A stretch of DNA of 64,000 nucleotides. It comes from an uncultured Actinomycetota bacterium. Lineage in GTDB: Bacteria > Actinomycetota > Humimicrobiia > Humimicrobiales > Humimicrobiaceae. Shown one piece after another: positions 1 to 64,000 of this stretch (position 1 is its first letter; each line of letters begins with the position of its first letter). The DNA is taken from contig CAZODQ010000004.1 in the NCBI GenBank assembly GCA_964578625.1, positions 10,389 through 74,388 of the forward strand, given 5' to 3'. The translations under genes were made by a program, and so were the position numbers. The notes under the pieces are model-generated. The model was given only the letters and a program-made list of their open reading frames with translations, searched no databases and was not told the DNA's origin.

Positions 1-1053
1 CTGCTGGTAAATAAGTTCAGGGGAGATATAAGTATTCTTAAACCGGGTAATGATTTTATATCCCGGAAATTGAAGGTCCCGGTAATCGGGACCATTCCAT
101 ACTATAAGGATATCTATATAGAAGAGGAAGATTCCGTAAATCTGGATCGTGAAAGGAGCAGAAAATCAATTTTAAATAATACCACAGGGAATGAGAGATA
201 CAGAAAGATAATAATCGGTGTAGTTTATCTTCCCCATATTTCTAATTTTACTGATTTTAATGCTTTTGAAATGGAAAAAGAAGTCAGCGTGATTTATATT
301 AAGGATAAAGAGGAGTTAAAAAAGTTAAATCCCCATATGATTATTATCCCGGGAAGTAAAAGCACTATAGGTGATCTGTTATATTTAAGAAGAGCCGGGC
401 TGGAGGAAGAAATCAAGAAGCAAAACCGGAATGGTTCAGTTGTATTTGGTGTATGCGGGGGCTTCCAGATATTGGGAAAAAAGATTGTAGATAAGTTTAA
501 AAGTGAGTCGCCTGATATTGAAAGTGTTAATGGTATGGGATTAATGGATATAAATACGGATTTTTTACAGCGTAAAAATACCTATCAGGTAGAATTTGAA
601 CTTAATAAAAATGTTTTTAAATTTAATTCAGAATTAAAACAGGCAGGCAGGAAAGTTACAGATGATAAAACGAAAACTATGAGAGGATATGAGATTCACA
701 TGGGTATATCCAAATCAACCGCTGGCAAGTCTAATAGGTTGATACCGCTTTTCAGGATAAAATCAAGGGGGGATAGCCAAGTAAATATTAATGATGGATT
801 CATGAAATTAAACGGCAGCACCGGCGGCACTGTATTTGGCTCTTATATTCATGGGATTTTTAATAACTATTTTGCCAGGAAGCTTATCCTTGATATGCTC
901 AGAAAAAGAAATAATATAAAATATAATAATGCTGTTGATGGATTCCCGTCATATGAAGTCTTTAAACAAAAACAGTATGACAGGCTGGCAAATATTTTTA
1001 GAGAAAATATGGATATGGAATTGTTTTATAGAATTCTGGGGTATGGATTATAA
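1..1053 (+). CDS. cbiP: cobyric acid synthase CobQ/CbiP, C-terminal portion (5' end lies outside the window)
   Basis: Frame 1 is open from base 1 (LLVNKFRGDISILKPG...PVIGTIPY). The GATase motif GVCGGFQILG and a CobQ-like C-terminal domain are present. The M at 70 in the ORF track is not the real start. Confidence 0.8.
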   Translation: MLVNKFRGDISILKPGNDFISRKLKVPVIGTIPYYKDIYIEEEDSVNLDRERSRKSILNNTTGNERYRKIIIGVVYLPHISNFTDFNAFEMEKEVSVIYIKDKEELKKLNPHMIIIPGSKSTIGDLLYLRRAGLEEEIKKQNRNGSVVFGVCGGFQILGKKIVDKFKSESPDIESVNGMGLMDINTDFLQRKNTYQVEFELNKNVFKFNSELKQAGRKVTDDKTKTMRGYEIHMGISKSTAGKSNRLIPLFRIKSRGDSQVNINDGFMKLNGSTGGTVFGSYIHGIFNNYFARKLILDMLRKRNNIKYNNAVDGFPSYEVFKQKQYDRLANIFRENMDMELFYRILGYGL

Positions 1054-1081
1054 TAAGATTAAAATTCTAATAGAAACTTAG

Positions 1082-1678
1082 GTGGGAATGGGTTTAAAAA
1101 AGAAAAGCAGCTGCTCGAATAAATACAGTGACCGGAAAAATCCTAAAGAGGGCCTGGTATTGATAAATACCGGGGATGGAAAGGGTAAGACGACGGCTGC
1201 TCTGGGATTGGCGTTAAGAGCCGCAGGTCATAATATGAAGGTCTTGATATTGCAGTTTATTAAAAATGACCATATGAACGGTGAAGCAAGGATTATTACG
1301 GAAAGGTTAAAGCCCTTGATTGATATTGAGCGGCTGGGAAAAGGATTTATAAGATTTAAAGACGGTAAGCCGGCACCGACCGGTATACAGATAAAGAATG
1401 CCGGAGATTCTTTTAAATATGCAAAAGAAAAAATCTACAGCGGTGAGTACGATATAATTATTCTGGATGAGATAAATAATATGATAAGTTACGGTCTCTT
1501 AAAGGTGGAAGAAGTAATGGAAATAATAAAAAGTAAGCCGAAAGGACTTTGCCTGGTGCTTACCGGAAGAAATGCTCCTTTAGAGCTTATAGACAGTGCT
1601 GATACGGTGACCGAGATGAAGGAGATAAAGCATGCTTTCAGAAAAGGTATAAAGGCAAGGAAGGGTATTGAATACTGA
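1082..1678 (+). CDS. cobO: corrinoid adenosyltransferase CobO/BtuR family
   Basis: Motif LINTGDGKGKTTAALGLALRAAGH...ILQFIKN is typical of cob(I)yrinic acid a,c-diamide adenosyltransferase. It lies next to cbiP. Confidence 0.8.
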   Translation: MGMGLKKKSSCSNKYSDRKNPKEGLVLINTGDGKGKTTAALGLALRAAGHNMKVLILQFIKNDHMNGEARIITERLKPLIDIERLGKGFIRFKDGKPAPTGIQIKNAGDSFKYAKEKIYSGEYDIIILDEINNMISYGLLKVEEVMEIIKSKPKGLCLVLTGRNAPLELIDSADTVTEMKEIKHAFRKGIKARKGIEY

Positions 1679-1754
1679 GTACCGGAAGCATATTGGATTA
1701 TTGGTAAAGATACGATTAAAAAAGCTATTTTAGTTAAGAAGGGAAATCATTAAT

Positions 1755-1946
1755 ATGGAATGCAACAAAGAAAGGAATTTAAAAAATTGTAACTGTACTT
1801 ATGAACCCTGTTCAAGAAAAGGCATATGCTGTGATTGTATAGCTTACCACAGGAAGCTGGGTGAACTCCCGGCTTGCTATTTTGACCGGAATGCGGAAAG
1901 GACATATGATAGATCCATTGAATACTTTATTAAATTGAACAGGTAA
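1755..1946 (+). CDS. small cysteine-rich protein (CNC..C..CCDC pattern), possible metal-binding
   Basis: 63 aa with 8 Cys, next to the cobalamin genes. No family assigned. Confidence 0.45.
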
Positions 1947-1994
1947 TAAAGTATTAAATGCTAATAAATCTTTTAAACAGAAGTATAGAAGTAT

Positions 1995-2525
1995 ATGACA
2001 ATATATATAAATAAATCAAAATTCACGACAAAAATAGGCGTTATGTATTATTTGTGGAAGTATACAGGTAATAGTTTAACAGTTTTATATCTCGGGATTG
2101 GAAGAGGAACTTTCCTGCATTATATAAAAAAAATTGAAAATAACAGTAGAAATACTGATAAGTTTTTTTTAACCGGCAAAAAATCAGTAGATATCGAGAA
2201 TAGGATTTCCAGTTATCTGGATGGCAAAATAAAAAATTTAAATTTAAAAATCGAGTTTTTAAATGGTACAGAATTTCAGAAAATAATATGGAATACTGCT
2301 GTTACCGTACCGTACGGAAAGACAGCAAGTTATAAGGAGCTGGCAGATATATCCGGATACAGTAAGGCCTGGAGGGCAGTAGGTACAGCATTAAAAAATA
2401 ATCCCATAATACTGGCAGTACCATGCCACAGAGTTATAAATCAAAACGGTAAAATAAGCAAATTTATAGTAGGGGAAAAGGTAAAGAGATTTTTATTGGA
2501 TCTGGAGAAATCATTTAAAAAATAA
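1995..2525 (+). CDS. ogt: methylated-DNA-protein-cysteine methyltransferase (Ogt/MGMT)
   Basis: Active-site motif VPCHRVIN in the C-terminal domain. The N-terminus may start at a later ATG. Confidence 0.75.
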   Translation: MTIYINKSKFTTKIGVMYYLWKYTGNSLTVLYLGIGRGTFLHYIKKIENNSRNTDKFFLTGKKSVDIENRISSYLDGKIKNLNLKIEFLNGTEFQKIIWNTAVTVPYGKTASYKELADISGYSKAWRAVGTALKNNPIILAVPCHRVINQNGKISKFIVGEKVKRFLLDLEKSFKK

Positions 2526-2582
2526 GGTAAGGTAAAACATTTTAAAGGCAAGGGATTTTAATAAGAAATAAGGGGGGTTAAA

Positions 2583-2885
2583 ATGGGTGGTTTTTTGGAA
2601 AACCTGAAGAAGTCCTTAACTGCACAAACAGGAGATTCTGGTTCTGACTTTATTACTTTTAAAGTGAAATGCGACAGATGTAATGAAGAAATCACAGTAA
2701 AAATAAGAAAAAATAGCGACATATCCCGGATTAGTATAGGAGAAGGCCCGCAGGGCTCAGAGTATTTTTTAAGAAAGGAAATACTTGGAGAGAAATGCAG
2801 CAATCTAATATCTATTGAAGTTTATTTCGGAAGTGGTTATTTTGTTATTTCAAAGGAAATTAGCGGCGGAAAATTTGTCGAGTAG
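2583..2885 (+). CDS. hypothetical protein
   Basis: 100-aa ORF with an RBS-like GGGGGG upstream. No recognisable motif. Confidence 0.35.
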   Translation: MGGFLENLKKSLTAQTGDSGSDFITFKVKCDRCNEEITVKIRKNSDISRISIGEGPQGSEYFLRKEILGEKCSNLISIEVYFGSGYFVISKEISGGKFVE

Positions 2886-2959
2886 CGCATAGATAAATAT
2901 TTTTTTTATGTTACAATCTAATGGTATTATTATGATTTTTACCGGGGAAATTTTAAAAG

Positions 2960-3745
2960 ATGAGCTTCTCTAAAAATTTAAGCGTGGTTGTTCTTGCTGC
3001 TGGTAAAGGTAAAAGAATGAAGTCAGGGATTCCAAAAGTACTTCATCAAGTATCCGGTAAACCAATGCTCTACTATATACTATCTTTAGCTGGTAAATTA
3101 AATCCTAAAAACATATTTGCGGTTATCGGTTATAAAGGAGAGCTAGTCAGTAATTATATTAAAAGTGAATTCCCGGAAGTCAAGACCATTGTTCAGCAAG
3201 AGCAGCTGGGTACTGCTCATGCTGTTTCTGTGTTAAAAAAACAAAAAGAGGATTTAGGAGAAGACATTTTAATAGTCCCCGGCGACTGTCCGTTGATTAA
3301 TCTAAACACGTTGAAGAAATTAGTTGAAAATAAAACTGCTTCCGGCAGTTCAGCCTGTATCATCACTTCACTGGTATCTGACCCGGAAGGGTATGGCAGA
3401 ATTATAAAAGATAAAAATGGAAATATTATAAAAATAGTTGAGGAAACTGATGCCAGTGCTGAGGAGAAAAAAATAAATGAGGTCAATTCTTCATTTTATT
3501 GTTTTAATAGCGAGTCCCTGTTTAAAAATATTGAAAAAATCAACAGGCGGAACATTCAAAAGGAATATTATCTGACTGATATTATTGAAGTTTTGATAAA
3601 AAATGGTGAAGAGGTATGCTGTTTTGAAGTTGCAGACTATAGAGAAGTTATGGGTATAAATAATATGATTCAGCTTACTGAAGTGGAAAACATTATGCAG
3701 AAAAAAATAGGCAGGGATTTAATGAAAAATGGAGTTGCAAGATAA
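2960..3745 (+). CDS. sugar-1-phosphate nucleotidyltransferase, GlmU N-terminal-domain-like, lacks the LbH acetyltransferase domain
   Basis: VVVLAAGKGKRMKSGIPKVLH nucleotidyltransferase signature. Only 261 aa. It occupies the gcaD/glmU position upstream of prs. Confidence 0.75.
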   Translation: MSFSKNLSVVVLAAGKGKRMKSGIPKVLHQVSGKPMLYYILSLAGKLNPKNIFAVIGYKGELVSNYIKSEFPEVKTIVQQEQLGTAHAVSVLKKQKEDLGEDILIVPGDCPLINLNTLKKLVENKTASGSSACIITSLVSDPEGYGRIIKDKNGNIIKIVEETDASAEEKKINEVNSSFYCFNSESLFKNIEKINRRNIQKEYYLTDIIEVLIKNGEEVCCFEVADYREVMGINNMIQLTEVENIMQKKIGRDLMKNGVAR

Positions 3746-3788
3746 TAAGATAAAAATAAAAAAAATATAAAGGAGTAAATAATTTATA

Positions 3789-4766
3789 ATGGGGGGTATA
3801 AAAGAAAATTTAATCAACAGGAGAATGATGCTGTTTTCGGGTTCTTCTTTTCCCAAACTTACCAATATGATTGCAGGAGAACTGGGAATAACTGCTGGAA
3901 GAGTTACCAGAAATAAGTTCAGCAATGGTGAAATCTATATAAAGTTTGATGAGAGTGTTAGGGGTGCAGAAGTATTTGTAGTGCAGACGTGTTGCGAGCC
4001 AATAAATGATAATATAATGGAATTACTTATAATGATAGATGCACTGAAGAGAGCTTCCGCAGCAATGATAAACGCTGTAATTCCCCATTATGGTTATGCA
4101 CGTCAGGATAAAAAGGCAGAAGGAAGAGAACCAATAACTGCGAAATTATTTGCAAACCTGCTTTCTATAGCAGGAATGGACAGAGCCATACTCGTTGATC
4201 TGCATGCTGCGACTATACAGGGATTCTTTGATGTACCAGTCGATCATGTCACTGCTATACCTATAATAGACAAATATTTTAAAGATAAAAATATCAAGAA
4301 TGGTGTTGTAGTAAGTCCGGATGTAGGTGGTGTAAAAAGGGCAAGCATCTTTGCAAGAAGACTGCATTTTCCTCTTGCTATATTGCATAAAAGAAGACCC
4401 ACTCCCAATAAAGCAGAAATAGAGCATATAGTAGGAGATGTGGAAGGAAAGGAAGCTATAATATTTGATGACATAATAGATACCGGAGATACACTTCTCA
4501 AAGCTGTTGATATGCTTCTCAGGCATAAGGCAAAGAAGATCTATGTCGGTGCAACACATCCGATTTTTTCCGGTGATGCAGTAAAAAGATTAGAAAAATC
4601 TGCGATTGAAGAGCTTGTGGTGATGGATACTATTCCCTTTAAAAACAAAGGCAGCTCAAATAAAATAAAAGTATTATCCATTGCTTCTCTGCTTGCAAAA
4701 ACAATAAAAAAAGTTTATCATTGCAAGTCGGTAAGCGAGTTGTTTAAAGGTGAAAATTTGGTCTAA
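3789..4766 (+). CDS. prs: ribose-phosphate pyrophosphokinase
   Basis: DLHAATIQGFFDVPVDH and PDVGGVKRA motifs. The start may be the internal MMLFSGSS. Confidence 0.9.
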   Translation: MGGIKENLINRRMMLFSGSSFPKLTNMIAGELGITAGRVTRNKFSNGEIYIKFDESVRGAEVFVVQTCCEPINDNIMELLIMIDALKRASAAMINAVIPHYGYARQDKKAEGREPITAKLFANLLSIAGMDRAILVDLHAATIQGFFDVPVDHVTAIPIIDKYFKDKNIKNGVVVSPDVGGVKRASIFARRLHFPLAILHKRRPTPNKAEIEHIVGDVEGKEAIIFDDIIDTGDTLLKAVDMLLRHKAKKIYVGATHPIFSGDAVKRLEKSAIEELVVMDTIPFKNKGSSNKIKVLSIASLLAKTIKKVYHCKSVSELFKGENLV

Positions 4767-4786
4767 TTTTTAAAATATCAAGGTGG

Positions 4787-5557
4787 GTGCGGATATATAT
4801 GGAAAATATAGCGTTAGTAGTAGAAAAAAGAGATAAAAATGAAATAAAAAATAAGGCTTCAAGAAGATTGGGAGCTAAAAATTATATACCTGCTATTATA
4901 TATGGATTAAATAAAGAGCCGGTCAGCATTAAGGTAAAAGAAATGGAATTTAAAAGTCTGCTTAAGGGCAAAAGTATATTCAGCATGATTTTCAATATGC
5001 AAGTAGATGGTTCAAAAAAGAATACCAAAGAAACTGTTCTTATAAAAGAATTTCAGAGGGACCCTATAACTAGAGAGTTTCTTCACCTGGATTTTTTAAG
5101 GATAAAGATGGAGAACGAGATTGAAACCAGTATCCCGATCCATATTATTAATGAAGAAATAGCCATAGGAGTTAAAGAGGGCGGCGGTGTCCTACAGCAC
5201 GGTTTAAGGGAACTTCATATCTCCTGTCTCCCGAAAGATATTCCGGAATATATTGAATATGATATAAAGAATCTGGATATGGGTATAACAGTCAGAGTTT
5301 CGGATGTCGAGGTTCCTAATGAAATCAGGATATTAAATGACCCTGAAGAAGTAGTGGTTTCAATAATCCACCCAACTCAGCTGAAGGAAGAAGAATTAGT
5401 TACTGAAGAAGAAGCTGAAGAAGAGATTGTTGAGCCTGAAGTAATCGGTAAGGAGAAAGAGGAACCTGAAGAGGAAGGGAAGGAACAATCGAAGGAAGAA
5501 GGGCACAAGAAGGAAGAAGGGCACAAGAAGGAAAAAGGTTCCAAGGAAAAACAATAA
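4787..5557 (+). CDS. rplY: ribosomal protein L25 / general stress protein Ctc with a long acidic then basic low-complexity C-terminal tail
   Basis: L25/Ctc fold conserved in the N-terminal 200 aa. The tail contains a KEEGHK duplication. Position prs-ctc-pth matches B. subtilis. Confidence 0.8.
   Translation: MRIYMENIALVVEKRDKNEIKNKASRRLGAKNYIPAIIYGLNKEPVSIKVKEMEFKSLLKGKSIFSMIFNMQVDGSKKNTKETVLIKEFQRDPITREFLHLDFLRIKMENEIETSIPIHIINEEIAIGVKEGGGVLQHGLRELHISCLPKDIPEYIEYDIKNLDMGITVRVSDVEVPNEIRILNDPEEVVVSIIHPTQLKEEELVTEEEAEEEIVEPEVIGKEKEEPEEEGKEQSKEEGHKKEEGHKKEKGSKEKQ
5491..5526 (+). repeat. 18-nt tandem duplication (x2) inside the rplY tail, encoding KEEGHK-KEEGHK
   Basis: aaggaagaagggcacaag repeated directly. 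Confidence 0.7.
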
Positions 5558-5559
5558 TC

Positions 5560-6117
5560 ATGGTTTTAATCGTAGGACTTGGCAATCCTGGAAAAAGTTA
5601 TGAATTTACTAGGCATAATATAGGGTTCAGAATTGTTGACAAAATAGCAGACAGTTTTGAGAAAAAGAAAATTTACCGCAAATTTAATTCTTCGGCAGCA
5701 GAATCTACATATAACAGAAAAAAGATAATACTTTTGAAACCTCAAACTTTCATGAATAACTCAGGTGCTGCGGTTGCTTTATGCTGTAAGTTCTTTGGGA
5801 AAAGAATAAATTCTATACTTGTGATTCATGATGATATTGATATTGAATCTGGGGAAATCAAGATGAAATCGGGTGGAAATACCGGGGGGCATAAAGGTCT
5901 TGAATCAATAGTAAAAAAGCTTAAGAATTATGATTTTGACCGGCTGCGTTTTGGTGTGGGAAGGCCTCACGGGAGGCAGGATCCGGCTGATTATGTGCTC
6001 GATGAGTTTAGGAAAAGTGAAAGAGAAGAAGTTGAGATTGGCATAATGAGATCACTGAATATGGTAAGAGATTACCTAAAAGAAGGTATCGAATATACCA
6101 TGAACAAATACAACTAA
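5560..6117 (+). CDS. pth: peptidyl-tRNA hydrolase
   Basis: N-terminus MVLIVGLGNPGKSYEFTRHNIGF. Confidence 0.9.
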   Translation: MVLIVGLGNPGKSYEFTRHNIGFRIVDKIADSFEKKKIYRKFNSSAAESTYNRKKIILLKPQTFMNNSGAAVALCCKFFGKRINSILVIHDDIDIESGEIKMKSGGNTGGHKGLESIVKKLKNYDFDRLRFGVGRPHGRQDPADYVLDEFRKSEREEVEIGIMRSLNMVRDYLKEGIEYTMNKYN

Positions 6118-6238
6118 TAGAATCCTGATTTACAGCATTTTTTTTATTTCCGATATTATCTTCTTATTATCCTTATATCTTAATTATTTTTTTATATAAT
6201 TATTAGTTGCAGAAGTTATTAAATGATGGAAGTCTGAA

Positions 6239-9200
6239 ATGTTTTTGGAAAATTTTATAGGTGAAAAGCAGTGGCGGCAGTTTGTAGAATATTATGAAAA
6301 GAAAAAAACTGTATGTAAAAGAAGAGATGACAGCAGTGCCGATACTCTTATTGCAGATGAAGATATCTGGCCTTTTATAATCGGTGCTTTCCTGAAGGAA
6401 GTCAGCATCCCTGTTCTGGTAATCACATCGACGCTGGAAAGAGCCTGTGAGCTGGAAAATGAAATAAATTGTATTGTTCCCGAGGTTAAGATTTTAAATT
6501 TTACAAGCCTGGGCAACAATATTTTCTATAAAAATAAAATTACATCTCCAGAGAACCTTGCAGGAAGGCTAAGGACTCTTAAAAACTTAATGGAAAGCAA
6601 CAGTTCCAACTGCCCCTTTTTTATAATTGCTCCCAGTAATTCTTTAATAAATTTAATGCCGTCCTCGAAAGTGGGTAAACTGAAAAGTATAAGGATCAAA
6701 GCAAAAAGTGAGTATGACAGGGATATGATAATAGACAGATTTATTAGCAGCGGATATGAAAGAGTAAGCCGGGTTTATGACAGAGGGGAATTTAGTATAA
6801 GAGGTGAAGTAATTGATATTTTTGATGTTACGGGTGAAAATCCTGCAAGGATTGATTTTTTCGGAGACGAAATAGAGAAAATATTTTTTTATGATGTTTT
6901 AAATCAAAAACTTATAAAGGAAATAAATAAAATCTCAGTTTTCCCAAATATAAATCCCTGGGAAATAAAACAAACAGACAGCAGAAAAATACCTGAAAAA
7001 ATGATTTCCTTTATAGATCTATTGAAGCAGTGTATAAACCGGTTTGCTGTTATATTATGCGATCCGTTAGAGATTTATCTGAAAGTAAAAAGTGATATCG
7101 ATATTCTTGGCAGGGTATTTGATAGAGATAAAGATATCCTGGTAACAGCCAGAAGAGATATTATCAGCTCCTATCTGGCGGCAGAGGATTTTCTTGAAAG
7201 AGAGGATTTTTACCTGAAATTAAATGTGGTTTCCACCAAACAGCAGGCCGGAAACGGAAGTGAATTTAATCTCGGACATATAACCAGGCAGAAAAAAAGT
7301 TTGGGTAACTCTGCTGTTTTTATAGACAATATAAAAAAGGATATAAAGAGCAGCAGAAGGATTATTATCTCTATTGAAAGAAGCGAGAGGAGAAAGAAAG
7401 TAGAAGAGTTGTTATTAAATAATTCCTTATCCTTCAGCTATTTAAAAGCAGGATCTAAAGTCAAATTTAATTTACTAAAGTCGGGGGTTATAGGTATTTT
7501 GGACAGCAGGTTGTACAGGGGTTACGAGTCTAAAAATTTCTCATTGTACGGAGAACTGGATATCTATGAGCAAATGCTTTATGAGGCATTTGAAAAAAGG
7601 ATATCTGCGGGTAAAGATTTTGACTATTTTAAATCTGGAGATTATGTAGTCCATAAAAATCATGGTATAGGAAAATACATTGATATTGTATCAAAACAAA
7701 CAGACGGGCATAAGAGAGAATATTTTTTAATAGAATATGCGAATAATGACAGGCTGTATGTTCCGACCTGGCAGGCTGACAGGATAAGCAGGTATATCGG
7801 AGCAAAAAATCCTATAATAACTACACTTGATTCCAGGCAATGGAATAATCTTAAAAGGAGGGTCAGGAAATCGGTCCAAAATCTTGCTATTGACCTTGCT
7901 AAATTGTATGCAGAAAGAGAATCTACGAGCGGTTATGCTTTTCCGGCGGATAGCCCATGGCAAAAGGAGATAGAAGACTTATTTCCATTTACGGAAACTC
8001 CCGATCAGATTAAAGCTATAGATTATGTAAAAAATGCCCTCCAAAAACCCAAACCAATGGATTTACTGCTGATAGGGGATGTAGGATTCGGCAAGACCGA
8101 AGTAGCTGTAAGAGCAGCTTTTAAAGTCATAGAGGATGGAAAGCAGGTCATGATGCTGGTTCCAACAACGATTCTTGCTGACCAGCATTACCAGACTTTC
8201 AGCCAGCGTTACAAGAACTACCCTGTTGTCCTGGAAGTATTGAGCAGATTCAGGGTCAGAAAAAAACAGAAGGATATAGTTGATGATTTTAATAACGGCA
8301 AAATAGATATGATAATAGGAACACACCGCATTCTCCAGAAAGATATAAAACCCAGAGATCTTGGACTTATAATAATTGATGAAGAGCAGAGATTTGGTGT
8401 CAACAGCAAGGAAAAGATAAAGTTGCTGAAAACCAGGGTGGATGTATTGACCCTGAGTGCTACTCCTATTCCCAGGACACTGTATATATCTCTGGCAGGA
8501 GTAAGGGATATTATATTGATCGAAACTTATCCTGAGGGAAGAAATCCTATAGAAACTTTTATAAGTAAGACTGATTATACGGTTATAAAAAGAGCTGTGG
8601 AGAGAGAAATAAGCAGAGGCGGGCAGGTGTACTATGTGTATAACAGAATAACAGGTATAGATAATAAAAAAAATCAGTTGCAGAAGTTAATCCCGGAAGC
8701 AAGAATAGCTTTGACCCATGGACGTATGGAGGGCAGCAGGATTGAAAAAATAATGAGTGATTTTATAGGTAAAAAGTATGATATACTACTTACCACCTCA
8801 ATAATAGAATCAGGGATGGATATTGCCAATGTCAATACATTGATTGTGGAAGATTCGCATTTGTTTGGTCTCTCCCAGCTTTATCAATTGAGAGGCAGGG
8901 TTGGCAGGTCTTCCGAGAGGGCTTATTCCTATTTCTTCTACCCACATAAAGCAAGTATAAGTTTTACTGCATTTCAGAGACTTAAAACCTTGGCCGAATA
9001 TACTGACCTCGGTTCGGGATATAATGTAGCATTAAGGGATCTGGAAATAAGAGGGGCGGGGGAAATACTGGGTCCGAGACAGCATGGTCATATAAACAGT
9101 GTAGGTTTCGATATGTACTGCCAGATAATCAATGAAGAAATTGAAAAACTCAAGGGCAACAAAGTAGAAGAGGATATAAACATCCAAATAGACCTGCCTG

Positions 9201-9607
9201 TGAGCGCCTATATTCCAAGAAATTATATTGAAAGTGAGAGAGACAGGGTCAATATCTATAAAGTGCTGGGAAATGCCGAAAGTATTGAAAACATAGATAA
9301 GATTAGAGAGAGAATGATTTCAAAATATAAGAAAGCGCCACCAGTAGTAGAGAACCTTATAAATATAGCAAAAATAAAGTATTTGCTTAGGAAAGCAAAG
9401 ATAGAAAAGCTTTTTTTATCCAGAAAAAAGGGAATTATTTTAAAAAAAGTGGATATATGCCAGAGTAAGGCTGCGGAAATAAGTAAAAAGAATAGAGACC
9501 TATTCTATGAGCCGGTACCGAAACAAATTGTAATAAAAAAAGTCCAAAGAGATATTGATTTAGGTTTAGTGTTAAGCAATCTAAATGATATAATAAGTCT
9601 AATATAA
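6239..9607 (+). CDS. mfd: transcription-repair coupling factor
   Basis: 1122 aa with helicase motifs GDVGFGKTEVA, DEEQRFGV and a TRG-like C-terminus. Downstream of pth as in Firmicutes. Confidence 0.9.
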   Translation: MFLENFIGEKQWRQFVEYYEKKKTVCKRRDDSSADTLIADEDIWPFIIGAFLKEVSIPVLVITSTLERACELENEINCIVPEVKILNFTSLGNNIFYKNKITSPENLAGRLRTLKNLMESNSSNCPFFIIAPSNSLINLMPSSKVGKLKSIRIKAKSEYDRDMIIDRFISSGYERVSRVYDRGEFSIRGEVIDIFDVTGENPARIDFFGDEIEKIFFYDVLNQKLIKEINKISVFPNINPWEIKQTDSRKIPEKMISFIDLLKQCINRFAVILCDPLEIYLKVKSDIDILGRVFDRDKDILVTARRDIISSYLAAEDFLEREDFYLKLNVVSTKQQAGNGSEFNLGHITRQKKSLGNSAVFIDNIKKDIKSSRRIIISIERSERRKKVEELLLNNSLSFSYLKAGSKVKFNLLKSGVIGILDSRLYRGYESKNFSLYGELDIYEQMLYEAFEKRISAGKDFDYFKSGDYVVHKNHGIGKYIDIVSKQTDGHKREYFLIEYANNDRLYVPTWQADRISRYIGAKNPIITTLDSRQWNNLKRRVRKSVQNLAIDLAKLYAERESTSGYAFPADSPWQKEIEDLFPFTETPDQIKAIDYVKNALQKPKPMDLLLIGDVGFGKTEVAVRAAFKVIEDGKQVMMLVPTTILADQHYQTFSQRYKNYPVVLEVLSRFRVRKKQKDIVDDFNNGKIDMIIGTHRILQKDIKPRDLGLIIIDEEQRFGVNSKEKIKLLKTRVDVLTLSATPIPRTLYISLAGVRDIILIETYPEGRNPIETFISKTDYTVIKRAVEREISRGGQVYYVYNRITGIDNKKNQLQKLIPEARIALTHGRMEGSRIEKIMSDFIGKKYDILLTTSIIESGMDIANVNTLIVEDSHLFGLSQLYQLRGRVGRSSERAYSYFFYPHKASISFTAFQRLKTLAEYTDLGSGYNVALRDLEIRGAGEILGPRQHGHINSVGFDMYCQIINEEIEKLKGNKVEEDINIQIDLPVSAYIPRNYIESERDRVNIYKVLGNAESIENIDKIRERMISKYKKAPPVVENLINIAKIKYLLRKAKIEKLFLSRKKGIILKKVDICQSKAAEISKKNRDLFYEPVPKQIVIKKVQRDIDLGLVLSNLNDIISLI

Positions 9608-9635
9608 AATTAGACTGTAAGAAAGAAGGTAGGGG

Positions 9636-10649
9636 TTGAAGAAGGGTATTATTTTTGTATTTATATTGATTATATCTATTTCTATCCTTTTATTTACTGG
9701 CTGCAGTAAGACATTAGCCAGAGTAGATGGAATTGATATCAAGCAAAATGAAGTGGATGTCTATATGAATTTTATAGAGAGCCAGAGCACAGACGGAGAA
9801 TCAACAAAGAGCGAGGAAGAGTTAAAAACTCTGGAGGTAAATATAATTGATTCACTTATTGTTATAAAACTTCTTGGAAAATATGCAGAAGAAAATAATA
9901 TAACTGTAAGCAGCCAGGAAGTTGATGATCAGTTAAAGATGATAATCGATTCTTATACCTCGGAAAAAGATTTTGAAGAAAATTTAAAAAACATGGGTAT
10001 AGATAGAAATTTTCTAGAAAGTGAACTCAGAAGCCAGATACTCAGGAGAAAGATTTACAATGAAGTCACTACGGATATAATAATAACAGACCAGCAGGCA
10101 AAACAGTATTATGATGATAACAGAGAGACATTATACCTGGTTCCGACCAGAGTTAAAGCAAGCCATATTTTAGCTGTGTTCCCCTGGATAAAAGATGGCT
10201 CTGAAAAGAGCGGAGAAGGAAGAAATGAGGCCCTGAAGAAAATAGAAACTGTTGAGGATGAATTAAAAAATGGTGGAGATTTTGAGGAGTTAGCCAAGAA
10301 GTATTCAGATGATGAATTAACTGCAGAGAATGGAGGAGATCTAGGTTATATAAGTAAGGGGCAGACGGTTGGGGAATTTGAAGAAGCATTATTTTCTTTA
10401 GATGTGGGTGAAGTAAGCGGGATTATTGAGACTGAATATGGATTTCATATTATAAAAGTTACTGACCGCCAGGAAGAACATTACCAGGATTTTGAAGAAG
10501 TTAAGGAAGATATCAAAAAATACCTGTTAGATTCACATAAGTTGAAAGAATATAACGATTTTATTTTTTCATTGATAAAAGATGCAAATATTGAATACTT
10601 TATAGATGTAGAAAGTACTCTTGAACAGAGCCAAGAGGAAAGTGAATGA
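9636..10649 (+). CDS. PpiC-type peptidyl-prolyl isomerase lipoprotein (PrsA/SurA-like)
   Basis: Lipobox LLFTGCSK. Parvulin motifs ASHIL and GGDLGYISKGQTVGEFEEALF. Confidence 0.75.
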   Translation: MKKGIIFVFILIISISILLFTGCSKTLARVDGIDIKQNEVDVYMNFIESQSTDGESTKSEEELKTLEVNIIDSLIVIKLLGKYAEENNITVSSQEVDDQLKMIIDSYTSEKDFEENLKNMGIDRNFLESELRSQILRRKIYNEVTTDIIITDQQAKQYYDDNRETLYLVPTRVKASHILAVFPWIKDGSEKSGEGRNEALKKIETVEDELKNGGDFEELAKKYSDDELTAENGGDLGYISKGQTVGEFEEALFSLDVGEVSGIIETEYGFHIIKVTDRQEEHYQDFEEVKEDIKKYLLDSHKLKEYNDFIFSLIKDANIEYFIDVESTLEQSQEESE

Positions 10650-11485
10650 AGCCCGAGTTAAACAGCAGTGATTTGGAAAATATAGATAAAATCAGTGACA
10701 GTAGCAGACTATTTGCTATTTTAGTAAATATAATGAAAAAGCTCAGGTCACCTGACGGCTGTATGTGGGACAGAGAACAAAACCACAAGACTCTCAAGAG
10801 AAATCTAATCGAGGAGACATATGAGACTGTTGAGAGTATTGAAAATGATGATTACGGCGGGCTTAAGGAAGAATTAGGTGACCTGCTCCTGCAAGTAATT
10901 TTTCACAGCCAGATAGCGGCTGAAAGTAAAAGGTTTGATATAAGCAGTGTACTGAAAAGTATCATAAGCAAACTTATAAGAAGACACCCCCATGTATTTA
11001 ACGGATTGAATTTGACCAGCAGTGATAAGATACTGGAGAACTGGGAGGATATAAAGAAAAAGGAGAGGAAAGAAAAATTAAGAAGATCCGTTTCAATTTT
11101 TAGCGGTATTCCAAGATCTTTACCTTCCCTTCATTATGCTTATGAGATCCAGAACAGGGCTTCAAGGCTGGGTTTTGATTGGGAGGATACGGGTGATATA
11201 TTTAGTAAAATGGAAGAGGAGCTGACTGAACTTAAAAGGGAAATAAAAAAAGATAAAAAAAAGTATATCTCCAACGAAATCGGAGATGTCCTTTTTACCG
11301 TAGTAAATATCAGCAGGCACCTGGGTATAGATTGTGAGCAAAGCTTGTATGAGACCAGTAAAAAATTTATAAAAAGATTTGATTTTATGGAGAAGTATGC
11401 GGATAAAAACAGTTTGGATTTTAAAAAGCTGCCTCTGAAGGAAAAGGATAAATTATGGGAAATAGCAAAAAAAGAAATACGTTAA
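10646..11485 (+). CDS. mazG: nucleoside triphosphate pyrophosphohydrolase MazG
   Basis: Tandem MazG domains (DGCMWDREQNHKTL... and second EIGDVLFTVVN). Confidence 0.8.
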   Translation: MKPELNSSDLENIDKISDSSRLFAILVNIMKKLRSPDGCMWDREQNHKTLKRNLIEETYETVESIENDDYGGLKEELGDLLLQVIFHSQIAAESKRFDISSVLKSIISKLIRRHPHVFNGLNLTSSDKILENWEDIKKKERKEKLRRSVSIFSGIPRSLPSLHYAYEIQNRASRLGFDWEDTGDIFSKMEEELTELKREIKKDKKKYISNEIGDVLFTVVNISRHLGIDCEQSLYETSKKFIKRFDFMEKYADKNSLDFKKLPLKEKDKLWEIAKKEIR

Positions 11486-12933
11486 AAAAGACCAAGATAA
11501 TCTGCACCATCGGGCCGGCCAGTAAGGAAGAAGATATTTTAAGGGGACTAATAGCCAGAGGAATGGATATAGCCCGAATAAATACTTCTCATAGTAATGA
11601 CCAGGAAGTCATAGAGATAGTTAAGAAGATAAGAAAAATTTCTGTGGAGCTTAAAAAAAACACTGCAATAATGCTGGATTTGCAGGGTCCTAAAATCAGA
11701 GTGGGTAATCTGAAAAATAAGATAAATCTAATAAGGAAACAAAAAGTTATTTTTACTACGTCTGATAAACATGATACGGATTATTCTAACATAAATAAAA
11801 TAATTAAGGTCACTTATAATAAATTCATTGAAGATATCAAGAAGGGCAGCCATATCTTTATTGATGACGGCCTGATTGAATGTAAAGTACTAGAGGTAAA
11901 TCTTCCTAAAAAGTTTGCTGTATGCGAGGTGGTGAGCGGCGGAATACTTGGCTCTTGTAAGGGAATTAATCTGCCGGGTATATCTATAAGTGAGAATACA
12001 GTTACCAGAAAAGATTTAAAGTTTTTAGATCTTGGTATAAGGCTTGAAGTAGATTTTATAGCTCAATCTTTTGTAAGAAGTGCAGCTGATATAGAAGAGA
12101 TTAAAAAAGTCATAAAGAATAAAAAAAGCCATGCAATGGTTGTAGCAAAAATCGAGAGGCACGAAGCAGTAGATAATTTTGATATTATTTTAAATTCTGC
12201 AGATGCTATTATGGTAGCCAGGGGGGATCTGGGGATCGAAATGAATGAAGAAGAAGTCCCCTATATTCAGAAAAATATTATAAAAAAATCCAATATGGCC
12301 GGAAAGCCGGTAATAACTGCCACACAGATGTTGAATTCCATGATAGAAAGCTCGAGGCCGACAAGAGCTGAAGTAAGCGATGTGGCAAATGCAATTATAG
12401 ATGGCTCGGATTCGGTCATGCTTTCCGGCGAGACTGCTGTTGGAAAGTATCCCCTGGAGTCTTTAAAGATGATGGTTAAGATAATAAATAAAACAGAAGA
12501 CTCACTTGATTATGATGTCATTTTGAGAAATAATACAATCCTAAGGAAGAAGTTAAAAATTAGCCATAATACCATTACAGAAGCCATAAGCTATGCTTCC
12601 TGCGAAATTGCCAATATCCTAAACGTTAGAGCCATCATTTCTTCAACTGAATCAGGGTATACAGCCAGACAGGTTTCTAAAAACAGGCCTAAGAGTATGA
12701 TAATAGGTACCAGTCCGCACTGGTGGGTAGTAAGGCAGTTGATGATAAGCTGGGGTGTTGTACCGACAAAGGTGAAGTTTACAAAGAACATCGATATGAT
12801 GATTGATGAATCTATAAGTGTTTCAAAAAAGCTGAAATATATAAATAGCGGTGATACGGTGGTCATTACTGCAGGAGTTATGGTAAATAGACCGGGAAGC
12901 ACAAATCTTATAAATATAAAAGAAGTCGAATAG
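11455..12933 (+). CDS. pyk: pyruvate kinase
   Basis: KTKIICTIGPAS and MVARGDLGIE motifs. 5' overlap with mazG suggests the true start may be a little downstream. Confidence 0.85.
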   Translation: MGNSKKRNTLKKTKIICTIGPASKEEDILRGLIARGMDIARINTSHSNDQEVIEIVKKIRKISVELKKNTAIMLDLQGPKIRVGNLKNKINLIRKQKVIFTTSDKHDTDYSNINKIIKVTYNKFIEDIKKGSHIFIDDGLIECKVLEVNLPKKFAVCEVVSGGILGSCKGINLPGISISENTVTRKDLKFLDLGIRLEVDFIAQSFVRSAADIEEIKKVIKNKKSHAMVVAKIERHEAVDNFDIILNSADAIMVARGDLGIEMNEEEVPYIQKNIIKKSNMAGKPVITATQMLNSMIESSRPTRAEVSDVANAIIDGSDSVMLSGETAVGKYPLESLKMMVKIINKTEDSLDYDVILRNNTILRKKLKISHNTITEAISYASCEIANILNVRAIISSTESGYTARQVSKNRPKSMIIGTSPHWWVVRQLMISWGVVPTKVKFTKNIDMMIDESISVSKKLKYINSGDTVVITAGVMVNRPGSTNLINIKEVE

Positions 12934-12960
12934 TTTATAACTGGATATTATTCCTGTGGT

Positions 12961-13623
12961 TTACTCCTCTGTAAACCGCAGTTTCTTTAGCAGCTTATTT
13001 TCTCCGATTAGTATTAAAACATCATCTTTCTGAAACTTATATTTGACATCAGGAGGAGATATTATTTCATTTTTGCTGTTTTTTATACTTATTATAGTCA
13101 CACCATACTTATGACGTAAATTTAAATCGATCAGATTTTTTCCAATTATTGTTTTTGGAGCTGGTATTTCAACGATACTTACATCCGCGCTAACTTCTAG
13201 AAAATCTATAATATTGGAACTTATAAGGTTTCTTGCGACTCTTTCGCCCATATCTTTTTCGGGATATACTATGGTGTCTGCACCGACTTTTGAAAGTACC
13301 CGTCCTTGTGTCTTGGTCCCTGCTTTGGCAATTATCTTTTTTGCGCCTTTTTCCTTCAGTAAAAGGGTGACCAGTATTGAATTTTGTATATATTTTTCTC
13401 CAATACATACAATAACTGCTTCATAATCGGTAACACCCATAGATTCCAGTATATCTGCATCAGTGGCGTCACATTTTATAACATCTGTTATTTCTTCAGA
13501 GACTCTTTGAGTCCGTTCTTCAGACTGGTCTATGCCTACTACACTATGTCCTGCTTCTGTCAGTGTCGTTGCTACACTTGCTCCGAACCTTCCCAGCCCT
13601 ATAATTAAAAATTGTCTTTTCAT
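12961..13623 (-). CDS. ktrA: K+ uptake regulatory subunit TrkA/KtrA (NAD-binding)
   Basis: MKRQFLIIGLGRFG Rossmann N-terminus and TrkA-C domain. Confidence 0.8.
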   Translation of the reverse strand: MKRQFLIIGLGRFGASVATTLTEAGHSVVGIDQSEERTQRVSEEITDVIKCDATDADILESMGVTDYEAVIVCIGEKYIQNSILVTLLLKEKGAKKIIAKAGTKTQGRVLSKVGADTIVYPEKDMGERVARNLISSNIIDFLEVSADVSIVEIPAPKTIIGKNLIDLNLRHKYGVTIISIKNSKNEIISPPDVKYKFQKDDVLILIGENKLLKKLRFTEE

Positions 13624-13628
13624 AATGC

Positions 13629-14975
13629 CTATCCGATTGTTATTGTTTCTTCAGGGTAAGTCATTTTGTTAATTGTCCCTTTCATTGCAATAGCTACAGA
13701 AAGGGTGCTGATACCAATTCTACCAATAAACATAGCCAGTATCAATATAATCTTGCTTGGTATGGATAGTGATTGTGTTATTCCAGTACTCAAACCTACA
13801 GTACCAAATGCCGATATTGCTTCAAATAATGCTTCTTTCAGGTCACATTTTTCAAATACCAGTATCCCTATTGTTGAAATTATAACTATTGCAATTGCTG
13901 TTATTGTTATGGTTAAAGCTCTGTTTATCAATCTTGAGGGCAGCCTTCTTTTAAATAGTATCACATTGCTTCTTCCCCTGAGGGAACTGAGGCCGCCTGC
14001 AGTTACAGCGACAAAAGTAGTTGTTTTTATACCGCCCCCGGTTCCTCCCGGTGATGCCCCGATGAACATAAAAAAAGCAAGAAAAAAGATAGTTGCAACA
14101 TTTAAACCGGCAGTGTTAATGGTATTAAAACCAGCTGTCCTGGCTGTAATAGACTGAAAGAAGCTGGAAAGGATCTTAGTTGAAACAGACCTGTTTGCAA
14201 TTGATTCAGTATTATTAAACTCAAGAAGAAAAAACATAACTGCACCAATGAGTATTAGAGCGGCAGTGGTGATAAGAACTACTTTTGCATGCAGTGAAAA
14301 GTGCTTTATTCTTCTATATGTGATTATTTCTGAAATTACAGGAAAACCGAGACCTCCAAGCACAATTAAGACCATGAAAATCAAATTGAGGGGAATATCT
14401 GAACTAAAACTCTGCAGGCTGTTAGAATAAAGAGAAAAACCAGCATTACAAAAAGCACTGACAGTATGAAACAGGCTAAAAGTCATTGATGTTTTTAATG
14501 GATAGAGATGCTTGAAATAAAAAATAGCTGTCATAATCAAAAATGCAATAAATTCTATCGTGAATGTAGTGCCTGCTATTACCATAAAAAACTTTGATGC
14601 GCTGAAAGGCTGTTTTGAGCCGAAACTCGTATTAATATAGAATTTATCTTTAATATTAATTTTTCTTCCCAGGATTAATCCGAAAATAGAACCAATAGTC
14701 ATAATTCCCAGCCCGCCTATCTGTATAAGTATAAGTATTAAGATTTTACCCAGGTCTGAAAAATATGTCGGTGTATCCTGAACTACCAATCCTGTGACAC
14801 AAATGGCGGAAGTAGAAGTGAAAATTGCATCTATATAGCTTATTTTTCCACTTTGCGTCATCTGAGGGATCATCAGTATCAGTGAGCCGAGTATTATAGC
14901 TATAAGAAATCCAAGCAGCACCTGTTTAGCTATCTTGTTTTGTGTTTTGGAAGAAAATAAAGGTATGTCCTTCAT
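13629..14975 (-). CDS. ktrB: K+ transporter TrkH/KtrB
   Basis: Polytopic protein with repeated pore-loop GxG segments (GGLG, GTGGG). Adjacent to ktrA. Confidence 0.8.
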   Translation of the reverse strand: MKDIPLFSSKTQNKIAKQVLLGFLIAIILGSLILMIPQMTQSGKISYIDAIFTSTSAICVTGLVVQDTPTYFSDLGKILILILIQIGGLGIMTIGSIFGLILGRKINIKDKFYINTSFGSKQPFSASKFFMVIAGTTFTIEFIAFLIMTAIFYFKHLYPLKTSMTFSLFHTVSAFCNAGFSLYSNSLQSFSSDIPLNLIFMVLIVLGGLGFPVISEIITYRRIKHFSLHAKVVLITTAALILIGAVMFFLLEFNNTESIANRSVSTKILSSFFQSITARTAGFNTINTAGLNVATIFFLAFFMFIGASPGGTGGGIKTTTFVAVTAGGLSSLRGRSNVILFKRRLPSRLINRALTITITAIAIVIISTIGILVFEKCDLKEALFEAISAFGTVGLSTGITQSLSIPSKIILILAMFIGRIGISTLSVAIAMKGTINKMTYPEETITIG

Positions 14976-15235
14976 TGTATCTTAGAAATTAATTATTGAA
15001 TAAAATCAAACATATAGGTTGATATTTTAATAAAATTGGCAATTAAAAACAACAGTTTTATTTTTTCAGATCTAGTTTATAAAATATTGTTAAAATTTAA
15101 CAGATATTTGATTATTATAGAATATGATTTATACTTATATGAATATTTATATTAATTTTGATTATAACAGCTGGAATCATAGTAGTAATAATATAGTAAG
15201 TTAGAAAACAATATAAACATAGTAATAAGATTAAA

Positions 15236-15667
15236 ATGGATGATGATATAAAAATTGTCAGCAGGCTGTCCAGAAAAGCTAAAATTAATATTATTGTCAC
15301 TATTATTCTACTTTTTATCGTAATCACTATTCTTGCTTCAATAAATCAGATCAAGGCTATTGTTGAAAAAAGGGAAGAGATAATCCAGTTGGAAGAAAAA
15401 TTGAACTGGCACAGGAATGAAAATATTGGACTTCTTGCACTCGTAAAAAGTTTGTATGGAACGGAAGCAATAGAGCTTGAGGCAAGAGAGCAATTTAATA
15501 TGACTTCCGGTGATGAGACAAATTTAGCTGTGATTATGGAAGAGGATGGATATGGACAGGATTTTGAAAGCAGCAATTATTCAATGTCAGACCAGAATGT
15601 TTATTCAAATTCTAATTTATGGGAGAATATAAAGATTTTCTATAATAGTGAGATTAAAAGTAATTAG
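15236..15667 (+). CDS. septum formation initiator family protein (FtsB/DivIC-like)
   Basis: Single TM, coiled coil, then EAIELEAREQFNMTSGDET resembling the FtsB/DivIC motif. Confidence 0.55.
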   Translation: MDDDIKIVSRLSRKAKINIIVTIILLFIVITILASINQIKAIVEKREEIIQLEEKLNWHRNENIGLLALVKSLYGTEAIELEAREQFNMTSGDETNLAVIMEEDGYGQDFESSNYSMSDQNVYSNSNLWENIKIFYNSEIKSN

Positions 15668-15700
15668 TCAGGGATTAGTAAGATACACAGATAATTTTAA

Positions 15701-16645
15701 ATGAAATTAGCTTCTATTGATATTGGAACCAACTCCACCAGGCTATTGATAGCCGATTACAGTAAAAGTAAATTCGTTCCCCTGGAAAGAAAAATGACGA
15801 TTACCCGTCTGGGCAAGGATCTTGAACAAAACAATGTTATTCTTGATGATTCTGCGGAAAGAACACTTGATGTTGTCTCTGATTACTGCAGCCTGATTAA
15901 AAGCTATAATATAGAAAAATACAGAGCTGTGGGAACCAGTACCTTAAGGAAAGCATCGAATAGTGATTGGTTTATTTCCTATATATACAAAAATTCCGGG
16001 ATTAAAGTTGATGTAATAAGCGGGGAAGAAGAAGCCAGCTTGAGTTTCTACGGTTCTGTAAGGGAAATGAATTTAAAATCCTCTTATTTTAAGAAAAAAT
16101 ACTCTGGCAGTATTTTGGTGGTAGATATCGGCGGAGGCAGCACTGAGTTTATACTGGGGGACAGTAGCTGTAATCTGAAGTTTATCGAGAGCATAAATAT
16201 AGGGTGTGTCAATTTGACCGAAAGATTTATAGTTAACAGTATACCGGATAAGGGTAGTTTAAACAGGATGCATCATTATATTAAAAATAGTCTAAAAGAA
16301 GTTATTGGAAAAATCATCCAACAATATCCCATATCCATAGTCGGAGTGGCCGGTACAATAACTGCCCTTGCGGCTATTGACCTCGGATTAAAAAAATACG
16401 ACAGCAAGAAAATACACCGGCATGTTTTAAGTTTTAAAAAGATTGAGGGTATTTATAAAAATTTATGCAGTCTGAGTCTTGAAGAAAGGATAGAAATAAC
16501 CGGGCTTGATCCCAAAAGAGTGGATGTTATAATCGGCGGCACGGCAATTGTCACTGAAGTCTTGAGGTTGCTGAAAAGCAACGAAATTATGGCAAGTGAA
16601 AAGGATATACTGGACGGAATTATTTACAGTCTTATTGATTTTTGA
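15701..16645 (+). CDS. ppx: Ppx/GppA family phosphatase (exopolyphosphatase)
   Basis: N-terminus ASIDIGTNSTRLLIA and the actin-like ATPase fold. Confidence 0.8.
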   Translation: MKLASIDIGTNSTRLLIADYSKSKFVPLERKMTITRLGKDLEQNNVILDDSAERTLDVVSDYCSLIKSYNIEKYRAVGTSTLRKASNSDWFISYIYKNSGIKVDVISGEEEASLSFYGSVREMNLKSSYFKKKYSGSILVVDIGGGSTEFILGDSSCNLKFIESINIGCVNLTERFIVNSIPDKGSLNRMHHYIKNSLKEVIGKIIQQYPISIVGVAGTITALAAIDLGLKKYDSKKIHRHVLSFKKIEGIYKNLCSLSLEERIEITGLDPKRVDVIIGGTAIVTEVLRLLKSNEIMASEKDILDGIIYSLIDF

Positions 16646-16672
16646 TAATATAAACCAGCAAATTAGTCATAT

Positions 16673-16760
16673 GCCCGAGTGGCGGAATTGGTAGACGCAA
16701 CGGACTTAAAATCCGTTGAGGTTATGCCTCGTGCCAGTTCGATTCTGGCCTCGGGCACCA
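16673..16760 (+). tRNA. tRNA-Leu (anticodon UAA)
   Basis: Acceptor GCCCGAG/CTCGGGC. Anticodon stem ACGGA/TCCGT with loop CTTAAAA. Long variable arm. T arm GCCAG-TTCGATT-CTGGC. Encoded CCA. Confidence 0.9.
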
Positions 16761-16770
16761 TCTTTATATA

Positions 16771-16796
16771 TGGTTCGAATCCTGGCTCCCCAGCCA
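16771..16796 (+). repeat. tRNA 3'-end-like fragment (T-loop GGTTCGAATCC plus hairpin) 10 nt after tRNA-Leu
   Basis: TGGTTCGAATCCTGGCTCCCCAGCCA. Shares TGGTTCGAA...CAGCCA(ATA) with the downstream repeat family. Confidence 0.6.
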
Positions 16797-16941
16797 ATAT
16801 AATTTAAGGCTCTCCCCCAAATTCCGACTCCTAACCAAATTCCGTAAAGTTCACACAAACATATTGCTAATTAATCTCTATTATGATATTAAACATTAAT
16901 CCAAATTTGGGAATAGAAACAATATAAAGGAGGAGAATCCT

Positions 16942-17679
16942 ATGAAAATCGCAGATGGAATCGAAATGCTGAAAATATCAATTGATACCATGGGGAATAA
17001 AGGCATTATCCATCCAACCATACTCTGGGATAAAAGCGAGACTGTACTTGTAGACGCAGGATGCCCAGGTCAGATATTAAAGATACAACAAGGGTTTAAA
17101 AAAGTAGGTTTGTCGTTGTCCAAACTGGATAAATTAATACTAACTCATCATGATATAGACCATATTGGAGGTGCTGAGGATATAGTTAAAAATTCATCTA
17201 GAAATATAGAAGTAATTTCCCATAAAATAGAGAGGGGTTATATACATTTAAAGAAGTATCCAACCAAATTGAAGAAATTAAGATCTCGGCTTCAATCAAT
17301 GCCGTCAGAAATGAAAACAATGTTTGAAAACTTAGAAATTAGTTATAAAAAACATAGAGTATCTGTGAGTCAAACAGTAGTAAGCACAGAAAATCTACCC
17401 TTATGTGGAGGAATAGAGGTAATTTATACTCCCGGTCATACTCCAGGACATATTTCATTATATGTTAAAAAAAGTAAAATCTTGATTGCAGGGGATACAT
17501 TATTTATTGAAGATGGTAAATTAGTGCCACCACCAGAACATATTAATTTTAATAATAAACTTGTACTTAGTTCTTTAAAAAAATTGACACAATATGATAT
17601 TAGAAAAATTATTTGCTATCATGGTGGAGTGTATAGTAGAAATGTAAACAATAGCCTAAGAGAATTGATTGACGGTTAA
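16942..17679 (+). CDS. MBL-fold metallo-hydrolase
   Basis: HxHxDH motif LTHHDIDHIGG. Strong RBS AAGGAGGAG. Confidence 0.75.
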   Translation: MKIADGIEMLKISIDTMGNKGIIHPTILWDKSETVLVDAGCPGQILKIQQGFKKVGLSLSKLDKLILTHHDIDHIGGAEDIVKNSSRNIEVISHKIERGYIHLKKYPTKLKKLRSRLQSMPSEMKTMFENLEISYKKHRVSVSQTVVSTENLPLCGGIEVIYTPGHTPGHISLYVKKSKILIAGDTLFIEDGKLVPPPEHINFNNKLVLSSLKKLTQYDIRKIICYHGGVYSRNVNNSLRELIDG

Positions 17680-17689
17680 ATTATATAAC

Positions 17690-17741
17690 TTGATTATTTC
17701 ATTAATAAGTTGGTTCGAAATTTCGCAACCTGGAGCAGCCA
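17690..17741 (+). repeat. accessory-array hairpin repeat, copy A
   Basis: TTGATTATTTC...TTGGTTCGAAATTTCGCAACCTGGAGCAGCCA. Imperfect palindrome GGTTCGAAA/TTTCG(C)AACC. Confidence 0.8.
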
Positions 17742-17755
17742 AGCTAAATTGGTCT

Positions 17756-18508
17756 TTATTTTATTTTAAAAACATACATTGCCCAATTAAGAGTATCTCT
17801 ACCGTACAACAGATACTCCATTTTTGCTTTTTTTATTTTATTTAATAATTCAGAATTATCCGGGTCATTTGGATTGGCAGTTACATAATCATATGCTGAC
17901 CACCATTGCAAGGTTTCATAATGGTCCCAATCATCATGATTACTTACAAGTGTGTATATACAATTTAATCCTTCTTTTTCACCAACATCTATATTTTTAA
18001 AATGGGAATTAAATTCCTCTTTTTTTATTCCGCTCATTTCAAGATATTCATTATCAGGTTCTTTTAACCAGTAAGGTTCTCCTATAATAATCAGTCCATT
18101 TGGTTTTGTCATTTTCTTCAATGCTTTTATTGTCCCAATAAATCCATTGTAAACAAAGCTAGCACCAATGCACATGGTCAGGTCAAACAATTCATTGATT
18201 TTAGGTACATATTTTGTACCATCCATTTCTAATAATTCAATATCAGAGTCAGGTACTCTTTCGTTTTTCTTTTTTTCGCAATCTTTTATAAAATAAGGTG
18301 AAATATCAACTCCGATGCCGGAAATATTGAATAACTCTGCTAACCTGACCAAAGGTTCTCCTTTACCACAAGCAATATCTAAAACTTTGGAGCCTGGCTT
18401 TAAATTCAATAATGAAAACAAGCTTTCAAATTTACTTTGGCTCATAGGATTACAGATTAAGTGTTTCTTATGGGTAATATCATAATATTTCCAGATATCC
18501 ATTAGCAT
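17756..18508 (-). CDS. class I SAM-dependent methyltransferase
   Basis: Motif I VLDIACGKGE. Confidence 0.75.
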   Translation of the reverse strand: MLMDIWKYYDITHKKHLICNPMSQSKFESLFSLLNLKPGSKVLDIACGKGEPLVRLAELFNISGIGVDISPYFIKDCEKKKNERVPDSDIELLEMDGTKYVPKINELFDLTMCIGASFVYNGFIGTIKALKKMTKPNGLIIIGEPYWLKEPDNEYLEMSGIKKEEFNSHFKNIDVGEKEGLNCIYTLVSNHDDWDHYETLQWWSAYDYVTANPNDPDNSELLNKIKKAKMEYLLYGRDTLNWAMYVFKIK

Positions 18509-18579
18509 ACCTCCAAATAGTTTTAAATCAAGATATTGATTTTAGCAAAATTATTGGAAAAGCAAAAATGTTTTAAGTT

Positions 18580-18630
18580 TGATTATTTCCTTTAAAATTT
18601 GGTTCGAAATTTCGCAACCCGGGGCAGCCA
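18580..18630 (+). repeat. accessory-array hairpin repeat, copy B
   Basis: TTGATTATTTCCTTTAAAATTTGGTTCGAAATTTCGCAACCCGGGGCAGCCA. Confidence 0.8.
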
Positions 18631-18752
18631 ATAACCTATATTTAATAACTCATTCTGAGAGTATGTTCATTTTTATTTCAATCTGTAATAATAGCTGTAA
18701 TAAGATTATTGGAAATATCTTTTTTTAAGATTAAATGGAGGAGAGGTTTATT

Positions 18753-19925
18753 ATGAGTAAATATACCTGGAGTGGTTGGGCAAGTATAGATAGGCCTAAA
18801 GCTTATCTTAGCAACGAGCTTATTGCTATTGGGCAAAATAGTGATGGGCGTCTGGAGGTTTTTGCCATTGGTGGAGATGGAGCCTTGTGGCACACATGTC
18901 AACCAAAACCCAACAAAGGGCCCTGGAGTGGCTGGGCTAATCTGGGTAAGCCAGGTAGCATCTCGGACCTTGGTACTCCTGTTGCAATAAATAATAAAGA
19001 TGGACGACTGGAAGTTTTTGCTACTGGTTATACTGCGGGTACTACTACCTATACGGGGGGCGATCTCTGGCACATATCTCAATCAAAACCTAGTAAAGGT
19101 CCTTGGGCAACCTGGAATAACTTAGGAACACCTTCTAAAAGTGTAAAAATCAACAGACTTGGTGTAGGTCGAAATAGTGATGGTAGACTGGAGGTCTTTG
19201 CTGCCGGAGCTGATGGGGGCTCAATAAGCTCTAAAGAAGGTATCTGGCATATCTGGCAGCAAAAACCAAGCAAAGGACCGTGGAGTGGCTGGGCAAGGCT
19301 GGGTAAACCAAAAGGTGTTAATACGTTGAATAACCGAACTGCTGTAGTAGGCTATAATAGTGATGGCCGTTTGGAGATTTTTGTTACAAAAGGTAGTCTG
19401 TGGCATATGTATCAATCCAAACCCAGCAAGGGACCATGGGTTGGTTGGGGGAAAATGGGTAATCCTAAAAATACTACACTTAACCTAATACCGGTAGCAG
19501 TAGGACAGAATAGTGACGGACGATTGGAGGTATTTGCTGTAGATTATTGGAATGGTGTAGACTACAGCAAAGGTTCCCTATGGCATAGATATCAACCAAA
19601 ACCAGGTAAAGGGCCTTGGATAAACTGGGGTAGTCTTGGGAGACCAGGAAATATACCATTGATACATCAACCCATAGTAGAATGTGATAGTAATGGTTGT
19701 CTTGTGGTATTTACTCTTAACATAGAGAGTACTTTCTGGTATAGATATCAAACAGAACCAAAAAAGGGACCCTGGAGCAAATGGTATAGTCTGGGTAAAC
19801 CACCTGCTTCTAATATCTCAAATATTAATGCTGTTGCAAAAAATAAGGATGGACGGTTAGAGGTTTTTGTTCAAGGAGCTGCTAGTGGAAAAAATAATGT
19901 TCTTTGGCATAACTGGCAGAAGTGA
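18753..19925 (+). CDS. seven-bladed beta-propeller lectin-like repeat protein (tectonin/PLL-like W-repeats)
   Basis: Seven copies of NSDGRLEVFA..G.LWH.WQ.KP.KGPWS.W..LG. ATG at 18753 follows GGAGGAGAGG. No signal peptide. GC visibly higher than in neighbouring genes. Confidence 0.7.
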   Translation: MSKYTWSGWASIDRPKAYLSNELIAIGQNSDGRLEVFAIGGDGALWHTCQPKPNKGPWSGWANLGKPGSISDLGTPVAINNKDGRLEVFATGYTAGTTTYTGGDLWHISQSKPSKGPWATWNNLGTPSKSVKINRLGVGRNSDGRLEVFAAGADGGSISSKEGIWHIWQQKPSKGPWSGWARLGKPKGVNTLNNRTAVVGYNSDGRLEIFVTKGSLWHMYQSKPSKGPWVGWGKMGNPKNTTLNLIPVAVGQNSDGRLEVFAVDYWNGVDYSKGSLWHRYQPKPGKGPWINWGSLGRPGNIPLIHQPIVECDSNGCLVVFTLNIESTFWYRYQTEPKKGPWSKWYSLGKPPASNISNINAVAKNKDGRLEVFVQGAASGKNNVLWHNWQK

Positions 19926-19994
19926 ACTTACTTCTGGAGATAATAAATGAGATATTCTATAGATAAGGTAATATTGTTTATATTCTATAAGCTT

Positions 19995-20133
19995 AATTCT
20001 GGTATAAAAATATCCTTATCTAAACCCAATAAAGCAGTTCTAACTTTGTCCACTGTCCCCAGCAAAGTTCATTAATTTTAATAATTTCCTTTATAATTTG
20101 GTTCGAAATTTCGCAACCCGGGGCAGCCACCTT
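19995..20133 (+). repeat. composite repeat: long module AATTCTGGTATAAAAATATCCT...CCACTGTCCCCAGC with hairpin repeat copy C (20081-20129) inserted
   Basis: Long module is homologous to 21655-21729. Hairpin copy is identical to B in its 32-nt core. Confidence 0.75.
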
Positions 20134-20283
20134 GTACGTATTGGTTCAAGATTCGGGCTCTTCACCAACAACGGGGGTAACCCGTTCCTAACAGCATAGC
20201 GCTTTAATTTTCTATTGTCTATTTTTAATATATAATAAAACCAACTATTTAATGAAGGAGATTTCTAAGAGACAAAATCTGTT

Positions 20284-20505
20284 ATGAAGAAAGTATCTTC
20301 TCTAGAAGATCTGGCAAAATATTCTCTCCGCTGGGTGCTTATGGGTAAAAATGTTATTTGTGTATTTCCTGGAGCCAGCAATACAGATCAGATAATATCA
20401 AATCTTGCTGCGTTTGATATGCCGCCACTTTCTAAAGATCAGATGGAAACTGTAGAAAGAGTATATGAAAATTATATAAAGAATCATGTCCACCTTCACT
20501 GGTAA
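20284..20505 (+). pseudogene. aldo/keto reductase C-terminal fragment (gene remnant)
   Basis: 73 aa LRWVLMGKNVICVFPGASNTDQIISNLAA matches the AKR C-terminal signature. There is an in-frame stop just upstream and no N-terminal barrel. Confidence 0.6.
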
Positions 20506-20551
20506 AACTAAAAAATGTATATTGTAACCAAATTTTTAGAAAGGATTTATA

Positions 20552-21610
20552 ATGGCAGATCTCTTTTCACCAATATCAATCAAGGATGTTGAAATTAAAA
20601 ACCGTATTGTTTTACCACCAATGGGGCGTTTTGGATGGTCTGATGTAAAAGACTTTGTGTCTGATAAACATATAAAACATTATTCTCAAATTGCTGAAGG
20701 GGGAGCTGGACTGATAATTATAGAAGCACTGGCCATAGCCAAAGATGGAAAGCTTTCAAAAGACCAGCTTGGAATATGGTCGGATGACCATATCGATGGT
20801 ATCAGCAAAATAGCAGAAGCCTGCCACAGATATGGCTCGGTAGTTACAGCACAGATACATCATGCCGGGCTGGAAACTCCCATATCGGTATCTAAAATAG
20901 CTTCAGCTCCATCAGACTTTAAGAGGGGTGGCCATTTGGTTGCAAAAGCTTTAAGTGTTGAAGGAATCCAGAAGATTCAAGAGCAATTTGTGGACGCTGC
21001 GGAAAGAGCCAGAAAAGCGGGCCTTGACGGCATAGAGCTTCATGGAGCTCATGGGTACCTTATTGATCAGTTTATGTCTCCAATAACGAATAAAAGAGAT
21101 GATAATTATGGCGGTGATCTGGCTGGAAGATCAACTTTTGCTCGCCAGATAATTGAAATGATAAAAAGCGGTATTGGAAGTGATGATTTTATAATTGGAT
21201 ATAGAATGGGAGGTAATGAACCAACATTGGATGAAGGAAGAAAAATTGCAAAAATTCTTGAAGAAGCTGGAATTGATCTTTTGCATGTATCATCTGGCAT
21301 AGAAGGCGATACAATTCCCAAGCCTCCAACAGATTTTGATTATAGCTGGATTGTCTACTGCGGTATAGAAATAAAAAAACAAGTACGAATTCCTGTAATC
21401 GTGGTGTACAGAATAAAGACTCCGGAACAGGGTAAATACCTTATTGAAAATGACCTGGCTGATTTTGTTGCAGTAGGAAGAGGCCATCTTTGTGATAAAG
21501 ATTGGGCAAATAAAGCAAGAGATAATTTAAAAGTCATTAAGTGCCTGGAGTGTGCAAAATGTTTTTGGTTTGATGAGATTGAAAAATGTCCCAGATATAA
21601 GTTCGATTAG
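20552..21610 (+). CDS. NADH:flavin oxidoreductase, Old Yellow Enzyme family
   Basis: HGAHGYLIDQFMSP and the overall OYE TIM-barrel pattern. Confidence 0.85.
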   Translation: MADLFSPISIKDVEIKNRIVLPPMGRFGWSDVKDFVSDKHIKHYSQIAEGGAGLIIIEALAIAKDGKLSKDQLGIWSDDHIDGISKIAEACHRYGSVVTAQIHHAGLETPISVSKIASAPSDFKRGGHLVAKALSVEGIQKIQEQFVDAAERARKAGLDGIELHGAHGYLIDQFMSPITNKRDDNYGGDLAGRSTFARQIIEMIKSGIGSDDFIIGYRMGGNEPTLDEGRKIAKILEEAGIDLLHVSSGIEGDTIPKPPTDFDYSWIVYCGIEIKKQVRIPVIVVYRIKTPEQGKYLIENDLADFVAVGRGHLCDKDWANKARDNLKVIKCLECAKCFWFDEIEKCPRYKFD

Positions 21611-21654
21611 AGAGCTAATAACAGAAAATTAGGAGAAGTTTTTATTTAAAACCC

Positions 21655-21729
21655 AATTCCGGTATAAAAATATCCTCATTTAACGTTAAAATCTTGGTTT
21701 TAACATTATCCACAGTGGCCAGCCACCTT
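21655..21729 (+). repeat. long repeat module without the hairpin insert (empty-site version)
   Basis: AATTCCGGTATAAAAATATCCTCATTTAAC...CCACAGTGGCCAGCCACCTT is homologous to 19995-20068 plus 20124-20133. Confidence 0.7.
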
Positions 21730-21819
21730 AAAAAGAATTTTTTCTTAACTTTCAAAGGATTTATCTTTATAATCTATTAGAATCAAATTTTAATAAGTTA
21801 GGGTGAATAAGGAGAAGAA

Positions 21820-22341
21820 ATGGAAATAGTGATTAATTCATCTTCAACCAGCTTAGAAATTCCAATCTCATTTATTTTTTGGGGTTTTGTCATTGCCTAT
21901 ATCATTCATATAATAGATGAATCATTAATGGGTGAGACTTTTGTCGGAATGGTTAAGAACCTATTTTGGCCGGAATATCAGTGGAAGCATTTCTTTGGCT
22001 TTAATGCATTACTACTTTCATTAACAATTATATCAATTATATTATTTGAGGTATTTAATGGTTCATGGATAGTTGCACCACTAATATTTGTTTTTTTATA
22101 TACTACGAATGGAATATGGCATTTAGTATCAACTATCATTACCAGGAAATACTCTCCTGGGCTTGCAACAAGTATAATTTACTGGATACTTTTTTACTTT
22201 TTGGTTAGGTATTCTTTTATTCCTAATACTATTCCCACTAGGATTATTGTAATTTCTGCAATCTCAGGGACATTTTTGACGATATTGATGATTTCTTCAT
22301 TTTTTATTTTTAAAAGGAGATTTAATAGGGAGTCTAGATAA
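21820..22341 (+). CDS. integral membrane protein (possible HXXEE-domain family)
   Basis: Four to five TM helices and HIIDES near the N-terminus. Confidence 0.45.
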   Translation: MEIVINSSSTSLEIPISFIFWGFVIAYIIHIIDESLMGETFVGMVKNLFWPEYQWKHFFGFNALLLSLTIISIILFEVFNGSWIVAPLIFVFLYTTNGIWHLVSTIITRKYSPGLATSIIYWILFYFLVRYSFIPNTIPTRIIVISAISGTFLTILMISSFFIFKRRFNRESR

Positions 22342-22361
22342 AAAGATCTTTAATTATAAAT

Positions 22362-22407
22362 AACTCTTTAATAATCTGGTTCGAAATTTCGCTACTTGGG
22401 GTATTCA
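22362..22407 (+). repeat. accessory-array hairpin repeat, copy D (diverged)
   Basis: TTTAATAATCTGGTTCGAAATTTCGCTACTTGGGGTATTCA. Confidence 0.7.
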
Positions 22408-22419
22408 ATAAAATCTTTA

Positions 22420-23340
22420 CTAATTCATGTAGTTTAACTTACTTCCTTTGACCTTCATTTTTAACCTGTAGACTGAGGTAGAAGCAGTAATATAAAGAAT
22501 ATCCCAGTTTTTACCTCCCCAATTCAAATTACTTGTTACTTCCGGTAATTCAATTAAACCTATGTACTCTGCCCGGGGACTGATTACCCATATCCCTCCG
22601 TGACCTGCAACATAGATATTTCCAAGTTCGTCACATTTCATACCATCAGGGGAGCTGCCTTTGGTATTTCTAGAACATATATTATCAAAGAATACACGCC
22701 CTTTTGTGATTGATCCTTCGGGTTTGACATCAAAAGCCCTGATGTGGTAAAGCCTGCTGTCATCTACATATAAGACTTTCTCATCAGGAGACAGGCACAG
22801 GCCATTTGGTTGTGTAAAATCACTTGCAATTAATTCCAATTCTCCGCTTCCAGGATTTATTCGATATATGCCTTGATAATCCAGTTCTTTATTTCTTTCC
22901 AGACCGGAATCTGCCTTTCGGCCGTAAGTAGGATCTGTAAAATATATTGAACCGTTTTTTGCTACAATTACATCATTTGGAGAGTTTAGTTCCTTACCTT
23001 TGTAATGGGAAGCTATTGTTTCTCTTCTACCATCGGGATATTCTTTTACTACAGTACTTGTTATATGTTCGCATACAATAAGATTCCCCTCTTTATCATA
23101 AGTCATACCATTACATTTATTGCTTGGCCTTATTACTTCTTCTATTTTATTCTTTTCACTCCACTTGATTCTTACATTACCGTGTACATCACTAAATAAT
23201 AAAAATTCCTGCTCTTTATTCCATACCGGACCTTCGGTAAAAACAAACCCGGTGGCTATTTTTTCAATTTTATACCCTCTTTCAACTAAGCTATACAGCC
23301 TATTCATATTATCGCTTCTTTCCATTCTTGTATCTCTCAA
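22420..23340 (-). CDS. SMP-30/gluconolactonase/LRE family beta-propeller protein
   Basis: NSPNDVIVAKNGSIYFTDP and GPDG motifs typical of SGL lactonases. Confidence 0.75.
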   Translation of the reverse strand: MRDTRMERSDNMNRLYSLVERGYKIEKIATGFVFTEGPVWNKEQEFLLFSDVHGNVRIKWSEKNKIEEVIRPSNKCNGMTYDKEGNLIVCEHITSTVVKEYPDGRRETIASHYKGKELNSPNDVIVAKNGSIYFTDPTYGRKADSGLERNKELDYQGIYRINPGSGELELIASDFTQPNGLCLSPDEKVLYVDDSRLYHIRAFDVKPEGSITKGRVFFDNICSRNTKGSSPDGMKCDELGNIYVAGHGGIWVISPRAEYIGLIELPEVTSNLNWGGKNWDILYITASTSVYRLKMKVKGSKLNYMN

Positions 23341-23531
23341 TTTTTTTACACCAGCACTAAATAAGTATTTATATGTCTCTATCTTAAGAAGTTATATTAA
23401 TATTGTCTATAGGATTCAGGTGTAAAAATTATAGATACGATCTTAAATTAAGCAATTGTAAAGAACCTTTAAATAATGAATAATAAACTAAAATATGCAA
23501 TAATAAGCAACATAAATTAGCTTATTGAAAA

Positions 23532-23957
23532 GTGATCAATATGAACAATATTAAAAGATTCGGTGTTTCAATTGAGGATGATTTGTTAGAAAAGTTTGAT
23601 ATTTATATCAAATCAAAGAATTATACCAACCGCTCGGAAGCACTGAGAGACTTGATTAGAAAGGAATTTGTTGAAGAACAATGGATTAAGGCAGATAAAA
23701 ATGCCGCAGGTGCAATAATTTTAGTTTTTGACCATCATAAAAGAGAGCTTATGGATAGCCTGGTAGATATCCAGCATGATTATCATAAGATCATTATTTC
23801 AACACAGCATATTCATCTTGATCACAGGATGTGTCTGGAAATAATAGTAGTCAAGGGAAAAATAAATAAGATCTATCAATTGGAATCTAAGCTGAAGTCC
23901 ATAAAGGGTGTTAAGCATATTTCTCTTTCCAAGTCTACACTGGCAGAAGAAATATAA
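23532..23957 (+). CDS. nikR: nickel-responsive regulator NikR
   Basis: Ribbon-helix-helix N-terminus (RFGVSIEDDLLEKFD...NRSEALRDLIRKE). C-terminal H/C-rich metal-binding domain (HHKRE...H...H..C). Confidence 0.75.
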   Translation: MINMNNIKRFGVSIEDDLLEKFDIYIKSKNYTNRSEALRDLIRKEFVEEQWIKADKNAAGAIILVFDHHKRELMDSLVDIQHDYHKIIISTQHIHLDHRMCLEIIVVKGKINKIYQLESKLKSIKGVKHISLSKSTLAEEI

Positions 23958-23964
23958 AGATATA

Positions 23965-24531
23965 TTATCTTGGTACCCCTATCCATCTTGGAGTTTTATT
24001 TAAATACTCTTGGTAAGTATTCCCGAATTTCTTTTTACAGTAAAGTTCTTCGGAATCAGCAACAATATTTACTAAGATCATGAATACAGTTGAAATCATC
24101 AAAATAATCCATGAAGCTGCAGCCATACCTATTCCCATGAGGGCTAAGAAATGAGAAAAATATATTGGATGTCTGGAATAACGATAAATTCCTTCAGTCA
24201 CCGGTTTACCTGGAGGAATGGCAATAAAATTAATACCTGCGGTTATAAATAGTGCGAGTGCCAGCAAGAAAATAACAAGACCCATATAAAACCAGGGTGT
24301 CCCCAGTTTAAGCGGTAAAAAAATAGAGTATAAAAATGCTAAATAGGTAATTATAGTAGCAATATAACCTGTTAATTCTACTCTTTTACCTGTCTTCATA
24401 TCAGAAGGATTACCAAATCTCTTGTAAGCTCTTCTGTTAATTAAGAATATTGAATATGGTATAAGTAAAAAACAGGCTGAAAAAACCCAGGCGTTCCATA
24501 CACCAATTTTAAATACTGGTATAAGTTCCAT
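23965..24531 (-). CDS. isoprenylcysteine carboxyl methyltransferase (ICMT/PEMT) family membrane methyltransferase
   Basis: RYSRHPIYFSHFLALMGIG motif and multiple TM helices. Confidence 0.7.
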   Translation of the reverse strand: MELIPVFKIGVWNAWVFSACFLLIPYSIFLINRRAYKRFGNPSDMKTGKRVELTGYIATIITYLAFLYSIFLPLKLGTPWFYMGLVIFLLALALFITAGINFIAIPPGKPVTEGIYRYSRHPIYFSHFLALMGIGMAAASWIILMISTVFMILVNIVADSEELYCKKKFGNTYQEYLNKTPRWIGVPR

Positions 24532-24762
24532 TTTCTATCTTCTTATTAAATCACTTTAAATTATAATACTATAATAGGAATACATATGTATAGGATAATA
24601 AAGAAAAGATTGGAGTGATTCATTATTACACTCATTCCGGCTGTTTTCTTCTATTATTTTAAAAAATACCAGAGATAAAATTTTTTAAATATTTGTTTTC
24701 ATTTTTGGCGCTATATGAATATAATGTTGATTAAGATTACCAATTTTTGAAAGGAGACTTCA

Positions 24763-25020
24763 ATGATTGCATCTAAGGATCAAGGTCCAAGCGGACTCGC
24801 CATTGCGGCACTGATAACAGGTATTTTGGGGATGTCGATTGTACCGGTTATACTGGGCGCGATTGATTTTGGAAAAATAAAAAAAGGCGAAGCAAGCCCA
24901 GCAGGCAGGGGCTTTGATATTGCGGGTATTGTTCTTGGAGCTATAGGGATAGTAGTATGGTTAATAGTTGCTATCGTTATGGCAGTAGTAGGGACAGGTT
25001 TGCTTTATAATCTTTATTAG
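24763..25020 (+). CDS. small membrane protein, hypothetical
   Basis: 85 aa with two hydrophobic helices. RBS GGAGACT upstream. Confidence 0.4.
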   Translation: MIASKDQGPSGLAIAALITGILGMSIVPVILGAIDFGKIKKGEASPAGRGFDIAGIVLGAIGIVVWLIVAIVMAVVGTGLLYNLY

Positions 25021-25136
25021 AAAAATTTTAGTGCGTGATTATAGAATCATTTATGCACAGGTAAGTATATTTAGGCCCCATATAAAGTGGGGCTTAAATA
25101 TTTAGAAAAGTTTTTTAAATCTTTATTAAGTTCTAT

Positions 25137-26021
25137 ATGGAAATACCAGTAAAAAAACTAAAAAGTGATTTTAAATTACCGGTGTTTGGGTTTGGAGTAT
25201 ACAGAATGGGTGGCGTCTTAACCCATGACCCCGAAAATGATGATGAAAAGGATATATCTGTTATAAAGAGTGCATTAAACTTGGGTGTTACTCATATTGA
25301 TACTGCGGAAATGTATGCTCAGGGTTATAGTGAGATATTGGTGGGTAGAGCAATTAAAGGATATGAGAGATCAAAATTAATTATCGCTACCAAAGTTTCT
25401 CCTATGAATCTGCATTATGATGATGTCATAAGTGCGGTAAAAGGCAGTCTTGAAAGGCTGAATACCGATTATATAGATTTATACATGGTACACTACCCCA
25501 ATTTCAAAATACCTATTGCTGAAACTATGAAAGCCATGGATTATATGATGGAAGAAGGCTTTATTAGGTATATAGGAGTCAGCAATTTCAGTCTTCACCA
25601 ATTTAAAGAAGCACAGAGATATACAAGAAATAAAATAATTTGTAATCAGATACCATATAGTCTGATAAACCGTAAGTTTCAGGCTGATGGTTTTATAGAT
25701 TATGCAAAAGAAAATGAGGTAATGATTGCTGCGTGGAGGCCGATTGAAGGGGGTATGTTATCAAAGAAAGGAATAGAATTACTGGATAAAATCTGCCGCA
25801 GGTATAACAAAACACCCGGCCAGATAGCCATTAACTGGCTTATCAGCCAGAAAAATGTAATAACTATCCCTGGCTCGAGGAACATAGAACACCTTAAAGA
25901 AAATCTTGGGTCTGTAGGCTGGAAGCTTACACTGAAAGATATAAAAATGTTAGATGATGATTTCCCGCGAAAAGATTTTTCTTCTATAGCTGATGATTAC
26001 TGGCATGAAATATTAAAATAG
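25137..26021 (+). CDS. aldo/keto reductase
   Basis: AKR signatures (GVTHIDTAEMY, LERLNTDYIDLYMVH, IPGSRNIEHLKENL). Confidence 0.85.
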   Translation: MEIPVKKLKSDFKLPVFGFGVYRMGGVLTHDPENDDEKDISVIKSALNLGVTHIDTAEMYAQGYSEILVGRAIKGYERSKLIIATKVSPMNLHYDDVISAVKGSLERLNTDYIDLYMVHYPNFKIPIAETMKAMDYMMEEGFIRYIGVSNFSLHQFKEAQRYTRNKIICNQIPYSLINRKFQADGFIDYAKENEVMIAAWRPIEGGMLSKKGIELLDKICRRYNKTPGQIAINWLISQKNVITIPGSRNIEHLKENLGSVGWKLTLKDIKMLDDDFPRKDFSSIADDYWHEILK

Positions 26022-26073
26022 GTATACATCTGAATTTATTCAGTAAGTCATTAGTTTGAAGGTGTACCGGCTT

Positions 26074-26589
26074 TCAGTTATTTTTTTTTGTCTTTTTGAT
26101 TTTAGCGGAGGGAGCCTTTTTTGTTTTCAGGGCAGGTGGTTTTCTAGGAGTAGATTTACTCTTTATCGTTTTTTCTTTTACAGCTGGTTTTTTCCTGGTG
26201 GTAGATTTTCCTCTTTTAGCAGGCATCCTTTTGATCTCTTTTTTAGCTGCAGCTTTTTCCTTTGGCCTGGTTTCTTTTACGGGTTCTGATTCCTTTTTTG
26301 TTGAGGTGATTTTTTTTAAAATCTTTGCTGCAGAATCAAGATCTTTTCTATATTGGGTATCATCTGCAGGATTGAAGAATTTTTTTCCTCGGTGATATTT
26401 GGTATCTGTAAAGGTCAATTTTTTAAAATTATTTACATCAATAATAAAATTAGAAGGGAGAGTTTTTAAAAGATTTACGGTACTTGCATGCCAGTTTTTA
26501 AACCTGAGATCCCTGCTGCTTAAATCCATGATTGTTTTTATTTCCTTAAGTCTTTTAAAAATCTTGTCCAAGAGTTCTTTTTCCATCAT
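26074..26589 (-). CDS. histone H1-like lysine-rich protein (N-terminal globular domain plus K/A/P-rich tail)
   Basis: C-terminal 90 aa are KKPAVKEK...PRKPPALKTKKAPSAKIKKTKK. Confidence 0.5.
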   Translation of the reverse strand: MMEKELLDKIFKRLKEIKTIMDLSSRDLRFKNWHASTVNLLKTLPSNFIIDVNNFKKLTFTDTKYHRGKKFFNPADDTQYRKDLDSAAKILKKITSTKKESEPVKETRPKEKAAAKKEIKRMPAKRGKSTTRKKPAVKEKTIKSKSTPRKPPALKTKKAPSAKIKKTKKNN

Positions 26590-26777
26590 TAGTTTATATA
26601 TTTGTATAATTTAATCTGAATTTATTTTATCGTATTCTATATTCATTATGAATTTTGAGTATAATAGATTAAGTGCATTTTTTCAATTACTAAGCTGATA
26701 AGGAGTTTATTGTTAAAAATAAAATAGACAGTCTTAAAAAATACCTGCTTGAGATTCCTAATTTTCTTTCCATTTTT

Positions 26778-27914
26778 ATGGTACCTGTATTCTTTGTAAC
26801 TGCAAGTCATATGCTTTTAGAGATGAGTAGGACTACCGGTTACGGTATTGGTGACTTAAGCTTAATTTTTACTTTTTTTAATGCTGGACTGATTGTAGGA
26901 CAGTTAACCTCTATATTCTACAATCGCAAATTTTCAAAACTTAATATAATTCTGACAGGATATGTAATTATTATTCCTTGTTTGATATTGCTAATGGTAG
27001 TTAAAGATTTATATCTTTTTTATATTCTTTATTGTCTTATTGGTTATATTGCAGGAGTGATATGGCTTCAGGCAACCAAATATATTTTGGAAAATGATAT
27101 TAAAAATAAAGACAGGTTAATTACCATATTCTTAAATTTCTATCCTATGGGACATATATCAGCTCCTTTTATTGCTTCGTATTTGATTAACAATGGTATT
27201 AACTGGAGGTATTCCTACGTTATTATGATTTTTTTAGTAATTGTTATATTTATCCTCTATTCTATTTTAAAAAGAGGTAGGGGAGCGAAGATATATTATA
27301 AAGAGGAAGAAAGACTGCAGTTTAGGAAAATTTTTTTTAACCGTAGGTTAAATATAATCTTCATTTTAGGATGTATCCCACTTACACTTTATGCTATTTC
27401 TGAAACGGTTATTTCTACCTGGGTATCCCCATTTCTGCAGAGTGTGAGATTTTTTAATATTCAGACAGCCGGTCTTACAGTTTCTATATTCTGGATAGCT
27501 ATAATTGTAGGCAGGACTATAGTAAGTATTATAGCAGGCAGGTTTAAAACAAATTATATAATCCTAGCTCTATCCGTTATTGCAATAGTCCCTGTGATTG
27601 TATTTATTTATTTAAAATCTACTTATGCTGCTATGATTACGATAGCCTTTGCAGGCCTGGGTTATTCAGGAATAATTACCCTGGGGATTTCTTCGGCGAG
27701 CACAGTTTATGAAAAAGGTAGAGGAGTCCTTGCCAGTATTGTTTTTGCGGTAGCAAATGCCGGTATTTCTGTTGCTCCTTTTATAACCAGATTTGTCTCT
27801 CAGTTTAGTATGAATTTGTCCATCGCGGTTGCTCCTATTTTTATGGCTTTACTGTCCCTATTTATAATAGGTAAGAATTTTTTTGAAAGCACTTCAGGGG
27901 AAAATCGAAATTAA
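26778..27914 (+). CDS. MFS-type transporter
   Basis: About 11 to 12 TM helices in two halves with a central charged loop. The first helix may start upstream at a non-ATG codon. Confidence 0.55.
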   Translation: MVPVFFVTASHMLLEMSRTTGYGIGDLSLIFTFFNAGLIVGQLTSIFYNRKFSKLNIILTGYVIIIPCLILLMVVKDLYLFYILYCLIGYIAGVIWLQATKYILENDIKNKDRLITIFLNFYPMGHISAPFIASYLINNGINWRYSYVIMIFLVIVIFILYSILKRGRGAKIYYKEEERLQFRKIFFNRRLNIIFILGCIPLTLYAISETVISTWVSPFLQSVRFFNIQTAGLTVSIFWIAIIVGRTIVSIIAGRFKTNYIILALSVIAIVPVIVFIYLKSTYAAMITIAFAGLGYSGIITLGISSASTVYEKGRGVLASIVFAVANAGISVAPFITRFVSQFSMNLSIAVAPIFMALLSLFIIGKNFFESTSGENRN

Positions 27915-27972
27915 AATCAAAAGATGATAACATATAGTTTGGAAAATTAATCCTATAATAACAGGAGACATT

Positions 27973-28413
27973 ATGAAAATTGAAAGTACAGCCTTTAAAA
28001 ACAATGAGTTGATTCCACAAGAATATACCTGTGATGGGAAGAATATAAACCCTCTGCTGTTGATAAGTGATGTGCCTGAAAATGCGAAGAGCCTGGTGCT
28101 TATAGTGGATGACCCTGATGCTTCAGCTGGAACCTGGGTACACTGGACGGTGTGGAATATAGATCCTGAGGTTACAGAAATACCCGAAAACAGCGTACCG
28201 GAAGGATCGGTAGAAGGAGTAACAGATTCCGGCAGGCCCGGATATTCAGGCCCCTGTCCGCCACCGGGAACACACCGCTATTTTTTCAAGCTTTTTGCGC
28301 TGGATACAACCCTGAACCTAAGTCCTTCTATAAGAGCAGTAGATATTGAAAAAGAGATGGAAGCCAGTATTCTTGCAGAGGCACAGTTGGTAGGACTGTA
28401 CAGCCGCCAGTGA
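27973..28413 (+). CDS. YbhB/YbcL family phosphatidylethanolamine-binding protein (PEBP)
   Basis: PPPGTHRYFFKLFALD signature. Confidence 0.8.
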   Translation: MKIESTAFKNNELIPQEYTCDGKNINPLLLISDVPENAKSLVLIVDDPDASAGTWVHWTVWNIDPEVTEIPENSVPEGSVEGVTDSGRPGYSGPCPPPGTHRYFFKLFALDTTLNLSPSIRAVDIEKEMEASILAEAQLVGLYSRQ

Positions 28414-28414
28414 T

Positions 28415-28978
28415 TTATAAATTTATATACTTTTTAACCAGATCAATAATCTTAGGAATCTTTTGTTTTATTCTGCCGGTTAATTTCATGGAAAAGGTAA
28501 GACCGTCATCCATACTGCCGGATATATCAATTCCAATTAAATATCCACTGATTTTTATCCTATATGCAAGATAAAATAAATTCAGGACATCAACAAGAGA
28601 GGTTTGATGAAATGAGATAAAGTCCCTGCCGGGATATTCTAAACCACCTGTATTATAAAAATCATCCAGGGGTATAACAAAAAGGTTTCCATTAGAAGAA
28701 GTATTTTTTTCCTTTTTATTGGAAGAAGTTCCTGTAGAAGTGTCTCCGGTTTTTACGGCATCTATTATTATAAATCTGCTGTTTCTATATGCTTCGAATA
28801 TAGAGAATAGTCTGAACCCCGCGGTTGAACCGTCTATCAGTATTACTTCAGGGGGAAGTTTTTCTTTTTGGAGTCTTTTTATGGTATGCACTCCGATACC
28901 TTCGTCTCCAAGCAAGATATTACCGATGCCCAGTATGACCGTTTTAATATTTTTTGGATTTTCACTATGTTTATCCAC
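28415..28978 (-). CDS. hydrogenase maturation protease (HycI/HoxM/HybD-type endopeptidase) with an S/T/N-rich insertion
   Basis: N-terminus VILGIGNILLGDEGIGVH. Last gene of the hydrogenase operon. Confidence 0.7.
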   Translation of the reverse strand: MDKHSENPKNIKTVILGIGNILLGDEGIGVHTIKRLQKEKLPPEVILIDGSTAGFRLFSIFEAYRNSRFIIIDAVKTGDTSTGTSSNKKEKNTSSNGNLFVIPLDDFYNTGGLEYPGRDFISFHQTSLVDVLNLFYLAYRIKISGYLIGIDISGSMDDGLTFSMKLTGRIKQKIPKIIDLVKKYINL

Positions 28979-29873
28979 TATCTTTGACTACTGCAGGTAT
29001 ATGTTTTTCCCACCCCAGAGCCTGAATATGCACCCCGGCACAATACGGTCTGACTTCTCTTATAAGTTTTGATGCGATCTCTATACACATGGAGACTTTA
29101 TCGGTGGTTCCTTTCATCTTTTTTATTATTGATTCAGGCACAAATACGCCGGGTACGGATTTATTCATATAATCAGCCATTCTTTCTGATTTTAAAAGAA
29201 TTATGCCTGCAAGGATCGGGATATTGATATTTTCCTTATGCATCCTCTCCATGAATCTTTTAAAAACCTCAGCATCATAGATTGCCTGCGTCTGAAAGAA
29301 CTGTGCACCCTGGTCTATTTTTTTCTTCATCTTTATTATCTGAAGCTCATAAGATGCTTCTGTGTCTGCCCCTGGATTTACTACGGCGCCCTTAAAGAAG
29401 GAAGGTTTCCGGGTAAGCTCATTTCCTGAAAGATCATATCCCTCTTCCAATCTTTTAATAGCCCACAGGAGCTGAACCGAATCCAAGTCAAATACAGGTT
29501 CGGCCTGGGGATGGTCGCCAATGGTGGTATAGTCGCCGGTAAGAGCAAGTACATTTCTTATTCCTAAGACACTGGCACTTAAGAGATCTGATTGCAGCGC
29601 CAGCCTGTTTCTATCTCTGCATGTGACCTGGAATATGGGATCCAAACCCATCTGCTTGATCAAATGGCATGTGGTAAGAGAGCCCAGTCTCATTACAGAA
29701 CTCTGAAGATCGGTGACATTTATCCCGTCTGCTACGTCTTTTAAATATTCTGCTGTTTCCTTTACCTCTTCTGCTTCTGCACCTTTGGGAGGGCCGATCT
29801 CACATGTAACTGCGAAATTTCCGCTCCCTAGAATCTTTTCAAGTTTTGATTCTTTAATTGTTTCTATAGTCAT
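28971..29873 (-). CDS. metF: 5,10-methylenetetrahydrofolate reductase MetF
   Basis: MTHFR TIM-barrel signatures (CEIGPPKG, NVLALTGD, DLDSVQLL). Overlaps metV by 4 nt. Confidence 0.8.
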   Translation of the reverse strand: MTIETIKESKLEKILGSGNFAVTCEIGPPKGAEAEEVKETAEYLKDVADGINVTDLQSSVMRLGSLTTCHLIKQMGLDPIFQVTCRDRNRLALQSDLLSASVLGIRNVLALTGDYTTIGDHPQAEPVFDLDSVQLLWAIKRLEEGYDLSGNELTRKPSFFKGAVVNPGADTEASYELQIIKMKKKIDQGAQFFQTQAIYDAEVFKRFMERMHKENINIPILAGIILLKSERMADYMNKSVPGVFVPESIIKKMKGTTDKVSMCIEIASKLIREVRPYCAGVHIQALGWEKHIPAVVKDSG

Positions 29874-30547
29874 ACCGCATCCTCCTCATCGAGTGCCCAT
29901 GATCCGGTTTTTCTTAAGACTGCCTGCGGCAATATTTTTGTATAATCCCTGGGAGGTATAAACTTTTTTAACCTGTCTAAATTTCCTGTCCTTTTCAGGT
30001 TATTATAGATCAATACCCATCCGCAATCTCTTTCCGGATCTGTTTCACATTTGTCATTACTCTGTCCCGCGCATGCTCCGTTTAACAATTTTTTAGGGCA
30101 GGCTGTATAGGGACATATTCCACCGGTATAGTCCAATATGCAGTCACTGCAGGTATCGCATCTTTCAGTACCCTGCCACATTCCGGTTATACCTCCAAAG
30201 GTAGTAGTATTTAAGGCAGGGTGGCAAATTTTATCTATAACTGCTGATACTGCCTGAACTCCAATGCCGCAAGAAAATACAAGAACAGAATCTGAATTTT
30301 TTATTTCGGAAGCCCTTGGTTTTATTCTGGAGCGGATCAGTGCTTTCTGACATAGAAAATCTATTTCCATTATATCGGTAACAATTTTTCCTCCATTTTC
30401 GAATTTTTTCTTAAAATCTGCCAGCACTTCTTTCCCTCCTGTGTCCGCACCTTCCGGACAACCGCCACAGCCTATAATAAAGATTTTTTTCTCACCTTCA
30501 AGTTTTTCAATCAGTTCCTCTAATGGTTTAAATTCTGTTAATATCAT
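29870..30547 (-). CDS. metV: MetV, MTHFR-associated Cys-rich (zinc/FeS) subunit
   Basis: C-terminal domain with CDTCSDC...GGICPYTACPKKLLNGACAGQ, an LNGxCxG motif that matches the MTHFR_C family as recalled from memory. N-terminal CGGCPEG. Confidence 0.7.
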   Translation of the reverse strand: MILTEFKPLEELIEKLEGEKKIFIIGCGGCPEGADTGGKEVLADFKKKFENGGKIVTDIMEIDFLCQKALIRSRIKPRASEIKNSDSVLVFSCGIGVQAVSAVIDKICHPALNTTTFGGITGMWQGTERCDTCSDCILDYTGGICPYTACPKKLLNGACAGQSNDKCETDPERDCGWVLIYNNLKRTGNLDRLKKFIPPRDYTKILPQAVLRKTGSWALDEEDAV

Positions 30548-30577
30548 AAAACCTCCTATAAAATTTTGCTTAAATTA

Positions 30578-32128
30578 TCAGACTACTTTGTATTTACTTA
30601 TTAAATTTTTCTTTGGTGTTACCAAATGTACTGCACAGGCAGTACATGGATCAAAGCTTCTTATGACTCTTAAAATCTCTACAGGACTTTGACTTTCTTT
30701 TACTTTAAGACCGATTAATGCCTGTTCATAAGGGCCGGGTTGTCCTTCTTTGTCCTTTGGAGATGCATTCCATGCAGTAGGAGTGATAACCTGGTAATTT
30801 GAAATCCTGCCGTTTTCTACATTCAACCAGTGCCCCAGAGCTCCTCTGGGTGCTGCACAGAGTCCAATACCTTTTCCAACGGAAGGGGGTTCGTATTCCA
30901 CTGCAGTGGGTTCTCCTATTTTAAGTTCCTGAGCCCACCCTGCCAGCTGATCCGCTATAATATTTGCCGAAAGTACCCTGGCAAGATGCCTTCCTGCTAC
31001 GGAATACATATTAGAAATATTACAACCTATTTCAGACAGTGAGCTGTCGATAATATTTTTAATATACTGGTCTTTCTTTCCAAGGTAAGTTGTAAGAACA
31101 CTTGCCAAAGGTCCGACTTCATAGACCATACTATTGTATCTGGGAGATTTTATCCATGAATATGCTTCTTTTTTGTCCGCTATAGGTTCAGTCTTTCCTT
31201 CACCCGGATACAAGGGTTCGGAATCCCTGTACCAGCTGTGGGTCAAATCTTCTGTTATATTATCTATATTGATCTTGCTGTATTTATCAATATTATTTAC
31301 AAGACCACCGATGAAAAGATTATCATTATAGCTGCCGTTGGATCTGGTTCTGTATGAATCATATGCCAGTAAATTCATGCAACCTTTTCCTATTTCAAGA
31401 TAATCATTGTAAGTTTTAGCTACTGCTATGACATCAGGCAGATAGTAATTTTTGACAAAATCTGCGATCTCTTCCAGTCTCCATATAAATCCGGTTATCC
31501 TATCGGCTGTCAGCTGCTGTGATACCCCGCCGGCTACAATAGCGGCGTCATGGGGCCACTTTCCGCCGAAAAGAGTAGCTGCCTGCTGTGCTTTCCTGTA
31601 AATATCCAGGGCCTTGATATAATGGCCTACAACCGCACTCGTAGTTTTACTGTCAAATTTATAGTCTATTTCATCTCTTGGAAGGAATGGTTTGGAATAT
31701 CCCTGCTGAAGAAAGTACTTCAATTTGTTTAAATCCTGGTTTTTACCTTTGTATTCCAGTACCTGTGCAGGGTCTACGTAATCCAGTCCGCTTAAGATAT
31801 AGAAATGCAGGATGTGGTCTGCGATACTTCTGGTACCAAGGATCAAGTTTCTTAAAAGGATTCCATTTTGGGGGATTTTATCCGTAAGACCTGCACAGTC
31901 ATCAACAGCGCTGACTGATGCTATGGCATGAGGTTCCGGGCATACTCCGCATATCCTCTGGGTAATCATAACCGCGTCTCTGGGATCTCTGCCCTTTAAC
32001 ATTATTTCTATACCCCTGAACATAGTACCGCTTATACTGGCATCTTTTACTTCGCCGTTATCAACCACGGCTTCCACTTTTAGATGGCCCTCTATCCTGG
32101 TTATAGGGTGTATTACAATTTTTTTCAC
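30578..32128 (-). CDS. [NiFe]-hydrogenase large subunit
   Basis: N-terminal RIEGH and RICGVCPEPH. C-terminal DPCTACAVH followed by a 15-aa extension for protease cleavage. Confidence 0.85.
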   Translation of the reverse strand: MKKIVIHPITRIEGHLKVEAVVDNGEVKDASISGTMFRGIEIMLKGRDPRDAVMITQRICGVCPEPHAIASVSAVDDCAGLTDKIPQNGILLRNLILGTRSIADHILHFYILSGLDYVDPAQVLEYKGKNQDLNKLKYFLQQGYSKPFLPRDEIDYKFDSKTTSAVVGHYIKALDIYRKAQQAATLFGGKWPHDAAIVAGGVSQQLTADRITGFIWRLEEIADFVKNYYLPDVIAVAKTYNDYLEIGKGCMNLLAYDSYRTRSNGSYNDNLFIGGLVNNIDKYSKINIDNITEDLTHSWYRDSEPLYPGEGKTEPIADKKEAYSWIKSPRYNSMVYEVGPLASVLTTYLGKKDQYIKNIIDSSLSEIGCNISNMYSVAGRHLARVLSANIIADQLAGWAQELKIGEPTAVEYEPPSVGKGIGLCAAPRGALGHWLNVENGRISNYQVITPTAWNASPKDKEGQPGPYEQALIGLKVKESQSPVEILRVIRSFDPCTACAVHLVTPKKNLISKYKVV

Positions 32129-32148
32129 GATTTCACCTTCCTGTATAA

Positions 32149-33039
32149 TTATTTTTTTTGGATCTTAGACTTCCTCTTATTTGCAGGAACTTCTACATCA
32201 ATTATTTTTTCATAAAAGTCTCCTAAAAAATCAGGGTATTCAGGTGATGTACAGCTACTGCAGGGGGCTCCGCTACCGATTACCCAGTTGGCTTTACTGT
32301 TCCACTGTCTTTTAGGACAGTCAGCATAAGTTATCGGCCCTTTGCACCCCAGTTCGTAAAGGCAGCCCTCATCACCTAACTTTTTGGCAAATTTACCTTC
32401 ATCAAAATAAGCTCTATTGGGGCAATTTTCATGGATAAGCTGCCCGTAAAATGTTTTAGGCCTCCTGAAGTCGTCCAGCTGGACATTTTCCAATCCCTTT
32501 ACAAGTACTTCTTCAATGGTCCCGAAAAGCCAGTCGGGATGGGGAGGACAGCCAGGTACGTTTACAAGAGGTGTTTCAATCTTATTGGTAAGAAAGATAT
32601 CTCCAACACTTTGCGCTCCGGTTGGATTCGGATTTCCGGCAGCAATTCCGCCGAATGCCGCACAGGTCCCCAGAGCTATTACCATGAGTGCATCCGGTGC
32701 AAGTTTTAGGGTTTCTTCCAGTATGGTATATTTTCTACCGTCTTTTTCACCTGTAATACAATAAATTCCGTTGTCGTTGGTAGGAATCGCACCGTCAATA
32801 ATTAAGACATATCCCTTTTCTTTTGCTGCATTTTCAAGTATTTCCATGGCGCGGTTTCCGCTTGCAGTCATGATATTCGGATGGAATATAAAGTCAAGTT
32901 TGAAACCTGGAACTATATCCTGCAGCAGTACATTTTTGATTGCCGGATAATCGGAGCACAGGGTTGATGTGACACAGCCGGTACAGTTTTGGCCCTGGAT
33001 ACTAATAACCGGTATAACAGTACTTTTTCTATTATTCAT
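32149..33039 (-). CDS. [NiFe]-hydrogenase small subunit, cytoplasmic (no Tat signal)
   Basis: VISIQGQNCTGC proximal-cluster motif at residue 10. C-terminal Cys clusters (CPKRQW...CSSCTSPEYP). No RRxF twin-arginine leader. Confidence 0.8.
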   Translation of the reverse strand: MNNRKSTVIPVISIQGQNCTGCVTSTLCSDYPAIKNVLLQDIVPGFKLDFIFHPNIMTASGNRAMEILENAAKEKGYVLIIDGAIPTNDNGIYCITGEKDGRKYTILEETLKLAPDALMVIALGTCAAFGGIAAGNPNPTGAQSVGDIFLTNKIETPLVNVPGCPPHPDWLFGTIEEVLVKGLENVQLDDFRRPKTFYGQLIHENCPNRAYFDEGKFAKKLGDEGCLYELGCKGPITYADCPKRQWNSKANWVIGSGAPCSSCTSPEYPDFLGDFYEKIIDVEVPANKRKSKIQKK

Positions 33040-33250
33040 ATCAGCTCCTTTGAATTAAAAATTTGATTATTATTTAAAGATTTAACTAGTTGATTTATTG
33101 GTAAAGAGGTGTTCTTTGAACGTCTGATGAGGTTTAAATTACCTTTGTTTTTATTATATCCTGATTTATGCATGGATTAAAAAATTTTACAAAAAATAAC
33201 CTGTTCTATTTTAATCAAAATATTATTTATTTTCAATTAAACCAAGCTAC

Positions 33251-33877
33251 TCATTTAAAAGCTTTAACAATCATACCTTTTGGAACAGCATATCCTTTAA
33301 AGGGGACTCTGAAACCTTTATAATACTCAACAGCTATATTGCTAAATCCGGATTCTTTTAATATTCTTTTCATTTCAAGAGCACTATATAAATTTAAATT
33401 CATTTTTTTGACGTCCCTGGTGTGGTCCAGCCCGTCATCTTTATTATATGCCATTTCAATTACAAGCCTGCCGCCTGGAGATAAAACCCTGTATATTTCC
33501 TTGAGTGCTGTTTTTGGATCGGGCCAGAAGAAAAAAGTTTCGATTACAACAGCTGCAGAAAATTCATTGTTCTGCCAGGGTATGGATAATACGTTTCCTT
33601 GCCTAAATTCAGCTTTACCTGATTTGATAAGATCTTTATTGATACTGCTTGCCAGATTTACCATGTCCTCTGAATAATCCAGCCCTGCTATTTTTGCAGC
33701 ATGTGAAGCATATTTTTTAATGAATATCCCGGAACCAAATCCTATTTCAAGATATTTATCGTCATGTTTGAGGTCAAGCACCTTGGCAGTATTTTTATAG
33801 AAATCACTATGACCCAATGCCATACCTTTTGCCAGTAATCTTCCAAAAAATCCTGTAGGTTTTCCAAATTGTGACAT
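33251..33877 (-). CDS. class I SAM-dependent methyltransferase
   Basis: LEIGFGSG motif I and PGGRLVI. Confidence 0.7.
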   Translation of the reverse strand: MSQFGKPTGFFGRLLAKGMALGHSDFYKNTAKVLDLKHDDKYLEIGFGSGIFIKKYASHAAKIAGLDYSEDMVNLASSINKDLIKSGKAEFRQGNVLSIPWQNNEFSAAVVIETFFFWPDPKTALKEIYRVLSPGGRLVIEMAYNKDDGLDHTRDVKKMNLNLYSALEMKRILKESGFSNIAVEYYKGFRVPFKGYAVPKGMIVKAFK

Positions 33878-34139
33878 CCTGTATTTCTCCTTAAATCATA
33901 TTGAGTTTTGTATCTCTATTCTATTTCGGAAGATTTTAGCACTAAAAATCGATTTATAAAACTATTTTATAATATTTTATTCCATTTGATTCTAACCATT
34001 AAATAAAACTGGATAATTTTTTTAGTTTATAAATTTTTTTTAGTTACTGATAAAATATAATATAAAGGGTGCAGAATTTTAAGAAAGGTAAACCGGCAGG
34101 GTATCACCGGTATATATTGTAAGATGCCTATAATTTGAA

Positions 34140-34598
34140 ATGAAGCCTAAGAAGGTAAATAAAAAATATAGATATATCGAGCATCTTTCAGATATAGGAC
34201 TGGAGTTCTACGGAGATACAATAGAGGAATTATTTGAGAATTCAGGTGCGGGTATGTTTTCTATTATATGTGATCTGGAAATGGTAAGGCCTTTGAAAAA
34301 AAGAAGTATAAGAATCAGACGGCAGGATACGGGTTTTGAGGATCTTTTGATTTTGTGGCTTGAGAAATTGATTTACTGGCATGAAGTTGACAATGTCTTA
34401 TTCTCAGCATTTAAAGTAGCCGGTATATATAAAAGGAACGGCAATATAGAGCTATCAGCTGAAGTATCCGGTGAAAAAATAGATCTTAACAGGCATGTTA
34501 TAAAAATAGCTATTAAGGCCCCGACTTACCATATGCTTAAAATAAAAAAAGACGGGAGGCACTGTAATTGGCAAGGCAGGATCATATTTGATGTCTGA
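34140..34598 (+). CDS. archease (RtcB activator)
   Basis: YRYIEHLSDIGLEFYGDTIEELFENSG archease signature. Directly upstream of rtcB. Confidence 0.85.
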   Translation: MKPKKVNKKYRYIEHLSDIGLEFYGDTIEELFENSGAGMFSIICDLEMVRPLKKRSIRIRRQDTGFEDLLILWLEKLIYWHEVDNVLFSAFKVAGIYKRNGNIELSAEVSGEKIDLNRHVIKIAIKAPTYHMLKIKKDGRHCNWQGRIIFDV

Positions 34599-34684
34599 GA
34601 AGAGAGGAGTTTATTATTTCAGATTACAATATTAAAAAATTAAATGATTATAAGTGGGAAGTAGAGAAGGATGACAGGTATGGA

Positions 34685-36067
34685 ATGAGAGTACCTGGAA
34701 TAATCTTTGCTGACAGGGAACTTTTGGATCATGCCGTAGGTGAAAAGACCATTGACCAGGTAGTAAACGTTTCGACTCTGCCTGGCATACTTAAAGCTTC
34801 GTATGCTATGCCGGATATTCATTACGGATACGGGTTTCCTATAGGAGGAGTTGCTGCTTTCAGTGAGGAAGATGGAGTAATTTCACCCGGCGGTGTTGGT
34901 TTTGATATATCCTGTGGGGTAAGGATTGTGAGGACTGGTCTATATATCAGTGATATTGAGAAGCATCTAGAGGATATAATGGGTATTTTATCCTTCAACA
35001 TACCAAAAGGACTGGGAACAAAGGGCAGGATCAGCCTGTCCAGGGACCAATTGAAGAAATTACTGAAAGAAGGTGTCCGATGGGCTATTGGGAATGGTTA
35101 CGGCCGGGAGGGAGATGATTACTGTATAGAAGAAAACGGCTGTATGGAAGGAGCCAATCCTGACTTTATAAGCAACCATGCCATAGAAAGAGGTATAAAA
35201 CAGGTGGGAACTCTTGGATCCGGGAACCATTTTTTAGAGATACAGGTTGTGGATGAAATATATGACAGCAAAGCAGCGGACCTGTTTGGTCTGGAAAAGG
35301 ATCAAATAACAGTGATGATCCATTCTGGTTCCAGAGGACTTGGCCATCAGATATGTAGTGATTATATTAAGGTAATGCAGCAGTCTACTTTAAAGTACGG
35401 GATAAAATTGGCAGACCGTCAGCTTGCCTGTGCACCTTTATCTTCCCCCGAGGGGAGAAGATACTATAGTGCTATGGCCTGTGCCGTAAATTATGCCATG
35501 ACAAACAGGCACTGCCTTTTCCATTGGGTAAGGACATCTTTTGAAAGATTTTTCGGCAAATCTTCAGAGAAATTAGGTCTCAGTGTTATTTATGATGTAT
35601 CCCATAATATAGCCAAGATGGAAGAGCATAATGTTAACGGCAAGATGATAAAAGTCTGCGTTCATAGAAAGGGTGCTACACGGTCTTATCCTCCGGGTCA
35701 TAAGGATATTTGTAAAAAATATAAAGACATCGGTCAGCCGGTAATAATCCCGGGAGATATGGGCCGTTATTCATTTATTCTGCTGGGAACAGAGAAAGCG
35801 ATGAGTGAAAGCTTCGGCTCTACCTGCCATGGCGCAGGAAGACTTATGAGCAGGACAAAAGCTAAGAAAATAATACAGGGAAGCGAACTTAAAAAGGAGC
35901 TTTTTGATAAGAAAGGAATAGTAGTAATAGCCGGGAGTATGTCCGGACTTGCAGAAGAAGCTCCTCAGGCCTATAAAGATGTAAGCAGGGTAGTCGATAT
36001 AACTCACTTTGCAGGGATATCTAAAAAAGCAGTAAGGCTGAGGCCGCTTGGAGTCCTTAAGGGATAA
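34685..36067 (+). CDS. rtcB: RNA-splicing ligase RtcB (coordinates from first ATG; N-terminus probably extends upstream, see findings)
   Basis: GSGNHF, Cys/His metal ligands, CHGAGR, and C-terminal AYKD..VV. Confidence 0.85.
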   Translation: MRVPGIIFADRELLDHAVGEKTIDQVVNVSTLPGILKASYAMPDIHYGYGFPIGGVAAFSEEDGVISPGGVGFDISCGVRIVRTGLYISDIEKHLEDIMGILSFNIPKGLGTKGRISLSRDQLKKLLKEGVRWAIGNGYGREGDDYCIEENGCMEGANPDFISNHAIERGIKQVGTLGSGNHFLEIQVVDEIYDSKAADLFGLEKDQITVMIHSGSRGLGHQICSDYIKVMQQSTLKYGIKLADRQLACAPLSSPEGRRYYSAMACAVNYAMTNRHCLFHWVRTSFERFFGKSSEKLGLSVIYDVSHNIAKMEEHNVNGKMIKVCVHRKGATRSYPPGHKDICKKYKDIGQPVIIPGDMGRYSFILLGTEKAMSESFGSTCHGAGRLMSRTKAKKIIQGSELKKELFDKKGIVVIAGSMSGLAEEAPQAYKDVSRVVDITHFAGISKKAVRLRPLGVLKG

Positions 36068-36310
36068 CCAATGCATACTTTTATGGATTTATAATTTAAA
36101 AAGAACTTTATATTTCACATAAAAGTAATAAAATTAATAACATTATTCTTTTATTTAGTAAACTTTAACAGAGATAGAGAATCCTTACCCTTTGGAGATT
36201 TTGATTAGTATTTTGGGAAAATAAAACTTTGACTGTTATAACTCTAATACAGTTTTAGAAAATAGATGAGTTTGAAATATTAAAATTAAGACAAAGGAGT
36301 TAAGATTAAT

Positions 36311-36844
36311 ATGGCTGAGGATAAGATTCAAGGAAAAAAGCCGGATGAGATCTACTGTCCTAGTTGTGCTAAACCAATAAAAAAAGAAGCAGTTGTATGT
36401 CCCTATTGCGGTGTGCAGATAAGAGAGCTGAAGACATCTGCTGAAACTATTACTTTGACCCCTGAACAGGAGTTGGAAGAAGGCAGGAAACAATTAGGAG
36501 GAATAAGAGCGTTATATTGGTTTGCAATTGTAGTGCTGGCCCTTTATATTGTTGTTTTTATTCCAGTGATCATTACCTCACCAGAGACTATGGGAGTGGT
36601 TATGACCGGCGCGAGTGTTGTCCAGAGCATTATGATGTTGTTACTCATTTTTGGTGTGTGGATTGCACTTTATGTAATTCCTTTAGTAGGAATTAATAAA
36701 AGGAAACCATTCTCGGTTCCTTATACCAGAGTAATTTTGATTATAACCATGTTTGGTTTTCCTATTGGAACCATTATTGGAGCAACTTTGTGGAAAAGAA
36801 TTAATCATCCACTGGCAAAAAAATATTTAAACTACGGTGTGTAA
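36311..36844 (+). CDS. zinc-ribbon membrane protein, hypothetical
   Basis: N-terminal CPSC...CPYC ribbon followed by four TM helices. Confidence 0.5.
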   Translation: MAEDKIQGKKPDEIYCPSCAKPIKKEAVVCPYCGVQIRELKTSAETITLTPEQELEEGRKQLGGIRALYWFAIVVLALYIVVFIPVIITSPETMGVVMTGASVVQSIMMLLLIFGVWIALYVIPLVGINKRKPFSVPYTRVILIITMFGFPIGTIIGATLWKRINHPLAKKYLNYGV

Positions 36845-36872
36845 TTGATAAAGGGAAGGATTTTTTAGTTTT

Positions 36873-37397
36873 ATGCAGTTTATCAGTGGGACATTTTGCA
36901 TCATTGCTATAGTCTGGATTATCGTAGTTGTAATAGCTGCCTTTATAGGCTGGATGGTCAGAAAAATAAAAGAGCCGAAATTAAAAGATATATTGATCGG
37001 TATTGAAAAATCTGAGATCAGAGGTATGGAATATTTTGATAAGCTGTCTCAATTGGGTATAAAGTCTGCAGGTGAGCTATTAAAAAGAGGTGCTTCTCCC
37101 GAGGGTAGAAAGGAAATAATAAATACTACTGGAGTCAGTGATGGTCTGGTCCTTAAATGGATAAGCATTTCGGATCTGATTCGCATAAGGGGCATGAACC
37201 TGGAATATATACATCTTTTAAGAGAGGCTAATATAAACAGTGTAGCTGAACTTTCACAGAGAAACCCAGAAGTTTTTCAAAATATATTAGTTGGAATAAA
37301 TGACCGTATTAAAATTTTAAGCAAGCCTCTTACAGTCAGCATAGTAAGAAGTTGGGTTGAGCAGGCTAAAAAGTTACCTCAAATAATAAAGTATTAA
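36873..37397 (+). CDS. membrane-anchored protein with HhH-like repeats (DUF4332-like)
   Basis: N-terminal TM, then two GIxSxxEL helix-hairpin-helix-like segments. Confidence 0.45.
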   Translation: MQFISGTFCIIAIVWIIVVVIAAFIGWMVRKIKEPKLKDILIGIEKSEIRGMEYFDKLSQLGIKSAGELLKRGASPEGRKEIINTTGVSDGLVLKWISISDLIRIRGMNLEYIHLLREANINSVAELSQRNPEVFQNILVGINDRIKILSKPLTVSIVRSWVEQAKKLPQIIKY

Positions 37398-37490
37398 TTG
37401 ATTTTATATTTGGTAGTAGTTAGAATTTATAGAAATATTTTAATGATTAGCAAGAACTTCCGGAAAAGACTTAAGGAGGGGGGGTGAATA

Positions 37491-37718
37491 ATGACTGTAT
37501 TTAATAAGGTAGTGACAATTATAGTGCTGCTTAAAATAATCGCATTCTCAGTTGTAGCTGTTCTAAATAAATTTATGAACTTTTTTGTATGGAAAGACCT
37601 GGCTGACACAGTAATAAGGTTTGTGACCAGTCTGAATATTTACATTCTTGGTTCAGCATTTGGAGTAGCTTTCGTTGTCAGCTTAATACTTCTGATAATG
37701 GAATTTCGCAGAAGCTGA
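37491..37718 (+). CDS. small membrane protein, hypothetical
   Basis: 75 aa with two TM helices. RBS GGAGGGGGGG upstream. Confidence 0.3.
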   Translation: MTVFNKVVTIIVLLKIIAFSVVAVLNKFMNFFVWKDLADTVIRFVTSLNIYILGSAFGVAFVVSLILLIMEFRRS

Positions 37719-37870
37719 TAGACTGATTAATTTGCTGGAATAAACAATTAAAGTATCAAATGAAATACTAAGGCCATTCTAAAAGATGGCCTCAGTATTT
37801 ATGTGATCAATAGTTTATAGATATAAGAAAAAGCCGGAATTAAAAAGATTTTTTATTTTGATATAATATA

Positions 37871-37898
37871 TTGACATATTTAAATATATAATTATAAT
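37871..37898 (+). promoter_or_regulatory. sigma-70-type promoter (TTGACA-16-TATAAT) with ATATTTAAATAT palindrome in the spacer, upstream of arsR
   Basis: TTGACA at 37871-37876 and TATAAT at 37893-37898. Perfect 12-nt palindrome at 37877-37888 could be the ArsR operator. Confidence 0.5.
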
Positions 37899-37922
37899 TA
37901 ATAAAAAATCCCGGGGGTAAAG

Positions 37923-38276
37923 ATGGGTAATTTAAAAAATTTAACTAAAAGCTTAAAGGCACTGGCAGATGAAAATAGAATCAGGATACTTGATTTACTT
38001 TACGGAAAAAAAGATTTATGTGTTTGTGAGATAAGGGAAGTTATAGGCTTATCTCAACCGACTATATCAAGCCATCTAAAGCTCTTGGAGAACAGCGGAC
38101 TGGTGACTTACAGCAAGGATGGGAAATGGGTTAACTATAGAATAAATGCTGAGTTGAATGTAAAAATAAGAAAGATATTAGACAGTATAATTGAGGTAGT
38201 AGAAATTGATAAAAAAATAAAAGAAGATGGGATTAGGGTAGATAAAATTGACAGAAAAAAAATCTGCGGAAGATAG
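37923..38276 (+). CDS. arsR: ArsR/SmtB family metalloregulator
   Basis: ENRIRILDLL...LCVCEIREVIGLSQPTISSHLKLL with the CVC metal site. Confidence 0.8.
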   Translation: MGNLKNLTKSLKALADENRIRILDLLYGKKDLCVCEIREVIGLSQPTISSHLKLLENSGLVTYSKDGKWVNYRINAELNVKIRKILDSIIEVVEIDKKIKEDGIRVDKIDRKKICGR

Positions 38277-38299
38277 TGCAGTTTAATAAGTGATTATAA

Positions 38300-38743
38300 A
38301 TGATTGGGATTGATATGGAGAAAGGTTCGAACGAAAAAAAGAAAATATTGATCTTGTGTACAGGGAACTCCTGCAGGAGTCAGATGGCAGAAGGTTTTTT
38401 TAAAAAATATAAAAAAGAGTGGATGGTCAAAAGTGCAGGCATCTCTCCAATAGGATTAAACCCTCTGGCAGTTGATGTTATGTCAGAAAAGGGGATTGAT
38501 ATATCCGGCCAAAAATCAAAAGATGTAAGGAATTTCCTTGATGAGAACTTTGATTATGTCATAACTGTCTGCGGTAATGCAAGAGAAGTTTGCCCGGTGT
38601 TTCCCGGTAAATATGAAAGCATTCACTGGGATATTGAAGACCCTGTTCAGGCAGGGGGAACTATGGAAGAAAAACTTGATAAATTCAGAAAGGTCAGGGA
38701 TAAAATTAATAGGCATATACTGGATTTTTTAAAAGGAGTCTAA
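38300..38743 (+). CDS. arsC: arsenate reductase, LMW-PTP/thioredoxin-coupled ArsC
   Basis: ILILCTGNSCRSQMAEG P-loop. Confidence 0.8.
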   Translation: MIGIDMEKGSNEKKKILILCTGNSCRSQMAEGFFKKYKKEWMVKSAGISPIGLNPLAVDVMSEKGIDISGQKSKDVRNFLDENFDYVITVCGNAREVCPVFPGKYESIHWDIEDPVQAGGTMEEKLDKFRKVRDKINRHILDFLKGV

Positions 38744-38750
38744 GAGTTAA

Positions 38751-39797
38751 ATGGAAATATTTTTAGAGTCAATTAAAAGCGGATGGCATACACTTCTTGA
38801 ATATCTTTCAGCTCATGTGCTTACCTGCCTGGTACCTGCATTTTTTATTGCTGGTGCAATTGCTGTTTTTATTTCCAAAGGAGCCATTCTAAAGTATTTT
38901 GGTGCAAATGCAAAGAAATGGTTATCCTACAGTGTTGCTTCTGTATCTGGAGCAATTCTTGCAGTTTGTTCCTGCACTGTTCTTCCTCTATTTGCGGGTA
39001 TTAGAAAAAGAGGTGCAGGACTTGGTCCGGCTATAGCATTTCTATATTCAGGCCCGGCTATAAATATTCTGGCCATAGTCTACACAGCAAGGCTTCTGGG
39101 TTATGACCTTGGAATAGCCAGAGCTATAGGAGCCATAGCTTTTTCAATTGTTATAGGCCTTATAATGTCTTTAATCTGGGTAAGAGAAGAAAGGGAAAAA
39201 TTAAAGGCGGACCAGAATTTATTTAAAGCTTATCGGCAAAGTGAATACAGCAAACCTAAATATGTAAGTATAATATTTTTCCTGTCTCTTCTTGCCATAC
39301 TTGTATTCGGTGCAGCTAAATTGTGGGTATATGCCGGAATTGCCCTTATTATTCTTGTTGTAATTATAATAGTGGGTTACAAAAGGACCGAGCTTAAGGA
39401 CTGGATGAAAGAAACCGGTAAGCTTGCCTGGCAGATATTTCCTATTCTTCTTGCTGGTGTGTTTATAGCAGGAGTTATAAAATATTTTCTTCCCCAGAGT
39501 GTAGTTGAAACATGGGTTGGCGGGAATAGTATAAGGTCAAACTTTTTGGCATCAGTTTTTGGTGCACTGATGTATTTTTCTACCTTAACCGAGGTTCCCA
39601 TAATCAAAGCTCTGATGGAACTTGGCATGGGAAAGGGACCTGCTCTTACACTGCTTTTAGCAGGCCCATCATTATCGCTCCCTAATATGATTGTAATAGG
39701 AAGAATAATGGGAGCTAAAAAGACCCTGACCTATGTAGTTTTAGTGGTAGTTATGGCTACTTTTACCGGGATGGTTTTTGGTCATTATTTTGGATAA
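38751..39797 (+). CDS. arsP: DUF318/ArsP-like permease
   Basis: Eight to ten TM helices with an AVCSCTVLP motif similar to the ArsP TPFcSCS signature. Sits inside the ars operon. Confidence 0.6.
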   Translation: MEIFLESIKSGWHTLLEYLSAHVLTCLVPAFFIAGAIAVFISKGAILKYFGANAKKWLSYSVASVSGAILAVCSCTVLPLFAGIRKRGAGLGPAIAFLYSGPAINILAIVYTARLLGYDLGIARAIGAIAFSIVIGLIMSLIWVREEREKLKADQNLFKAYRQSEYSKPKYVSIIFFLSLLAILVFGAAKLWVYAGIALIILVVIIIVGYKRTELKDWMKETGKLAWQIFPILLAGVFIAGVIKYFLPQSVVETWVGGNSIRSNFLASVFGALMYFSTLTEVPIIKALMELGMGKGPALTLLLAGPSLSLPNMIVIGRIMGAKKTLTYVVLVVVMATFTGMVFGHYFG

Positions 39798-39830
39798 AAA
39801 GTTATTAATATTAGAAGGAGGGATTCAGTT

Positions 39831-40061
39831 ATGAAGATCCAGATACTTGGAACCGGCTGTCCTAAATGTAAGCAGACTGAAGCAAATGCCAGGGAGGCTG
39901 TAAAAAACCTGGGTCTTGATGCAGAAATTGAAAAAATTACGGATATAAATAAAATAACTGATTTTGGGGTAATAACGACTCCAGGTCTGGCTGTAAATGG
40001 CAAGGTAAAATTTTCAGGCAGGGTCCCTTCAGTTGAAGAAATAGAAGAAGTGCTGAAATAA
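39831..40061 (+). CDS. thioredoxin-fold redox-active disulfide protein 2 family
   Basis: MKIQILGTGCPKCK with a CxxC motif. 76 aa. Confidence 0.7.
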   Translation: MKIQILGTGCPKCKQTEANAREAVKNLGLDAEIEKITDINKITDFGVITTPGLAVNGKVKFSGRVPSVEEIEEVLK

Positions 40062-40119
40062 AAAGTCTGCCAATAAATATTTAAAGAAAATATTTTGTAC
40101 AAGAAAATTTGGAGGTGTT

Positions 40120-41211
40120 ATGAGTAAATCTGTAGATGGTATAATATGCAGGAATAAAAAAACTACCAGTAAAGAGATAAGCTTCTTTGACAAATATCTC
40201 TCATTGTGGGTTGTCCTATGCATCGGTACAGGAGTAGCCATAGGCAAGTTCCTGCCGACCGTACCCGATACCTTAAGCAGATTTGAATACGCTCATGTAT
40301 CTATCCCGGTGGCAGTTTTAATATGGCTTATGATCTATCCTATGATGCTAAAAGTGGATTTTGCTAGTATAGTAAATGCTACAAGAAAACCAAAAGGACT
40401 TGCAGTGACTACAGTGACTAACTGGCTTATAAAGCCATTTACTATGTATGCTATTGCCTTTTTTTTCTTAAAAATAGTGTTTGCAAAGTTTATACCCCAG
40501 GCACTTTCAACTGAATATCTGGCTGGTGCAATACTTCTGGGAGCTGCTCCCTGTACAGCTATGGTATTTGTATGGAGTCATCTGTCTGATGGGGATTCTG
40601 CATATACTCTGGTACAGGTAGCAGTAAACGATATCATAATACTAGTTGCCTTTGCCCCGATTGTCGCTTTACTTCTGGGTATCAGCAAGGTGATTGTCCC
40701 ATACAATACTCTATTATTGTCTGTTTTATTATTTGTGGTCATCCCGTTTTCAACTGGTTATATTACAAGGACCCTGGTTATAAGGAAGAAGGGGATCAGG
40801 TATTTTGAGGGTATATTTGTGAAAAAATTCAGTAAGGTGACTATTACAGGGCTACTTCTGACTCTAGTCATTATCTTTGCATTCCAGGGAGAAATAATTT
40901 TAGCCAATCCTGTCCATATCGTACTGATCGCAGTACCGCTGATCATACAAACTTTTTTAATATTTACTATTGCCTACGGGTGGGCTAAGGCCTGGAGGAT
41001 TCCCCACAATATCGCTGCTCCCGGGGCAATGATAGGCGCAAGTAATTTCTTTGAGCTGGCAGTCGCAGTTGCGATTTCGTTGTTCGGCATTAACTCGGGG
41101 GCTACGCTGGCTACAGTCGTGGGGGTCCTGGTAGAAGTGCCTCTTATGCTGACTCTGGTCAGAATAGCAAATAATACAAGAAATTGGTTTCCAAAGACGT
41201 CAAGACCCTGA
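40120..41211 (+). CDS. acr3: arsenite efflux transporter ACR3
   Basis: ACR3-family topology and the conserved N-terminal segment FFDKYLSLWVVLCIGTGVAIG. Confidence 0.8.
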   Translation: MSKSVDGIICRNKKTTSKEISFFDKYLSLWVVLCIGTGVAIGKFLPTVPDTLSRFEYAHVSIPVAVLIWLMIYPMMLKVDFASIVNATRKPKGLAVTTVTNWLIKPFTMYAIAFFFLKIVFAKFIPQALSTEYLAGAILLGAAPCTAMVFVWSHLSDGDSAYTLVQVAVNDIIILVAFAPIVALLLGISKVIVPYNTLLLSVLLFVVIPFSTGYITRTLVIRKKGIRYFEGIFVKKFSKVTITGLLLTLVIIFAFQGEIILANPVHIVLIAVPLIIQTFLIFTIAYGWAKAWRIPHNIAAPGAMIGASNFFELAVAVAISLFGINSGATLATVVGVLVEVPLMLTLVRIANNTRNWFPKTSRP

Positions 41212-41215
41212 TTTT

Positions 41216-42130
41216 CTATGAAGGGCTTATCCTTCTAGCCCGGAAACTTAAATAAAGAAGGAAAATAATCAAAAAGACACTTGATATTGTACCAGGAAGA
41301 GATGCCCTGTCTCCAAATAGTGCCAGTGAAGTGGCGACAGCAAAACCGGCATTTTTAATAGTCCCTAGGAGTATTATGCAGCTGGAAAGCCCTGGGCCAA
41401 TTTTTAATCTTTTAGTTATAAACTCATACAGAAAACCCAGTCCTATGATGGTCACGAGGCAGATGATAGATATTTTACCAAGTATCTCCGGTTCGTTAAA
41501 GAAAACACTACGGTTAAGTCCTATGGCTGTAAAGATGACTATAAACAGGCCCCAGTTTACTAAAGGTCCCCTGAATTTAAGTATGTATTTGTCTATTTTG
41601 ATTTTTATGAATATCTGTGATAGTAAAAAGGGTGCTATTATGAGTTCAGCAAACACAATAATCAGCCTCAGCGGCTGAATAAAACTCTGGCCGACAAGAA
41701 TAATGCCTGCTAGCGGTATTATAACAATTGCCGTAATATATGATCCGATTACTCCTATAAGTGAAAATCTTACATCTCCTCCCAGTATGCCTGTAAAGGG
41801 GGGTATTGCTACCCCCGGAGGGGCAAAAGCTATGATGACAAAGCCGGTCCAGAGTTCTTTCTGAGGGACGATAAACCATGCCATAGTGAGCATGACTGCT
41901 GCAAAAACGAAATAATTTAGAAATATAGTCAAAAATATGGGCTTTACAAGGCTTTTTAAAGGAAGAAATGATTTTAGCGTGATCTGTGTCATCGATACGG
42001 TCATAACAATAGCCAGAGCAGGCAGAGTCAGATGTCTTGCCCATCCTATATAATTGCCTATGGATAATCCAAGAATTAAGGCTAATATAAAAATGAAATT
42101 TCTGTTTTTTAAAATTCTTACTATAAACAA
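41216..42130 (-). CDS. BASS/AEC-type secondary transporter
   Basis: About ten TM helices and 304 aa. Family call is from topology only. Confidence 0.45.
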   Translation of the reverse strand: MFIVRILKNRNFIFILALILGLSIGNYIGWARHLTLPALAIVMTVSMTQITLKSFLPLKSLVKPIFLTIFLNYFVFAAVMLTMAWFIVPQKELWTGFVIIAFAPPGVAIPPFTGILGGDVRFSLIGVIGSYITAIVIIPLAGIILVGQSFIQPLRLIIVFAELIIAPFLLSQIFIKIKIDKYILKFRGPLVNWGLFIVIFTAIGLNRSVFFNEPEILGKISIICLVTIIGLGFLYEFITKRLKIGPGLSSCIILLGTIKNAGFAVATSLALFGDRASLPGTISSVFLIIFLLYLSFRARRISPS

Positions 42131-42481
42131 TATGCCAGATTTATTGCCCTAAGTTTTAATATTTTTAATGTTGCAGAGCCTTTTGCCTATTTTACAGAAG
42201 AAGTTTTTTTGATTTCCACCAGCCTACTGAAAGTACTATAACTATTATATTTATTTTACTGCAACTTAACAAATTTACGCTGTATTGGCCAGATTCATTA
42301 AAAAATGCGGTTATTTTTGGAAAATTTATACCTTATTTTTAAAATATTGGAAATTTTTATTATAAATATCATATTTTTTATAAAAAGTGATATAATGACA
42401 ACGAAAATTTTAAAAATCGTACTTTTTTAATTATTTTTTACGAATATGGTGTATATTTGTAATTTTTAAGGAGTGATATTA

Positions 42482-43714
42482 GTGAGAGAATTAGATTTGC
42501 TTACCGAATTTTCGCAGAAAGCAGGCACAAAATTAGATCCAAAGAACATAAAAATTGACGATACTACCTTAAGAGACGGGGAACAGACTGCCGGTGTAGT
42601 GTTTGCGAATGATGAAAAAGTATATATTGCAAAAATGCTGGATAAAATAGGAGTACACCAGATTGAAGCTGGAATACCCGCAATGGGGGGAGATGAAAAG
42701 GAAGCAATTAAGAGGATCGCATCACTTGGTCTTAACTGCAGTGTGCTGGGCTGGAACAGAGCGGTAAAATCAGATGTTGATGCTTCAATCGAGTGCGGGG
42801 TTGATGCAGTAGCTATTTCAATATCATCTTCCGATATACATATTGAACATAAGCTTATGAAGAGTAGAGAATGGGTTCTGGAAAGTGTTAAGACCTGCGT
42901 GGATTATGCCAAGGGGTTTAATCTCTATGTATCGGTAAATGCTGAAGATGCTTCAAGGTCTGATATGGAATTTCTTCTCCAGTTTGCCAGAACGGCAAGA
43001 GATACCGGTGCGGACAGGTTGAGGTATTGCGATACACTGGGCATCCTTGATCCTTTTGAGACTTTTATAAGGGTTAAAAATATTATTAATATAATCGGAA
43101 TAGATGTTGAGATGCATACGCATAATGATTTTGGAATGGCTATTGCCAACGCCATAGCAGGGATCAAAGCAGGAGCAACTCATGTCAATACAACTATTAA
43201 TGGTCTGGGTGAGAGAGCAGGCAATGCTGCATTTGAAGAACTGGTCATGGCTTTAAAATATATTGAGGGAGTGGATATGGGATTTAATACCACTCTTTTC
43301 CGAACACTGTCCGAATATGTAGCAAAGGCTTCCAACAGGATTATCCCTACTTGGAAGCCGATAGTAGGGGGAAAACTGTTTGTTTATGAAAGTGAAAGTA
43401 AAGTCTCGGGCATACTGTCAGATACTGAGACATACGAGTTATTTAACGAAAAGGATGTAGGCCTGGAAAGAAATGTGATACTGGGAAAATATTCAGGAGT
43501 GAATACCATAATCTATAAACTTGATACGCTGGGTTTTAAAGTCAGTCATAAAGAGGCAGAAGAACTGGCTGAAATAATAAGAGATAAAACGGTATCTCTT
43601 AAAAGAGCTCTTTTTGATAGTGAAATTATTGATGTCTATAAGTCTTATAAAAACAGGTCATCCAGGAGCAGAGCAAGTAAAAAGGGAGGAAAAAATGGAA
43701 GCGGCAGAAAATAA
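42482..43714 (+). CDS. homocitrate synthase / (R)-citramalate / Re-citrate synthase family (HMGL-like, LeuA-NifV clade), paralog 1
   Basis: TTLRDGEQ and HTHNDFGMA motifs. No LeuA regulatory domain. Basic C-terminal tail SRSRASKKGGKNGSGRK. GTG start 8 nt after AAGGAG. Confidence 0.75.
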   Translation: MRELDLLTEFSQKAGTKLDPKNIKIDDTTLRDGEQTAGVVFANDEKVYIAKMLDKIGVHQIEAGIPAMGGDEKEAIKRIASLGLNCSVLGWNRAVKSDVDASIECGVDAVAISISSSDIHIEHKLMKSREWVLESVKTCVDYAKGFNLYVSVNAEDASRSDMEFLLQFARTARDTGADRLRYCDTLGILDPFETFIRVKNIINIIGIDVEMHTHNDFGMAIANAIAGIKAGATHVNTTINGLGERAGNAAFEELVMALKYIEGVDMGFNTTLFRTLSEYVAKASNRIIPTWKPIVGGKLFVYESESKVSGILSDTETYELFNEKDVGLERNVILGKYSGVNTIIYKLDTLGFKVSHKEAEELAEIIRDKTVSLKRALFDSEIIDVYKSYKNRSSRSRASKKGGKNGSGRK

Positions 43715-44849
43715 AAGATATGTAAATATTATAGATACGACTCTAAGAAATGGTGAACAGACTGCAGGAGTAGTTTTTTCCAAACATGAAAAAATCAGAA
43801 TAGTTAAAATGCTGGACGAGATTGGTATTCCGGAGGTTGAAGTGGGCACTCCTTCTTTAGGTATTGTAGAAAGAGAGATAATAAGCGAAGTTATGAAGGA
43901 GGAGTTTAACTGCAGGATATTTGCTTACTGCGAAGCCGAACCGGAGAATATAAAATATGCTGCCCAGTGCGGAGTTAAAAATGTAATTATAAATATTTCC
44001 ACTTCTGACATACATATAAGGGAAAAATATAAGAAAAACAGGACATGGGTTATAAATAAATTGAGGGAGACTATAAAAGCTGCTAAAAAGAATGGTATTA
44101 GTTTTATTATAAGTGCAGAGGATGCCACACGTACTGATCTTGAGTTTCTATTAAGGATTATTTCCATTGCCAGAAAAAAAGGTGCATACAGGTTTAGAAT
44201 CTGTGATACTGTAAGCAAACTTGACCCATTCAGGACCTTTTTGCTTATAAACACCATATCAAGCGCTGTGGATTTTCCGCTGGAAGTCTACAATCATAAT
44301 GATTTTGGCATGGCAACTGCTAATGGAATGGCAGCTGTAAGAGGAGGTGCCTCAAGTCTTGTAGTCAGTGTAGGCGGATTGGGGGAAGGCACAGGTAATG
44401 CAGCAATGGAAGAGATCATAATGGCGCTGAAATATCTAGAGAATATAGAACTGGGAATAAAAACTTCAAAGTTCAGGGAAATAGCTGAATATGTGTCCAG
44501 AGCTTCGGCCAGAGCCATCCCTGTCTGGAAAGCAATTGTAGGAACAAATATATTTGCTCATGAATCGGGAATACATGCAGATGGTGTTATCAAAAATCCA
44601 AAAAACTATGAAGTGTTTAATCCCGGTGAGGTAGGATTGACAAGGCAGCTGGTTGTAGGCAAACATTCCGGTTCACATACCATACTGCACAAGTTTAAGG
44701 AGTTTGATATAGAACTAACAGACAAACAGGCAAATGATATACTCAGCATGGCGAGAGCCATGTCAGTAGACCAAAAAAGGCCGCTTTTTGATAAAGAACT
44801 TATGTATATTTATAATGAATATAATAAAAAGAAGAAAAAACAGGATTAA
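43695..44849 (+). CDS. homocitrate synthase / citramalate / Re-citrate synthase family, paralog 2
   Basis: TTLRNGEQ and NHNDFGMA motifs. ATG after AGGGAGGA. Confidence 0.75.
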   Translation: MEAAENKRYVNIIDTTLRNGEQTAGVVFSKHEKIRIVKMLDEIGIPEVEVGTPSLGIVEREIISEVMKEEFNCRIFAYCEAEPENIKYAAQCGVKNVIINISTSDIHIREKYKKNRTWVINKLRETIKAAKKNGISFIISAEDATRTDLEFLLRIISIARKKGAYRFRICDTVSKLDPFRTFLLINTISSAVDFPLEVYNHNDFGMATANGMAAVRGGASSLVVSVGGLGEGTGNAAMEEIIMALKYLENIELGIKTSKFREIAEYVSRASARAIPVWKAIVGTNIFAHESGIHADGVIKNPKNYEVFNPGEVGLTRQLVVGKHSGSHTILHKFKEFDIELTDKQANDILSMARAMSVDQKRPLFDKELMYIYNEYNKKKKKQD

Positions 44850-44859
44850 AGGAGTTTTT

Positions 44860-46116
44860 TTGGGAAAGACGATTTCTGAGAAGATTATAAGCGAGCACTC
44901 TGGTAAAGAACTGAGTGCAGGAGATATTGCAGTTGTGGATGTGGATGTGGTTATGTCCCATGACGGTACCGGGCCCCTGGCAGTCAGTCAGGCTGAAAAA
45001 ATGGGTTTCGGAGGTGTAAAGAATCCTGATAAGTCCATTTTTTTTATAGACCATGCCGCACCAAGCCCAAGAAAAGAACTTTCAAACGCACATATAGTTT
45101 TAAAGGATTTTGCGGCTCTGACAGGAGCAGTATTAAAAGGTATCGGAGAGGGCATTTGCCACCAGATACTGGTGGAGTCATACGCCTGCCCGGGTGATAT
45201 AGTAATAGGGGCAGATTCGCATACCTGCACTCCGGGTGCTCTTGGAGCTTTTTCTACCGGAATGGGCTCTACGGATATCGCGGTAGGTTATGTACTGGCT
45301 AAAACCTGGCTCATGGTTCCTCATACGATTAAAGTGAATTTTAATAGAAAGATCAATAAAGGAGTATTTGCCAAAGATTTAATTATTTATTTAATTGGAA
45401 GAATCACTTCTGATGGAGCAACTTACAAGGCTCTTGAATTCGGCGGTGAGGTTGGAGCCAGGCTGGGCATGGATGATAGATTCACTATTTCAAATATGGC
45501 AGTGGAAGCAGGAGCAAAAGCAGGTATTTTCCCTTCTGATGAGATTACAAGAAAATATCTGGAAAACCAGGGAAGAAAAAATTGCTTCAGGGAAATATCA
45601 GCGGATAAAGGAGCAAAATATGAAAAGATCTTAGATATTGACTGTTCTGTTATTGAGCCAATGGTTTCACAACCTCATACTGTGGATAATGCTTTACCTG
45701 TAAGCAGCCTGGAAAAAGTTATGATTGACCAGGTATTTATAGGGACCTGTACCAACGGCAGGTTCAGCGATTTAAAGATTGCAGCAGATATTCTTAAGGA
45801 TAGGAAAGTGGCAGAGGGTGTAAGACTCATTGTAGTCCCGGCTTCGAAAAGTACGTACCTTGAAGCTCTTGAAAAAGGAGTTATAAAAACATTTATAGAC
45901 AGCGGGGCGGTAATACAATCCCCGGGATGCGGTCCATGTGTAGGTGTCCACCAGGGAGTACTTGGTGATGGAGAGGTATGCCTTTCGACTCAGAACAGGA
46001 ATTTTAAAGGGAGAATGGGAAACCCGAATTCTTTCATTTACCTTTCTTCTCCCGCAACGGCCGCATGGAGTGCAGTCAAAGGTTATATTGCAGATCCAAG
46101 GGAGGTTTTAGGATAA
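44860..46116 (+). CDS. aconitase-family dehydratase large subunit (LeuC/HacA-type)
   Basis: TTG start after AAAGGAG gives LGKTISEKIISEHSG, the canonical LeuC N-terminus. Cys ligands CTNGRFSD and SPGCGPCVG. Confidence 0.8.
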   Translation: MGKTISEKIISEHSGKELSAGDIAVVDVDVVMSHDGTGPLAVSQAEKMGFGGVKNPDKSIFFIDHAAPSPRKELSNAHIVLKDFAALTGAVLKGIGEGICHQILVESYACPGDIVIGADSHTCTPGALGAFSTGMGSTDIAVGYVLAKTWLMVPHTIKVNFNRKINKGVFAKDLIIYLIGRITSDGATYKALEFGGEVGARLGMDDRFTISNMAVEAGAKAGIFPSDEITRKYLENQGRKNCFREISADKGAKYEKILDIDCSVIEPMVSQPHTVDNALPVSSLEKVMIDQVFIGTCTNGRFSDLKIAADILKDRKVAEGVRLIVVPASKSTYLEALEKGVIKTFIDSGAVIQSPGCGPCVGVHQGVLGDGEVCLSTQNRNFKGRMGNPNSFIYLSSPATAAWSAVKGYIADPREVLG

Positions 46117-46637
46117 TGTCCGGCAAAAAAAATATATCTAAAGTTCTAGTCGGAAAAAGTTTTAAATTCGGCGATGATATTTCAACTGATTTGATTATCC
46201 CGGGAAGATATTTTCACTTAAGGTCTGATATGCAGAAGCTTGCAGAACATGTTCTTGAAGACGCCGACCCGGATTTTGCAGGGAAAGTAAAACCCGGAGA
46301 TTTTGTGGTGGGGGGCAAAAATTTCGGCCTTGGCTCAAGCAGAGAACATGCACCGGCGGTATTAAAGATAGCCGGTGCAGGAGCAGTACTTGCCAAGTCC
46401 TTTGCCCGCATATTCTTCAGAAACAGTATCAATATAGGATTGCCTGTGATGATCTGTGATACCGATAAGATCGAAAGCGGGGATATACTGGAGATAGATT
46501 TTAAAAAAGGGATAATCAACAACAGGACGGGCAATTTGAAGTTGGAATTCAATCCTCTGCCGGAAGTAATGATAAAGATATTAAATGACGGCGGGCTTAT
46601 TAACCACATTATAAAAAATAAAGGTTTCAATCTATGA
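46116..46637 (+). CDS. aconitase-family dehydratase small subunit (LeuD/HacB-type)
   Basis: MSGKK..FGDDISTDLIIPGRYF swivel domain. ATG overlaps the stop of the large subunit. Confidence 0.8.
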   Translation: MSGKKNISKVLVGKSFKFGDDISTDLIIPGRYFHLRSDMQKLAEHVLEDADPDFAGKVKPGDFVVGGKNFGLGSSREHAPAVLKIAGAGAVLAKSFARIFFRNSINIGLPVMICDTDKIESGDILEIDFKKGIINNRTGNLKLEFNPLPEVMIKILNDGGLINHIIKNKGFNL

Positions 46638-47725
46638 AGCATACGATAACTCTGATACCCGGGGACGGCATAGGACCGGAAATAACCAGGGCAATGGTTA
46701 AAGTCGTTGAGGCAACTGGAATAGATATCAAATGGGATACGGTCAATGCCGGGGCAGAGGTTTATAAGCAAGAAGGTACGGTTCTTCCGGATAGTGTTAT
46801 AAGTTCACTTAAGAAAAACAAGGTAGGGATAAAAGGTCCTATTACTACACCTGTAGGAACAGGATTTAGAAGTGTTAATGTGGCCATGAGGAAATTATTC
46901 GATCTGTATGCATGTATCAGGCCCTGCAAGAGCTACCCGGGCGTTAAAAGCAGGTACAGTGGTATAGATCTGGTTATAATCAGGGAAAATACTGAAGATC
47001 TTTATGCGGGAGTGGAGTTTAAAAAAGGTGAAGGGGATACAAAAGAGCTTATTGATTTCATTAGAAAAAAGAAGGATCTGGAGATCAGGAGCGATAGCGG
47101 AATAAGCATAAAGCCGATTTCCATGGCCGCTTCGGAAGATATAATCAGGTTTGCCTTTGAATATGCCCGTAAAAATAGCCGGAAAAAAGTTACCGGCGTA
47201 CATAAGGCAAATATAATGAAATATTCCGATGGCCTGTTTCTTGAGGTCTTTAAAAAGATTGCACCGGAATATGATGATATAGAGTCAGAAGATAGGATCG
47301 TGGACAATATGTGTATGCAGCTGGTACAGAAACCTGAGCTCTATGATGTCATAGTTTTACCAAATCTATACGGAGATATAATCTCTGACCTTGCTGCCGG
47401 ATTGGTTGGAGGACTAGGTGTAGCTCCAGGCGGAAATATCGGGAAGGATATTGCATTGTTTGAGCCGACTCACGGCAGTGCTCCGAAGTATAAGGGACAG
47501 AACAGGGTAAATCCGACCGCAATGATGCTTTCAGCTGTCTTAATGCTTAGATATATAGGAGAAAAAAAGCACGCGGAACTTCTTGAAAATGCGGTTGCAG
47601 AAAATATAAGAGAAGGAAAATATGTTACCTATGATTTAAAACCTGACAGAGATGATCCAACAGCTGTTGGAACAGATGAGTTTGCAGATGCAATTGTAGG
47701 AAAAATTGAAAAATCTCGAGCCTGA
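46634..47725 (+). CDS. isocitrate / homoisocitrate / 3-isopropylmalate dehydrogenase family
   Basis: NLYGDIISDLAAGLVGGLGVAPGGNIG signature. Confidence 0.8.
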   Translation: MKHTITLIPGDGIGPEITRAMVKVVEATGIDIKWDTVNAGAEVYKQEGTVLPDSVISSLKKNKVGIKGPITTPVGTGFRSVNVAMRKLFDLYACIRPCKSYPGVKSRYSGIDLVIIRENTEDLYAGVEFKKGEGDTKELIDFIRKKKDLEIRSDSGISIKPISMAASEDIIRFAFEYARKNSRKKVTGVHKANIMKYSDGLFLEVFKKIAPEYDDIESEDRIVDNMCMQLVQKPELYDVIVLPNLYGDIISDLAAGLVGGLGVAPGGNIGKDIALFEPTHGSAPKYKGQNRVNPTAMMLSAVLMLRYIGEKKHAELLENAVAENIREGKYVTYDLKPDRDDPTAVGTDEFADAIVGKIEKSRA

Positions 47726-47745
47726 AAAGCGAGCTTAAAGAAACC

Positions 47746-48177
47746 TTATTGATTGGGGTAAGCCCCGTCTTCGATCAATATCCCGTTTATATAGACTATA
47801 TCATCACTTCCGCCATCGACTCTGTCTATCCCATAACTTTCAAGAGTATAGCTGATGCCGGCAATAGAAGAATATTGATAGGGATTTTCCCATTTATCAA
47901 GTTCGGGAACCATTTCCATTATACCGGAAACTTCCAGTGCTTCGGGAAAATCATCTTCTGCAGGATAGATATTTTGGACTGTAACGTATATCTGGAGGGC
48001 TTTGGTAATATTGCTCATTTCAGCTTCAGTGGCTGTTTCCATGACTCTGTTGGTTAAGAACGTGAAAGTTCGAGCAGAAAGACCTACAAGTACTGCTAAA
48101 ACAATAATAACTATAAGAAGTTCAACTAAAGTGAATCCTTTTTCTCCTTTAAATTTACTAAGACAATAGACGTCCAT
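47746..48177 (-). CDS. type IV pilin / pseudopilin-like protein with N-terminal methylation motif
   Basis: GFTLVELLIVIIVLAVLVGL after leader MDVYCLSKFKGEKG. Confidence 0.7.
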   Translation of the reverse strand: MDVYCLSKFKGEKGFTLVELLIVIIVLAVLVGLSARTFTFLTNRVMETATEAEMSNITKALQIYVTVQNIYPAEDDFPEALEVSGIMEMVPELDKWENPYQYSSIAGISYTLESYGIDRVDGGSDDIVYINGILIEDGAYPNQ

Positions 48178-48393
48178 TATAATTTAAATACTTTTTGCTT
48201 ATATATCATAATTATACCCAAAAATAGATAATTTAAGCATTTTTTTATCAGAACCGGTATGCTTTATGATAGTGAATGCTGTATATCGGTTTTATTTTCT
48301 TTAGTATATAATAATAATCAATATATATAAATTGATTAAATCTGTGTAGAAATTTTTAAAAATTAAGAGAAGAAGCCTACATTTTAATTAATA

Positions 48394-49401
48394 ATGAATG
48401 ATAAAGAGAGTATTGATTTAAAGATTTTAAAAGCGATCTTTGGGATAGCGAGTTCTATCGGGTCTGAACTTGAACTAAAAAAAGTTTGCGACTTGATTGT
48501 TGAAAAAGTTTTTAGGGTAATAAACTGCAATGGATGTGCCATAATTCTAATAGATGAGGATGGGGTAAAACTGCAGAGTGATATTGGCTTTGGCAAAAAT
48601 ATCAAAAATGTGGAATTTACCAAGGAAATGCCTCTGATAAAGTATATTTTATCAACAAAAAATAAACTTTTTATAGGAAATATTGAAAATTCCTATTTCA
48701 AATACAGTATTCCCAAGGGAGAAAAGACAACTTCGATGATATGCATACCGATTATAGTAAGAGAAGAAGTAAGGGGAATTATTTATATTGATTCCAGAAA
48801 GACTAATGCCTTTTCAAGCAAGCATGAATACTTTTTAAATATACTGGCTCATGAAATATCGATTGCCATAGAGAGAGCATTGAATTATGAAGAGATAAAG
48901 AGATTGACTGTGGTGGATGAACTTACAGGTGTCTTTAACAGGAGAAAGTTTGATATTGATTTAAGGGATGCAGTAAATGAAGCCATAAGATATGTAAAGA
49001 GCCTGTCGCTTCTTATGATAGATATCGACCATTTTAAGAAATACAATGATTTTCACGGTCATCAAATGGGAGATATAATCTTAAAGAAAATAGGAAAAGT
49101 ATTTATTGAGAATAAGAGAACGACTGACAGGATATACCGTTACGGAGGAGAAGAATTTTCCGTAATCTGCAGTGAGACTAATAAGGAAAGTGCCAGGGTT
49201 TTTGCTGAGAGGCTGCGTGAAGTTGTAAGTAACGGAAGATTTGAGGGGGAGGAAAAAATAAAACCCCGCAGCAGTCTTACTATAAGTATCGGAGTTGCTA
49301 ACTTTCCTTTTGATGCTACAAAAATCGATTATTTAATAAAGTATGCCGATGACGCATTGTACAGGGCAAAGGCGGAAGGCAGAAACAAGGTAGTTGTATA
49401 G
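48394..49401 (+). CDS. GAF-GGDEF diguanylate cyclase
   Basis: N-terminal GAF domain. RYGGEEF active-site motif and the RxxD I-site region. Confidence 0.8.
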   Translation: MNDKESIDLKILKAIFGIASSIGSELELKKVCDLIVEKVFRVINCNGCAIILIDEDGVKLQSDIGFGKNIKNVEFTKEMPLIKYILSTKNKLFIGNIENSYFKYSIPKGEKTTSMICIPIIVREEVRGIIYIDSRKTNAFSSKHEYFLNILAHEISIAIERALNYEEIKRLTVVDELTGVFNRRKFDIDLRDAVNEAIRYVKSLSLLMIDIDHFKKYNDFHGHQMGDIILKKIGKVFIENKRTTDRIYRYGGEEFSVICSETNKESARVFAERLREVVSNGRFEGEEKIKPRSSLTISIGVANFPFDATKIDYLIKYADDALYRAKAEGRNKVVV

Positions 49402-49463
49402 TTTCCGTAACAATAGACTAAATTGTTTTTAGAAGTTTGACAAAGGTAATGTTTGGGTTTATA

Positions 49464-49479
49464 GTTAGATTTATCTAAC
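49464..49479 (+). promoter_or_regulatory. palindromic operator GTTAGATTTATCTAAC overlapping the -10 (TATAGT) of the dtxR-family gene promoter (TTGACA at 49437)
   Basis: Perfect 7-2-7 inverted repeat with TTAG half-sites like DtxR/MntR boxes. Confidence 0.6.
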
Positions 49480-49510
49480 ATTTTTAGATTAGATATAAAG
49501 TGAGAACAGT

Positions 49511-49984
49511 ATGAAGAAATTATCCCATAGTATGGAAGATTACCTTGAAGCAATATATATAATCAACCTTACCAATAAAGTGATCAGGGTAAAAGAAATT
49601 GCAGAATTTTTAAAAGTAAAGACACCGTCTGTTGTAGATGCTGTCAGAAAGTTAATTGCCAGAGGCCTTATAGAACATGAAAAATACGGGTATTTGGAAT
49701 TGACAGATAATGGCTATAAACTGGCAAGAGAAGTGTATGAGAAGCATAAAAAAATATATAAATTTCTTAATGATATTCTCGGTGTGAGTGATGACGTTTC
49801 AAAAGAAGATGCCTGTAATATTGAACATTACATCAGCGAGGAAGCTTTGGACAGGATGATAAAGTTGATAAATTTCATAGATACCTGCCCCGAAGGGTAT
49901 CCAAGATGGTTAAAAAACTTTAATTATTTTGCCAAATACGGCAAACATCCTGCCACCTGTGTTAAAGATGATGCCAAAATATAG
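49511..49984 (+). CDS. DtxR/MntR family metal-dependent transcriptional repressor
   Basis: SHSMEDYLEAIY..., HTH and dimerisation domains, C-terminal Cys/His-containing extension. Confidence 0.8.
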   Translation: MKKLSHSMEDYLEAIYIINLTNKVIRVKEIAEFLKVKTPSVVDAVRKLIARGLIEHEKYGYLELTDNGYKLAREVYEKHKKIYKFLNDILGVSDDVSKEDACNIEHYISEEALDRMIKLINFIDTCPEGYPRWLKNFNYFAKYGKHPATCVKDDAKI

Positions 49985-50060
49985 ATAACTTGAATTTTTC
50001 TTTCCATTTTTCAATCCATCTTAAAAAAGTTCTTGACAAAAGTATGTAAAGCTATTAAAG

Positions 50061-50074
50061 TTAGACATGTCTAA
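50061..50074 (+). promoter_or_regulatory. palindromic operator TTAGACATGTCTAA at the -10/+1 of the feoAB promoter (TTGACA 50033-50038)
   Basis: Perfect 14-nt palindrome sharing TTAGA half-sites with the box at 49464. Confidence 0.6.
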
Positions 50075-50083
50075 TATTTAATA

Positions 50084-50395
50084 GTGAGATTGATTAAAAT
50101 GAGAAAATGGGGTTTCAGACATAGGAGAAAAAATTATCGGCAAATACAGCAGGTGGGTGACGGAATTTTGCGCCTTACCGATGCTCTTCCCGGGAAAAAA
50201 TACAGAATTGCAAGTATAAATGGCGGGTGCAGGCTAAACTCCCACCTCTGTGCCATGGGTTTTATCCCTTATGAAATATTTTCTGTCTCTGGTGCATCAA
50301 GGGGCGGTTCTTTATGTGTAACCGTCAAGGGCACAAAATTTGCAATTGGAAGGGGAATGGCCGAGAAGATTTTTATAAGGGAACTGGAAGAATGA
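50084..50395 (+). CDS. feoA: ferrous iron transport protein FeoA
   Basis: SH3-like FeoA domain (GKKYRIASINGG...LCAMGFIPYEIFSV...V.VKGTKFAIGRGMAEKIFI). Confidence 0.7.
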   Translation: MRLIKMRKWGFRHRRKNYRQIQQVGDGILRLTDALPGKKYRIASINGGCRLNSHLCAMGFIPYEIFSVSGASRGGSLCVTVKGTKFAIGRGMAEKIFIRELEE

Positions 50396-52533
50396 GAAAA
50401 GAAATAACTATAGCTCTTACAGGAAACCCCAATTCAGGTAAGACTACCATCTTTAATAATCTAACCGGTTTAAGGCAGCATGTAGGCAATTATCCTGGAG
50501 TCACTGTTGAAAAAAAGACAGGGGTTGTCAGCTATAAAGGGTACAAGATAAATGTTGTTGACCTTCCGGGGACTTACAGCCTAACGGCATATTCCATAGA
50601 ACAGATTGTTGCGAGAAATTTCATTATTGACCAGAAACCTGATTTAGTAGTCGATATTGTAGATTCCTCTAACTTGGAACGTAATCTTTACCTTGCAGTT
50701 CAGCTTATGGAGCTTAATGCACCCCTGGTTCTGGTATTCAATATGGCTGATATTGCAAGAAAAAGCGGAAATAAAATAGATATGGAACTGTTATCCAAAC
50801 TTTTTGGCACACCTATTATAGAAACTGTGGGAAGTAAGGGGATGGGCAGCAAAGAGGTGCTTGAATCGGTAATAGATGTATTAAATAGAGAAAAGAGAAA
50901 AAAAACTAAGATAAAATATGGCGAAGAAATCGAAAATGAAATAATAAGGATTGAATCAGTTCTGGAAAGAGAAAAGATTCCTGCATCTAAGTTTGATACC
51001 AGGTGGACCATAGTAAAACTTCTGGAACAAGATAACGAGGTAATTGATACTACAAAAAAGATTGCAGGCTCAAAATACCGGAAAATTGAAGAGGAAGTCG
51101 CAAGTTCAATAAAACATATATCCAGCGTACTTAGAAATACTCCCGAGGTCATAATCGCAGAAGCAAGGTACGGATTCATAAGCGGTGCACTCCTTGAAGC
51201 TTATCAGGAAGTCGGTACTGCAAAAATGGATGTAAGTGGAAATGTTGACAGGGTACTTACCAACAGGATACTGGGGATACCGATATTTGCTCTGATAATG
51301 TGGCTTATGTTTCAATTTGTATTCACACTTGGGAAATACCCTATGAACTGGATTAATATGGGTTTTGAGAAATTGAGTGCACTGATAACTGAAGTTATAC
51401 CCAAAGGTCTTGTAAGTTCACTTTTGGTTGATGGAATAATTGGGGGAGTGGGAGGTGTAATTATCTTTACACCTAATATAATGCTTCTGTTTTTTTCCAT
51501 TGCGGTTCTTGAGGATTCAGGATACATGGCGAGAGCTGCTTTTGTTATGGATAGGATAATGCATAAGATAGGACTTCATGGAAAATCCTTTATTCCACTT
51601 ATTATTGGATTTGGCTGTACTGTACCGGCTTATATGGGATCAAGGATTCTTGAAAATAAAAAGGACCGTTTGGTAACAATGCATATAAATACTTTTATGA
51701 GCTGCGGTGCACGTCTTCCGGTTTATATACTTTTTGCGGGAGCGTTCTTTCCTGCGGCGGCAGGGAATGTTATATTTTCGATTTACATAATAGGTGTGAT
51801 CATGGCTATTATAATGGCCAAGGTACTGAGGGCGACCAGATTTAAAGGCATGTCGGATCCCTTTGTTATGGAGCTGCCCCCTTATCGCATTCCTACCCTT
51901 AAAGGAGTATTGATTCACACTTGGGAAAGGACCTGGATGTATATAAAGAAGGCAGGCACGGTCATACTAGCCATATCAATACTGATGTGGATTCTGTTCA
52001 CATTTCCTCTGATAGGGGATAACTACTCTACAGATTATAAAAGCCAGATCAGTGAAATTGAGGAGTTCTATCAGTCAGGTGTGATAACCCAGGAAGAGCT
52101 TGATAAACAGACAGCAGCAATTGATAGTAAGATGGCAGGTGAGAAGCTTTCCTATTCAGCAGCAGGGAGAATAGGACGTTTTCTGGAGCCGGCATTCAGA
52201 CTGCTTGGTTTTGACTGGAAGATGGTGGTTGCCACTATATCGGGAATTGCGGCAAAAGAAGTAATAGTATCGACCATGGGTACTCTTTACAGCATTGAGG
52301 AGGCAGATGGAGAGTCTGAGACATTAAAAACGGCGCTTAATAAAAATTATCCTCCTTTGGTGGGGTATAATTTTATGTTGTTTACATTGCTGTATTTCCC
52401 CTGTCTTACTGCTATGATAATATTCAGAAGAGAGGCGGGCACAAAGGAGATGCTTTTCCAGATGGGGTATACGCTTCTGCTTGCCTGGGTGGTATCCTTT
52501 CTGGTATTTCAGATAGGAAGATTATTTATTTAA
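50392..52533 (+). CDS. feoB: ferrous iron transporter FeoB
   Basis: G-domain IALTGNPNSGKTTIFN, DLPGTYSL and the gate/permease domains. ATG overlaps the feoA stop. Confidence 0.9.
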   Translation: MRKEITIALTGNPNSGKTTIFNNLTGLRQHVGNYPGVTVEKKTGVVSYKGYKINVVDLPGTYSLTAYSIEQIVARNFIIDQKPDLVVDIVDSSNLERNLYLAVQLMELNAPLVLVFNMADIARKSGNKIDMELLSKLFGTPIIETVGSKGMGSKEVLESVIDVLNREKRKKTKIKYGEEIENEIIRIESVLEREKIPASKFDTRWTIVKLLEQDNEVIDTTKKIAGSKYRKIEEEVASSIKHISSVLRNTPEVIIAEARYGFISGALLEAYQEVGTAKMDVSGNVDRVLTNRILGIPIFALIMWLMFQFVFTLGKYPMNWINMGFEKLSALITEVIPKGLVSSLLVDGIIGGVGGVIIFTPNIMLLFFSIAVLEDSGYMARAAFVMDRIMHKIGLHGKSFIPLIIGFGCTVPAYMGSRILENKKDRLVTMHINTFMSCGARLPVYILFAGAFFPAAAGNVIFSIYIIGVIMAIIMAKVLRATRFKGMSDPFVMELPPYRIPTLKGVLIHTWERTWMYIKKAGTVILAISILMWILFTFPLIGDNYSTDYKSQISEIEEFYQSGVITQEELDKQTAAIDSKMAGEKLSYSAAGRIGRFLEPAFRLLGFDWKMVVATISGIAAKEVIVSTMGTLYSIEEADGESETLKTALNKNYPPLVGYNFMLFTLLYFPCLTAMIIFRREAGTKEMLFQMGYTLLLAWVVSFLVFQIGRLFI

Positions 52534-52587
52534 TAGTTATAAAGCAGGTGTATCAGCCTGTATGTTGAACCTTAAGAGGTGAGTCGG

Positions 52588-52743
52588 GTGTTAGAAATAA
52601 TATTAATAATTTTAATAGGAATTGCTGCATTTGCGGTTACTATATGGTTTATTATAATACAGTTCAGGGCAAAGAATACCTGTACTTTTTGCCCTTATTC
52701 CGATATATGCGAAAAGGAAAAAAAAATTAAATTACATAAGTGA
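52588..52743 (+). CDS. FeoB-associated Cys-rich small membrane protein (51 aa; below the ORF-track cutoff)
   Basis: GTG after AAGAGGTGAG. One TM helix then CTFCPYSDIC. Confidence 0.5.
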   Translation: MLEIILIILIGIAAFAVTIWFIIIQFRAKNTCTFCPYSDICEKEKKIKLHK

Positions 52744-52857
52744 ACATATCAGCCTTTTATTTTCCGTAAGTATTCTTTTAGAGCTCGGGATTGCCATAAT
52801 TAATAGCTGTAAAAAGCTGCTTCCGTATTAAATTTCAATTTAAATAAAGGAAAACCA

Positions 52858-53550
52858 ATGATCGGAACAGATAGTACAGACAGGATCAGAATAAAAGGAG
52901 AAAAAAGATTCTGGGATATTATATCTTCCGTATACGATAAATTTATATCAGAAGAAGCAGACAAAGACTACAGGGCACTTCTTGATAGGATTGCAGGTGA
53001 TATTAGAAAAGATGATATAGTCCTGGATGTAGCTACCGGTACAGGGATCGCAGCTTTTAAAATGGCAGGAATTGCCAGAGAAGTATATGGAATAGATATT
53101 TCACCAAAGATGATTAAAGAAGCTGAAAAAAAGCAGAAAGATAAATCAGTAGAGAATATAAAATTTATATTGGGCGATGGATACAATATGCCCTTTAAAG
53201 ATAATATATTTGATGTGGTTATATGCTGTAATGCACTTCATATGATGAAAGATCCCTACCTGTCACTTGTAGAGATGAAGCGGGTTCTAAAATCTAAAGG
53301 AGTGCTTATAGCACCTACTTATTGTCATGCTGAACCTACATCAATTATGATGAAGATATTATTAAATGGTCTTAGGTTTTTTAGATGGATAGGCCTTTTA
53401 CCATACCTGCATCGGTTTAACAAGAAAGATATATTAAAAATTATTAGAGGTTCAGGGTTCAATATAGTGGAACATGATGAAATAGGAAACAAACCTGCAT
53501 TTCTGTATATAAAGGCATTAAAGGATATTAATAGTAGGAGTATATTATAA
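52858..53550 (+). CDS. class I SAM-dependent methyltransferase
   Basis: VLDVATGTGIAA motif I. Confidence 0.7.
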   Translation: MIGTDSTDRIRIKGEKRFWDIISSVYDKFISEEADKDYRALLDRIAGDIRKDDIVLDVATGTGIAAFKMAGIAREVYGIDISPKMIKEAEKKQKDKSVENIKFILGDGYNMPFKDNIFDVVICCNALHMMKDPYLSLVEMKRVLKSKGVLIAPTYCHAEPTSIMMKILLNGLRFFRWIGLLPYLHRFNKKDILKIIRGSGFNIVEHDEIGNKPAFLYIKALKDINSRSIL

Positions 53551-53872
53551 AGACCCTACTGAAGCGGAGTCTTTAATAGATAATAAAACTTTAATATCTT
53601 CTATATTAAACGAAAGAGAATACGGGTTATAGTCTTTTTTATAAACTCTTGTCAATATAAAAAAATGATATCAAATATATAATAAACATTTTTAGAACTT
53701 TTATGGTAAAATAGAAACGATAGTAAGGTTATTGTTAAATAATATGTTTATAAAAGAAGTCTGCAATTTTTTTTGGTTAACCTTCCAAAAATAAAATCGG
53801 CATTTTTTTATACATTATTTATACTTTTATTATTATATAAGGATTATATTTAATATATGAAAGGAAATCAGA

Positions 53873-54220
53873 GTGAATAAGAGAATATATGTAGGTAATC
53901 TGGATTATTCTACTACGGATAAAGACCTGGAAGAGTTATTTTCCAGTGAGGGTGGTGTGACTTATGCAAAGGTAATTAGAAATCTGGATGGAAGGTCAAA
54001 AGGATTTGGATTTGTAGAAATGAGTAACGATGAAGAGGCGGCAAAAGCTATAGAAAAGTATGACCAGAGCAGTTTTAAAGAAAGAAATCTTGTAGTAAAT
54101 GAAGCAAGACCTCAGGAAAGTAGAAGATTTAGCGGGAATAGAAGAAGTGGCAATTACCGAAAAACACCTAAAGATGACCTTAATTATAAGCTTAGAAAAT
54201 TAAGAAAAAGGTCTAGATAA
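53873..54220 (+). CDS. RRM-domain RNA-binding protein
   Basis: RNP-2 IYVGNL and RNP-1 KGFGFVEM. R/G-rich tail. Confidence 0.8.
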   Translation: MNKRIYVGNLDYSTTDKDLEELFSSEGGVTYAKVIRNLDGRSKGFGFVEMSNDEEAAKAIEKYDQSSFKERNLVVNEARPQESRRFSGNRRSGNYRKTPKDDLNYKLRKLRKRSR

Positions 54221-54296
54221 ATTTTTTAAATTCACAAAGATATTTTGGTTTTATACGGATCATTATGATTAAAAATTAAAAGAGGTAAGATTTAGA

Positions 54297-55214
54297 TTGA
54301 AAGAATATAAAAGTATGTATACTAGAGTCAAAAATAAAAAAGTAAATAAGGATCAATTGAAGAATAAACTTTGTTTCAATATTAAGTCTTCTACCAGTGA
54401 CCCTGTAAGAATGTATCTTAAGGAGATTGGTAAGATAAGACTGCTCACTGCTTATGGAGAAGTGCAGCTGGCAAAGAGAATTGAAGGCGGGGATAATACA
54501 TCGAAACAATTGCTTGTAAAAGCTAATTTGAGACTGGTTGTAAGTATTGCCAAGAAGTATATTGGAAGGGGTTTACTTTTCTTAGATCTTATACAGGAAG
54601 GAAATATTGGGCTAATAAGGGCAGTGGAGAAATTTGATTACAGAAGAGGTTTTAAATTCTCTACATATGCGACCTGGTGGATAAGACAAGCTATTACAAG
54701 AGCTATGGCTGATCAGGCTAGAACTATTAGAATCCCTGTACATATGATAGAGAATATCAATAAATTAATCAGGGTACAAAGGCAGCTGCTCCAGGAACTT
54801 GGCAGGGATCCTTCGCCTGAAGAGATTTCAGAAAAAATAAATTTTACCCCTGATATGATAAGAGAAATAATTAAGATAAGTCAGCACCCTATTTCGTTTG
54901 AAACTCCGATAGGCGAAGAAGGCGATAGCTACCTCAGTGATTTTATAGAAGATTCGGATGTGGAAGCGCCTTCAGAGGCAGCATCTTTAAAGATGCTGCA
55001 AAACAAAGTAAAAGAAATTCTTAACACTCTAGATTACAGAGAAAGAAAGATAATAGAACTTAGGTTTGGTATTAATGATGGTCAGCCAAAAACACTGGAA
55101 GAAGTCGGAAGAGAATTCGGTGTTACGAGAGAAAGAATCAGGCAAATAGAATTTAAGACTTTAAATAAATTGAGAAGCTCAAAAAGAAGCAAGGCCTTAA
55201 GAGATTTTCTTTGA
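54297..55214 (+). CDS. RNA polymerase sigma-70 family factor (RpoD-like regions 1.2-4, short form)
   Basis: [11 protein letters not shown], region 2 [17 protein letters not shown]...[13 protein letters not shown], region 4 HTH. Confidence 0.85.
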
Positions 55215-55412
55215 AATTAGTTTGTGATTTGTCCATTATATCTGGCTGCTTATAATTTAGGTTCTTCAGACAGCGGTTTTAAATATTTCAATCCAGAACC
55301 ATATAATAGATGTACTAAATTCTATATTTGGATTTGCTTTGCATTAGAAGAATTTTAATATTCATTGTAGAATTGATGAGAATGAAAAAATAAAAAAATA
55401 CGTTAGAAAGAA

Positions 55413-56387
55413 ATGCGCTATATTAAGCTGGGAAAAACAGACATAGAGGTTTCAGTTATTGGTCTTGGAACATGGGCTATAGGCGGCTGGATGTGGGGAG
55501 GCACAAGCGAATCTGAATCAATCAAAGCCATCAATACTGCAATAGATATGGGAATAAGCCTTATTGATACGGCACCGGCTTACGGAAAGGGACTTTCAGA
55601 AGAAATTGTCGGTAAAGCCATTAAGGGTAAAAGGGATAAGCTTATTATTGCTACTAAGTGTGGCCTTGTATGGCAGTTTGATAAAGGTGAATTATTTTTT
55701 GTTTATGAATCAGGAGAGAAAGTATATAAATTCCTGGGACCAAAATCAATTAGGTACGAAATCGAGGAGAGTCTTTCTAGACTTGGGATTGATTATATAG
55801 ATCTTTATCAGACACATTGGCAGGATATGAACACACCTATTGAGGACACAATGGAAACTTTAATGGATCTAAAAAAGGAAGGTAAGATAAGATCTATAGG
55901 TGCCAGCAATGCCAGCCTTGAGCAATTAAAGCGGTATAACCAGTCAGGGCAACTGGATGTTGACCAGGAAAAGTATAATCTTATTGATAATGAAGTTGAA
56001 CAAGAAATTCTTCCCTGGTGTAGAAACGATAGTGTGACTTTGCTTGCATATAGTTCTTTAGCTAAAGGGCTGCTTACTGGAAGAATTACTCCTGATAGGG
56101 AGTTTAAGGGCGATGACCTACGGAAAGATGATTACAGATTCAAAATAGATAACAGGAAGAAGATAAATTCTGTTCTGGAAGATGAGTTCAAGCCTGTTGC
56201 TAAGAAGTATGGTTTATCTATAGCACAATTATCTGTTGCTGCCCTGGTATCACAGGATGGAGTGGTGGCACTTTGCGGTGCAAGAAATGAAAAACAGGCT
56301 GAAGAGAATGCAAAAGCAGGGGATTGTTTGATAGAGAAGAGCGATGTAATAAAAATTAGAAATGCAATAGAGGCCTTGAATTTATAG
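55413..56387 (+). CDS. aldo/keto reductase
   Basis: AKR signatures including LIDTAPAYG, IDYIDLYQTHW. Confidence 0.85.
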   Translation: MRYIKLGKTDIEVSVIGLGTWAIGGWMWGGTSESESIKAINTAIDMGISLIDTAPAYGKGLSEEIVGKAIKGKRDKLIIATKCGLVWQFDKGELFFVYESGEKVYKFLGPKSIRYEIEESLSRLGIDYIDLYQTHWQDMNTPIEDTMETLMDLKKEGKIRSIGASNASLEQLKRYNQSGQLDVDQEKYNLIDNEVEQEILPWCRNDSVTLLAYSSLAKGLLTGRITPDREFKGDDLRKDDYRFKIDNRKKINSVLEDEFKPVAKKYGLSIAQLSVAALVSQDGVVALCGARNEKQAEENAKAGDCLIEKSDVIKIRNAIEALNL

Positions 56388-56480
56388 AATTAACTTAATA
56401 AAAAAAGTTACCTGATCTTGTATATGAAAAAATAAGTAAAGATTATAATATTGTAAAAATGCAAGCCAGGTCAGTCAATC

Positions 56481-56514
56481 GCAGCAGCCCCAGGTATTTT
56501 AATTTCGAACCATA
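56481..56514 (-). repeat. diverged tRNA-3'-end-like element (reverse orientation) related to 16767-16796
   Basis: Reverse complement reads ATATGGTTCGAAATTAAAATACCTGGGGCTGCTG. The first 12 nt are identical to ATATGGTTCGAA at 16767. Confidence 0.4.
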
Positions 56515-56612
56515 TTTTGAAGGAAAAAAGCGATTAAGCACTTAATCCAAAATTTTAATTAATTGAAAAAACTTCATAGCTCTAAATCTTTTAGTGTCAT
56601 AATATTGAATAA

Positions 56613-57854
56613 TCATGCTTCAGGTTCTTCTGCAAGTTTTCCGGGCTTTTGTACTATGTCAGATTCTTTCAACCATAAGATAAGGAAAACACACAAGACC
56701 ATTAAGCCCACAAGGGCCAGTAGTGAAGACTTAAATGAACCGTCTTTACCTTTAAGTATCTCCATGCCGTATATAAAAACTACAGATGCCTGTCCTGCCA
56801 GATTAAGGAGCCCGTTGGATGTACCTTCCGGTGCAGGGTGTGTGATCTCTGCAACGTACTGGTAACCAATAGGTGCAAGGCTTATAAGGAAAAATCCCAG
56901 GAAGTACATTGAAACCATCGTAAGCCAATACTGGTTTACAAAAATCACACCCATCATCCACGGAATACTTAAAGTCATTCCCAGGAGGATGAAGATCTTA
57001 CGTTTCTGAAATCTGTCAGAAAAAATCGGCAAGACAATTGCTCCTGCTATTCCGCCGAAAAGCAATACTGCACCAAGACTTCCGGCTTGTGAAATTGAAA
57101 AACCTCTTGGTCTTACAATACTTTCAATCCATGTGGAAATACCGTTAAATATACCCATCCCGACAAGGAATAATCCAAGCATTATCCATACATCCTTCAT
57201 CCTGAGCATACTTTTTAATCCGTCTATCATAAGTGCACGCGTTTCCATTCCAGGCGGACATGGCGGGGTAGGCGGTGCCTCTCGGGTAAAAATGATAAAA
57301 ATAATTGCGCTAAATGCGGCTATACCGCCATAGATAAGAAGCATATTACCAATTCCAAAACGGATGAAAAGAACGGGTGAAAGAACTTGACCAATGGCTA
57401 TGCCAAGGAAATTTGCAACAAGTGCCAGTCCCGAAGCAGTTGCACGCTCTTTAATAGGGAACCACTTAGCTGCTACTGTACTTATTGAGTTCAGCATAAA
57501 AGGTTGCGACATCGCAAGGGCTATTGTGGTGAATAAAACAACTGTATAATTGGCTGCAAAAGCACCCCGCAGCAGGCCGAAAGCAGCCATTATACCTGCA
57601 CCTATGCTTACTGATTTCCGGTATCCCAATGTATCTATCATCCACGAAACCGGTATAGATAACGGAATGTAAACTATCATGAAAAGCATGGCCAAAAGCC
57701 CGATCCTTAAGTCAGATACTCCATAGAATTTGGCAGCTGGACCTGTTATCGGTGCAAAACATATCCACATGATCTGGATAGATATATTTATAAGCATAAA
57801 TACAGCTAATATTGTCCATCGGTATGAATAAACTTTAAAATTCTTGTTAAGCAT
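56613..57854 (-). CDS. MFS transporter
   Basis: 12 TM helices and MFS motif A-like loop. Confidence 0.75.
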   Translation of the reverse strand: MLNKNFKVYSYRWTILAVFMLINISIQIMWICFAPITGPAAKFYGVSDLRIGLLAMLFMIVYIPLSIPVSWMIDTLGYRKSVSIGAGIMAAFGLLRGAFAANYTVVLFTTIALAMSQPFMLNSISTVAAKWFPIKERATASGLALVANFLGIAIGQVLSPVLFIRFGIGNMLLIYGGIAAFSAIIFIIFTREAPPTPPCPPGMETRALMIDGLKSMLRMKDVWIMLGLFLVGMGIFNGISTWIESIVRPRGFSISQAGSLGAVLLFGGIAGAIVLPIFSDRFQKRKIFILLGMTLSIPWMMGVIFVNQYWLTMVSMYFLGFFLISLAPIGYQYVAEITHPAPEGTSNGLLNLAGQASVVFIYGMEILKGKDGSFKSSLLALVGLMVLCVFLILWLKESDIVQKPGKLAEEPEA

Positions 57855-58080
57855 AGCAGCAGTTTACCATATATAAAAAATAAAACTATTGATTGTTCGT
57901 GAAAATTCATTATATATATTAGTTCATTCATTTTTTACATGGCATTAATGTTTAGGATATGTAAGCTTTACTGGCAGCCCATAAGAGACTCGAACCACTT
58001 GACTAATAATATTCCATCCGGTTAAAATTTTTATAAGAATAAAAAATTAATCCATTATTTAATTACGGAAGGGAATAATA

Positions 58081-58980
58081 ATGTCCTATAAGATAGTGGG
58101 TATCGGTGAAATACTATGGGATGTTTTTCCGGGTGGCAAAAAGCTCGGGGGTGCTCCGGCAAATTTTGCTTATTTTATTAAAAAGTTAGGACAGGATGGA
58201 TTGGTTGCCAGCAGAATTGGTAATGATCTATTGGGAAAAGAGATTCTTGGTTCTCTGGCTCAGCTTGACCTTGATAAAGATTATATACAGATTGACTCCA
58301 TATATCCGACCGGAACAGTTGATGTAAGAGTAGATTACAGTGGTAAGCCGGATTATACCATTAATGAAAATGTGGCCTGGGATTTCCTGGAATTAAATGA
58401 AGGATTGAAAAAGCTGGCTGAAGAAGTCGATGTCATATGTTTTGGAACACTTGCTCAGAGATCTTTAAAATCAAGGGCAACGATCATTGACTTTCTGAAG
58501 ATGTCCAGGAGCAGTACTGTTAAGATACTTGATGTCAATCTAAGGCAGAACTTCTATTCTCTTGAGACAGTCGTTCAATCGATGGAATTTGCTACTATAT
58601 TGAAACTTAGCGTGGAAGAGCTGGAGATAATAAAGAATTTAATGGGTTACTACGGGGAAAAGAAAAGTATTGAAATCTGTAGGAATCTTATAGATAAATA
58701 CGGTATAAGACTTATATGTCTTACCAGAGGAGAAGAAGGAAGTCTGCTTGTGGGTGAAAACAGTTATTATGATCACCCTGGCTATAGGGTTCCTGTTTCC
58801 GATACGGTAGGTGCCGGGGATGCCTTTTCAGCTGCTGTGATAATCAAGTATTTAGACGGCAGTTCTCTTGAGGAAATAAGTAATTCCGCAAATAGATTGG
58901 GCTCGTGGGTATGTTCACAGGCAGGACCCACTCCGGTACTGGATGATAAGATAAAAGAAAATTTTATAAAGAGGATTTAG
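58081..58980 (+). CDS. PfkB-family carbohydrate kinase (fructokinase/ribokinase-like)
   Basis: C-terminal DTVGAGDAFSAA motif. Confidence 0.8.
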   Translation: MSYKIVGIGEILWDVFPGGKKLGGAPANFAYFIKKLGQDGLVASRIGNDLLGKEILGSLAQLDLDKDYIQIDSIYPTGTVDVRVDYSGKPDYTINENVAWDFLELNEGLKKLAEEVDVICFGTLAQRSLKSRATIIDFLKMSRSSTVKILDVNLRQNFYSLETVVQSMEFATILKLSVEELEIIKNLMGYYGEKKSIEICRNLIDKYGIRLICLTRGEEGSLLVGENSYYDHPGYRVPVSDTVGAGDAFSAAVIIKYLDGSSLEEISNSANRLGSWVCSQAGPTPVLDDKIKENFIKRI

Positions 58981-58984
58981 CTGT

Positions 58985-59776
58985 TTAAGCCTTCATCTTC
59001 CATCTGGTAAGTATGTTTTCCCTGTCGAAAATCTTAACTGCAAGCCTCAGTACAAATGGGCATACTGCAAGCAGGACCAGACAGCCTATAAGCAGGTAAG
59101 TAATATTCAAGAGGAAAAAACCTGCCAGCTGAAGGCCTATAATGAGGTAAATGGGCAGTATTATGACTGCACCTACTCCCTGGGCTGACCTTATATCGGT
59201 AGATCTGGATGAGACTATGATACTTGCCATTGTGATTATAAAAGACAGTATAGGACTTAAAACAAAAGCCACGATGACCCATTCTATAGTGGGCAGGGGC
59301 ATGTAACCCAGTTTAATATAGGCGGATATATCCACTACTATAACCAATATAATAAAATTGATGGTAGAGATGACAAATGTCGGTATAAGCGCAGTCAGTG
59401 ATTTTCCCATTAGCAGTTCTGATGTCTTTACCGGTGTTGCAAGGAGTGGCTCAAGTGTTTTGTTTTCCTTTTCCATGATTATGGAAGCGGGAGCGATAAG
59501 ACTTGGGACCATTGCAGGCATTATCAAAAGGAAGATAAGGAGCTGTTTTAAAATAAATCCTATAAGTACTCTTAAGGGATCGTCAACTTGGCCAAAGACT
59601 TTATTTATGAAATTCAGGGTATCTTCATCTTTAAGGATGGGGGTGCTTCCGAGAATAAAGCCGAGCGGCATAGTAATTGAAAATATGATTGTGATTATAA
59701 GGATGGGCAGCCATATATTCTTGTTTCTTATTATCTCTTTTATCTCTTTTTTAAAAATTAACCAAGCGTTTTTCAT
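58985..59776 (-). CDS. ABC-2 family exporter permease
   Basis: Six TM helices. Directly downstream of the ABC ATPase with 4-nt overlap. Confidence 0.7.
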   Translation of the reverse strand: MKNAWLIFKKEIKEIIRNKNIWLPILIITIIFSITMPLGFILGSTPILKDEDTLNFINKVFGQVDDPLRVLIGFILKQLLIFLLIMPAMVPSLIAPASIIMEKENKTLEPLLATPVKTSELLMGKSLTALIPTFVISTINFIILVIVVDISAYIKLGYMPLPTIEWVIVAFVLSPILSFIITMASIIVSSRSTDIRSAQGVGAVIILPIYLIIGLQLAGFFLLNITYLLIGCLVLLAVCPFVLRLAVKIFDRENILTRWKMKA

Positions 59777-60696
59777 TTTACTTCTTCACCTTTTATTAAA
59801 TCCAGGTATATTTCCTCAAGACTTGCCTTTATCTGGTTAAAGTAAATGATTTTGACACCGTTATCAATTAGTTTCTTTATGACTATCGGATTGGAAATCT
59901 TTGGATTTTCAATTACAATTACTGCTTTGTTACTGTCCGTCTGGATATTTTTTATCTGGCTTATTTCTTTCATTAACTGGGTATACATGCTTGCATCGTC
60001 TCTAAATACAATCTCCACCTTTTTACCTCTATCGCTGCTCTGAAGCTCTGAAAGGGTAGCGATCCTTATAATCTTTTTCTTTATAATACACACTCTGTCG
60101 GAAAGGTAGGATGCTTCTTCAAGATTGTGGGTACAGAGGAAAACAGTAGTTTTTTCTTTTTTAAGGCTGTCTATGAAATTCCTTACCATGTGAGCGCTTT
60201 CCGGATCCAGCCCTGCTGTAGGTTCATCCAGCAGCAGTATCTTAGGTTCATGTATAAGTGCTCTTGACAGTGCAAGTTTTTGCTTCATACCCTTGGAAAA
60301 AGTGCCTGCAAGGTCATCTCTTCTGTCCCAGAGGCCAAACATCTTTAGATATTTTTCAATGTTGTTTTTTCTCTTATTATCAGGGATGTTATAGAAGCTG
60401 GAATAATATTTAAGATTATCATAGGCAGATATTTTTTCATACATTCCAGGGGACTCGGTCAGTAGACCGGTTATTTCTCTGATGTATTCACCGTGGCTTA
60501 GGGTGTCCTTGCCGTCTATGGTTATCTTCCCGGAATCCGGGGATATAAGGGTTGATAACATTCTTATGGTCGTAGTCTTTCCGGCTCCGTTAGGTCCTAA
60601 AAAACCGAATATTTCACTCTCATTTATATCAAAAGAAATATTTTCAACTGCAGTTAGGTCGCCAAATTTTCTGGTAATGTTTTCTACTGTTATCAT
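59773..60696 (-). CDS. ABC transporter ATP-binding protein
   Basis: Walker A GPNGAGKTTT, signature LSKGMKQKL, Walker B LLLDEPTAGLD. Confidence 0.85.
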   Translation of the reverse strand: MITVENITRKFGDLTAVENISFDINESEIFGFLGPNGAGKTTTIRMLSTLISPDSGKITIDGKDTLSHGEYIREITGLLTESPGMYEKISAYDNLKYYSSFYNIPDNKRKNNIEKYLKMFGLWDRRDDLAGTFSKGMKQKLALSRALIHEPKILLLDEPTAGLDPESAHMVRNFIDSLKKEKTTVFLCTHNLEEASYLSDRVCIIKKKIIRIATLSELQSSDRGKKVEIVFRDDASMYTQLMKEISQIKNIQTDSNKAVIVIENPKISNPIVIKKLIDNGVKIIYFNQIKASLEEIYLDLIKGEEVK

Positions 60697-60847
60697 AGAA
60701 TAGGATTTTACCCTTAATGTCTTGATTTATCAATTAAGGGATTAAGGAATTAAAAGTTTTGGTATAAAATTGAGATTCCTTTTGAGATTTTACCCGGCTT
60801 CTAATATAATTTCTTTTATTGAAGAACAGAAGAGTTAAAATAATTAT

Positions 60848-61453
60848 ATGGGAATGGATATGAGTGCAAAAATAAAAACCAAAAAAATAGATATACTGAT
60901 GATAGATAATTATGATTCCTTTACTTTTAATCTGGTTCAGTCTCTTGGCGTTCTGGGAGAGAATATAAAGGTCAGGAGAAATGACAGGGTAAGCCTTGAT
61001 GAAATCGAAAGGATGGCACCATCAAAAATAGTGATCTCGCCTGGTCCTGGCAGGCCTGCTAGTGCAGGTATCTCAAAGGATCTGATAAAGCGTTTCTACA
61101 GGGAAATACCTATACTTGGAGTCTGTCTAGGGCACCAATGCATCGGAGAGGTATTTGGTGCGGCGGTTATCAATTCAGGAGTCGTTGTTCACGGCAAGAC
61201 ATCTATGATCTATCATGACGGCAGGAGTATTTTCAAGGGTATTGACAGTCCTTTTGAAGCTGCGAGATATCATTCCTTGATTTTAAAAGAGGATACTATC
61301 CCTCCCTCACTTGTAGTAACAGCCCACACTGAAGACGGTATTGTCATGGGAGTAAGACATAAAGATTACAGATTGGAAGGAATACAGTTCCATCCAGAGT
61401 CTTTCCTGACCCCGGTTGGATTGAAGATACTTAAAAATTTTATTAATCTATGA
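60848..61453 (+). CDS. pabA: aminodeoxychorismate/anthranilate synthase glutamine amidotransferase component
   Basis: GVCLGHQ catalytic Cys and the His/Glu triad region. Confidence 0.8.
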   Translation: MGMDMSAKIKTKKIDILMIDNYDSFTFNLVQSLGVLGENIKVRRNDRVSLDEIERMAPSKIVISPGPGRPASAGISKDLIKRFYREIPILGVCLGHQCIGEVFGAAVINSGVVVHGKTSMIYHDGRSIFKGIDSPFEAARYHSLILKEDTIPPSLVVTAHTEDGIVMGVRHKDYRLEGIQFHPESFLTPVGLKILKNFINL

Positions 61454-63048
61454 ACATCCTTTCTACAATTACTGCTATTGACCTGAAAATGATGCCTCAG
61501 GATGCGGCTTACGGTTTAAAGGACGAAAGTCACCTTTGTTTTTTGGACAGCAGCCTTTTCCCGAATAAATATTCCAAATTTTCATATATTGCCTGGGATC
61601 CGAAATTCGTTATAAAGAGCTATGGATATAAAAATGAGTTTGCCGCAGGCTCAGGAGGTATAAGGTATTATTCATATCAGCACCCTCTGTCTTTTCTAAA
61701 AGAGAATATAAAAGCTTATACGGTCAACTCTCCCGGCTGTGAAATAAAGGCTGTAAAGCTGGTCTATATAGCCGGCGGCAGTGTGGAGAAAATCACAAGA
61801 GATCTGGAGGAAAAGATACCTGATTTTAGGGGCGGCTTTACCGGCTATTTTTCTTATGATCTTAAGAACTATATTGAAAGACTTCCGCAAAATGCCGTGG
61901 ATGATATCAGCCTTCCAATATTTTATCTTAATTATTACAACAGAGTACTTGCATACAGCCACATAGATAGCAGGTGGTATTTTATCAGGAATTTTTTAGT
62001 AAAAGGAAAAAAGAAGGAAAACGAGAGTGTTTTTGAAGCTGCTTTCTTTGAGGATGATTATGTGGATTCAGATATAAACGACAGGGAACTTACTGGAAAG
62101 ATTGACGTGGAAATCGGGGGTATTTTAAAAGGTTTTAAAAAACCAGATGATATCAGGAAAAATATAATTGAAAAATATTATAAAGAAAAGATATCGAATA
62201 TAAAGTTTAAGTCAAATATTACAAAACGCGATTATGTAAAAAAGGTTATTAAAGCTAAGGAATATATCCATAACGGTGATATTTATCAGGTAAATTTCAG
62301 CCAGAGATTCGAATCGGACCTGCCTGTGGAACCTATAGACCTTTATTATATATTAAGGGTGAAGAACGCTGCACCATTTTCTGCTTTCATGGGTTTTGAC
62401 GGATTCTGTATAGGCAGTTCGTCACCGGAAAGATTTTTATTTCTAAAAGACGGTATTATAGAGACGAGGCCTATAAAAGGTACCAGGCCCAGGGGAAAAG
62501 ACGATCTGGGTGACAGGAAAAAAATAATTGAACTTGAAGAAAGCATCAAGGACAGGGCGGAACTTAATATGATTGTGGATCTTGAGAGAAATGATCTGGG
62601 GAAATTCTGCTATTACGGTACGGTCAAAGTTTTGGAACATGCGGTGGTTGAAAAATATGCAACGGTTTTTCATTCTGTCTCAACTGTAACCGGAAAGGTA
62701 AAAAAGCAAGTAGATATCTCTGATATTATAAAAGCAGCCTTTCCCGGCGGTTCAATAACAGGTGCACCTAAAATAAGGACAATGGAAATAATTGATGAGC
62801 TTGAGCCTGAAGCCAGAAATGTCTACACAGGTTCGTTGGGCTATATCGGAGTTGACTGCACTATGGATTTAAATATTGTAATAAGGACGTTTGTTATTAA
62901 GAAAAATAAGTTTTATTATAATGTAGGCGGAGGGATTGTTGAGGATTCGGTTCCGGAGGATGAGTATAATGAAACGTTGGATAAAAGCATCGCTCTTAAG
63001 GATACTTTAAGGTTTTTTGTCGCAAAGAATCTAAAAAAGCTTTTGTAA
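61450..63048 (+). CDS. pabB: aminodeoxychorismate synthase component I (chorismate-binding enzyme)
   Basis: SPERF and GGSITGAPK motifs. Followed by pabC. Confidence 0.8.
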   Translation: MNILSTITAIDLKMMPQDAAYGLKDESHLCFLDSSLFPNKYSKFSYIAWDPKFVIKSYGYKNEFAAGSGGIRYYSYQHPLSFLKENIKAYTVNSPGCEIKAVKLVYIAGGSVEKITRDLEEKIPDFRGGFTGYFSYDLKNYIERLPQNAVDDISLPIFYLNYYNRVLAYSHIDSRWYFIRNFLVKGKKKENESVFEAAFFEDDYVDSDINDRELTGKIDVEIGGILKGFKKPDDIRKNIIEKYYKEKISNIKFKSNITKRDYVKKVIKAKEYIHNGDIYQVNFSQRFESDLPVEPIDLYYILRVKNAAPFSAFMGFDGFCIGSSSPERFLFLKDGIIETRPIKGTRPRGKDDLGDRKKIIELEESIKDRAELNMIVDLERNDLGKFCYYGTVKVLEHAVVEKYATVFHSVSTVTGKVKKQVDISDIIKAAFPGGSITGAPKIRTMEIIDELEPEARNVYTGSLGYIGVDCTMDLNIVIRTFVIKKNKFYYNVGGGIVEDSVPEDEYNETLDKSIALKDTLRFFVAKNLKKLL

Positions 63049-63071
63049 GCTTTCTATGAGGAAAAATTATT

Positions 63072-63947
63072 ATGTTTAAATACGTTTTTATTAATGGGAG
63101 ACTGGTTATTGAACAAAAAGCCAGAATATCAGTCAAGGACAGAGGATTTTTATACGGCGACGGCCTTTATGAGACCCTGAGGGGTTATAAGGGCAATCTG
63201 TTCATGCTTGATGCTCATATTAAAAGGCTGTTTAACTCACTTAAAATCTTGAAATACAACATCTCTTTTGATGAAGAATATTTAAAAAATGCTGTGATTA
63301 AAACAGTTAAAAAGAATAATCTTATCAGATGCGATGCTTATATAAAAATAATAGTGACCAGAGGTATTTATAACGGAGAATTTCATTTTGCAAGCAGCTG
63401 CAGGCCTAATCTTATAATAATTGCCGAGAAGCTCAAGCCATATCCTCAGGAAGACTATATTGAAGGAGTAAACATTATTTCTTCTTCAGTAAGGAGACTG
63501 TCTATTGGGCGAAGTCTTCATTCCCATAAACTTTTAAACTATTTTGAAAATATTTTTGCGAAGGATGAAGCATATAACAGCGGTGCTCAGGAGGCGGTTT
63601 TTCTGACCAGGGACCATCTGGTCCTGGAGGGTGCATCAAGCAATATATTTTTTGTCAAAAGAGGTACAGTATATACACCGCCGGTCACCCAGAATATTTT
63701 ACCCGGGGTGACCAGGGAAGTAGCAATAAATATATGCAGGAAAAATATGATAAAAATAAGAGAAAGGAAAGTCCACTACCGGGATATTATAAATGCAGAT
63801 GAGATTTTTAAAACAAGTTCCGTTGCCGGGATAGTGCCGGTAAAAAAAATTGACTGGTTTGTAATAGGAAGAAAAATCCCAGGCAATATCACTTTAAGGC
63901 TTATAGAGTTATACGAAGATGAGACCGGCTGCAATAAAGGAAAATAA
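63072..63947 (+). CDS. pabC: aminodeoxychorismate lyase (fold-type IV PLP enzyme)
   Basis: Class IV aminotransferase pattern (GDGLYET...E.SSNIFFV). Context with pabAB. Confidence 0.75.
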   Translation: MFKYVFINGRLVIEQKARISVKDRGFLYGDGLYETLRGYKGNLFMLDAHIKRLFNSLKILKYNISFDEEYLKNAVIKTVKKNNLIRCDAYIKIIVTRGIYNGEFHFASSCRPNLIIIAEKLKPYPQEDYIEGVNIISSSVRRLSIGRSLHSHKLLNYFENIFAKDEAYNSGAQEAVFLTRDHLVLEGASSNIFFVKRGTVYTPPVTQNILPGVTREVAINICRKNMIKIRERKVHYRDIINADEIFKTSSVAGIVPVKKIDWFVIGRKIPGNITLRLIELYEDETGCNKGK

Positions 63948-64000
63948 ACTTCATTTAATGAGAACTATCAAATAGTTCTGTTTTTTTAACAGGTATGCTT

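Follow-up and report, generated by a model that had tools for sequence, protein, structure and literature searches.

Integrons, including the arrays without an integrase that are called CALINs, consist of small, one-gene mobile units arranged head to tail, each with a terminal site in the same orientation. They carry toxin-antitoxin and accessory-enzyme cargo, often have no adjacent integrase, and the same cassette can be found in different arrays; the crossover in attC takes place at the G|TT of R'. Small gene modules whose Xer-dependent movement relies on a recombinase that they do not encode are also known, namely the pdif modules of Acinetobacter plasmids and the IMEX elements at dif. In streptococci, ICEs and IMEs accumulate by accretion, and integrase-less CIMEs are found. 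REP/BIME elements, MITEs and PATEs are short, conserved, hairpin-containing intergenic repeats present in many copies per genome; PATEs have subterminal hairpins at both ends and are associated with a Y1 (HUH) TnpA. Islands of the tycheposon and CIME type lie next to tRNA genes and contain partial tRNA 3' ends as direct repeats between units; older units are displaced outward by newer ones, and units without an integrase lie between att sites. Tycheposon-type elements each encode a tyrosine recombinase, accompanied in tycheposons by replication and packaging hallmarks, and successive integrations have built tRNA-anchored islands of this kind in Prochlorococcus (preprint 10.1101/2020.12.28.424599).

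In the 64-kb stretch of DNA analysed here (the window), an intact tRNA-Leu(UAA) gene (16673-16760, plus strand; ARAGORN and Rfam) lies between upstream core genes (TrkH, DivIC and Ppx/GppA by Pfam) and an array of small gene units. This array is probably the tRNA-proximal portion of a genomic island made of small mobile gene cassettes that are moved by a recombinase supplied in trans. A 25-nt fragment (GGTTCGAATCCTGGCTCCCCAGCCA; 16772-16796, plus strand) separates the tRNA from the first cassette. Five cassettes follow, all assigned to the plus strand. Cassette 1 (16797-17741) encodes a metallo-beta-lactamase-fold hydrolase (gene 16942-17679, plus strand), cassette 2 (17742-18630) a SAM methyltransferase (17756-18508, minus strand), and cassette 3 (18631-20129) an FG-GAP/beta-propeller protein (18735-19925, plus strand), with a homologue of 82% identity in locus L018. 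Cassette 4a (20130-21725) starts with a conserved right arm, R2 (20130-20215), and contains the C-terminal remnant of an AKR gene (20284-20505) and an OYE flavin oxidoreductase gene (20552-21610). Cassette 4b (21726-22407) encodes an HXXEE membrane protein (21820-22341, plus strand) and is 91% identical in L176 and 88.5% identical in L211, there as the second unit after tRNA-Leu(caa) and behind a type A site (described below). The next unit (22408-23420, minus strand) holds an SGL/SMP-30 lactonase gene (22420-23340, minus strand), 82% identical to its homologue in L049; no recognisable site is left at its distal end. The segment from 23421 to 28414 encodes NikR, a PEMT-like methyltransferase, DUF4190, an AKR, a hypothetical protein, an MFS transporter and PEBP, and is the probable decayed distal part of the island, its extent being inferred; the PEMT and MFS genes occur elsewhere as cassettes between sites (L043, L009, L030). 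Core genes (a HycI-like protease and MTHFR) resume at 28415, and the same genes adjoin the array in L011. The island is likely to extend to about 28.4 kb.

A repeat of about 58 nt, type A, ends cassettes 1 (17684-17741), 2 (18573-18630) and 3 (20072-20129) and, in degenerate form, cassette 4b (22350-22407). A preliminary description of this DNA had placed four repeat copies here, all 3' of the tRNA and on the plus strand, and this is confirmed: the 19-nt core (GGTTCGAAATTTCGCAACC) has three exact matches in the window and one with two mismatches, against 0.01 expected from shuffles. The gene contents that it had listed for the units were also recovered, and the imperfect palindrome with its one unpaired C is there, without a U-tract behind any copy. 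Its rule of one gene per unit holds for the other units and fails in the fourth only because a second type of site was overlooked. This type B site (21651-21732, CCA end at 21725) splits the unit into the AKR-remnant-plus-OYE cassette, which it ends, and the HXXEE cassette; a truncated type B copy (19991-20065) lies just left of the third type A copy. The array had further been said to begin immediately after the tRNA; the tRNA is correctly placed, but the 25-nt fragment intervenes. This fragment had been overlooked, and so had the probable continuation of the island to about 28.4 kb.

Across all loci the sites are 58-80 nt long and fall into the two families A and B. In both, the terminal ~30 nt, which run from the T-loop sequence GGTTCGAA to ...CAGCCA, are a mimic of a tRNA 3' end. 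The type B terminus (TCCCCAGCCA) is tRNA-Gln-like and the type A terminus (CCCGGGG(C)AGCCA) is tRNA-Asn-like, yet neither family consists of plain tRNA copies. The 25-nt fragment of the window, which is a minimal att core, likewise spans the T-loop to CCA and differs at 2 nt from the tRNA-Gln 3' end of the same lineage. It is also found 3' of tRNA-Glu (L007), tRNA-Leu (L040) and tRNA-Arg (L052), so in four loci a non-Gln tRNA precedes a tRNA-Gln-like sequence; the match to the tRNA-Gln 3' end is exact in L007 and off by 1-2 positions in L040, L052 and the window. The adjacent tRNA-Leu is thus not the one imitated: type B and the 25-nt fragment imitate tRNA-Gln, and type A imitates tRNA-Asn in its acceptor part.

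Arrays of this anatomy are observed in at least about 190 loci from MAGs and metagenomes, with more than 500 A/B sites. The exact type A core is present in 52 real MAG loci, and a profile search recovered at least 522 A/B sites in at least 186 loci; metagenome matches to the core are a lower bound. The bins that bear arrays have low GC and are labelled Actinomycetota/Humimicrobiaceae or Atribacterota. Like REP/BIME elements, MITEs and PATEs, the sites are short, conserved intergenic repeats with a hairpin, present in many copies per genome, and they break up assemblies. Among the matches listed, the sites are co-oriented in 54 of 55 and in 127 of 130 loci (181 of 185 in total). The units between sites have a median length of 1.25 kb (1250 bp, n = 77) and range from 0.47 to 3.9 kb; 50 of these 77 contain one ORF and 17 contain two, including HigB/HigA pairs. 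ORFs point in the same direction as the sites in 63 cases and in the opposite direction in 52. There are also near-empty units, with sites merely 20-90 nt apart. Right arms of a few conserved kinds (R1, R2, R6) stand at the start of many cassettes, and both these and the left arms are retained on cassettes with unrelated cargo; no conserved structure was found at the cassette starts (R1, R2, R6). Exchange of arms is directly visible: every combination of left part (tRNA body, A, B) with right arm (R1, R2, R6, unique) is found, and some cores are hybrids; in L030, for instance, a Gln-type acceptor is attached to the A hairpin.

Wherever the start of an array is visible, the array begins right at the 3' end of a tRNA (Gln, Arg-CCT, Leu, Glu or Asn) in the same orientation. 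A co-oriented intact tRNA lies directly upstream of the array in 24 loci (9 + 15, the window included) among the matches listed, and housekeeping genes occupy the non-array side of the anchor tRNAs. The anchors have little in common beyond ...CCA and the T-loop, and so wide a range of tRNA targets is unusual for an integrase acting on double-strand DNA. The preliminary description would have been contradicted by related genomes carrying the same block with neither cassette-level variation nor a recombinase; comparison instead revealed complete cassette turnover beyond the tRNA. Synteny of the window with L099 (84% identity) and with L195 stops just after tRNA-Leu. In every pair of non-identical genomes, the alignable flanks upstream of the anchor tRNA are 66-91% identical and no similarity at all remains over the 3 kb downstream; for two tRNA-Gln(ctg) pairs the sequences upstream fail to align as well. 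The closest genome pair is the one with 91% upstream identity, and no near-identical strain pair differing by a single cassette was among those compared.

The borders of shared cassettes are observed to fall exactly at the sites. Cassette 2 is 98.4% identical in L151, where it has different neighbours: upstream, identity begins at CAGCCA, behind an A site in the window and a B site in L151, and its downstream limit is the CCA of the site that the cassette itself carries. Across all shared units, the start of homology lies 6-7 nt short of the CCA end in 14 cases; its other limit coincides with the CCA end in 17 cases and precedes it by 17 or 19 nt in 14. Downstream borders lie at two or more positions inside shared sequence (0, -4, -12 and -17/-19), and nearly identical cassettes contain a 7-nt conversion-like patch. 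Since the crossover is not unique (0 versus -17/-19) and is not explained by one classical 6-8-bp overlap, homology-driven exchange must contribute. A and B sites, and sites and genuine tRNAs, have only 6-10 nt in common at the junction (CAGCCA, GGTTCGAA).

No integrase was detected in the window when E. coli XerD was compared by phmmer with all six-frame ORFs of 80 aa or longer, nor by scans for tyrosine and serine recombinase motifs, in agreement with the preliminary description. In about 1 Mb around the sites, no XerD-like ORF or tyrosine or serine recombinase motif was found except in L179, where a small (240-aa), non-IntI recombinase lies 110 nt from an A site. The same integrase, frameshifted and accompanied by MobC/NikA-like genes, ends the array of L220. 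Among the matches listed, these are the only 2 of about 190 loci with a recombinase adjoining a site, and a 97%-identical copy of the L179 integrase elsewhere has no adjoining site. No circular cassettes or empty-site sequences were observed. The hairpin that had drawn attention in the preliminary description exists, bulged C included, but is weak. Whole A and B sites, folded as DNA on both strands, do no better than shuffles (z -1.5 to +0.6). The sole helix in the folded sites is the 9-bp A hairpin (about -3.5 kcal/mol); the A2 subtype disrupts two of its nine pairs, only one compensatory change was seen, and type B has no comparable hairpin. Because the hairpin is weak and broken in one subtype, it is probably not the key feature of the sites, as far as can be inferred from their sequences. 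A role as an intrinsic terminator was rejected: there is no T-run 3' of any of the four type A copies, and the strand of the sites is constant whichever way the neighbouring genes point.

The explanation that we favour, and consider probable without regarding it as settled, is that a site-specific recombinase, as yet unidentified and acting in trans on sites that look like tRNA 3' ends, mobilises the units as integron-like cassettes. The circular intermediate is inferred, and so are the class of the enzyme and the place where it is encoded; the enzyme would most likely be a tyrosine recombinase encoded outside the arrays. Its exchanges would take place in the final ~20 nt of the tRNA-like core and would pair a cassette site with a second such site or with a genuine tRNA 3' end (Gln, Arg-CCT, Leu, Glu, Asn). 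In this proposal, exchange at the core would therefore let cassettes accumulate head to tail, with all sites co-oriented with the tRNA. The cassettes, most of which hold a single gene that brings its own signals and may face either way, could be excised, reshuffled and transferred among genomes, and homologous recombination or gene conversion between near-identical sites would probably add to the shuffling. Against this explanation stand the missing recombinase, the absence of observed circles and empty sites, the lack of a close strain pair, the variable crossover and the unusually broad range of tRNA targets. The pdif and IMEX modules are likewise small, lie between short sites and are moved by a recombinase encoded elsewhere, but the present sites lack the XerC-spacer-XerD architecture of dif, all point the same way instead of alternating, and form arrays at tRNA genes, not at the terminus or on plasmids. 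The arrays elsewhere, their anchoring, the break in synteny and the mobile units all support the cassette-array logic of the preliminary description and a new, tRNA-derived family of recombination sites. Since related uncultured bacteria from sediments carry the same modules in a different order, the arrays look like an undescribed gene-shuffling platform, akin to an integron but with sites of another kind. A broader reading is more tentative, plausible but not one that we would yet assert: a gene-capture platform analogous to, and evolutionarily separate from, the integron, in which a trans recombinase reads T-loop-to-CCA mimics, several tRNA genes serve as 'attI' entry points, and hundreds of promoter-bearing one-gene cassettes are shared among uncultured low-GC subsurface Humimicrobiia and Atribacterota bins.

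The arrays might instead be the debris of larger integrase-carrying elements (prophage-, IME- or tycheposon-like) that were serially inserted at tRNA 3' ends and then decayed, so that A and B are attR scars and the units are immobile. We consider this unlikely, although it cannot be dismissed: anchoring at a tRNA, direct repeats of partial tRNAs and tandem accretion are just what such elements would leave (10.1101/2020.12.28.424599), and the small integrase of L220 and L179 and the loss of sites from the distal part of the window island also speak for it. Against it, essentially no integrase remnants lie between the more than 500 sites, the units are uniformly small and in some cases near-empty, the arms are conserved on unrelated cargo, and the 98.4%-identical cassette has borders exactly at its sites between different neighbours. 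As in tycheposon-type islands, the target tRNA stays intact at its 3' end and partial tRNA 3' ends recur as direct repeats. Compared with tycheposon and CIME islands, however, the units are about 10 times smaller, consist of 1-2 cargo genes only and almost never carry integrase or replication genes; the sites are dedicated elements with conserved arms of which only the core is tRNA-like, and at least five different tRNAs act as anchors for the same families of sites. The least credible reading is a classical integron array without an integrase, its attC sites merely divergent. Co-oriented 3'-end sites, one-gene units, toxin-antitoxin cassettes and the lack of a nearby integrase all recall CALINs, but the R''/L''-L'/R' boxes and the RYYYAAC...GTTRRRY motif are absent, linear conservation is far above that among attC sites, and the junction maps to the ...CAGCCA of the tRNA-like core, so the earlier statement that these are not classical attC sites is upheld. 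Neither the bottom strand, which the preliminary description had proposed to fold, nor the other strand gives a significant fold. Entry is at the 3' ends of several tRNA genes and not at attI/intI, no IntI was found, and the array genes face in both directions, apparently with expression signals of their own.

It is very improbable that no dedicated enzyme is involved and that the sites only provide portable homology for RecA-dependent recombination or gene conversion, for example after DNA uptake. The multiple downstream border positions and the conversion-like patch are in its favour; however, the 6-10 nt shared at A/B and site/tRNA junctions are too short for RecA, yet such junctions are common, and strict co-orientation and anchoring at tRNA ends would remain unexplained. 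Also improbable is that the repeats themselves are mobile, as REP/MITE-like or IS200/IS605-derived (PATE-like) elements inserting 3' of a tRNA-like hairpin and CCA, with intervening genes that are not cassettes. That all insertions are on one strand, 3' of ...CCA after a hairpin-like sequence, does recall the single-stranded transposition of HUH elements, and an A site of L006 harbours the only IS200-type tnpA found, a gene with a stop codon. This IS200 element, however, has terminal hairpins different from that of the site and interrupts the A left arm, and no Y1/RAYT gene or TnpA partner recurs at the arrays. The lack of a comparable hairpin in type B and the shuffle-like folding of whole sites are further difficulties. 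Homology between loci takes in a gene together with its site and stops at the sites rather than around them, which also disfavours the MITE raised in the preliminary description. REP/BIME elements, MITEs and PATEs are dispersed, whereas the present sites are strictly co-oriented, keep to tRNA-linked arrays and move with the adjacent gene, although there has been no whole-genome census. Within the window the core is not a scattered REP-like element: the only A/B site outside the array is one decayed type A copy (ccttcaaaatatGGTTCGAAATTaaaatacCTGGGGCTGCTGC; 56490-56535, minus strand), and it lies beside an AKR gene (55413-56387) that groups with cassette-borne AKRs.

The array in the window is anchored at tRNA-Leu(taa) (16673-16760) and contains four co-oriented copies of the type A site, at 17684-17741, 18573-18630, 20072-20129 and, in degenerate form, 22350-22407. 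The 19-nt type A core, GGTTCGAAATTTCGCAACC, has three exact matches here and one with two mismatches, against an expectation of 0.01. A preliminary description of this region, which reported four hairpin repeats, had overlooked both a 25-nt sequence located 11 nt past the tRNA (GGTTCGAATCCTGGCTCCCCAGCCA, 16772-16796) and the second site family, type B. Type B sites are about 75 nt long with the consensus AATTCTGGTATAAAAATATCC...GGTTCTAAC.T.GTCCAC.GTGGCCAGCCA, and are present at 21651-21732 and, truncated, at 19991-20065. Because the copy at 21651-21732 splits it, the fourth unit, which had seemed to carry two and a half genes, becomes two ordinary units. Pfam matches agree with the gene assignments previously made from sequence alone: an MBL hydrolase, a SAM methyltransferase, an FG-GAP propeller, an AKR remnant plus OYE, an HXXEE protein and an SGL protein. 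The SAM methyltransferase and SGL lactonase genes are on the minus strand, and the AKR piece before the OYE reductase is a C-terminal remnant by Pfam. The beta-propeller gene (18735-19925) reappears as a cassette at other loci, designated here by L-numbers (82% in L018, 77% in L105 and L168). Its six to seven internal repeats of ~156-180 nt, corresponding to blades, dominate the repeat-finder output.

No recognisable site was found past 23420 in the distal part of the window's island. At other loci the PEMT (23965-24531) and MFS (26778-27914) genes are site-bounded cassettes, and the core genes for a HycI-like protease and MTHFR, which also flank the array at L011, restart at 28415. We therefore infer that the island probably extends over 16761-28414 and that its distal half is older and decayed. 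A decayed solitary type A copy, also overlooked previously, is located on the minus strand at 56490-56535 and adjoins an AKR gene (55413-56387). This gene groups with cassette-borne AKRs (window 25137-26021, L021 and L049), and together the site and gene are possibly the relic of a single cassette, remote from any tRNA.

Both site families resemble the 3' ends of tRNA genes. Type A sites have the layout GGTTCGAA-ATTTCGCAA-CCCGGGG(C/G)AGCCA; they open with the universal T-loop motif and finish like the tRNA-Asn of the lineage (CCCGGGGAGCCA). Type B sites end in (G)TCCCCAGCCA or GTGGCCAGCCA, which are tRNA-Gln-like. The window's 25-nt fragment differs by two changes from GGTTCGAATCCTCCCTCCCCAGCCA, with which intact tRNA-Gln genes in related loci terminate, and the fragment is also found behind tRNA-Glu (L007), tRNA-Leu (L040) and tRNA-Arg (L052). 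Conservation of the site sequence drops off abruptly after the ...CCA. Directly behind a type A site in L029, from a MAG labelled Chloroflexota, is a sequence (1166-1250) with tRNA-Glu-like 5' two-thirds and a corrupted 3' part, for which ARAGORN makes no call.

Arrays of this kind are widespread. The exact type A core occurs in 56 stretches of the GTDB species genomes; four of these are chance matches in unrelated high-GC MAGs and the other 52 are real, nearly all of them in low-GC MAGs labelled Actinomycetota/Humimicrobiaceae or Atribacterota. A stricter 30-nt pattern matched more than 120 stretches in JGI metagenomes, and profile searches identified 522 A and B sites at 186 loci. The sites of a locus have a single orientation (54 of 55 loci in one set, 127 of 130 in another). 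The units between neighbouring sites (n=77) have a median length of 1250 bp and range from 467 to 3896 bp; counting ORFs of at least 60 aa, 50 of them contain one ORF and 17 contain two. ORF direction relative to the site is unbiased (63 same, 52 opposite). Cargo at other loci includes HigB/HigA pairs, catalase, CorA, RhuM and methyltransferases. Among the longer arrays, L171/L175 has nine sites within 5 kb, and the neighbouring loci L020 and L035 belong to one ~15-kb array on a single contig. Whenever the upstream end of an array is visible it abuts a co-oriented tRNA gene, at nine loci including the window and at 15 more. This anchor is tRNA-Gln (ttg or ctg) at 11 loci, tRNA-Arg(cct) at 6, tRNA-Leu (taa or caa) at 5, and tRNA-Glu and tRNA-Asn at one locus each. 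On the far side of the anchor tRNAs are housekeeping genes, for example IspE-KsgA-TatD-MetRS, GltX or, in the window, Ppx. The only recurrent protein families found near the arrays are cargo or core genes.

Contigs frequently start or stop within a site (e.g. L030, L034, L036, L052 and L138), and the repeats therefore fragment short-read assemblies. The labels of array-bearing bins differ (Actinomycetota, Atribacterota, 'archaeon' and Chloroflexota), which suggests that the binning of island contigs is unreliable. Since many arrays are at contig ends, where repeats break assemblies, the flexible genes of these organisms are probably under-binned.

Several comparisons indicate that the units move. 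The methyltransferase cassette of the window (17742-18630) is 98.4% identical to L151 1114-2002, and the adjoining units are unlike. The upstream junction is formed by a type A site in the window and by a type B site in L151, and identity begins exactly at CAGCCA; downstream it spans the cassette and its own site and halts at CCA, save for a 7-nt patch in the core. The HXXEE cassette (21726-22407) is found with 91% identity in L176 and 88.5% in L211, where it is the second unit behind tRNA-Leu(caa) and the preceding site is type A, not type B as in the window. Other units found again at further loci are those of the lectin, SGL and PEMT. Over all homologous units with at least 88% identity across at least 300 nt, homology starts 6-7 nt ahead of the CCA end in 14 cases, corresponding to the CAGCCA present in every site. 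On the other side, homology runs to the CCA end itself in 17 cases; it stops 17 or 19 nt short of that end in 14, and 12 nt and 4 nt short in 6 cases each. The exchange thus occurs inside the tRNA-like part of the site and not at one fixed nucleotide.

The conserved right arms at cassette starts are exchanged as well, since R1 (~12 copies) and R6 (more than 15 copies), both counted in MAG loci, and R2 (26 copies over all loci) each occur after both type A and type B sites as well as after tRNA ends. The R2 arm, about 80 nt long with the consensus GGCTCTTCACCAACAAACGGGGCAACCCG.TCCCTAACAGCATAGCGCTTTGACTCT, opens many cassettes (e.g. window 20130-20215, L035 6982-7067 and L046 1147-1223), and in L035 it is directly behind an intact tRNA-Gln. 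It may contain protein-binding sites or an outward promoter (TTGACT...). Hybrid cores also exist, such as that of L030, which combines an A hairpin with a Gln-type acceptor. Turnover can be seen directly behind the anchor: L099 is 84% identical to window 10000-16792 and unrelated past 16792, the similarity of L195 stops at 16768, and in L040 the order Ppx, tRNA-Leu, Gln fragment continues with a HigBA cassette where the window has the MBL cassette. When non-identical genomes with a common anchor are compared, no pair has alignable DNA in the 3 kb behind the tRNA; the upstream flanks are 66-91% identical where alignable.

These data demonstrate that the structure is modular and anchored at tRNA ends, that arms are exchanged, where the junctions lie and that cassette content turns over. 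The mechanism is inferred from them. A trans-acting site-specific recombinase, as yet unidentified and most likely of the tyrosine type, would recombine the site of a circular cassette with either a resident site or the 3' end of a tRNA, the crossover falling in the final ~20 nt of the core. We propose that the tRNA is left intact because exchange takes place at or past the acceptor end. The downstream borders at -17/-19 and the 7-nt patch are best explained by added homologous exchange or gene conversion across the 45-58 nt that A-type sites have in common. Where an A site meets a B site, or a site meets a tRNA, only 6-10 nt are shared; such junctions cannot be RecA products, and homology alone is therefore insufficient.

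Other identities for the sites were weighed. The preliminary description held that they are not classical attC sites, and this is borne out by the absence of R and L boxes. Folding of A and B sites on both strands is no better than that of shuffled sequences (z -1.5 to +0.6). The A hairpin comprises 9 bp at about -3.5 kcal/mol; a single compensatory change was observed, and the common subtype TTTCACTACT breaks two pairs. The sites are not terminators either: they have no T-run, and their strand is constant whatever the gene direction. Rfam, at the gathering threshold, recognizes only the tRNA, with nothing credible at E<5 over 16.6-23.5 kb, and the R2 arm has neither a conserved helix nor covariation that would mark a structured RNA. 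On the minus strand, type B plus R1 reads as an ORF-like string of ~48 aa (...REVDHFxYCTEWLGTVDKVRT..DIFIPEL*) with some synonymous changes (L011 2079-2273, L020 263-400, L035 4302-4440 and window 21651-21732). A relic of a protein gene was rejected on weak codon periodicity, stop codons in several copies and the lack of a parent protein; a profile search of 5.8 billion proteins returned only hypothetical ORFs of 29-81 aa, which is how gene callers annotate the string. IMG/VR has no genuine match to the A core, the B block or either of the arms R1 and R2; its 27 raw pattern hits are due to chance, and profiles find no real A or B site in any of them. As far as IMG/VR shows, then, the sites are not phage-borne, and in the data available they are not dispersed REP or MITE elements.

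Among known systems, integrons and CALINs work alike, yet the array fails every defining test of that family. Islands of tRNA-targeting elements (tycheposons, CIME accretion) share the tRNA anchoring and partial-tRNA repeats, but the array differs from them in unit size, in its several tRNA anchors, in the absence of element-borne integrases and in having dedicated sites with conserved arms. Full-text literature searches found no description of such a system. The array is possibly an independent cassette platform, with the reservation that the recombinase is missing and there is no direct evidence for excision. To our knowledge, no system for storing single genes as cassettes and rearranging them is well understood to date except integrons. 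If true, a second system of independent origin would mean that such platforms have evolved at least twice, here with sites that mimic tRNA ends, with several tRNAs as entry points and without an integrase next to the array. It would further account for the spread of flexible genes in a large uncultured lineage of sediments and the subsurface. The sequence GGTTCGAAATTTCGCAACC...CAGCCA provides a simple tag for mining metagenomes for cassettes.

The recombinase to which the sites point would have an unusual target and may be of use as a tool. The window and ~1 Mb around sites were searched by phmmer with XerD and for tyrosine recombinase, serine recombinase and HUH motifs. No XerD-like ORF and no tyrosine or serine recombinase motif was found, with the sole exception of L179; the yield was one small tyrosine recombinase, one IS200 and three IS1595 transposases. 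The 3' end of the L179 recombinase gene is 110 nt from an A site, on which it converges. Members of its family have 240-260 aa and only the PF00589 catalytic domain. In L220 a frameshifted copy is arranged in the same way; it lies where a decayed array of five sites ends distally, next to MobC/NikA-like genes. L221 carries a 97%-identical copy without an adjoining site, and the family, traced in six more contigs, displays no consistent link to sites. Remoter homologues are tail-to-tail with a 295-aa XerC/D-like recombinase with no sites nearby (L217 10001-11509, L218 3507-5003, L222 53-595 and 4152-5042; the 3' ends overlap in L217 and L218). The family is no more than a lead. The tail-to-tail pairs adjoin IS66 or DDE transposases and, in L218, also an HXXEE gene resembling the window cassette.

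The IS200 and the three IS1595 transposases of this search are incidental insertions. IS1595 (ISXO2-like) transposase genes are located in or beside arrays at four loci, L024 7433-7999, L045 3770-4633, L046 4340-5080 and L164 6147-6983. The IS200-type element, which has its own terminal hairpins, is inserted in a type A site, within the left arm (L006 2100-2727, CAYOLB010000062.1), and its tnpA is interrupted by an in-frame stop.

Follow-up and report, generated by a model that had tools for sequence, protein, structure and literature searches.

A tRNA-anchored array of small gene cassettes with candidate recombination sites that end like tRNA-Gln

The Long Modules and the Hairpin Unit

The 64-kb stretch of DNA analyzed here (the window) carries two copies of a long module, one followed by a hairpin unit and the other not, which raises the question of whether the hairpin unit is an insertion into a pre-existing site, flanked by a short CAGC direct repeat, as was put forward in the original prediction. 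The two modules, A (AATTCTGGTATAAAAATATCC...TGTCCCCAGC) and B (AATTCCGGTATAAAAATATCC...GTGGCCAGCCA), listed as M_A and M_B in Table 1, were indeed found to be homologous, as a profile built from either copy retrieved the other (E ~1e-17), and their 22-nt 5' motif occurs in exactly 2 copies in 64 kb against 0 expected. The core of the hairpin unit, GGTTCGAAATTTCGCWAC, is present in 4 copies, all on the + strand (17712, 18601, 20100, and 22378), against 0.07 expected. The adjacency of module A and the hairpin unit was confirmed by an independent Logan contig of 1523 nt (L070) that runs from the 18.6-kb to the 20.1-kb hairpin core. The segment predicted in copy A between ...CCCCAGC (ending at 20063) and CAGCCACCTT (starting at 20124) is present, but its length is 60 nt and not 59, while copy B reads GGCCAGCCACCTT without interruption and has no hairpin unit. 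Copy A, unlike copy B, runs on into a GC-rich module (G). The "CCTT" common to A and B after CAGCCA is a chance match within the loose T-rich start of many cassettes, in which T predominates at positions +2 to +4.

A survey set of 182 related loci was assembled from MAGs and metagenomes; all relatives are MAG or metagenome contigs, in which misassembly at repeats is possible. The hairpin unit was found alone ~300 times, in agreement with its prediction as a separable unit, and the long module occurs in both states, 57 of 149 copies having a hairpin unit directly behind and 92 of 149 having none. The original prediction had also allowed that the segment could be a variable internal region with no consistent junctions; across genomes, the junctions always fell at the terminal CAGC/CAGCCA of the module.

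Other parts of the original prediction were not supported. The CAGC pair is not a direct repeat generated by insertion, as CAGC is the conserved 3' core of hairpin units, long modules, bare tRNA-Gln ends, and real tRNA-Gln genes. Its right-hand copy, CAGC(CA), is the hairpin unit's own conserved last motif and recurs in the copies at 17.7 kb and 18.6 kb, both unrelated to the long module. Copy B is not an empty allele of copy A but another copy of the module at a different cassette boundary. Nor does the 59-nt insertion represent the native unit, since relatives (L094, L023/L040) have a 76-nt unit joined as CAGCCA|AGTTAATCATAAAGTTCATT..., in comparison with which the window copy lacks 12 nt, CAAGTTAATCAT, across the joint between M_A and the following hairpin unit, H3. 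From this alignment, H3 is read as a unit of the 76-nt class minus its first 10 nt, lost together with the CA of M_A. A MITE was rejected as well: terminal inverted repeats are absent from the units, and the CAGCCA on either side is no duplication but the conserved end common to tRNA-Gln and to site classes that are unrelated to each other.

Organization of the Array in the Window

At 16.7–22.4 kb, five small cassettes of accessory genes are best read as forming a polar array behind tRNA-Leu (Table 1), the CCA end of which is the first junction. The locus is contained in sample SRR14802572.

Table 1. Features of the cassette array in the window (H, hairpin unit; M, long module; Q, bare tRNA-Gln 3' end).
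Feature	Position	Strand	Evidence
tRNA-Leu(UAA) gene, array anchor	16673..16760	+	ARAGORN and Rfam
Q unit without cargo: 11-nt AT-rich left arm TCTTTATATAT and bare 25-nt tRNA-Gln 3' end	16761..16796	+	
Cassette 1: gene of predicted metallo-beta-lactamase fold, ORF 16942-17679	16797..17675	+	between Q and H1 ends
H1, hairpin-unit site, ends GGAGCAGCCA	17676..17741	+	nhmmer 54.7 bits
Cassette 2: methyltransferase gene 17756-18508, on the strand opposite to the sites	17742..18564	-	
H2, hairpin-unit site, ends GGGGCAGCCA	18565..18630	+	nhmmer 67.6 bits
Cassette 3: PLL-type beta-propeller gene 18735-19925	18631..19994	+	Pfam PF26607
M_A, long-module site, cut at ...CCCCAGC, without the final CA	19995..20063	+	
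H3, cargo-less hairpin unit	20064..20129	+	alignment with L094 and L023; size classes
G module, GC-rich 75-80-nt unit, opens cassette 4	20130..20207	+	
Cassette 4 cargo: 73-aa aldo/keto-reductase C-terminal fragment, ORF 20284-20505, and OYE-type flavin oxidoreductase 20552-21610	20208..21654	+	Pfam annotation via L001
M_B, complete long-module site, ends GGCCAGCCA, no H unit behind	21655..21725	+	
Cassette 5: HXXEE-domain membrane protein gene 21820-22341	21726..22341	+	Pfam annotation via L001
H4, eroded hairpin-unit site, ends GGGGTATTCA	22342..22407	+	nhmmer 40.4 bits

The bare end of the Q unit, GGTTCGAATCCTGGCTCCCCAGCCA (16772–16796), is identical at 22 of 25 positions to the 3' ends of real tRNA-Gln genes (L018, L021, L040, and L057), and the Q class was found in 11 other genome loci. 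The product of cassette 1 is predicted from its HxHxDH motif to have a metallo-beta-lactamase fold. Cassettes of the window turn up again in other arrays. Cassette 2 shows ~90% DNA identity to a cassette of L059, where it is reversed too, and the common block begins directly 3' of CAGCCA (AGCTAAAT...). In contrast to this ~90% identity of the cargo, the H that follows the methyltransferase gene in the window is very different from that in L059; site and cargo can thus be uncoupled, which counts against the recombination-site reading given below.

Homologues of cassette 3 are present in L084 and L144. In 13 loci besides the window, the G module (CCTTGTACG) comes straight after a real tRNA-Gln or after one of the sites H, M, and Q. 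The gene pair of cassette 4 is found in L192 (79% and 90% amino acid identity), where the cassette stands directly behind M without the G module. Cassette 5 is present in L151 and L014 and also in L185, directly behind tRNA-Leu-Q-H. The last recognizable site of the array is H4, with none further up to 34 kb.

Site Families Sharing a tRNA-Gln-Like End

In the 182 loci, 358 H, 149 M, and 31 Q were counted, the count for Q being that of the pooled set with the ends of real tRNA-Gln genes included. Conservation of all three classes stops at one motif, CAGCCA, with which tRNA-Gln ends at its 3' side and which is present in 272 of the 358 H, 103 of the 149 M, and 30 of the 31 Q. H is composed of an AT-rich left arm (...TTAATTCCTTTAAAAAT) followed by TGGTTCGAAATTTCGCAACCCGGGGCAGCCA, and M ends TGGTTCTAAC...TGGCCAGCCA. 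As the right halves of H, M, and Q all run from a T-loop-like GGTTC to CAGCCA, they appear to copy or mimic the T-loop-to-CCA end of tRNA-Gln. The 25 nt of Q are identical or nearly so to tRNA-Gln; H and M have only GGTTC...CAGCCA in common with it and are 5–6 nt longer. A tRNA-like fold of M was rejected, as inspection of the listed M copies revealed no T-arm or acceptor pairing. A search of Rfam with gathering and permissive thresholds matched only tRNA-Leu and no H or M family.

The lengths of the cargo-less units are discrete (63, 76, 88–89, and 95–96 nt for H; 119–134 nt for M), and such units sit exactly after CCA, in L114 directly after a real tRNA-Gln. Their placement is uneven: cargo-less H was observed behind M in 57/88 cases and behind H in 4/133, a bias that speaks against units inserting freely wherever a CCA end is available. 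Many combinations of units were seen, involving H, M, G, K, P, and others.

The folding of H and M was evaluated as DNA on both strands, giving energies between -1.5 and -5.8 kcal/mol (z, -1.1 to +0.6), and whole-region RNA folds of A and B were no better than shuffles. The only structure in H was a local 7-bp hairpin of -3.7 kcal/mol, again no better than shuffles, whose bulged stem has 2 G-C pairs per arm. The hairpin was rejected as a functional core, having ~10 uncompensated breaks against one possible compensatory pair (CTAAATTTAG in L053). The view that the unit is not a static terminator is in agreement with the present data, in which no H or M copy was called terminator-like; an intrinsic terminator was rejected on this ground and because neighboring genes are opposite in 38%. 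A terminator or promoter role in general was likewise rejected, the counts of consensus scans being at the level of shuffled sequence, with none falling on H or M.

Arrays Anchored at tRNA Genes

In 179 of the 182 loci, the sites are confined to a single strand. Neighboring sites are a median of ~1.2 kb apart and usually enclose one accessory gene, which may run in either direction (53 in the same orientation as the sites, 33 opposite, i.e., 38% inverted). Since the genes between sites run either way, a role at the DNA level is favored over one at the transcript level. In loci holding tRNA genes (Gln, Arg, Leu, Asn, and Glu), the tRNA was located immediately upstream of the array and co-oriented with it in 25 of 26, and all the array-head tRNAs at these loci were intact by ARAGORN. 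The tRNA-Gln arrays come after conserved housekeeping genes, either ispE-ksgA or gltX. The gene order trkH-ftsB-ppx-tRNA-Leu is common to the window, L078, L169, and L193, and is followed in each by an array with different cassettes. MAG labels place the site-bearing lineages in Actinomycetota and Atribacterota (low-GC, uncultured, sediment).

Such an arrangement recalls an integron cassette array without integrase (CALIN), in which H and M would be attC sites. The sites are of ~60–75 nt, in one orientation and at intervals of 0.5–3 kb that mostly contain a single accessory gene, the ORFs end near the next site, and the cassette starts tend to be T-rich at +2 to +4 (GTTAGAAC, CTTAAGAC), loosely resembling GTTRRRY. 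However, the sites are not end-to-end imperfect palindromes, as an AT-rich left arm has no pairing partner in a GC-rich right end and folding is equal to that of shuffles, and they are devoid of an RYYYAAC...GTTRRRY frame. The mapped joint is CAG|CCA and not G|TT, the heads of the arrays are tRNA genes and not intI-attI, and 38% of the genes run counter to the sites. No intI-like match was obtained in the window or the loci, which alone is not decisive since a CALIN needs no intI. It is highly improbable that H and M are attC sites. A literature search found neither the core sequence nor any link of integrons or attC to Atribacter.

Cassette Joints and the Proposed Mode of Stacking

The left neighbor of one and the same cassette can be H, M, Q, or a real tRNA, with the joint always at CCA. 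For example, one cassette stands behind H in L002 and behind M in L054, the G module follows H in the window, tRNA-Gln in L040, and M in L060, and one 96-nt H unit was found behind Q in L082 and behind M in L063. In all, 28 informative shared-block starts fell exactly at CAGCCA. A comparison of L061 with L114 showed two extra cassettes (~2.7 kb) in L061; differences between the flanking H variants immediately upstream confine the joint to the last 10 nt, GGGGCAGCCA. Ordinary homologous recombination between direct repeats would be an alternative route of deletion. The duplicated block of L023/L040 starts inside M at TATAAAAAY|ATCC and not at the CCA end, an observation that goes against joining at CCA.

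That boundary inside M could be accounted for if H and M were mosaic intergenic repeats of the BIME/BOX type with a structural or regulatory function (mRNA ends, promoters, and nucleoid binding), the cassette pattern being a result of short-homology recombination in variable regions. The highly modular make-up (H, M, G, K, P, and others), the recurrence of M-H composites as fixed pairs, and the conservation of cargo while sites differ would also suit such repeats. The joints, however, cluster at a 6–10-nt core common to otherwise dissimilar site classes, and homologous recombination is disfavored there because this core is too short. Moreover, site orientation is independent of flanking genes, promoter- or terminator-like sites are no commoner than in shuffled sequence with none terminator-like on H/M, and neither a stable structure nor an Rfam match was found. 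The tRNA genes at the heads of the arrays (25 of 26 loci) and the true partial tRNA-Gln ends interspersed among H and M are also at odds with a BIME/BOX mosaic, which is considered unlikely.

H, M, and Q are probably, though by no means securely, att-type recombination sites of a tRNA-anchored cassette array. Whether cargo-bearing or empty, DNA units would be added immediately 3' of a CCA, either that of a tRNA gene or that of a site already in place, and each incoming unit would carry its own CCA-ending site, so that the target is renewed and the units pile up head to tail. H, M, and Q would then be interchangeable types of cassette-end site. The segment behind M_A would be a cargo-less H unit placed there, with the CAGC pair as the common core, the left copy being the end of the target and the right copy the unit's own end; a later 12-nt deletion would have blurred the left joint of H3. 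The catalyst would most likely be a tyrosine recombinase acting in trans with crossover in or beside CAGCCA, and circle junctions would be of the form ...GGGGCAGCCA|AGTTAATCAT or ...CAGCCA|cassette start.

Search for a Recombinase

All ORFs of the window and the loci were searched by phmmer with sequences of IntI1, XerD, lambda Int, Cre, Hin, and IS608 TnpA as probes. No recombinase gene was detected in the 64-kb window or in 68 genome loci with the IntI1, XerD, lambda Int, Cre, and Hin probes. The 120 metagenome loci yielded one convincing Xer-like fragment beside H (L155), along with a partial match that was very weak (L100) and a single serine recombinase (L191). No recombinase was consistently tied to the arrays in the window, the 68 genome loci, and the 120 metagenome loci, and ORF clustering over the genome loci gave no recurrent non-cargo family. 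Relatives of the L155 protein, retrieved by a large protein search and eight context look-ups, were beside H only in L155 and L201. The nine contigs L198–L200 and L202–L207 carry such relatives away from H sites, and scanning of L208 and L209 revealed no H or M site. A phage or plasmid attP origin was rejected, as the H and M cores gave only chance core matches in IMG/VR and no full units.

An IS200 TnpA was found once, in L006, inserted into an H. This bears on the possibility that H, M, and Q are ends of non-autonomous single-strand transposons of the HUH type, either IS200/IS605 derivatives or IS91/helitron-like, inserting 3' of a fixed short target (CAGCCA) that the element's own end recreates. 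HUH-type elements have a subterminal hairpin ~11 nt from the 3' end and make no target duplication. The geometry of H fits, with a hairpin GGTTCGAAATTTCG(C)AACC containing one bulged base followed by 11 nt to the unit end, and so do the insertion exactly after CCA with no duplication beyond the common motif, the strict polarity of sites, the existence of small units of fixed length, and the presence of IS200-type transposases in these genomes (L006). However, the hairpin is weak and without compensatory upkeep, M and Q have none comparable, and no left-end hairpin is common to the units. No transposase matching the units was found, as the sole TnpA has unrelated hairpins and had simply inserted into an H. 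Single-strand transposons are usually biased relative to replication, whereas site orientation here does not track GC skew (36 loci against 26, an uninformative split). An HUH-type origin is therefore regarded as doubtful.

Comparison with Known Systems

Tandem stacking at tRNA genes is known from the tycheposons of Prochlorococcus, whose islands are seeded at the 3' ends of several different tRNA genes, carry a full-length tRNA at the head and directly repeated partial tRNA 3' ends throughout, grow as newer units push older ones inward, and hold accessory metabolic genes as cargo (bioRxiv 10.1101/2020.12.28.424599). The present arrays are similar in their tRNA-anchored heads at several different tRNA genes, the intact state of the tRNA, the accessory genes carried as cargo, and, for the Q class, the direct orientation of partial tRNA 3' ends. 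In contrast, the units here are of 0.06–3 kb with mostly one gene or none, and they are without an integrase or replication module, the one convincing Xer-like fragment beside H (L155) in ~190 loci and the related contig L201 apart. Dozens of sites are present per array, most of which are not true partial tRNAs but 60–75-nt mimics (H and M) with a common AT-rich left arm and 5–6 extra nt.

Integrons (attI/attC, IntI) are comparable in having small, mostly single-gene cassettes that each end in a ~60-nt site, strict polarity, cargo-less cassettes, and the same cassettes in different orders across genomes. They differ from the present arrays, which lack both a folded palindrome of the attC type and a GTTRRRY/RYYYAAC frame. 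Here, the cassettes join at CAGCCA, a tRNA gene stands at the head, genes often run against the direction of the sites, and no IntI was found. IMEX at dif (Xer-dependent, CTX/TLC) likewise renew the site at one end with each integration and stack in tandem without a recombinase of their own, and the one convincing recombinase beside an H is Xer-like; however, the sites here are not 28-bp dif-like, and many arrays per genome lie at tRNA genes and not at the replication terminus. IS200/IS605-derived PATEs and REP/BIME mosaics are similarly short, non-coding, and modular, with a subterminal hairpin, no TIRs, and no target duplication. The units described here, unlike these, are found in direct orientation only, are bound to tRNA-anchored arrays, flank cargo genes, and do not conserve the hairpin as a structure.

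The tRNA-anchored arrays look like a previously undescribed, integron-like way of collecting genes. A more far-reaching version of this, put forward tentatively, is an undescribed gene-capture system analogous to integrons and built on mimicry of the tRNA end, in which a recombinase with its gene elsewhere would place single-gene or empty cassettes site-specifically behind the CCA of tRNA genes. The 60–75-nt pseudo-tRNA-3'-end sites of such a system, carried by every cassette and renewing the target, would be H, M, Q, and an L type mimicking tRNA-Leu, with dozens of cassettes per array and several tRNA loci per genome.

If H, M, and Q are recombination sites, they would represent a second answer, reached independently, to the problem addressed by integrons, in which single accessory genes are stockpiled and shuffled at a fixed chromosomal address with an invariant tRNA end as the landing pad. 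This would explain part of the gene exchange in poorly known subsurface and sediment lineages, point to a recombinase whose core (CAGCCA) would be unusual, portable, and very short, and provide annotators with three profiles (H, M, and Q) for hypervariable arrays that are missed by integron finders. It would also explain the breaks in assembly at these repeats; contigs L001 and L070 both terminate in H cores.

Long Modules and Hairpin Units in the Window

The window harbors two copies of the long module (M), A and B. The 64-kb window has exactly two copies of the module's 22-nt 5′ motif, where none would be expected, and likewise two of the 3′ motif; the mutual profile matches of A and B reached E ~1e-17. 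The adjacency of A and a hairpin unit (H), H3, was also present in an independently assembled Logan contig spanning the 18.6-kb to the 20.1-kb hairpin core. These results bore out the original prediction of homologous modules with a hairpin unit after A only. The insert, described as 59 nt, is present, with the gap between ...CCCCAGC and CAGCCACCTT in copy A measuring 60 nt; copy B reads uninterrupted (GGCCAGCCACCTT).

Position and termini of the two long modules
Feature	Position	Strand	Start	End
Module A	19995-20063	+	AATTCTGGTATAAAAATATCC...	...TGTCCCCAGC
Module B	21655-21725	+	AATTCCGGTATAAAAATATCC...	...GTGGCCAGCCA

The hairpin core GGTTCGAAATTTCGCWAC was found in four copies (0.07 expected), all on the + strand and inside 17.7-22.4 kb of the window. 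Their alignment revealed a ~60-nt unit with a sharp end, GGGGCAGCCA, in three copies, eroded to GGGGTATTCA in the fourth. As the long module is absent near two of the three sharply ending copies, CAGCCA is the hairpin unit's own end and not a duplicated end of A, and the proposal that CAGC is a direct repeat bounding an insertion was not upheld. The tRNA-Leu gene (16673-16760) is directly trailed by TCTTTATATAT and then by GGTTCGAATCCTGGCTCCCCAGCCA (16772-16796), which by its sequence is a bare 25-nt tRNA-Gln 3′ end (Q). Similarity links this end both to the hairpin unit (TGGTTCGAA...CAGCCA) and to the termini of A and B (...CCCCAGC, ...GGCCAGCCA). Distant from the array, at 56501-56531 on the - strand, the H profile picked up one weak and partial match (20 bits, E = 2.5e-4).

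Several known identities were rejected. No Rfam family matched H or M, no terminator-like call fell on any H or M, and the hairpin, with a fold of -3.7 kcal/mol (z = 0.2), is broken without compensation in ~10 copies (TTTCGC to TTTCAC). A terminator or structured RNA was thereby excluded, in agreement with the earlier view that the unit is not a static terminator. The lack of an end-to-end palindrome and of an RYYYAAC/GTTRRRY frame, together with a joint lying elsewhere, makes an attC site improbable. A MITE was excluded by the lack of terminal inverted repeats and true target duplication, and a phage attP was rejected within the scope of IMG/VR.

Site Families and Array Organization

A search of GTDB genomes with the hairpin core returned 68 stretches, ~60 of them from low-GC MAGs labelled Actinomycetota or Atribacterota, plus a single archaeon and a single Chloroflexota; every relative is a MAG or metagenome contig, and the taxonomic labels are possibly unreliable. 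A stricter core pattern retrieved at least 120 metagenome contigs. Among the matches listed, the profiles identified 358 H and 149 M in 182 loci, and a pattern for bare tRNA-Gln ends identified 31 Q in the listed loci, real tRNA-Gln gene ends included. Conservation halts at the same point, CAGCCA, in all three classes (272/358 H, 103/149 M, and 30/31 Q). H and M have terminal segments of equal length, 31 nt, that can be aligned (TGGTTCGAAATTTCGCAACCCGGGGCAGCCA and TGGTTCTAACWTYGTCCRCWRTGGCCAGCCA, respectively), and Q is the true T-loop-to-CCA segment of tRNA-Gln genes in four related loci (L018, L021, L040, and L057). A fourth, rarer class combines an H-type left arm with a right half mimicking tRNA-Leu (...CAGTTCGACTTTRCACTGCTCAGGGGCACCA).

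The sites are organized in polar arrays anchored at tRNA genes. Among the matches listed, 179 of 182 loci have all their sites on a single strand, and the median 3′-end-to-3′-end spacing is ~1.2 kb (10-90% range, 0.6-2.6 kb). The interval usually holds one ORF ending near the next site. The ORF direction relative to the sites is free (53 same, 33 opposite), and the methyltransferase cassette is inverted relative to the sites in both the window and locus L059. A co-oriented tRNA (Gln, Arg, Leu, Asn, or Glu) stands immediately upstream of the array in 25 of the 26 loci holding one. Three tRNA-Gln arrays lie behind ispE-ksgA and one behind gltX, neighbors which indicate chromosomal hotspots. The trkH-ftsB-ppx-tRNA-Leu context of the window array was found again in three loci (L078, L169, and L193) with different cassettes, and the window cassettes (methyltransferase; PLL propeller; AKR fragment plus OYE; HXXEE) reappear in other arrays.

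Precise Joints and Cargo-Less Units

Cassettes join different, interchangeable CCA-ending sites at CAGCCA. One downstream cassette stands behind H in L002 and behind M in L054, with identity beginning at CAGCCA. The methyltransferase cassettes of the window and L059 share ~90% identity from CAGCCA/AGCTAAAT onward, and their upstream cassettes are unrelated. Similarly, the left neighbor of the GC-rich G module is H3 in the window, a real tRNA-Gln in L040, and M in L060, and the same 96-nt H unit is found behind Q in L082 but behind M in L063. All-against-all comparison placed 28 informative block starts precisely at CAGCCA, with H as the preceding site in 16, M in 9, and Q in 3, and block ends gathered at the site 3′ end. 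Relative to L114, L061 carries two additional cassettes at the same place; the H variants beside the joint diverge as far as ...ACCCGGGG vs ...ACTTGGGG, which confines it to the final 10 nt, GGGGCAGCCA.

Relatives differ by the gain and loss of whole cassettes. The arrays contain discrete units with and without cargo. Both filled and empty copies of M were found, 57 of 149 being followed by an H within 100 nt and 92 not. The H units behind M are of fixed lengths, 63-64 nt (4), 76 nt (1), 88-91 nt (31), and 95-99 nt (21). Every length class is marked by a conserved sequence of its own and begins exactly after CCA, confirming the consistent junctions anticipated for the hairpin unit. Units of these classes also occur behind Q and, in L114, behind a real tRNA-Gln gene. 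With its fixed lengths, start after CCA, and varied left neighbors, H behaves as a discrete cargo-less unit. Window H3 is of the type found in L094 (M...GGCCAGCCA followed by AGTTAATCATAAAGTTCATTAATTTTAATAATTTCC...) and L023/L040. Compared with these, the window lacks 12 nt (CAAGTTAATCAT), comprising the terminal CA of M_A and the 10 nt with which the unit begins, so the 'CAGC...CAGC' frame noticed originally is a remnant of a CAGCCA...CAGCCA frame.

Proposed Mechanism and Recombinase

Beyond the anatomy, the interpretation is a comparative one. A site-specific recombinase would join the units in, with the crossover in or beside CAGCCA, and every inserted unit would renew the target. Mosaic repeats serving as patches for recombination could also account for H and M; the precision of the joints and the sharing of only this short core among site classes favor site-specific joining over homologous recombination. 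However, H stands behind M in 57/88 cases and behind H in just 4/133, one duplicated block begins inside M, and sites may differ although the cargo is conserved, as in the methyltransferase cassettes of the window and L059. These observations leave room for such patches and also for H, M, and Q being the ends of single-strand (HUH-type) transposons.

For site-specific joining, the favored catalyst is a tyrosine recombinase acting in trans, as this family typically targets tRNA 3′ ends and uses a core of 6-8 bp. No recombinase gene was found in the window with IntI1, XerD, lambda Int, Cre, and Hin sequences as probes. One convincing Xer-like gene fragment was found in L155 (1-630); it is convergent with an H, and ~110 nt separate its end from the CCA of that site. 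L201 shows this arrangement again, with a conserved spacer between gene and H common to both contigs; here a small Xer-like tyrosine recombinase gene (3746-4660) stands where a five-site array ends and adjoins NikA/MobC-like mobilisation genes. Other recombinase matches were a very weak partial one (L100) and one serine recombinase (L191). H and M sites were absent from 11 other contigs with relatives of the Xer-like protein (L198-L200 and L202-L209), so its link to H sites is tentative.

Two described systems come closest: islands seeded at tRNA genes and carrying partial-tRNA repeats, exemplified by the tycheposon islands of Prochlorococcus (bioRxiv 10.1101/2020.12.28.424599), and integron cassette arrays. 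The former share the tRNA landing pad, but their defining element-borne integrase was not found here; the latter share cassette scale and polarity, but neither of their defining features, attC and intI, was found here. The core sequence was not found in the literature. It is conceivable, at somewhat below even chances, that the arrays represent a distinct gene-capture system.

Cassette-Start Modules, Cargo, and Neighboring Features

The G module (20130-20207), a 75-80-nt GC-rich unit (…GGCTCTTCACCAACAACGGGGGTAACCCGTTCCTAACAGCATAGCGCTTTAA), is also found in 13 other loci immediately behind a CCA end, be it that of H, M, Q, or a real tRNA-Gln. No Rfam family matched it, and it could be a further recombination-site arm or a small RNA or leader. 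Other recurrent modules stand right behind CAGCCA in many loci (e.g., L023 6050-6086, L048, and L066): module K (CYGTGCA...AAAGTGACCAACTTCCC), module P (TTAAGACA, ~15 nt, TATCTTAA), which is a small palindrome, one ending ...TTTGGTATTCC, and another, TTCCGGTATGTATGTCATACGG.

The 73-aa ORF at 20284-20505 corresponds to the C-terminal end only of an aldo/keto reductase. In L192, the fragment and the neighboring OYE gene are kept (79% and 90% aa identity) directly behind M without a G module, which points either to a functional mini-protein or to an old fragment that travels with the cassette. The PLL-type beta-propeller gene (18735-19925) is built of seven repeats, each 153-183 nt long (families D1 and D2 of the repeat scan), and L084 and L144 have homologous cassettes.

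The genes at 22408-28000 (SGL lactonase-like, DUF1295/ICMT-like, the ORF at 26074-26589, and MFS transporter) have homologues within arrays elsewhere, and no H, M, or Q is left between them; hence, this region possibly represents an earlier stretch of the array that has eroded. The repeat pairs 42549-42668/43723-43842 and 43121-43176/44295-44350 are collinear, offset by 1174 nt, and 70-73% identical, and look like tandem paralogous genes. In L006 (2187-2727, - strand), an IS200-type element with a Y1 transposase and its own GC-rich hairpins lies inside the AT-rich left arm of an H. An 85-nt intergenic insertion flanked by TTATA in L159 (968-1052), missing from the otherwise near-identical L123, L130, and L189, appears to be a separate MITE-like element.

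Follow-up and report, generated by a model that had tools for sequence, protein, structure and literature searches.

An operon in the window (the whole 64-kb stretch of DNA that was analysed) encodes a group 1 [NiFe] hydrogenase without a Tat leader together with both subunits of a MetVF-type methylene-THF reductase (MTHFR). We lean towards the reading that the products form a soluble cytoplasmic HydSL-MetVF complex which acts as an H2:methylene-THF oxidoreductase, although this is an inference with no biochemistry behind it. Through such a system H2 would probably drive one step of the Wood-Ljungdahl pathway directly, because the pairing recurs in at least ten phyla, usually inside CO2-fixation clusters; there are no biochemical data on this point.

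Organization of the operon

The window comes from an Actinomycetota lineage close to Ca. Humimicrobiia. Five genes occupy positions 28415-33039 of its minus strand. They are listed here in the order of reading, followed by a candidate promoter.

32149..33039, minus strand: [NiFe]-hydrogenase small subunit (SSU), 296 aa; PF01058 and PF14720
30578..32128, minus strand: [NiFe]-hydrogenase large subunit (LSU), group 1, 516 aa, GTG start; PF00374, E 2.5e-144
29870..30547, minus strand: MetV, Cys-rich FeS/Zn subunit of MetVF-type methylene-THF reductase, 225 aa; PF12225 (MTHFR_C), E 2.7e-31
28971..29873, minus strand: MetF, flavin-containing catalytic subunit of methylene-THF reductase, 300 aa; PF02219, E 1.6e-39
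28415..28978, minus strand: HyaD/HybD-family hydrogenase maturation endopeptidase, 187 aa; HycI (Pfam) and TIGR00072
33208..33236, minus strand: candidate sigma-70-type promoter TTGAAA-17-TAAAAT; consensus scan only, weak

The genes are separated by gaps of 20 nt and 30 nt and then overlap by 4 nt and 8 nt, the 4-nt overlap lying between the metV stop and the metF start. Shine-Dalgarno motifs were seen upstream of SSU, LSU, MetV and MetF, and no further minus-strand ORF of at least 60 aa was found inside the cluster. A preliminary description, made from sequence alone, had reported five tightly packed minus-strand genes with 4- and 8-nt overlaps and 20-30 nt gaps, and this held when checked against ORF coordinates and Pfam matches. 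The candidate promoter sits in a 211-nt AT-rich gap 5' of the SSU gene, the only sizeable intergenic gap at that end of the cluster. Its support is weak, as the consensus scan returned 24 sites versus 19.6 expected in shuffles.

The operon is flanked by genes for a SAM methyltransferase, a PEBP-family protein and an MFS transporter. Thus neither the operon nor its flanks contain a gene for HdrA, MvhD, a diaphorase or cytochrome b, and the earlier claim that none intervenes was confirmed. The preliminary description had also proposed a search for hyp and Wood-Ljungdahl genes. None was found within the 64-kb window, so the pathway context for this organism rests on relatives, and the catabolic role assigned to it here is extrapolated from other phyla and from the Wood-Ljungdahl pathway reported in related Actinomycetota.

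A group 1 hydrogenase retained in the cytoplasm

The hydrogenase belongs to group 1, is nearest to the Desulfovibrio [NiFe] and [NiFeSe] enzymes, and has full Ni-Fe and FeS ligand sets. The Ni-Fe ligands of LSU are C60, C63, C495 and C498 (Cys, not Sec), with the motifs RICGVCPEPH (RxCGxCxxxH type) and DPCTACAVH (DPCxxCxxH type), and a C-terminal extension of 15 residues follows His501. LSU scored 615 bits against NF033181 (cut-off 600). Among solved structures, group 1 chains scored 290-360 bits, including Desulfovibrio [NiFe] 1frf_L (360 bits) and [NiFeSe] 5jsu_B (358 bits), versus 208 bits for Huc (group 2a) and about 105-117 bits for Frh/Mvh (groups 3a/3c). In a neighbour-joining tree of large subunits, the metVF-linked sequences did not form one clean clade, because the Tat-bearing group nested among them.

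SSU scored 235 bits against TIGR00391 (cut-off 179.5), and its best solved-structure matches were the mature [NiFeSe] small subunits 4kl8_S and 1cc1_S (E 7e-71, alignment from query residue 9). The motifs CTGC...GTCA...GCPP, HENC...GC...GC and C...C..C align to 4kl8_S, 1cc1_S and 3ze6_A. The ligand sets are those of a proximal 4Cys, a medial 3Cys and a distal His+3Cys cluster; 'NWV' stands where [NiFeSe] enzymes have 'NWC', which leaves the medial site with three Cys.

HydSL is cytoplasmic, having neither a Tat leader nor a membrane helix. SSU matches mature periplasmic small subunits from its own residue 9-10, with only about 8 residues ahead of the alignment, whereas in the precursor chain 2wpn_A the alignment begins only at residue 43; therefore the Tat leader is absent. 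No twin-arginine motif was found in SSU, the longest upstream reading frame included. There is no membrane helix or anchor in SSU either, its sole hydrophobic peak being the buried GTCA strand, and genes for cytochrome b, cytochrome c3 or any other respiratory partner are missing from the operon and its surroundings. The absence of a Tat leader had been claimed in the preliminary description, and it held in both the alignment to mature chains and the upstream-frame scan.

A regulatory role, in which the hydrogenase senses H2 and controls expression of metVF or the pathway without feeding MetVF, can be all but excluded. Several points speak for it. Response regulators occur in 12 related loci, and Chloroflexota and others have cNMP-binding histidine kinases within the cluster or next to it. 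For 'Ca. Syntrophonatronum acetioxidans' regulation has been raised as one possibility, and another cytoplasmic hydrogenase, in S. schinkii, was called a sensor. However, LSU has a C-terminal extension and a dedicated endopeptidase, and sensory group 2b enzymes are not known to have either. LSU is similar to group 1, not group 2, and no kinase or regulator gene adjoins the operon in the window or in related Actinomycetota. The hydrogenase of S. schinkii is another, shorter enzyme, and what follows it is hypAB rather than metVF. Placement of LSU, a check proposed in the preliminary description, thus gave a catalytic group 1 enzyme rather than a sensory or unrelated one (CxxC, DPCxxCxxH, extension, endopeptidase).

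MetV, MetF and the protease

MetV carries the MTHFR_C domain, whose presence had been set as a check; the match covers positions 2-94 of the 95 in PF12225. The predicted LNGxCxG motif was found as LLNGACAG at residues 153-160. The conserved Cys of MetV are C27, C30, C66, C93, C130, C133, C136, C145, C150, C159, C167 and C175. Eleven of them are invariant in the hydrogenase-linked set and C93 is 88% conserved; they are also present in other MetV copies that are not linked to a hydrogenase.

MetF covers the whole PF02219 profile. Its best NCBIfam match was the clostridial-type MTHFR half of NF006396 (244 bits), and it reached only 89 bits against the NAD(P)H-type model TIGR00676, far under the cut-off of 294. 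By these profile scores MetF is not of the NAD(P)H-dependent type; its cofactor use is inferred. The 'MetF-FAD' of the earlier description was an assumption, as the type of flavin cannot be read from a sequence.

The protease scored 82 bits against TIGR00072 (cut-off 47) and also matched TIGR00140 and NF045519. Its translation shows the motifs GIGNxLxGDEGxG and SFHQ and a low-complexity insert of about 23 residues, and its position is conserved in related Actinomycetota loci. The enzyme is inferred to mature LSU by removing the C-terminal extension, for which there are no cleavage data. The gene identities, like the ligand sets, the cytoplasmic location and the lack of other partner genes, are shown.

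Linkage of hydSL to metVF in other phyla

The comparison set consisted of 80 related loci from species-representative genomes. Both metV and metF adjoin hydSL in 60 of the 62 Tat-less relatives with enough flanking DNA, versus none of the 12 Tat-bearing relatives. RRxFxK with a hydrophobic region was not found in any metVF-linked locus, even in the longest upstream frame, and it is present in 12/12 non-linked relatives. The hydSL-metVF arrangement is therefore far beyond chance (60/62 vs 0/12), and the synteny search suggested by the preliminary description was strongly positive. According to MAG labels, the linkage spans at least ten bacterial phyla, among the labels being Actinomycetota, Chloroflexota, Planctomycetota, Spirochaetota, Bipolaricaulia (where locus L042 carries the full cluster), Poribacteria, Aerophobetes and Fraserbacteria.

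Outside Actinomycetota, the neighbours of the cluster are Wood-Ljungdahl genes (fhs, folD, acsBCDE, cooC, fdh). We counted 10 loci with fhs, 11 with folD immediately upstream, 10 with cooC-like genes, 4-8 with acsB/C/D/E, 9-12 with fdhA and nuoEF-like genes, and 6 with DUF3786. In Actinomycetota loci, the five genes stand alone, apart from other pathway genes. Most loci have four structural genes only. In some, extra redox modules or histidine kinases adjoin the cluster, and HdrA/GltD-like genes are near only 4 of 63 linked loci.

Distance matrices of 43 loci were correlated. The coefficients were 0.89 for SSU-LSU, 0.84 for SSU-MetV and 0.79 for LSU-MetV, versus 0.53 for SSU-MetF and 0.45 for LSU-MetF. 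This result indicates that MetV tracks the hydrogenase beyond what a shared operon or host would give. The conserved synteny, the pathway context in other phyla and the co-variation of MetV with the hydrogenase are thus shown.

These data bear on an alternative that we regard as unlikely, namely co-regulation without a complex. Here free cytoplasmic HydSL would reduce a diffusible carrier (ferredoxin or flavodoxin) used by an ordinary ferredoxin-dependent MetVF, and the genes would adjoin only since both serve the Wood-Ljungdahl pathway. Consistent with it, MetVF-type enzymes use reduced ferredoxin in vitro, hydrogenase-linked MetV has all the Cys motifs of non-linked MetV, and other phyla embed the cluster in larger pathway operons, where co-regulation could suffice for adjacency. 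However, electron transfer from H2 to ferredoxin is uphill at the H2 levels of sediments (E(H+/H2) about -266 mV at 1 Pa H2). The alternative also leaves unexplained the coincidence of Tat loss with metVF adjacency and the co-variation of MetV, not MetF, with the hydrogenase, and in Actinomycetota the five genes are isolated from any other pathway gene.

Proposed electron path and energetics

In the HydSL-MetVF complex that we favour, H2 would be split at the Ni-Fe site of LSU. Electrons would run along the three FeS clusters of SSU to the metal centres of MetV, the proposed acceptor from the distal cluster, and then to the MetF flavin, where 5,10-methylene-THF would be reduced to 5-methyl-THF. 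Where ordinary group 1 enzymes have a cytochrome as their partner in the periplasm, this one would have MetV; the product of the fifth gene would mature LSU. Of the residues that set linked small subunits apart, E204 and A210 adjoin the ligands of the distal cluster and others lie in the C-terminal tail.

That the proteins physically associate, how and in which direction the electrons travel, and that the enzyme neither bifurcates nor couples energy are all inferred and not shown. Against the proposal, there is no biochemical, structural or transcript evidence for the complex in any organism, and a diffusible electron carrier is still feasible since MetVF enzymes take reduced ferredoxin in vitro. 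The nesting of Tat-bearing large subunits among the linked ones, the lack of Wood-Ljungdahl and hyp genes in the window, the extra redox modules or histidine kinases at several loci and the two papers that take the linkage for H2 production also count against it. In its support, independent authors reached a similar idea in a study of a Bipolaricaulia genome. The preliminary description had proposed a soluble, four-subunit, non-bifurcating, H2-driven MTHFR. This was supported, with the stable complex, the non-bifurcating chemistry and the electron direction remaining inferences. Every testable element of the description was as proposed, and none of the outcomes it had named as refuting (an LSU grouping with sensory or unrelated hydrogenases, separate transcription units, a MetV-like protein without the MTHFR_C fold) was met.

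For the reaction of H2 with methylene-THF, dG0' is -41 kJ/mol, and dG is -13 kJ/mol at 1 Pa H2 and nears zero at about 0.01 Pa H2 (1:1 folate ratio). A mainly reverse reaction, in which the enzyme, as a methyl-THF:H+ oxidoreductase, gives off H2 while acetate or methyl groups are oxidised by the pathway running backwards, appears unlikely. The linkage has been read in this way in 'Ca. Syntrophonatronum acetioxidans' and 'Ca. Contubernalis alkaliaceticus', both syntrophic acetate oxidisers. An enzyme of the group 1 type can in principle run both ways, and the near-zero balance would be tipped further by a high methyl-/methylene-THF ratio. However, at a 1:1 folate ratio H2 evolution requires less than about 0.01 Pa H2, which is below the levels that hydrogen consumers usually maintain. 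The neighbours fhs, folD, acs and fdh are direction-neutral, and there is no sign of an acetate-oxidising lifestyle in the window.

A bolder alternative is a bifurcating complex comparable to MvhADG-HdrABC. In it, the exergonic transfer from H2 to methylene-THF would drive the endergonic reduction by H2 of ferredoxin or some other low-potential acceptor, and electrons would bifurcate at the MetF flavin or in an unlinked partner. HydSL-MetVF would then be a minimal bifurcating enzyme that loads a second pair of H2-derived electrons onto ferredoxin. We consider this alternative very unlikely. In its favour, a complex without bifurcation would waste about 41 kJ/mol under standard conditions, HdrA/GltD-like or EtfAB and HdrD-like genes adjoin the cluster in some loci, and Hdr-type MTHFRs are suspected bifurcators. 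However, no HdrA, MvhD, NuoF-like or Etf gene was found in or beside the window's operon or at other Actinomycetota loci, most loci have just the four structural genes, and spare energy is scant at environmental H2. MetF is not known as a bifurcating enzyme. If bifurcation were true, widespread subsurface bacteria would gain low-potential reductant for CO2 reduction without Hdr, and the MTHFR step would finally have an energy-coupling role.

Comparison with known systems

Four MTHFR classes are recognised (MetF, MetVF, RnfC2-MetVF and Hdr-MetVF), none of them with a hydrogenase. Like MetVF of Clostridium ljungdahlii and Thermoanaerobacter kivui, the window's reductase combines MetF (PF02219) with a Cys-rich MetV of about 24 kDa (PF12225) encoded by adjacent, translationally coupled genes, and its MetF is not of the NAD(P)H type. 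In contrast, the characterised acetogen enzymes work on their own, with reduced ferredoxin as the in vitro electron donor, whereas the window's metVF shares one operon with a hydrogenase and a protease, and its MetV co-varies with the hydrogenase. Gene context favours the view that the hydrogenase is an extra module of the reductase. Unlike the Hdr-type MTHFR (MetVF-HdrABC-MvhD) of Moorella thermoacetica and S. ovata, there is no hdrA, hdrBC or mvhD in the window's cluster and flanks or at Actinomycetota loci; unlike the RnfC2-type of Acetobacterium woodii, no ORF for an RnfC-like NADH-binding subunit lies in or next to the operon.

H2-dependent reduction of methylene-THF has been demonstrated in Sporomusa ovata membranes, with MetVF as the terminal reductase. 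The hydrogenase there is periplasmic, Tat-exported and cytochrome b-linked, and electrons pass via quinone and Hdr/MvhD while a proton gradient is built. In contrast, the window's system is predicted to be soluble and has no Tat leader, cytochrome, quinone-binding subunit, Hdr or MvhD.

The periplasmic group 1a/1b [NiFe] and [NiFeSe] hydrogenases of Desulfovibrio (Hyn, Hys) are the nearest solved structures for both subunits, and a Bipolaricaulia homologue was classified as group 1a by HydDB. The Ni-Fe ligands of Hyn/Hys recur in the window's enzyme, as do the proximal cluster and the His-ligated distal one, and a HybD-type protease is inferred to process its C-terminus as in Hyn/Hys. Unlike Hyn/Hys, the window's enzyme lacks a Tat leader and has Cys instead of Sec; with three Cys, its medial site resembles that of standard [NiFe] enzymes, whereas [NiFeSe] enzymes have four. 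Its proposed partner is MetV and not cytochrome c3 or b, and the distinguishing residues adjoin the distal cluster. Unlike the group 2b H2-sensing hydrogenase, it has the LSU extension and a protease gene, with no kinase gene beside the operon.

HDCR and MvhAGD-HdrABC share a hard-wired design in which a hydrogenase module feeds a pathway enzyme without a soluble carrier, and HDCR applies it to the opening step of the Wood-Ljungdahl pathway. The hydrogenase class differs, being group 3c [NiFe] in Mvh, [FeFe] in HDCR and group 1 in the window. Mvh-Hdr bifurcates via the HdrA flavin, and the window's LSU scores about 105 bits against Mvh chains versus 360 against group 1. If the proposal is true, HydSL-MetVF would be a fifth MTHFR class and the methyl-branch counterpart of the hydrogen-dependent CO2 reductase, and a periplasmic respiratory hydrogenase lineage would have lost export and become a cytoplasmic part of an enzyme of carbon fixation. 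MAGs with the cluster are labelled Chloroflexota, Planctomycetota, Actinomycetota, Bipolaricaulia, Spirochaetota and other lineages of sediments and the subsurface; therefore the cluster could shape models of H2 thresholds, acetogenesis or acetate oxidation in anoxic environments.

The preliminary description had called the arrangement not a textbook one. This held, as it lies outside the four classes, but the novelty is less than implied: three genome papers (2018, 2023, 2024) mention hydSL-metF(V) synteny in passing, with conflicting interpretations and no biochemistry. They concern 'Ca. Syntrophonatronum acetioxidans', 'Ca. Contubernalis alkaliaceticus' and Great Salt Lake Bipolaricaulia, in which a signal-less [NiFe] hydrogenase adjoins metF(V). 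According to their authors, these genomes have large and small subunits only, no signal peptide and co-localised MTHFR genes; family membership of the Firmicutes cases is unverified. The mentions are one-sentence remarks on single genomes, and the linkage is read variously as producing H2, oxidising NADH or supplying electrons. There the small subunit was called 'membrane-anchored', a label that probably stems from the buried hydrophobic strand.

Gene organization of the operon

The operon consists of five minus-strand genes. ORF calls together with Pfam and NCBIfam searches showed that the preliminary description of their identity, order, strand and packing held in every detail.

32149-33039, minus strand: [NiFe]-hydrogenase small subunit (SSU, hydS), 296 aa; PF01058 and PF14720, TIGR00391 above cut-off
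30578-32128, minus strand: hydrogenase large subunit (LSU, hydL), 516 aa, GTG start; PF00374 (E 2.5e-144), NF033181 at 615 bits (cut-off 600)
29870-30547, minus strand: MetV, 225 aa; PF12225/MTHFR_C (E 2.7e-31)
28971-29873, minus strand: MetF, 300 aa; PF02219 (E 1.6e-39)
28415-28978, minus strand: maturation protease, 187 aa; TIGR00072 at 82 bits (cut-off 47)

The genes are separated by gaps of 20 nt and 30 nt and then by overlaps of 4 nt and 8 nt, with no further minus-strand gene within the cluster. Good Shine-Dalgarno motifs precede the SSU, LSU, MetV and MetF genes, and a weak promoter-like site was found in the 211-nt AT-rich gap upstream of the operon, which is flanked by SAM methyltransferase, PEBP protein and MFS transporter genes. 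The GC content is 0.41 at window positions 28001-32000 (operon) versus 0.31-0.37 in the immediate flanks. Constraint on conserved metalloenzymes could cause this, as could a foreign origin; the GC-rich cluster is nonetheless syntenic in related Actinomycetota contigs. The protease has a low-complexity Ser/Thr/Asn/Lys-rich insert (KTGDTSTGTSSNKKEKNTSSNGN) at residues ~76-98, which separates the conserved Asp region from the conserved His region, and its match to the Pfam HycI model is limited to the N-terminal 49 positions.

Class and location of the hydrogenase

The LSU has the two Ni-Fe ligand motifs, RICGVCPEPH and DPCTACAVH (Cys, not Sec), and a C-terminal extension of 15 residues past the processing His. 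Its best matches among solved structures were the Desulfovibrio periplasmic [NiFe] and [NiFeSe] enzymes (~350-360 bits), followed by E. coli Hyd-2 and Hyd-1, versus 208 bits for group 2a and ~105-117 bits for groups 3a/3c. Since the LSU is near the group 1 structures and far from groups 2a and 3a/3c, the enzyme is very likely a catalytic group 1 hydrogenase and not a sensor, as inferred from sequence alone. The alternative of a sensory hydrogenase was rejected in view of this group 1 affinity, the C-terminal extension, the protease gene and the absence of a kinase nearby. A sensory or unrelated LSU would have refuted the preliminary description; the structure matches to group 1 showed that this is not the case.

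The SSU aligned to mature [NiFeSe]/[NiFe] SSUs from residue 9-10, and a precursor chain started aligning at residue 43; the Tat leader is therefore missing. Ligands are present for the proximal and the His-ligated distal cluster, and the medial site has three Cys, like standard [NiFe] enzymes. No membrane-helix-like segment was found in the SSU. Its sole hydrophobic peak corresponds to a strand buried around the Cys of the proximal cluster; this peak could possibly account for the 'membrane-anchored' label given by other authors to such subunits. The enzyme fulfils the group 1 criteria on catalysis and clusters, and lacks the Tat export and the cytochrome partner expected of that group. HydDB assigned a Bipolaricaulia homologue to group 1a (Bipolaricaulia genome paper). 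We lean towards classing the enzyme as a group 1 derivative that is cytoplasmic and would provide MetVF with a new module for electron input, which is an inference.

Linkage to metVF and the Tat leader among relatives

Related loci were collected by an LSU-alignment scan with one genome per species, giving 80 loci with 10-kb flanks. These were queried by tblastn with the window's five proteins, and the SSU N-termini were analysed separately. The synteny search suggested in the preliminary description found the hydSL-metVF pairing in many phyla: both metV and metF lay beside hydSL in 60 of the 62 Tat-less relatives with enough downstream DNA. The two exceptions were a locus with metF only, where the contig then ends, and an orphan LSU. 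metVF was absent beside the hydrogenase in all 12 relatives whose SSU has a canonical RRxFLK leader. The commonest orders were SSU-LSU-protease-MetV-MetF (27 loci) and SSU-LSU-MetV-MetF (19 loci), and the protease-last order of the window is common to Actinomycetota loci. The linked loci came from MAGs labelled Actinomycetota, Dehalococcoidia/Anaerolineae, Pirellulales/Phycisphaerae, Spirochaetota, Bipolaricaulia, Poribacteria, Aerophobetes, Fraserbacteria and others. A neighbour-joining tree gave no clean monophyletic clade of metVF-linked LSUs. A Tat-bearing LSU-protease-SSU group nested among the linked sequences, so we make no claim of a single origin.

The nearest Tat-bearing relatives (loci L058, L059, L064, L071-L073, L075 and L078-L081), whose MAGs carry the labels Desulfuromonadales, Ignavibacteria, Gemmatimonadota and others, are the ones placed among the linked sequences by the neighbour-joining tree. 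They have the unusual order LSU-(protease)-SSU, with an SSU of ~370-380 aa where the ORF was called. An Anaerolineales locus (L016, 10001-15391) carries a family-type LSU without adjacent SSU or metVF; a complete, distantly related group 1 hydrogenase with a Tat leader comes next. In some Dehalococcoidia loci (L008 12039-13410, L012 12042-13432, L029 12059-13436), metV is present as two diverged tandem copies flanked by the protease gene and metF.

MetV as the putative coupling subunit

A MetV-like protein without the MTHFR_C fold would also have spoken against the preliminary description, and the PF12225 domain match showed that this does not apply. In the linked set, MetV has 12 conserved Cys, 11 of them invariant and C93 at 88%; all 12 are also present in MetV copies not adjoining a hydrogenase. 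This set is consistent with the published MetV, a ~24-kDa Zn/FeS protein.

Co-variation was quantified as the correlation of pairwise-distance matrices over the 43 loci with all four proteins. The obligate partners SSU and LSU gave r 0.89, and MetV reached 0.84 with the SSU and 0.79 with the LSU. MetF, as the in-operon control, correlated less, with r of 0.69 to MetV, 0.53 to the SSU and 0.45 to the LSU. MetV therefore follows the hydrogenase more closely than expected from shared ancestry alone. MetF splits into two deep clades, both with hydrogenase-adjacent members. Linked and Tat-bearing SSUs are told apart by positions next to the ligands of the distal cluster (E204 in HENC, A210) and by positions in the C-terminal tail, where the difference is perhaps partly an alignment-end artefact. 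Together with the MetV co-variation, these positions suggest that the SSU may contact MetV where electrons leave it, which is inferred and not demonstrated.

A sequence search of the PDB gave no solved MetV structure. In the AlphaFold2 model, confidence was limited to a Rossmann-like domain at the N-terminus, and the Cys-rich half was poorly predicted. Foldseek against the PDB returned generic binding-protein or Rossmann matches only, all with E >1e-3.

Gene neighbourhood of linked loci

Neighbouring ORFs of the 63 linked loci were clustered and representatives annotated. Outside Actinomycetota, the linked cluster forms part of larger groups of Wood-Ljungdahl genes. FolD lies directly upstream of the SSU in 11 of the 63 loci; other neighbours are formate-THF ligase (fhs, 10 loci), a CooC/AcsF-like ATPase (10), AcsC (8), AcsE (8), AcsB (7), AcsD (4), an FdhA-like molybdoenzyme (12), NuoF-like (11) and NuoE-like (9) proteins and DUF3786 (6). 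Response regulators (12 loci) and cNMP-binding histidine kinases recur, and a few loci also have genes for HdrA/GltD-like proteins, or for EtfAB together with an HdrD-like protein.

In five Anaerolineae/Fraserbacteria loci (L009, L018, L019, L021, L043) metV is upstream of the SSU, a 627-aa cNMP-binding membrane histidine kinase is encoded between LSU and metF (e.g. L021 11627-13510), and response-regulator genes follow downstream. A two-component system flanks metF in marine Chloroflexi (Sewell et al. 2017). In a Dehalococcoidales subgroup (L022, L025, L053), the Tat-less SSU is directly preceded by genes for an EtfB-like protein, a ferredoxin-fused EtfA-like protein and a 655-aa HdrD-like CCG protein (e.g. 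L025 2285-4747, L022 6941-8908); these may form an extra electron module. The HdrD-like gene is also found in L032.

Proposed reaction and its energetics

A soluble HydSL-MetVF complex would explain the data most economically. H2 would be oxidised at the Ni-Fe site, electrons would run along the proximal, medial and distal clusters, reach MetV and then the MetF flavin, and this flavin would reduce methylene-THF. We modestly favour such an H2:methylene-THF oxidoreductase in the absence of biochemical data. The preliminary description had proposed the same soluble, non-bifurcating enzyme; it is supported as a candidate, and complex formation, direction and absence of bifurcation remain inference.

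With E0' of the folate couple at its published value of -200 mV, the computed free energy of H2 plus methylene-THF is -41 kJ/mol at 1 atm H2, -13 kJ/mol at 1 Pa and about zero near 0.01 Pa. Direct coupling wastes energy at high H2. Little could be conserved at sediment H2, where a direct H2 link would keep the methylene-THF step pulling. The reverse, syntrophic direction, with H2 formed from methyl-THF, is an unlikely minority possibility in this organism, because it would require either extremely low H2 or a high methyl-/methylene-THF ratio.

Comparison with known systems

Four classes of methylene-THF reductase (MTHFR) are distinguished in acetogens (MetF, MetVF, RnfC2-MetVF and Hdr-MetVF); none of them includes a hydrogenase, unlike the window's operon. 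H2-dependent methylene-THF reduction has been demonstrated with Sporomusa ovata membranes, where a periplasmic Tat-exported cytochrome-b hydrogenase feeds quinone and then an Hdr-type enzyme in a chemiosmotically coupled chain. The window's system has the same MetVF core and net reaction, but a different architecture.

The hydSL-metVF linkage itself has already been reported in genome papers. In 'Ca. Syntrophonatronum acetioxidans', signal-less two-subunit [NiFe] hydrogenase genes surround metF, read as H2 production or regulation (Timmers et al. 2018), and the same linkage was described in 2023 for 'Ca. Contubernalis alkaliaceticus', with NADH-dependent H2 formation as the proposed role. These mentions are single sentences on single genomes. 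No survey, phylogenetic treatment or biochemistry of the linkage was found in the full-text literature searched, and it is not described in Merino 2020, Colman 2022, Sewell 2017, Poudel 2018, McDaniel 2023 or the Blue Carbon 2025 paper. As far as we found, the phylum breadth, the all-or-none link to Tat loss, the Wood-Ljungdahl neighbourhood and the MetV-hydrogenase co-variation go beyond these passing mentions.

Syntrophaceticus schinkii was considered as a cultured example and rejected. Its SSCH_370002-6 genes encode a shorter hydrogenase (SSU 254 aa, LSU 437 aa) that is not metVF-linked and is followed by protease, hypA and hypB genes. The cytoplasmic hydrogenase of this species cited in that literature is thus a different enzyme from the window's.

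Genomic surroundings in the window's lineage

In the window's lineage the five genes are isolated within a housekeeping region. The preliminary description had called for a check for hyp and Wood-Ljungdahl genes; none was found, within the 64-kb window only, among ~30 large ORFs scanned (all housekeeping, transport or amino-acid biosynthesis). In related deep-branching Actinomycetota the Wood-Ljungdahl pathway is present, and group 1 hydrogenases occur variably (Merino et al. 2020). The wider synteny, from RtcB/archease to Ppx-Trk-pyruvate kinase, is kept in close contigs, some named Candidatus Humimicrobiia in NCBI, and the cluster is therefore stably inherited there.

The archease-RtcB RNA-ligase pair (window 34140-36067) is on the opposite strand to the operon, with one methyltransferase gene between, and also adjoins the hydrogenase cluster in loci L082-L084. 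The only homologues found for a lysine-rich 171-aa protein without a domain assignment (window 26074-26589) are in three Actinomycetota loci (L002, L005, L006), where they lie close to the cluster. At window positions 42473-47725, a tandem pair of HMGL-like genes (homocitrate or isopropylmalate synthase-type) is followed by genes for the large and small subunits of an aconitase-family enzyme and for an isocitrate/isopropylmalate dehydrogenase; judged by sequence only, they probably form a compact 2-oxoacid chain-elongation module.
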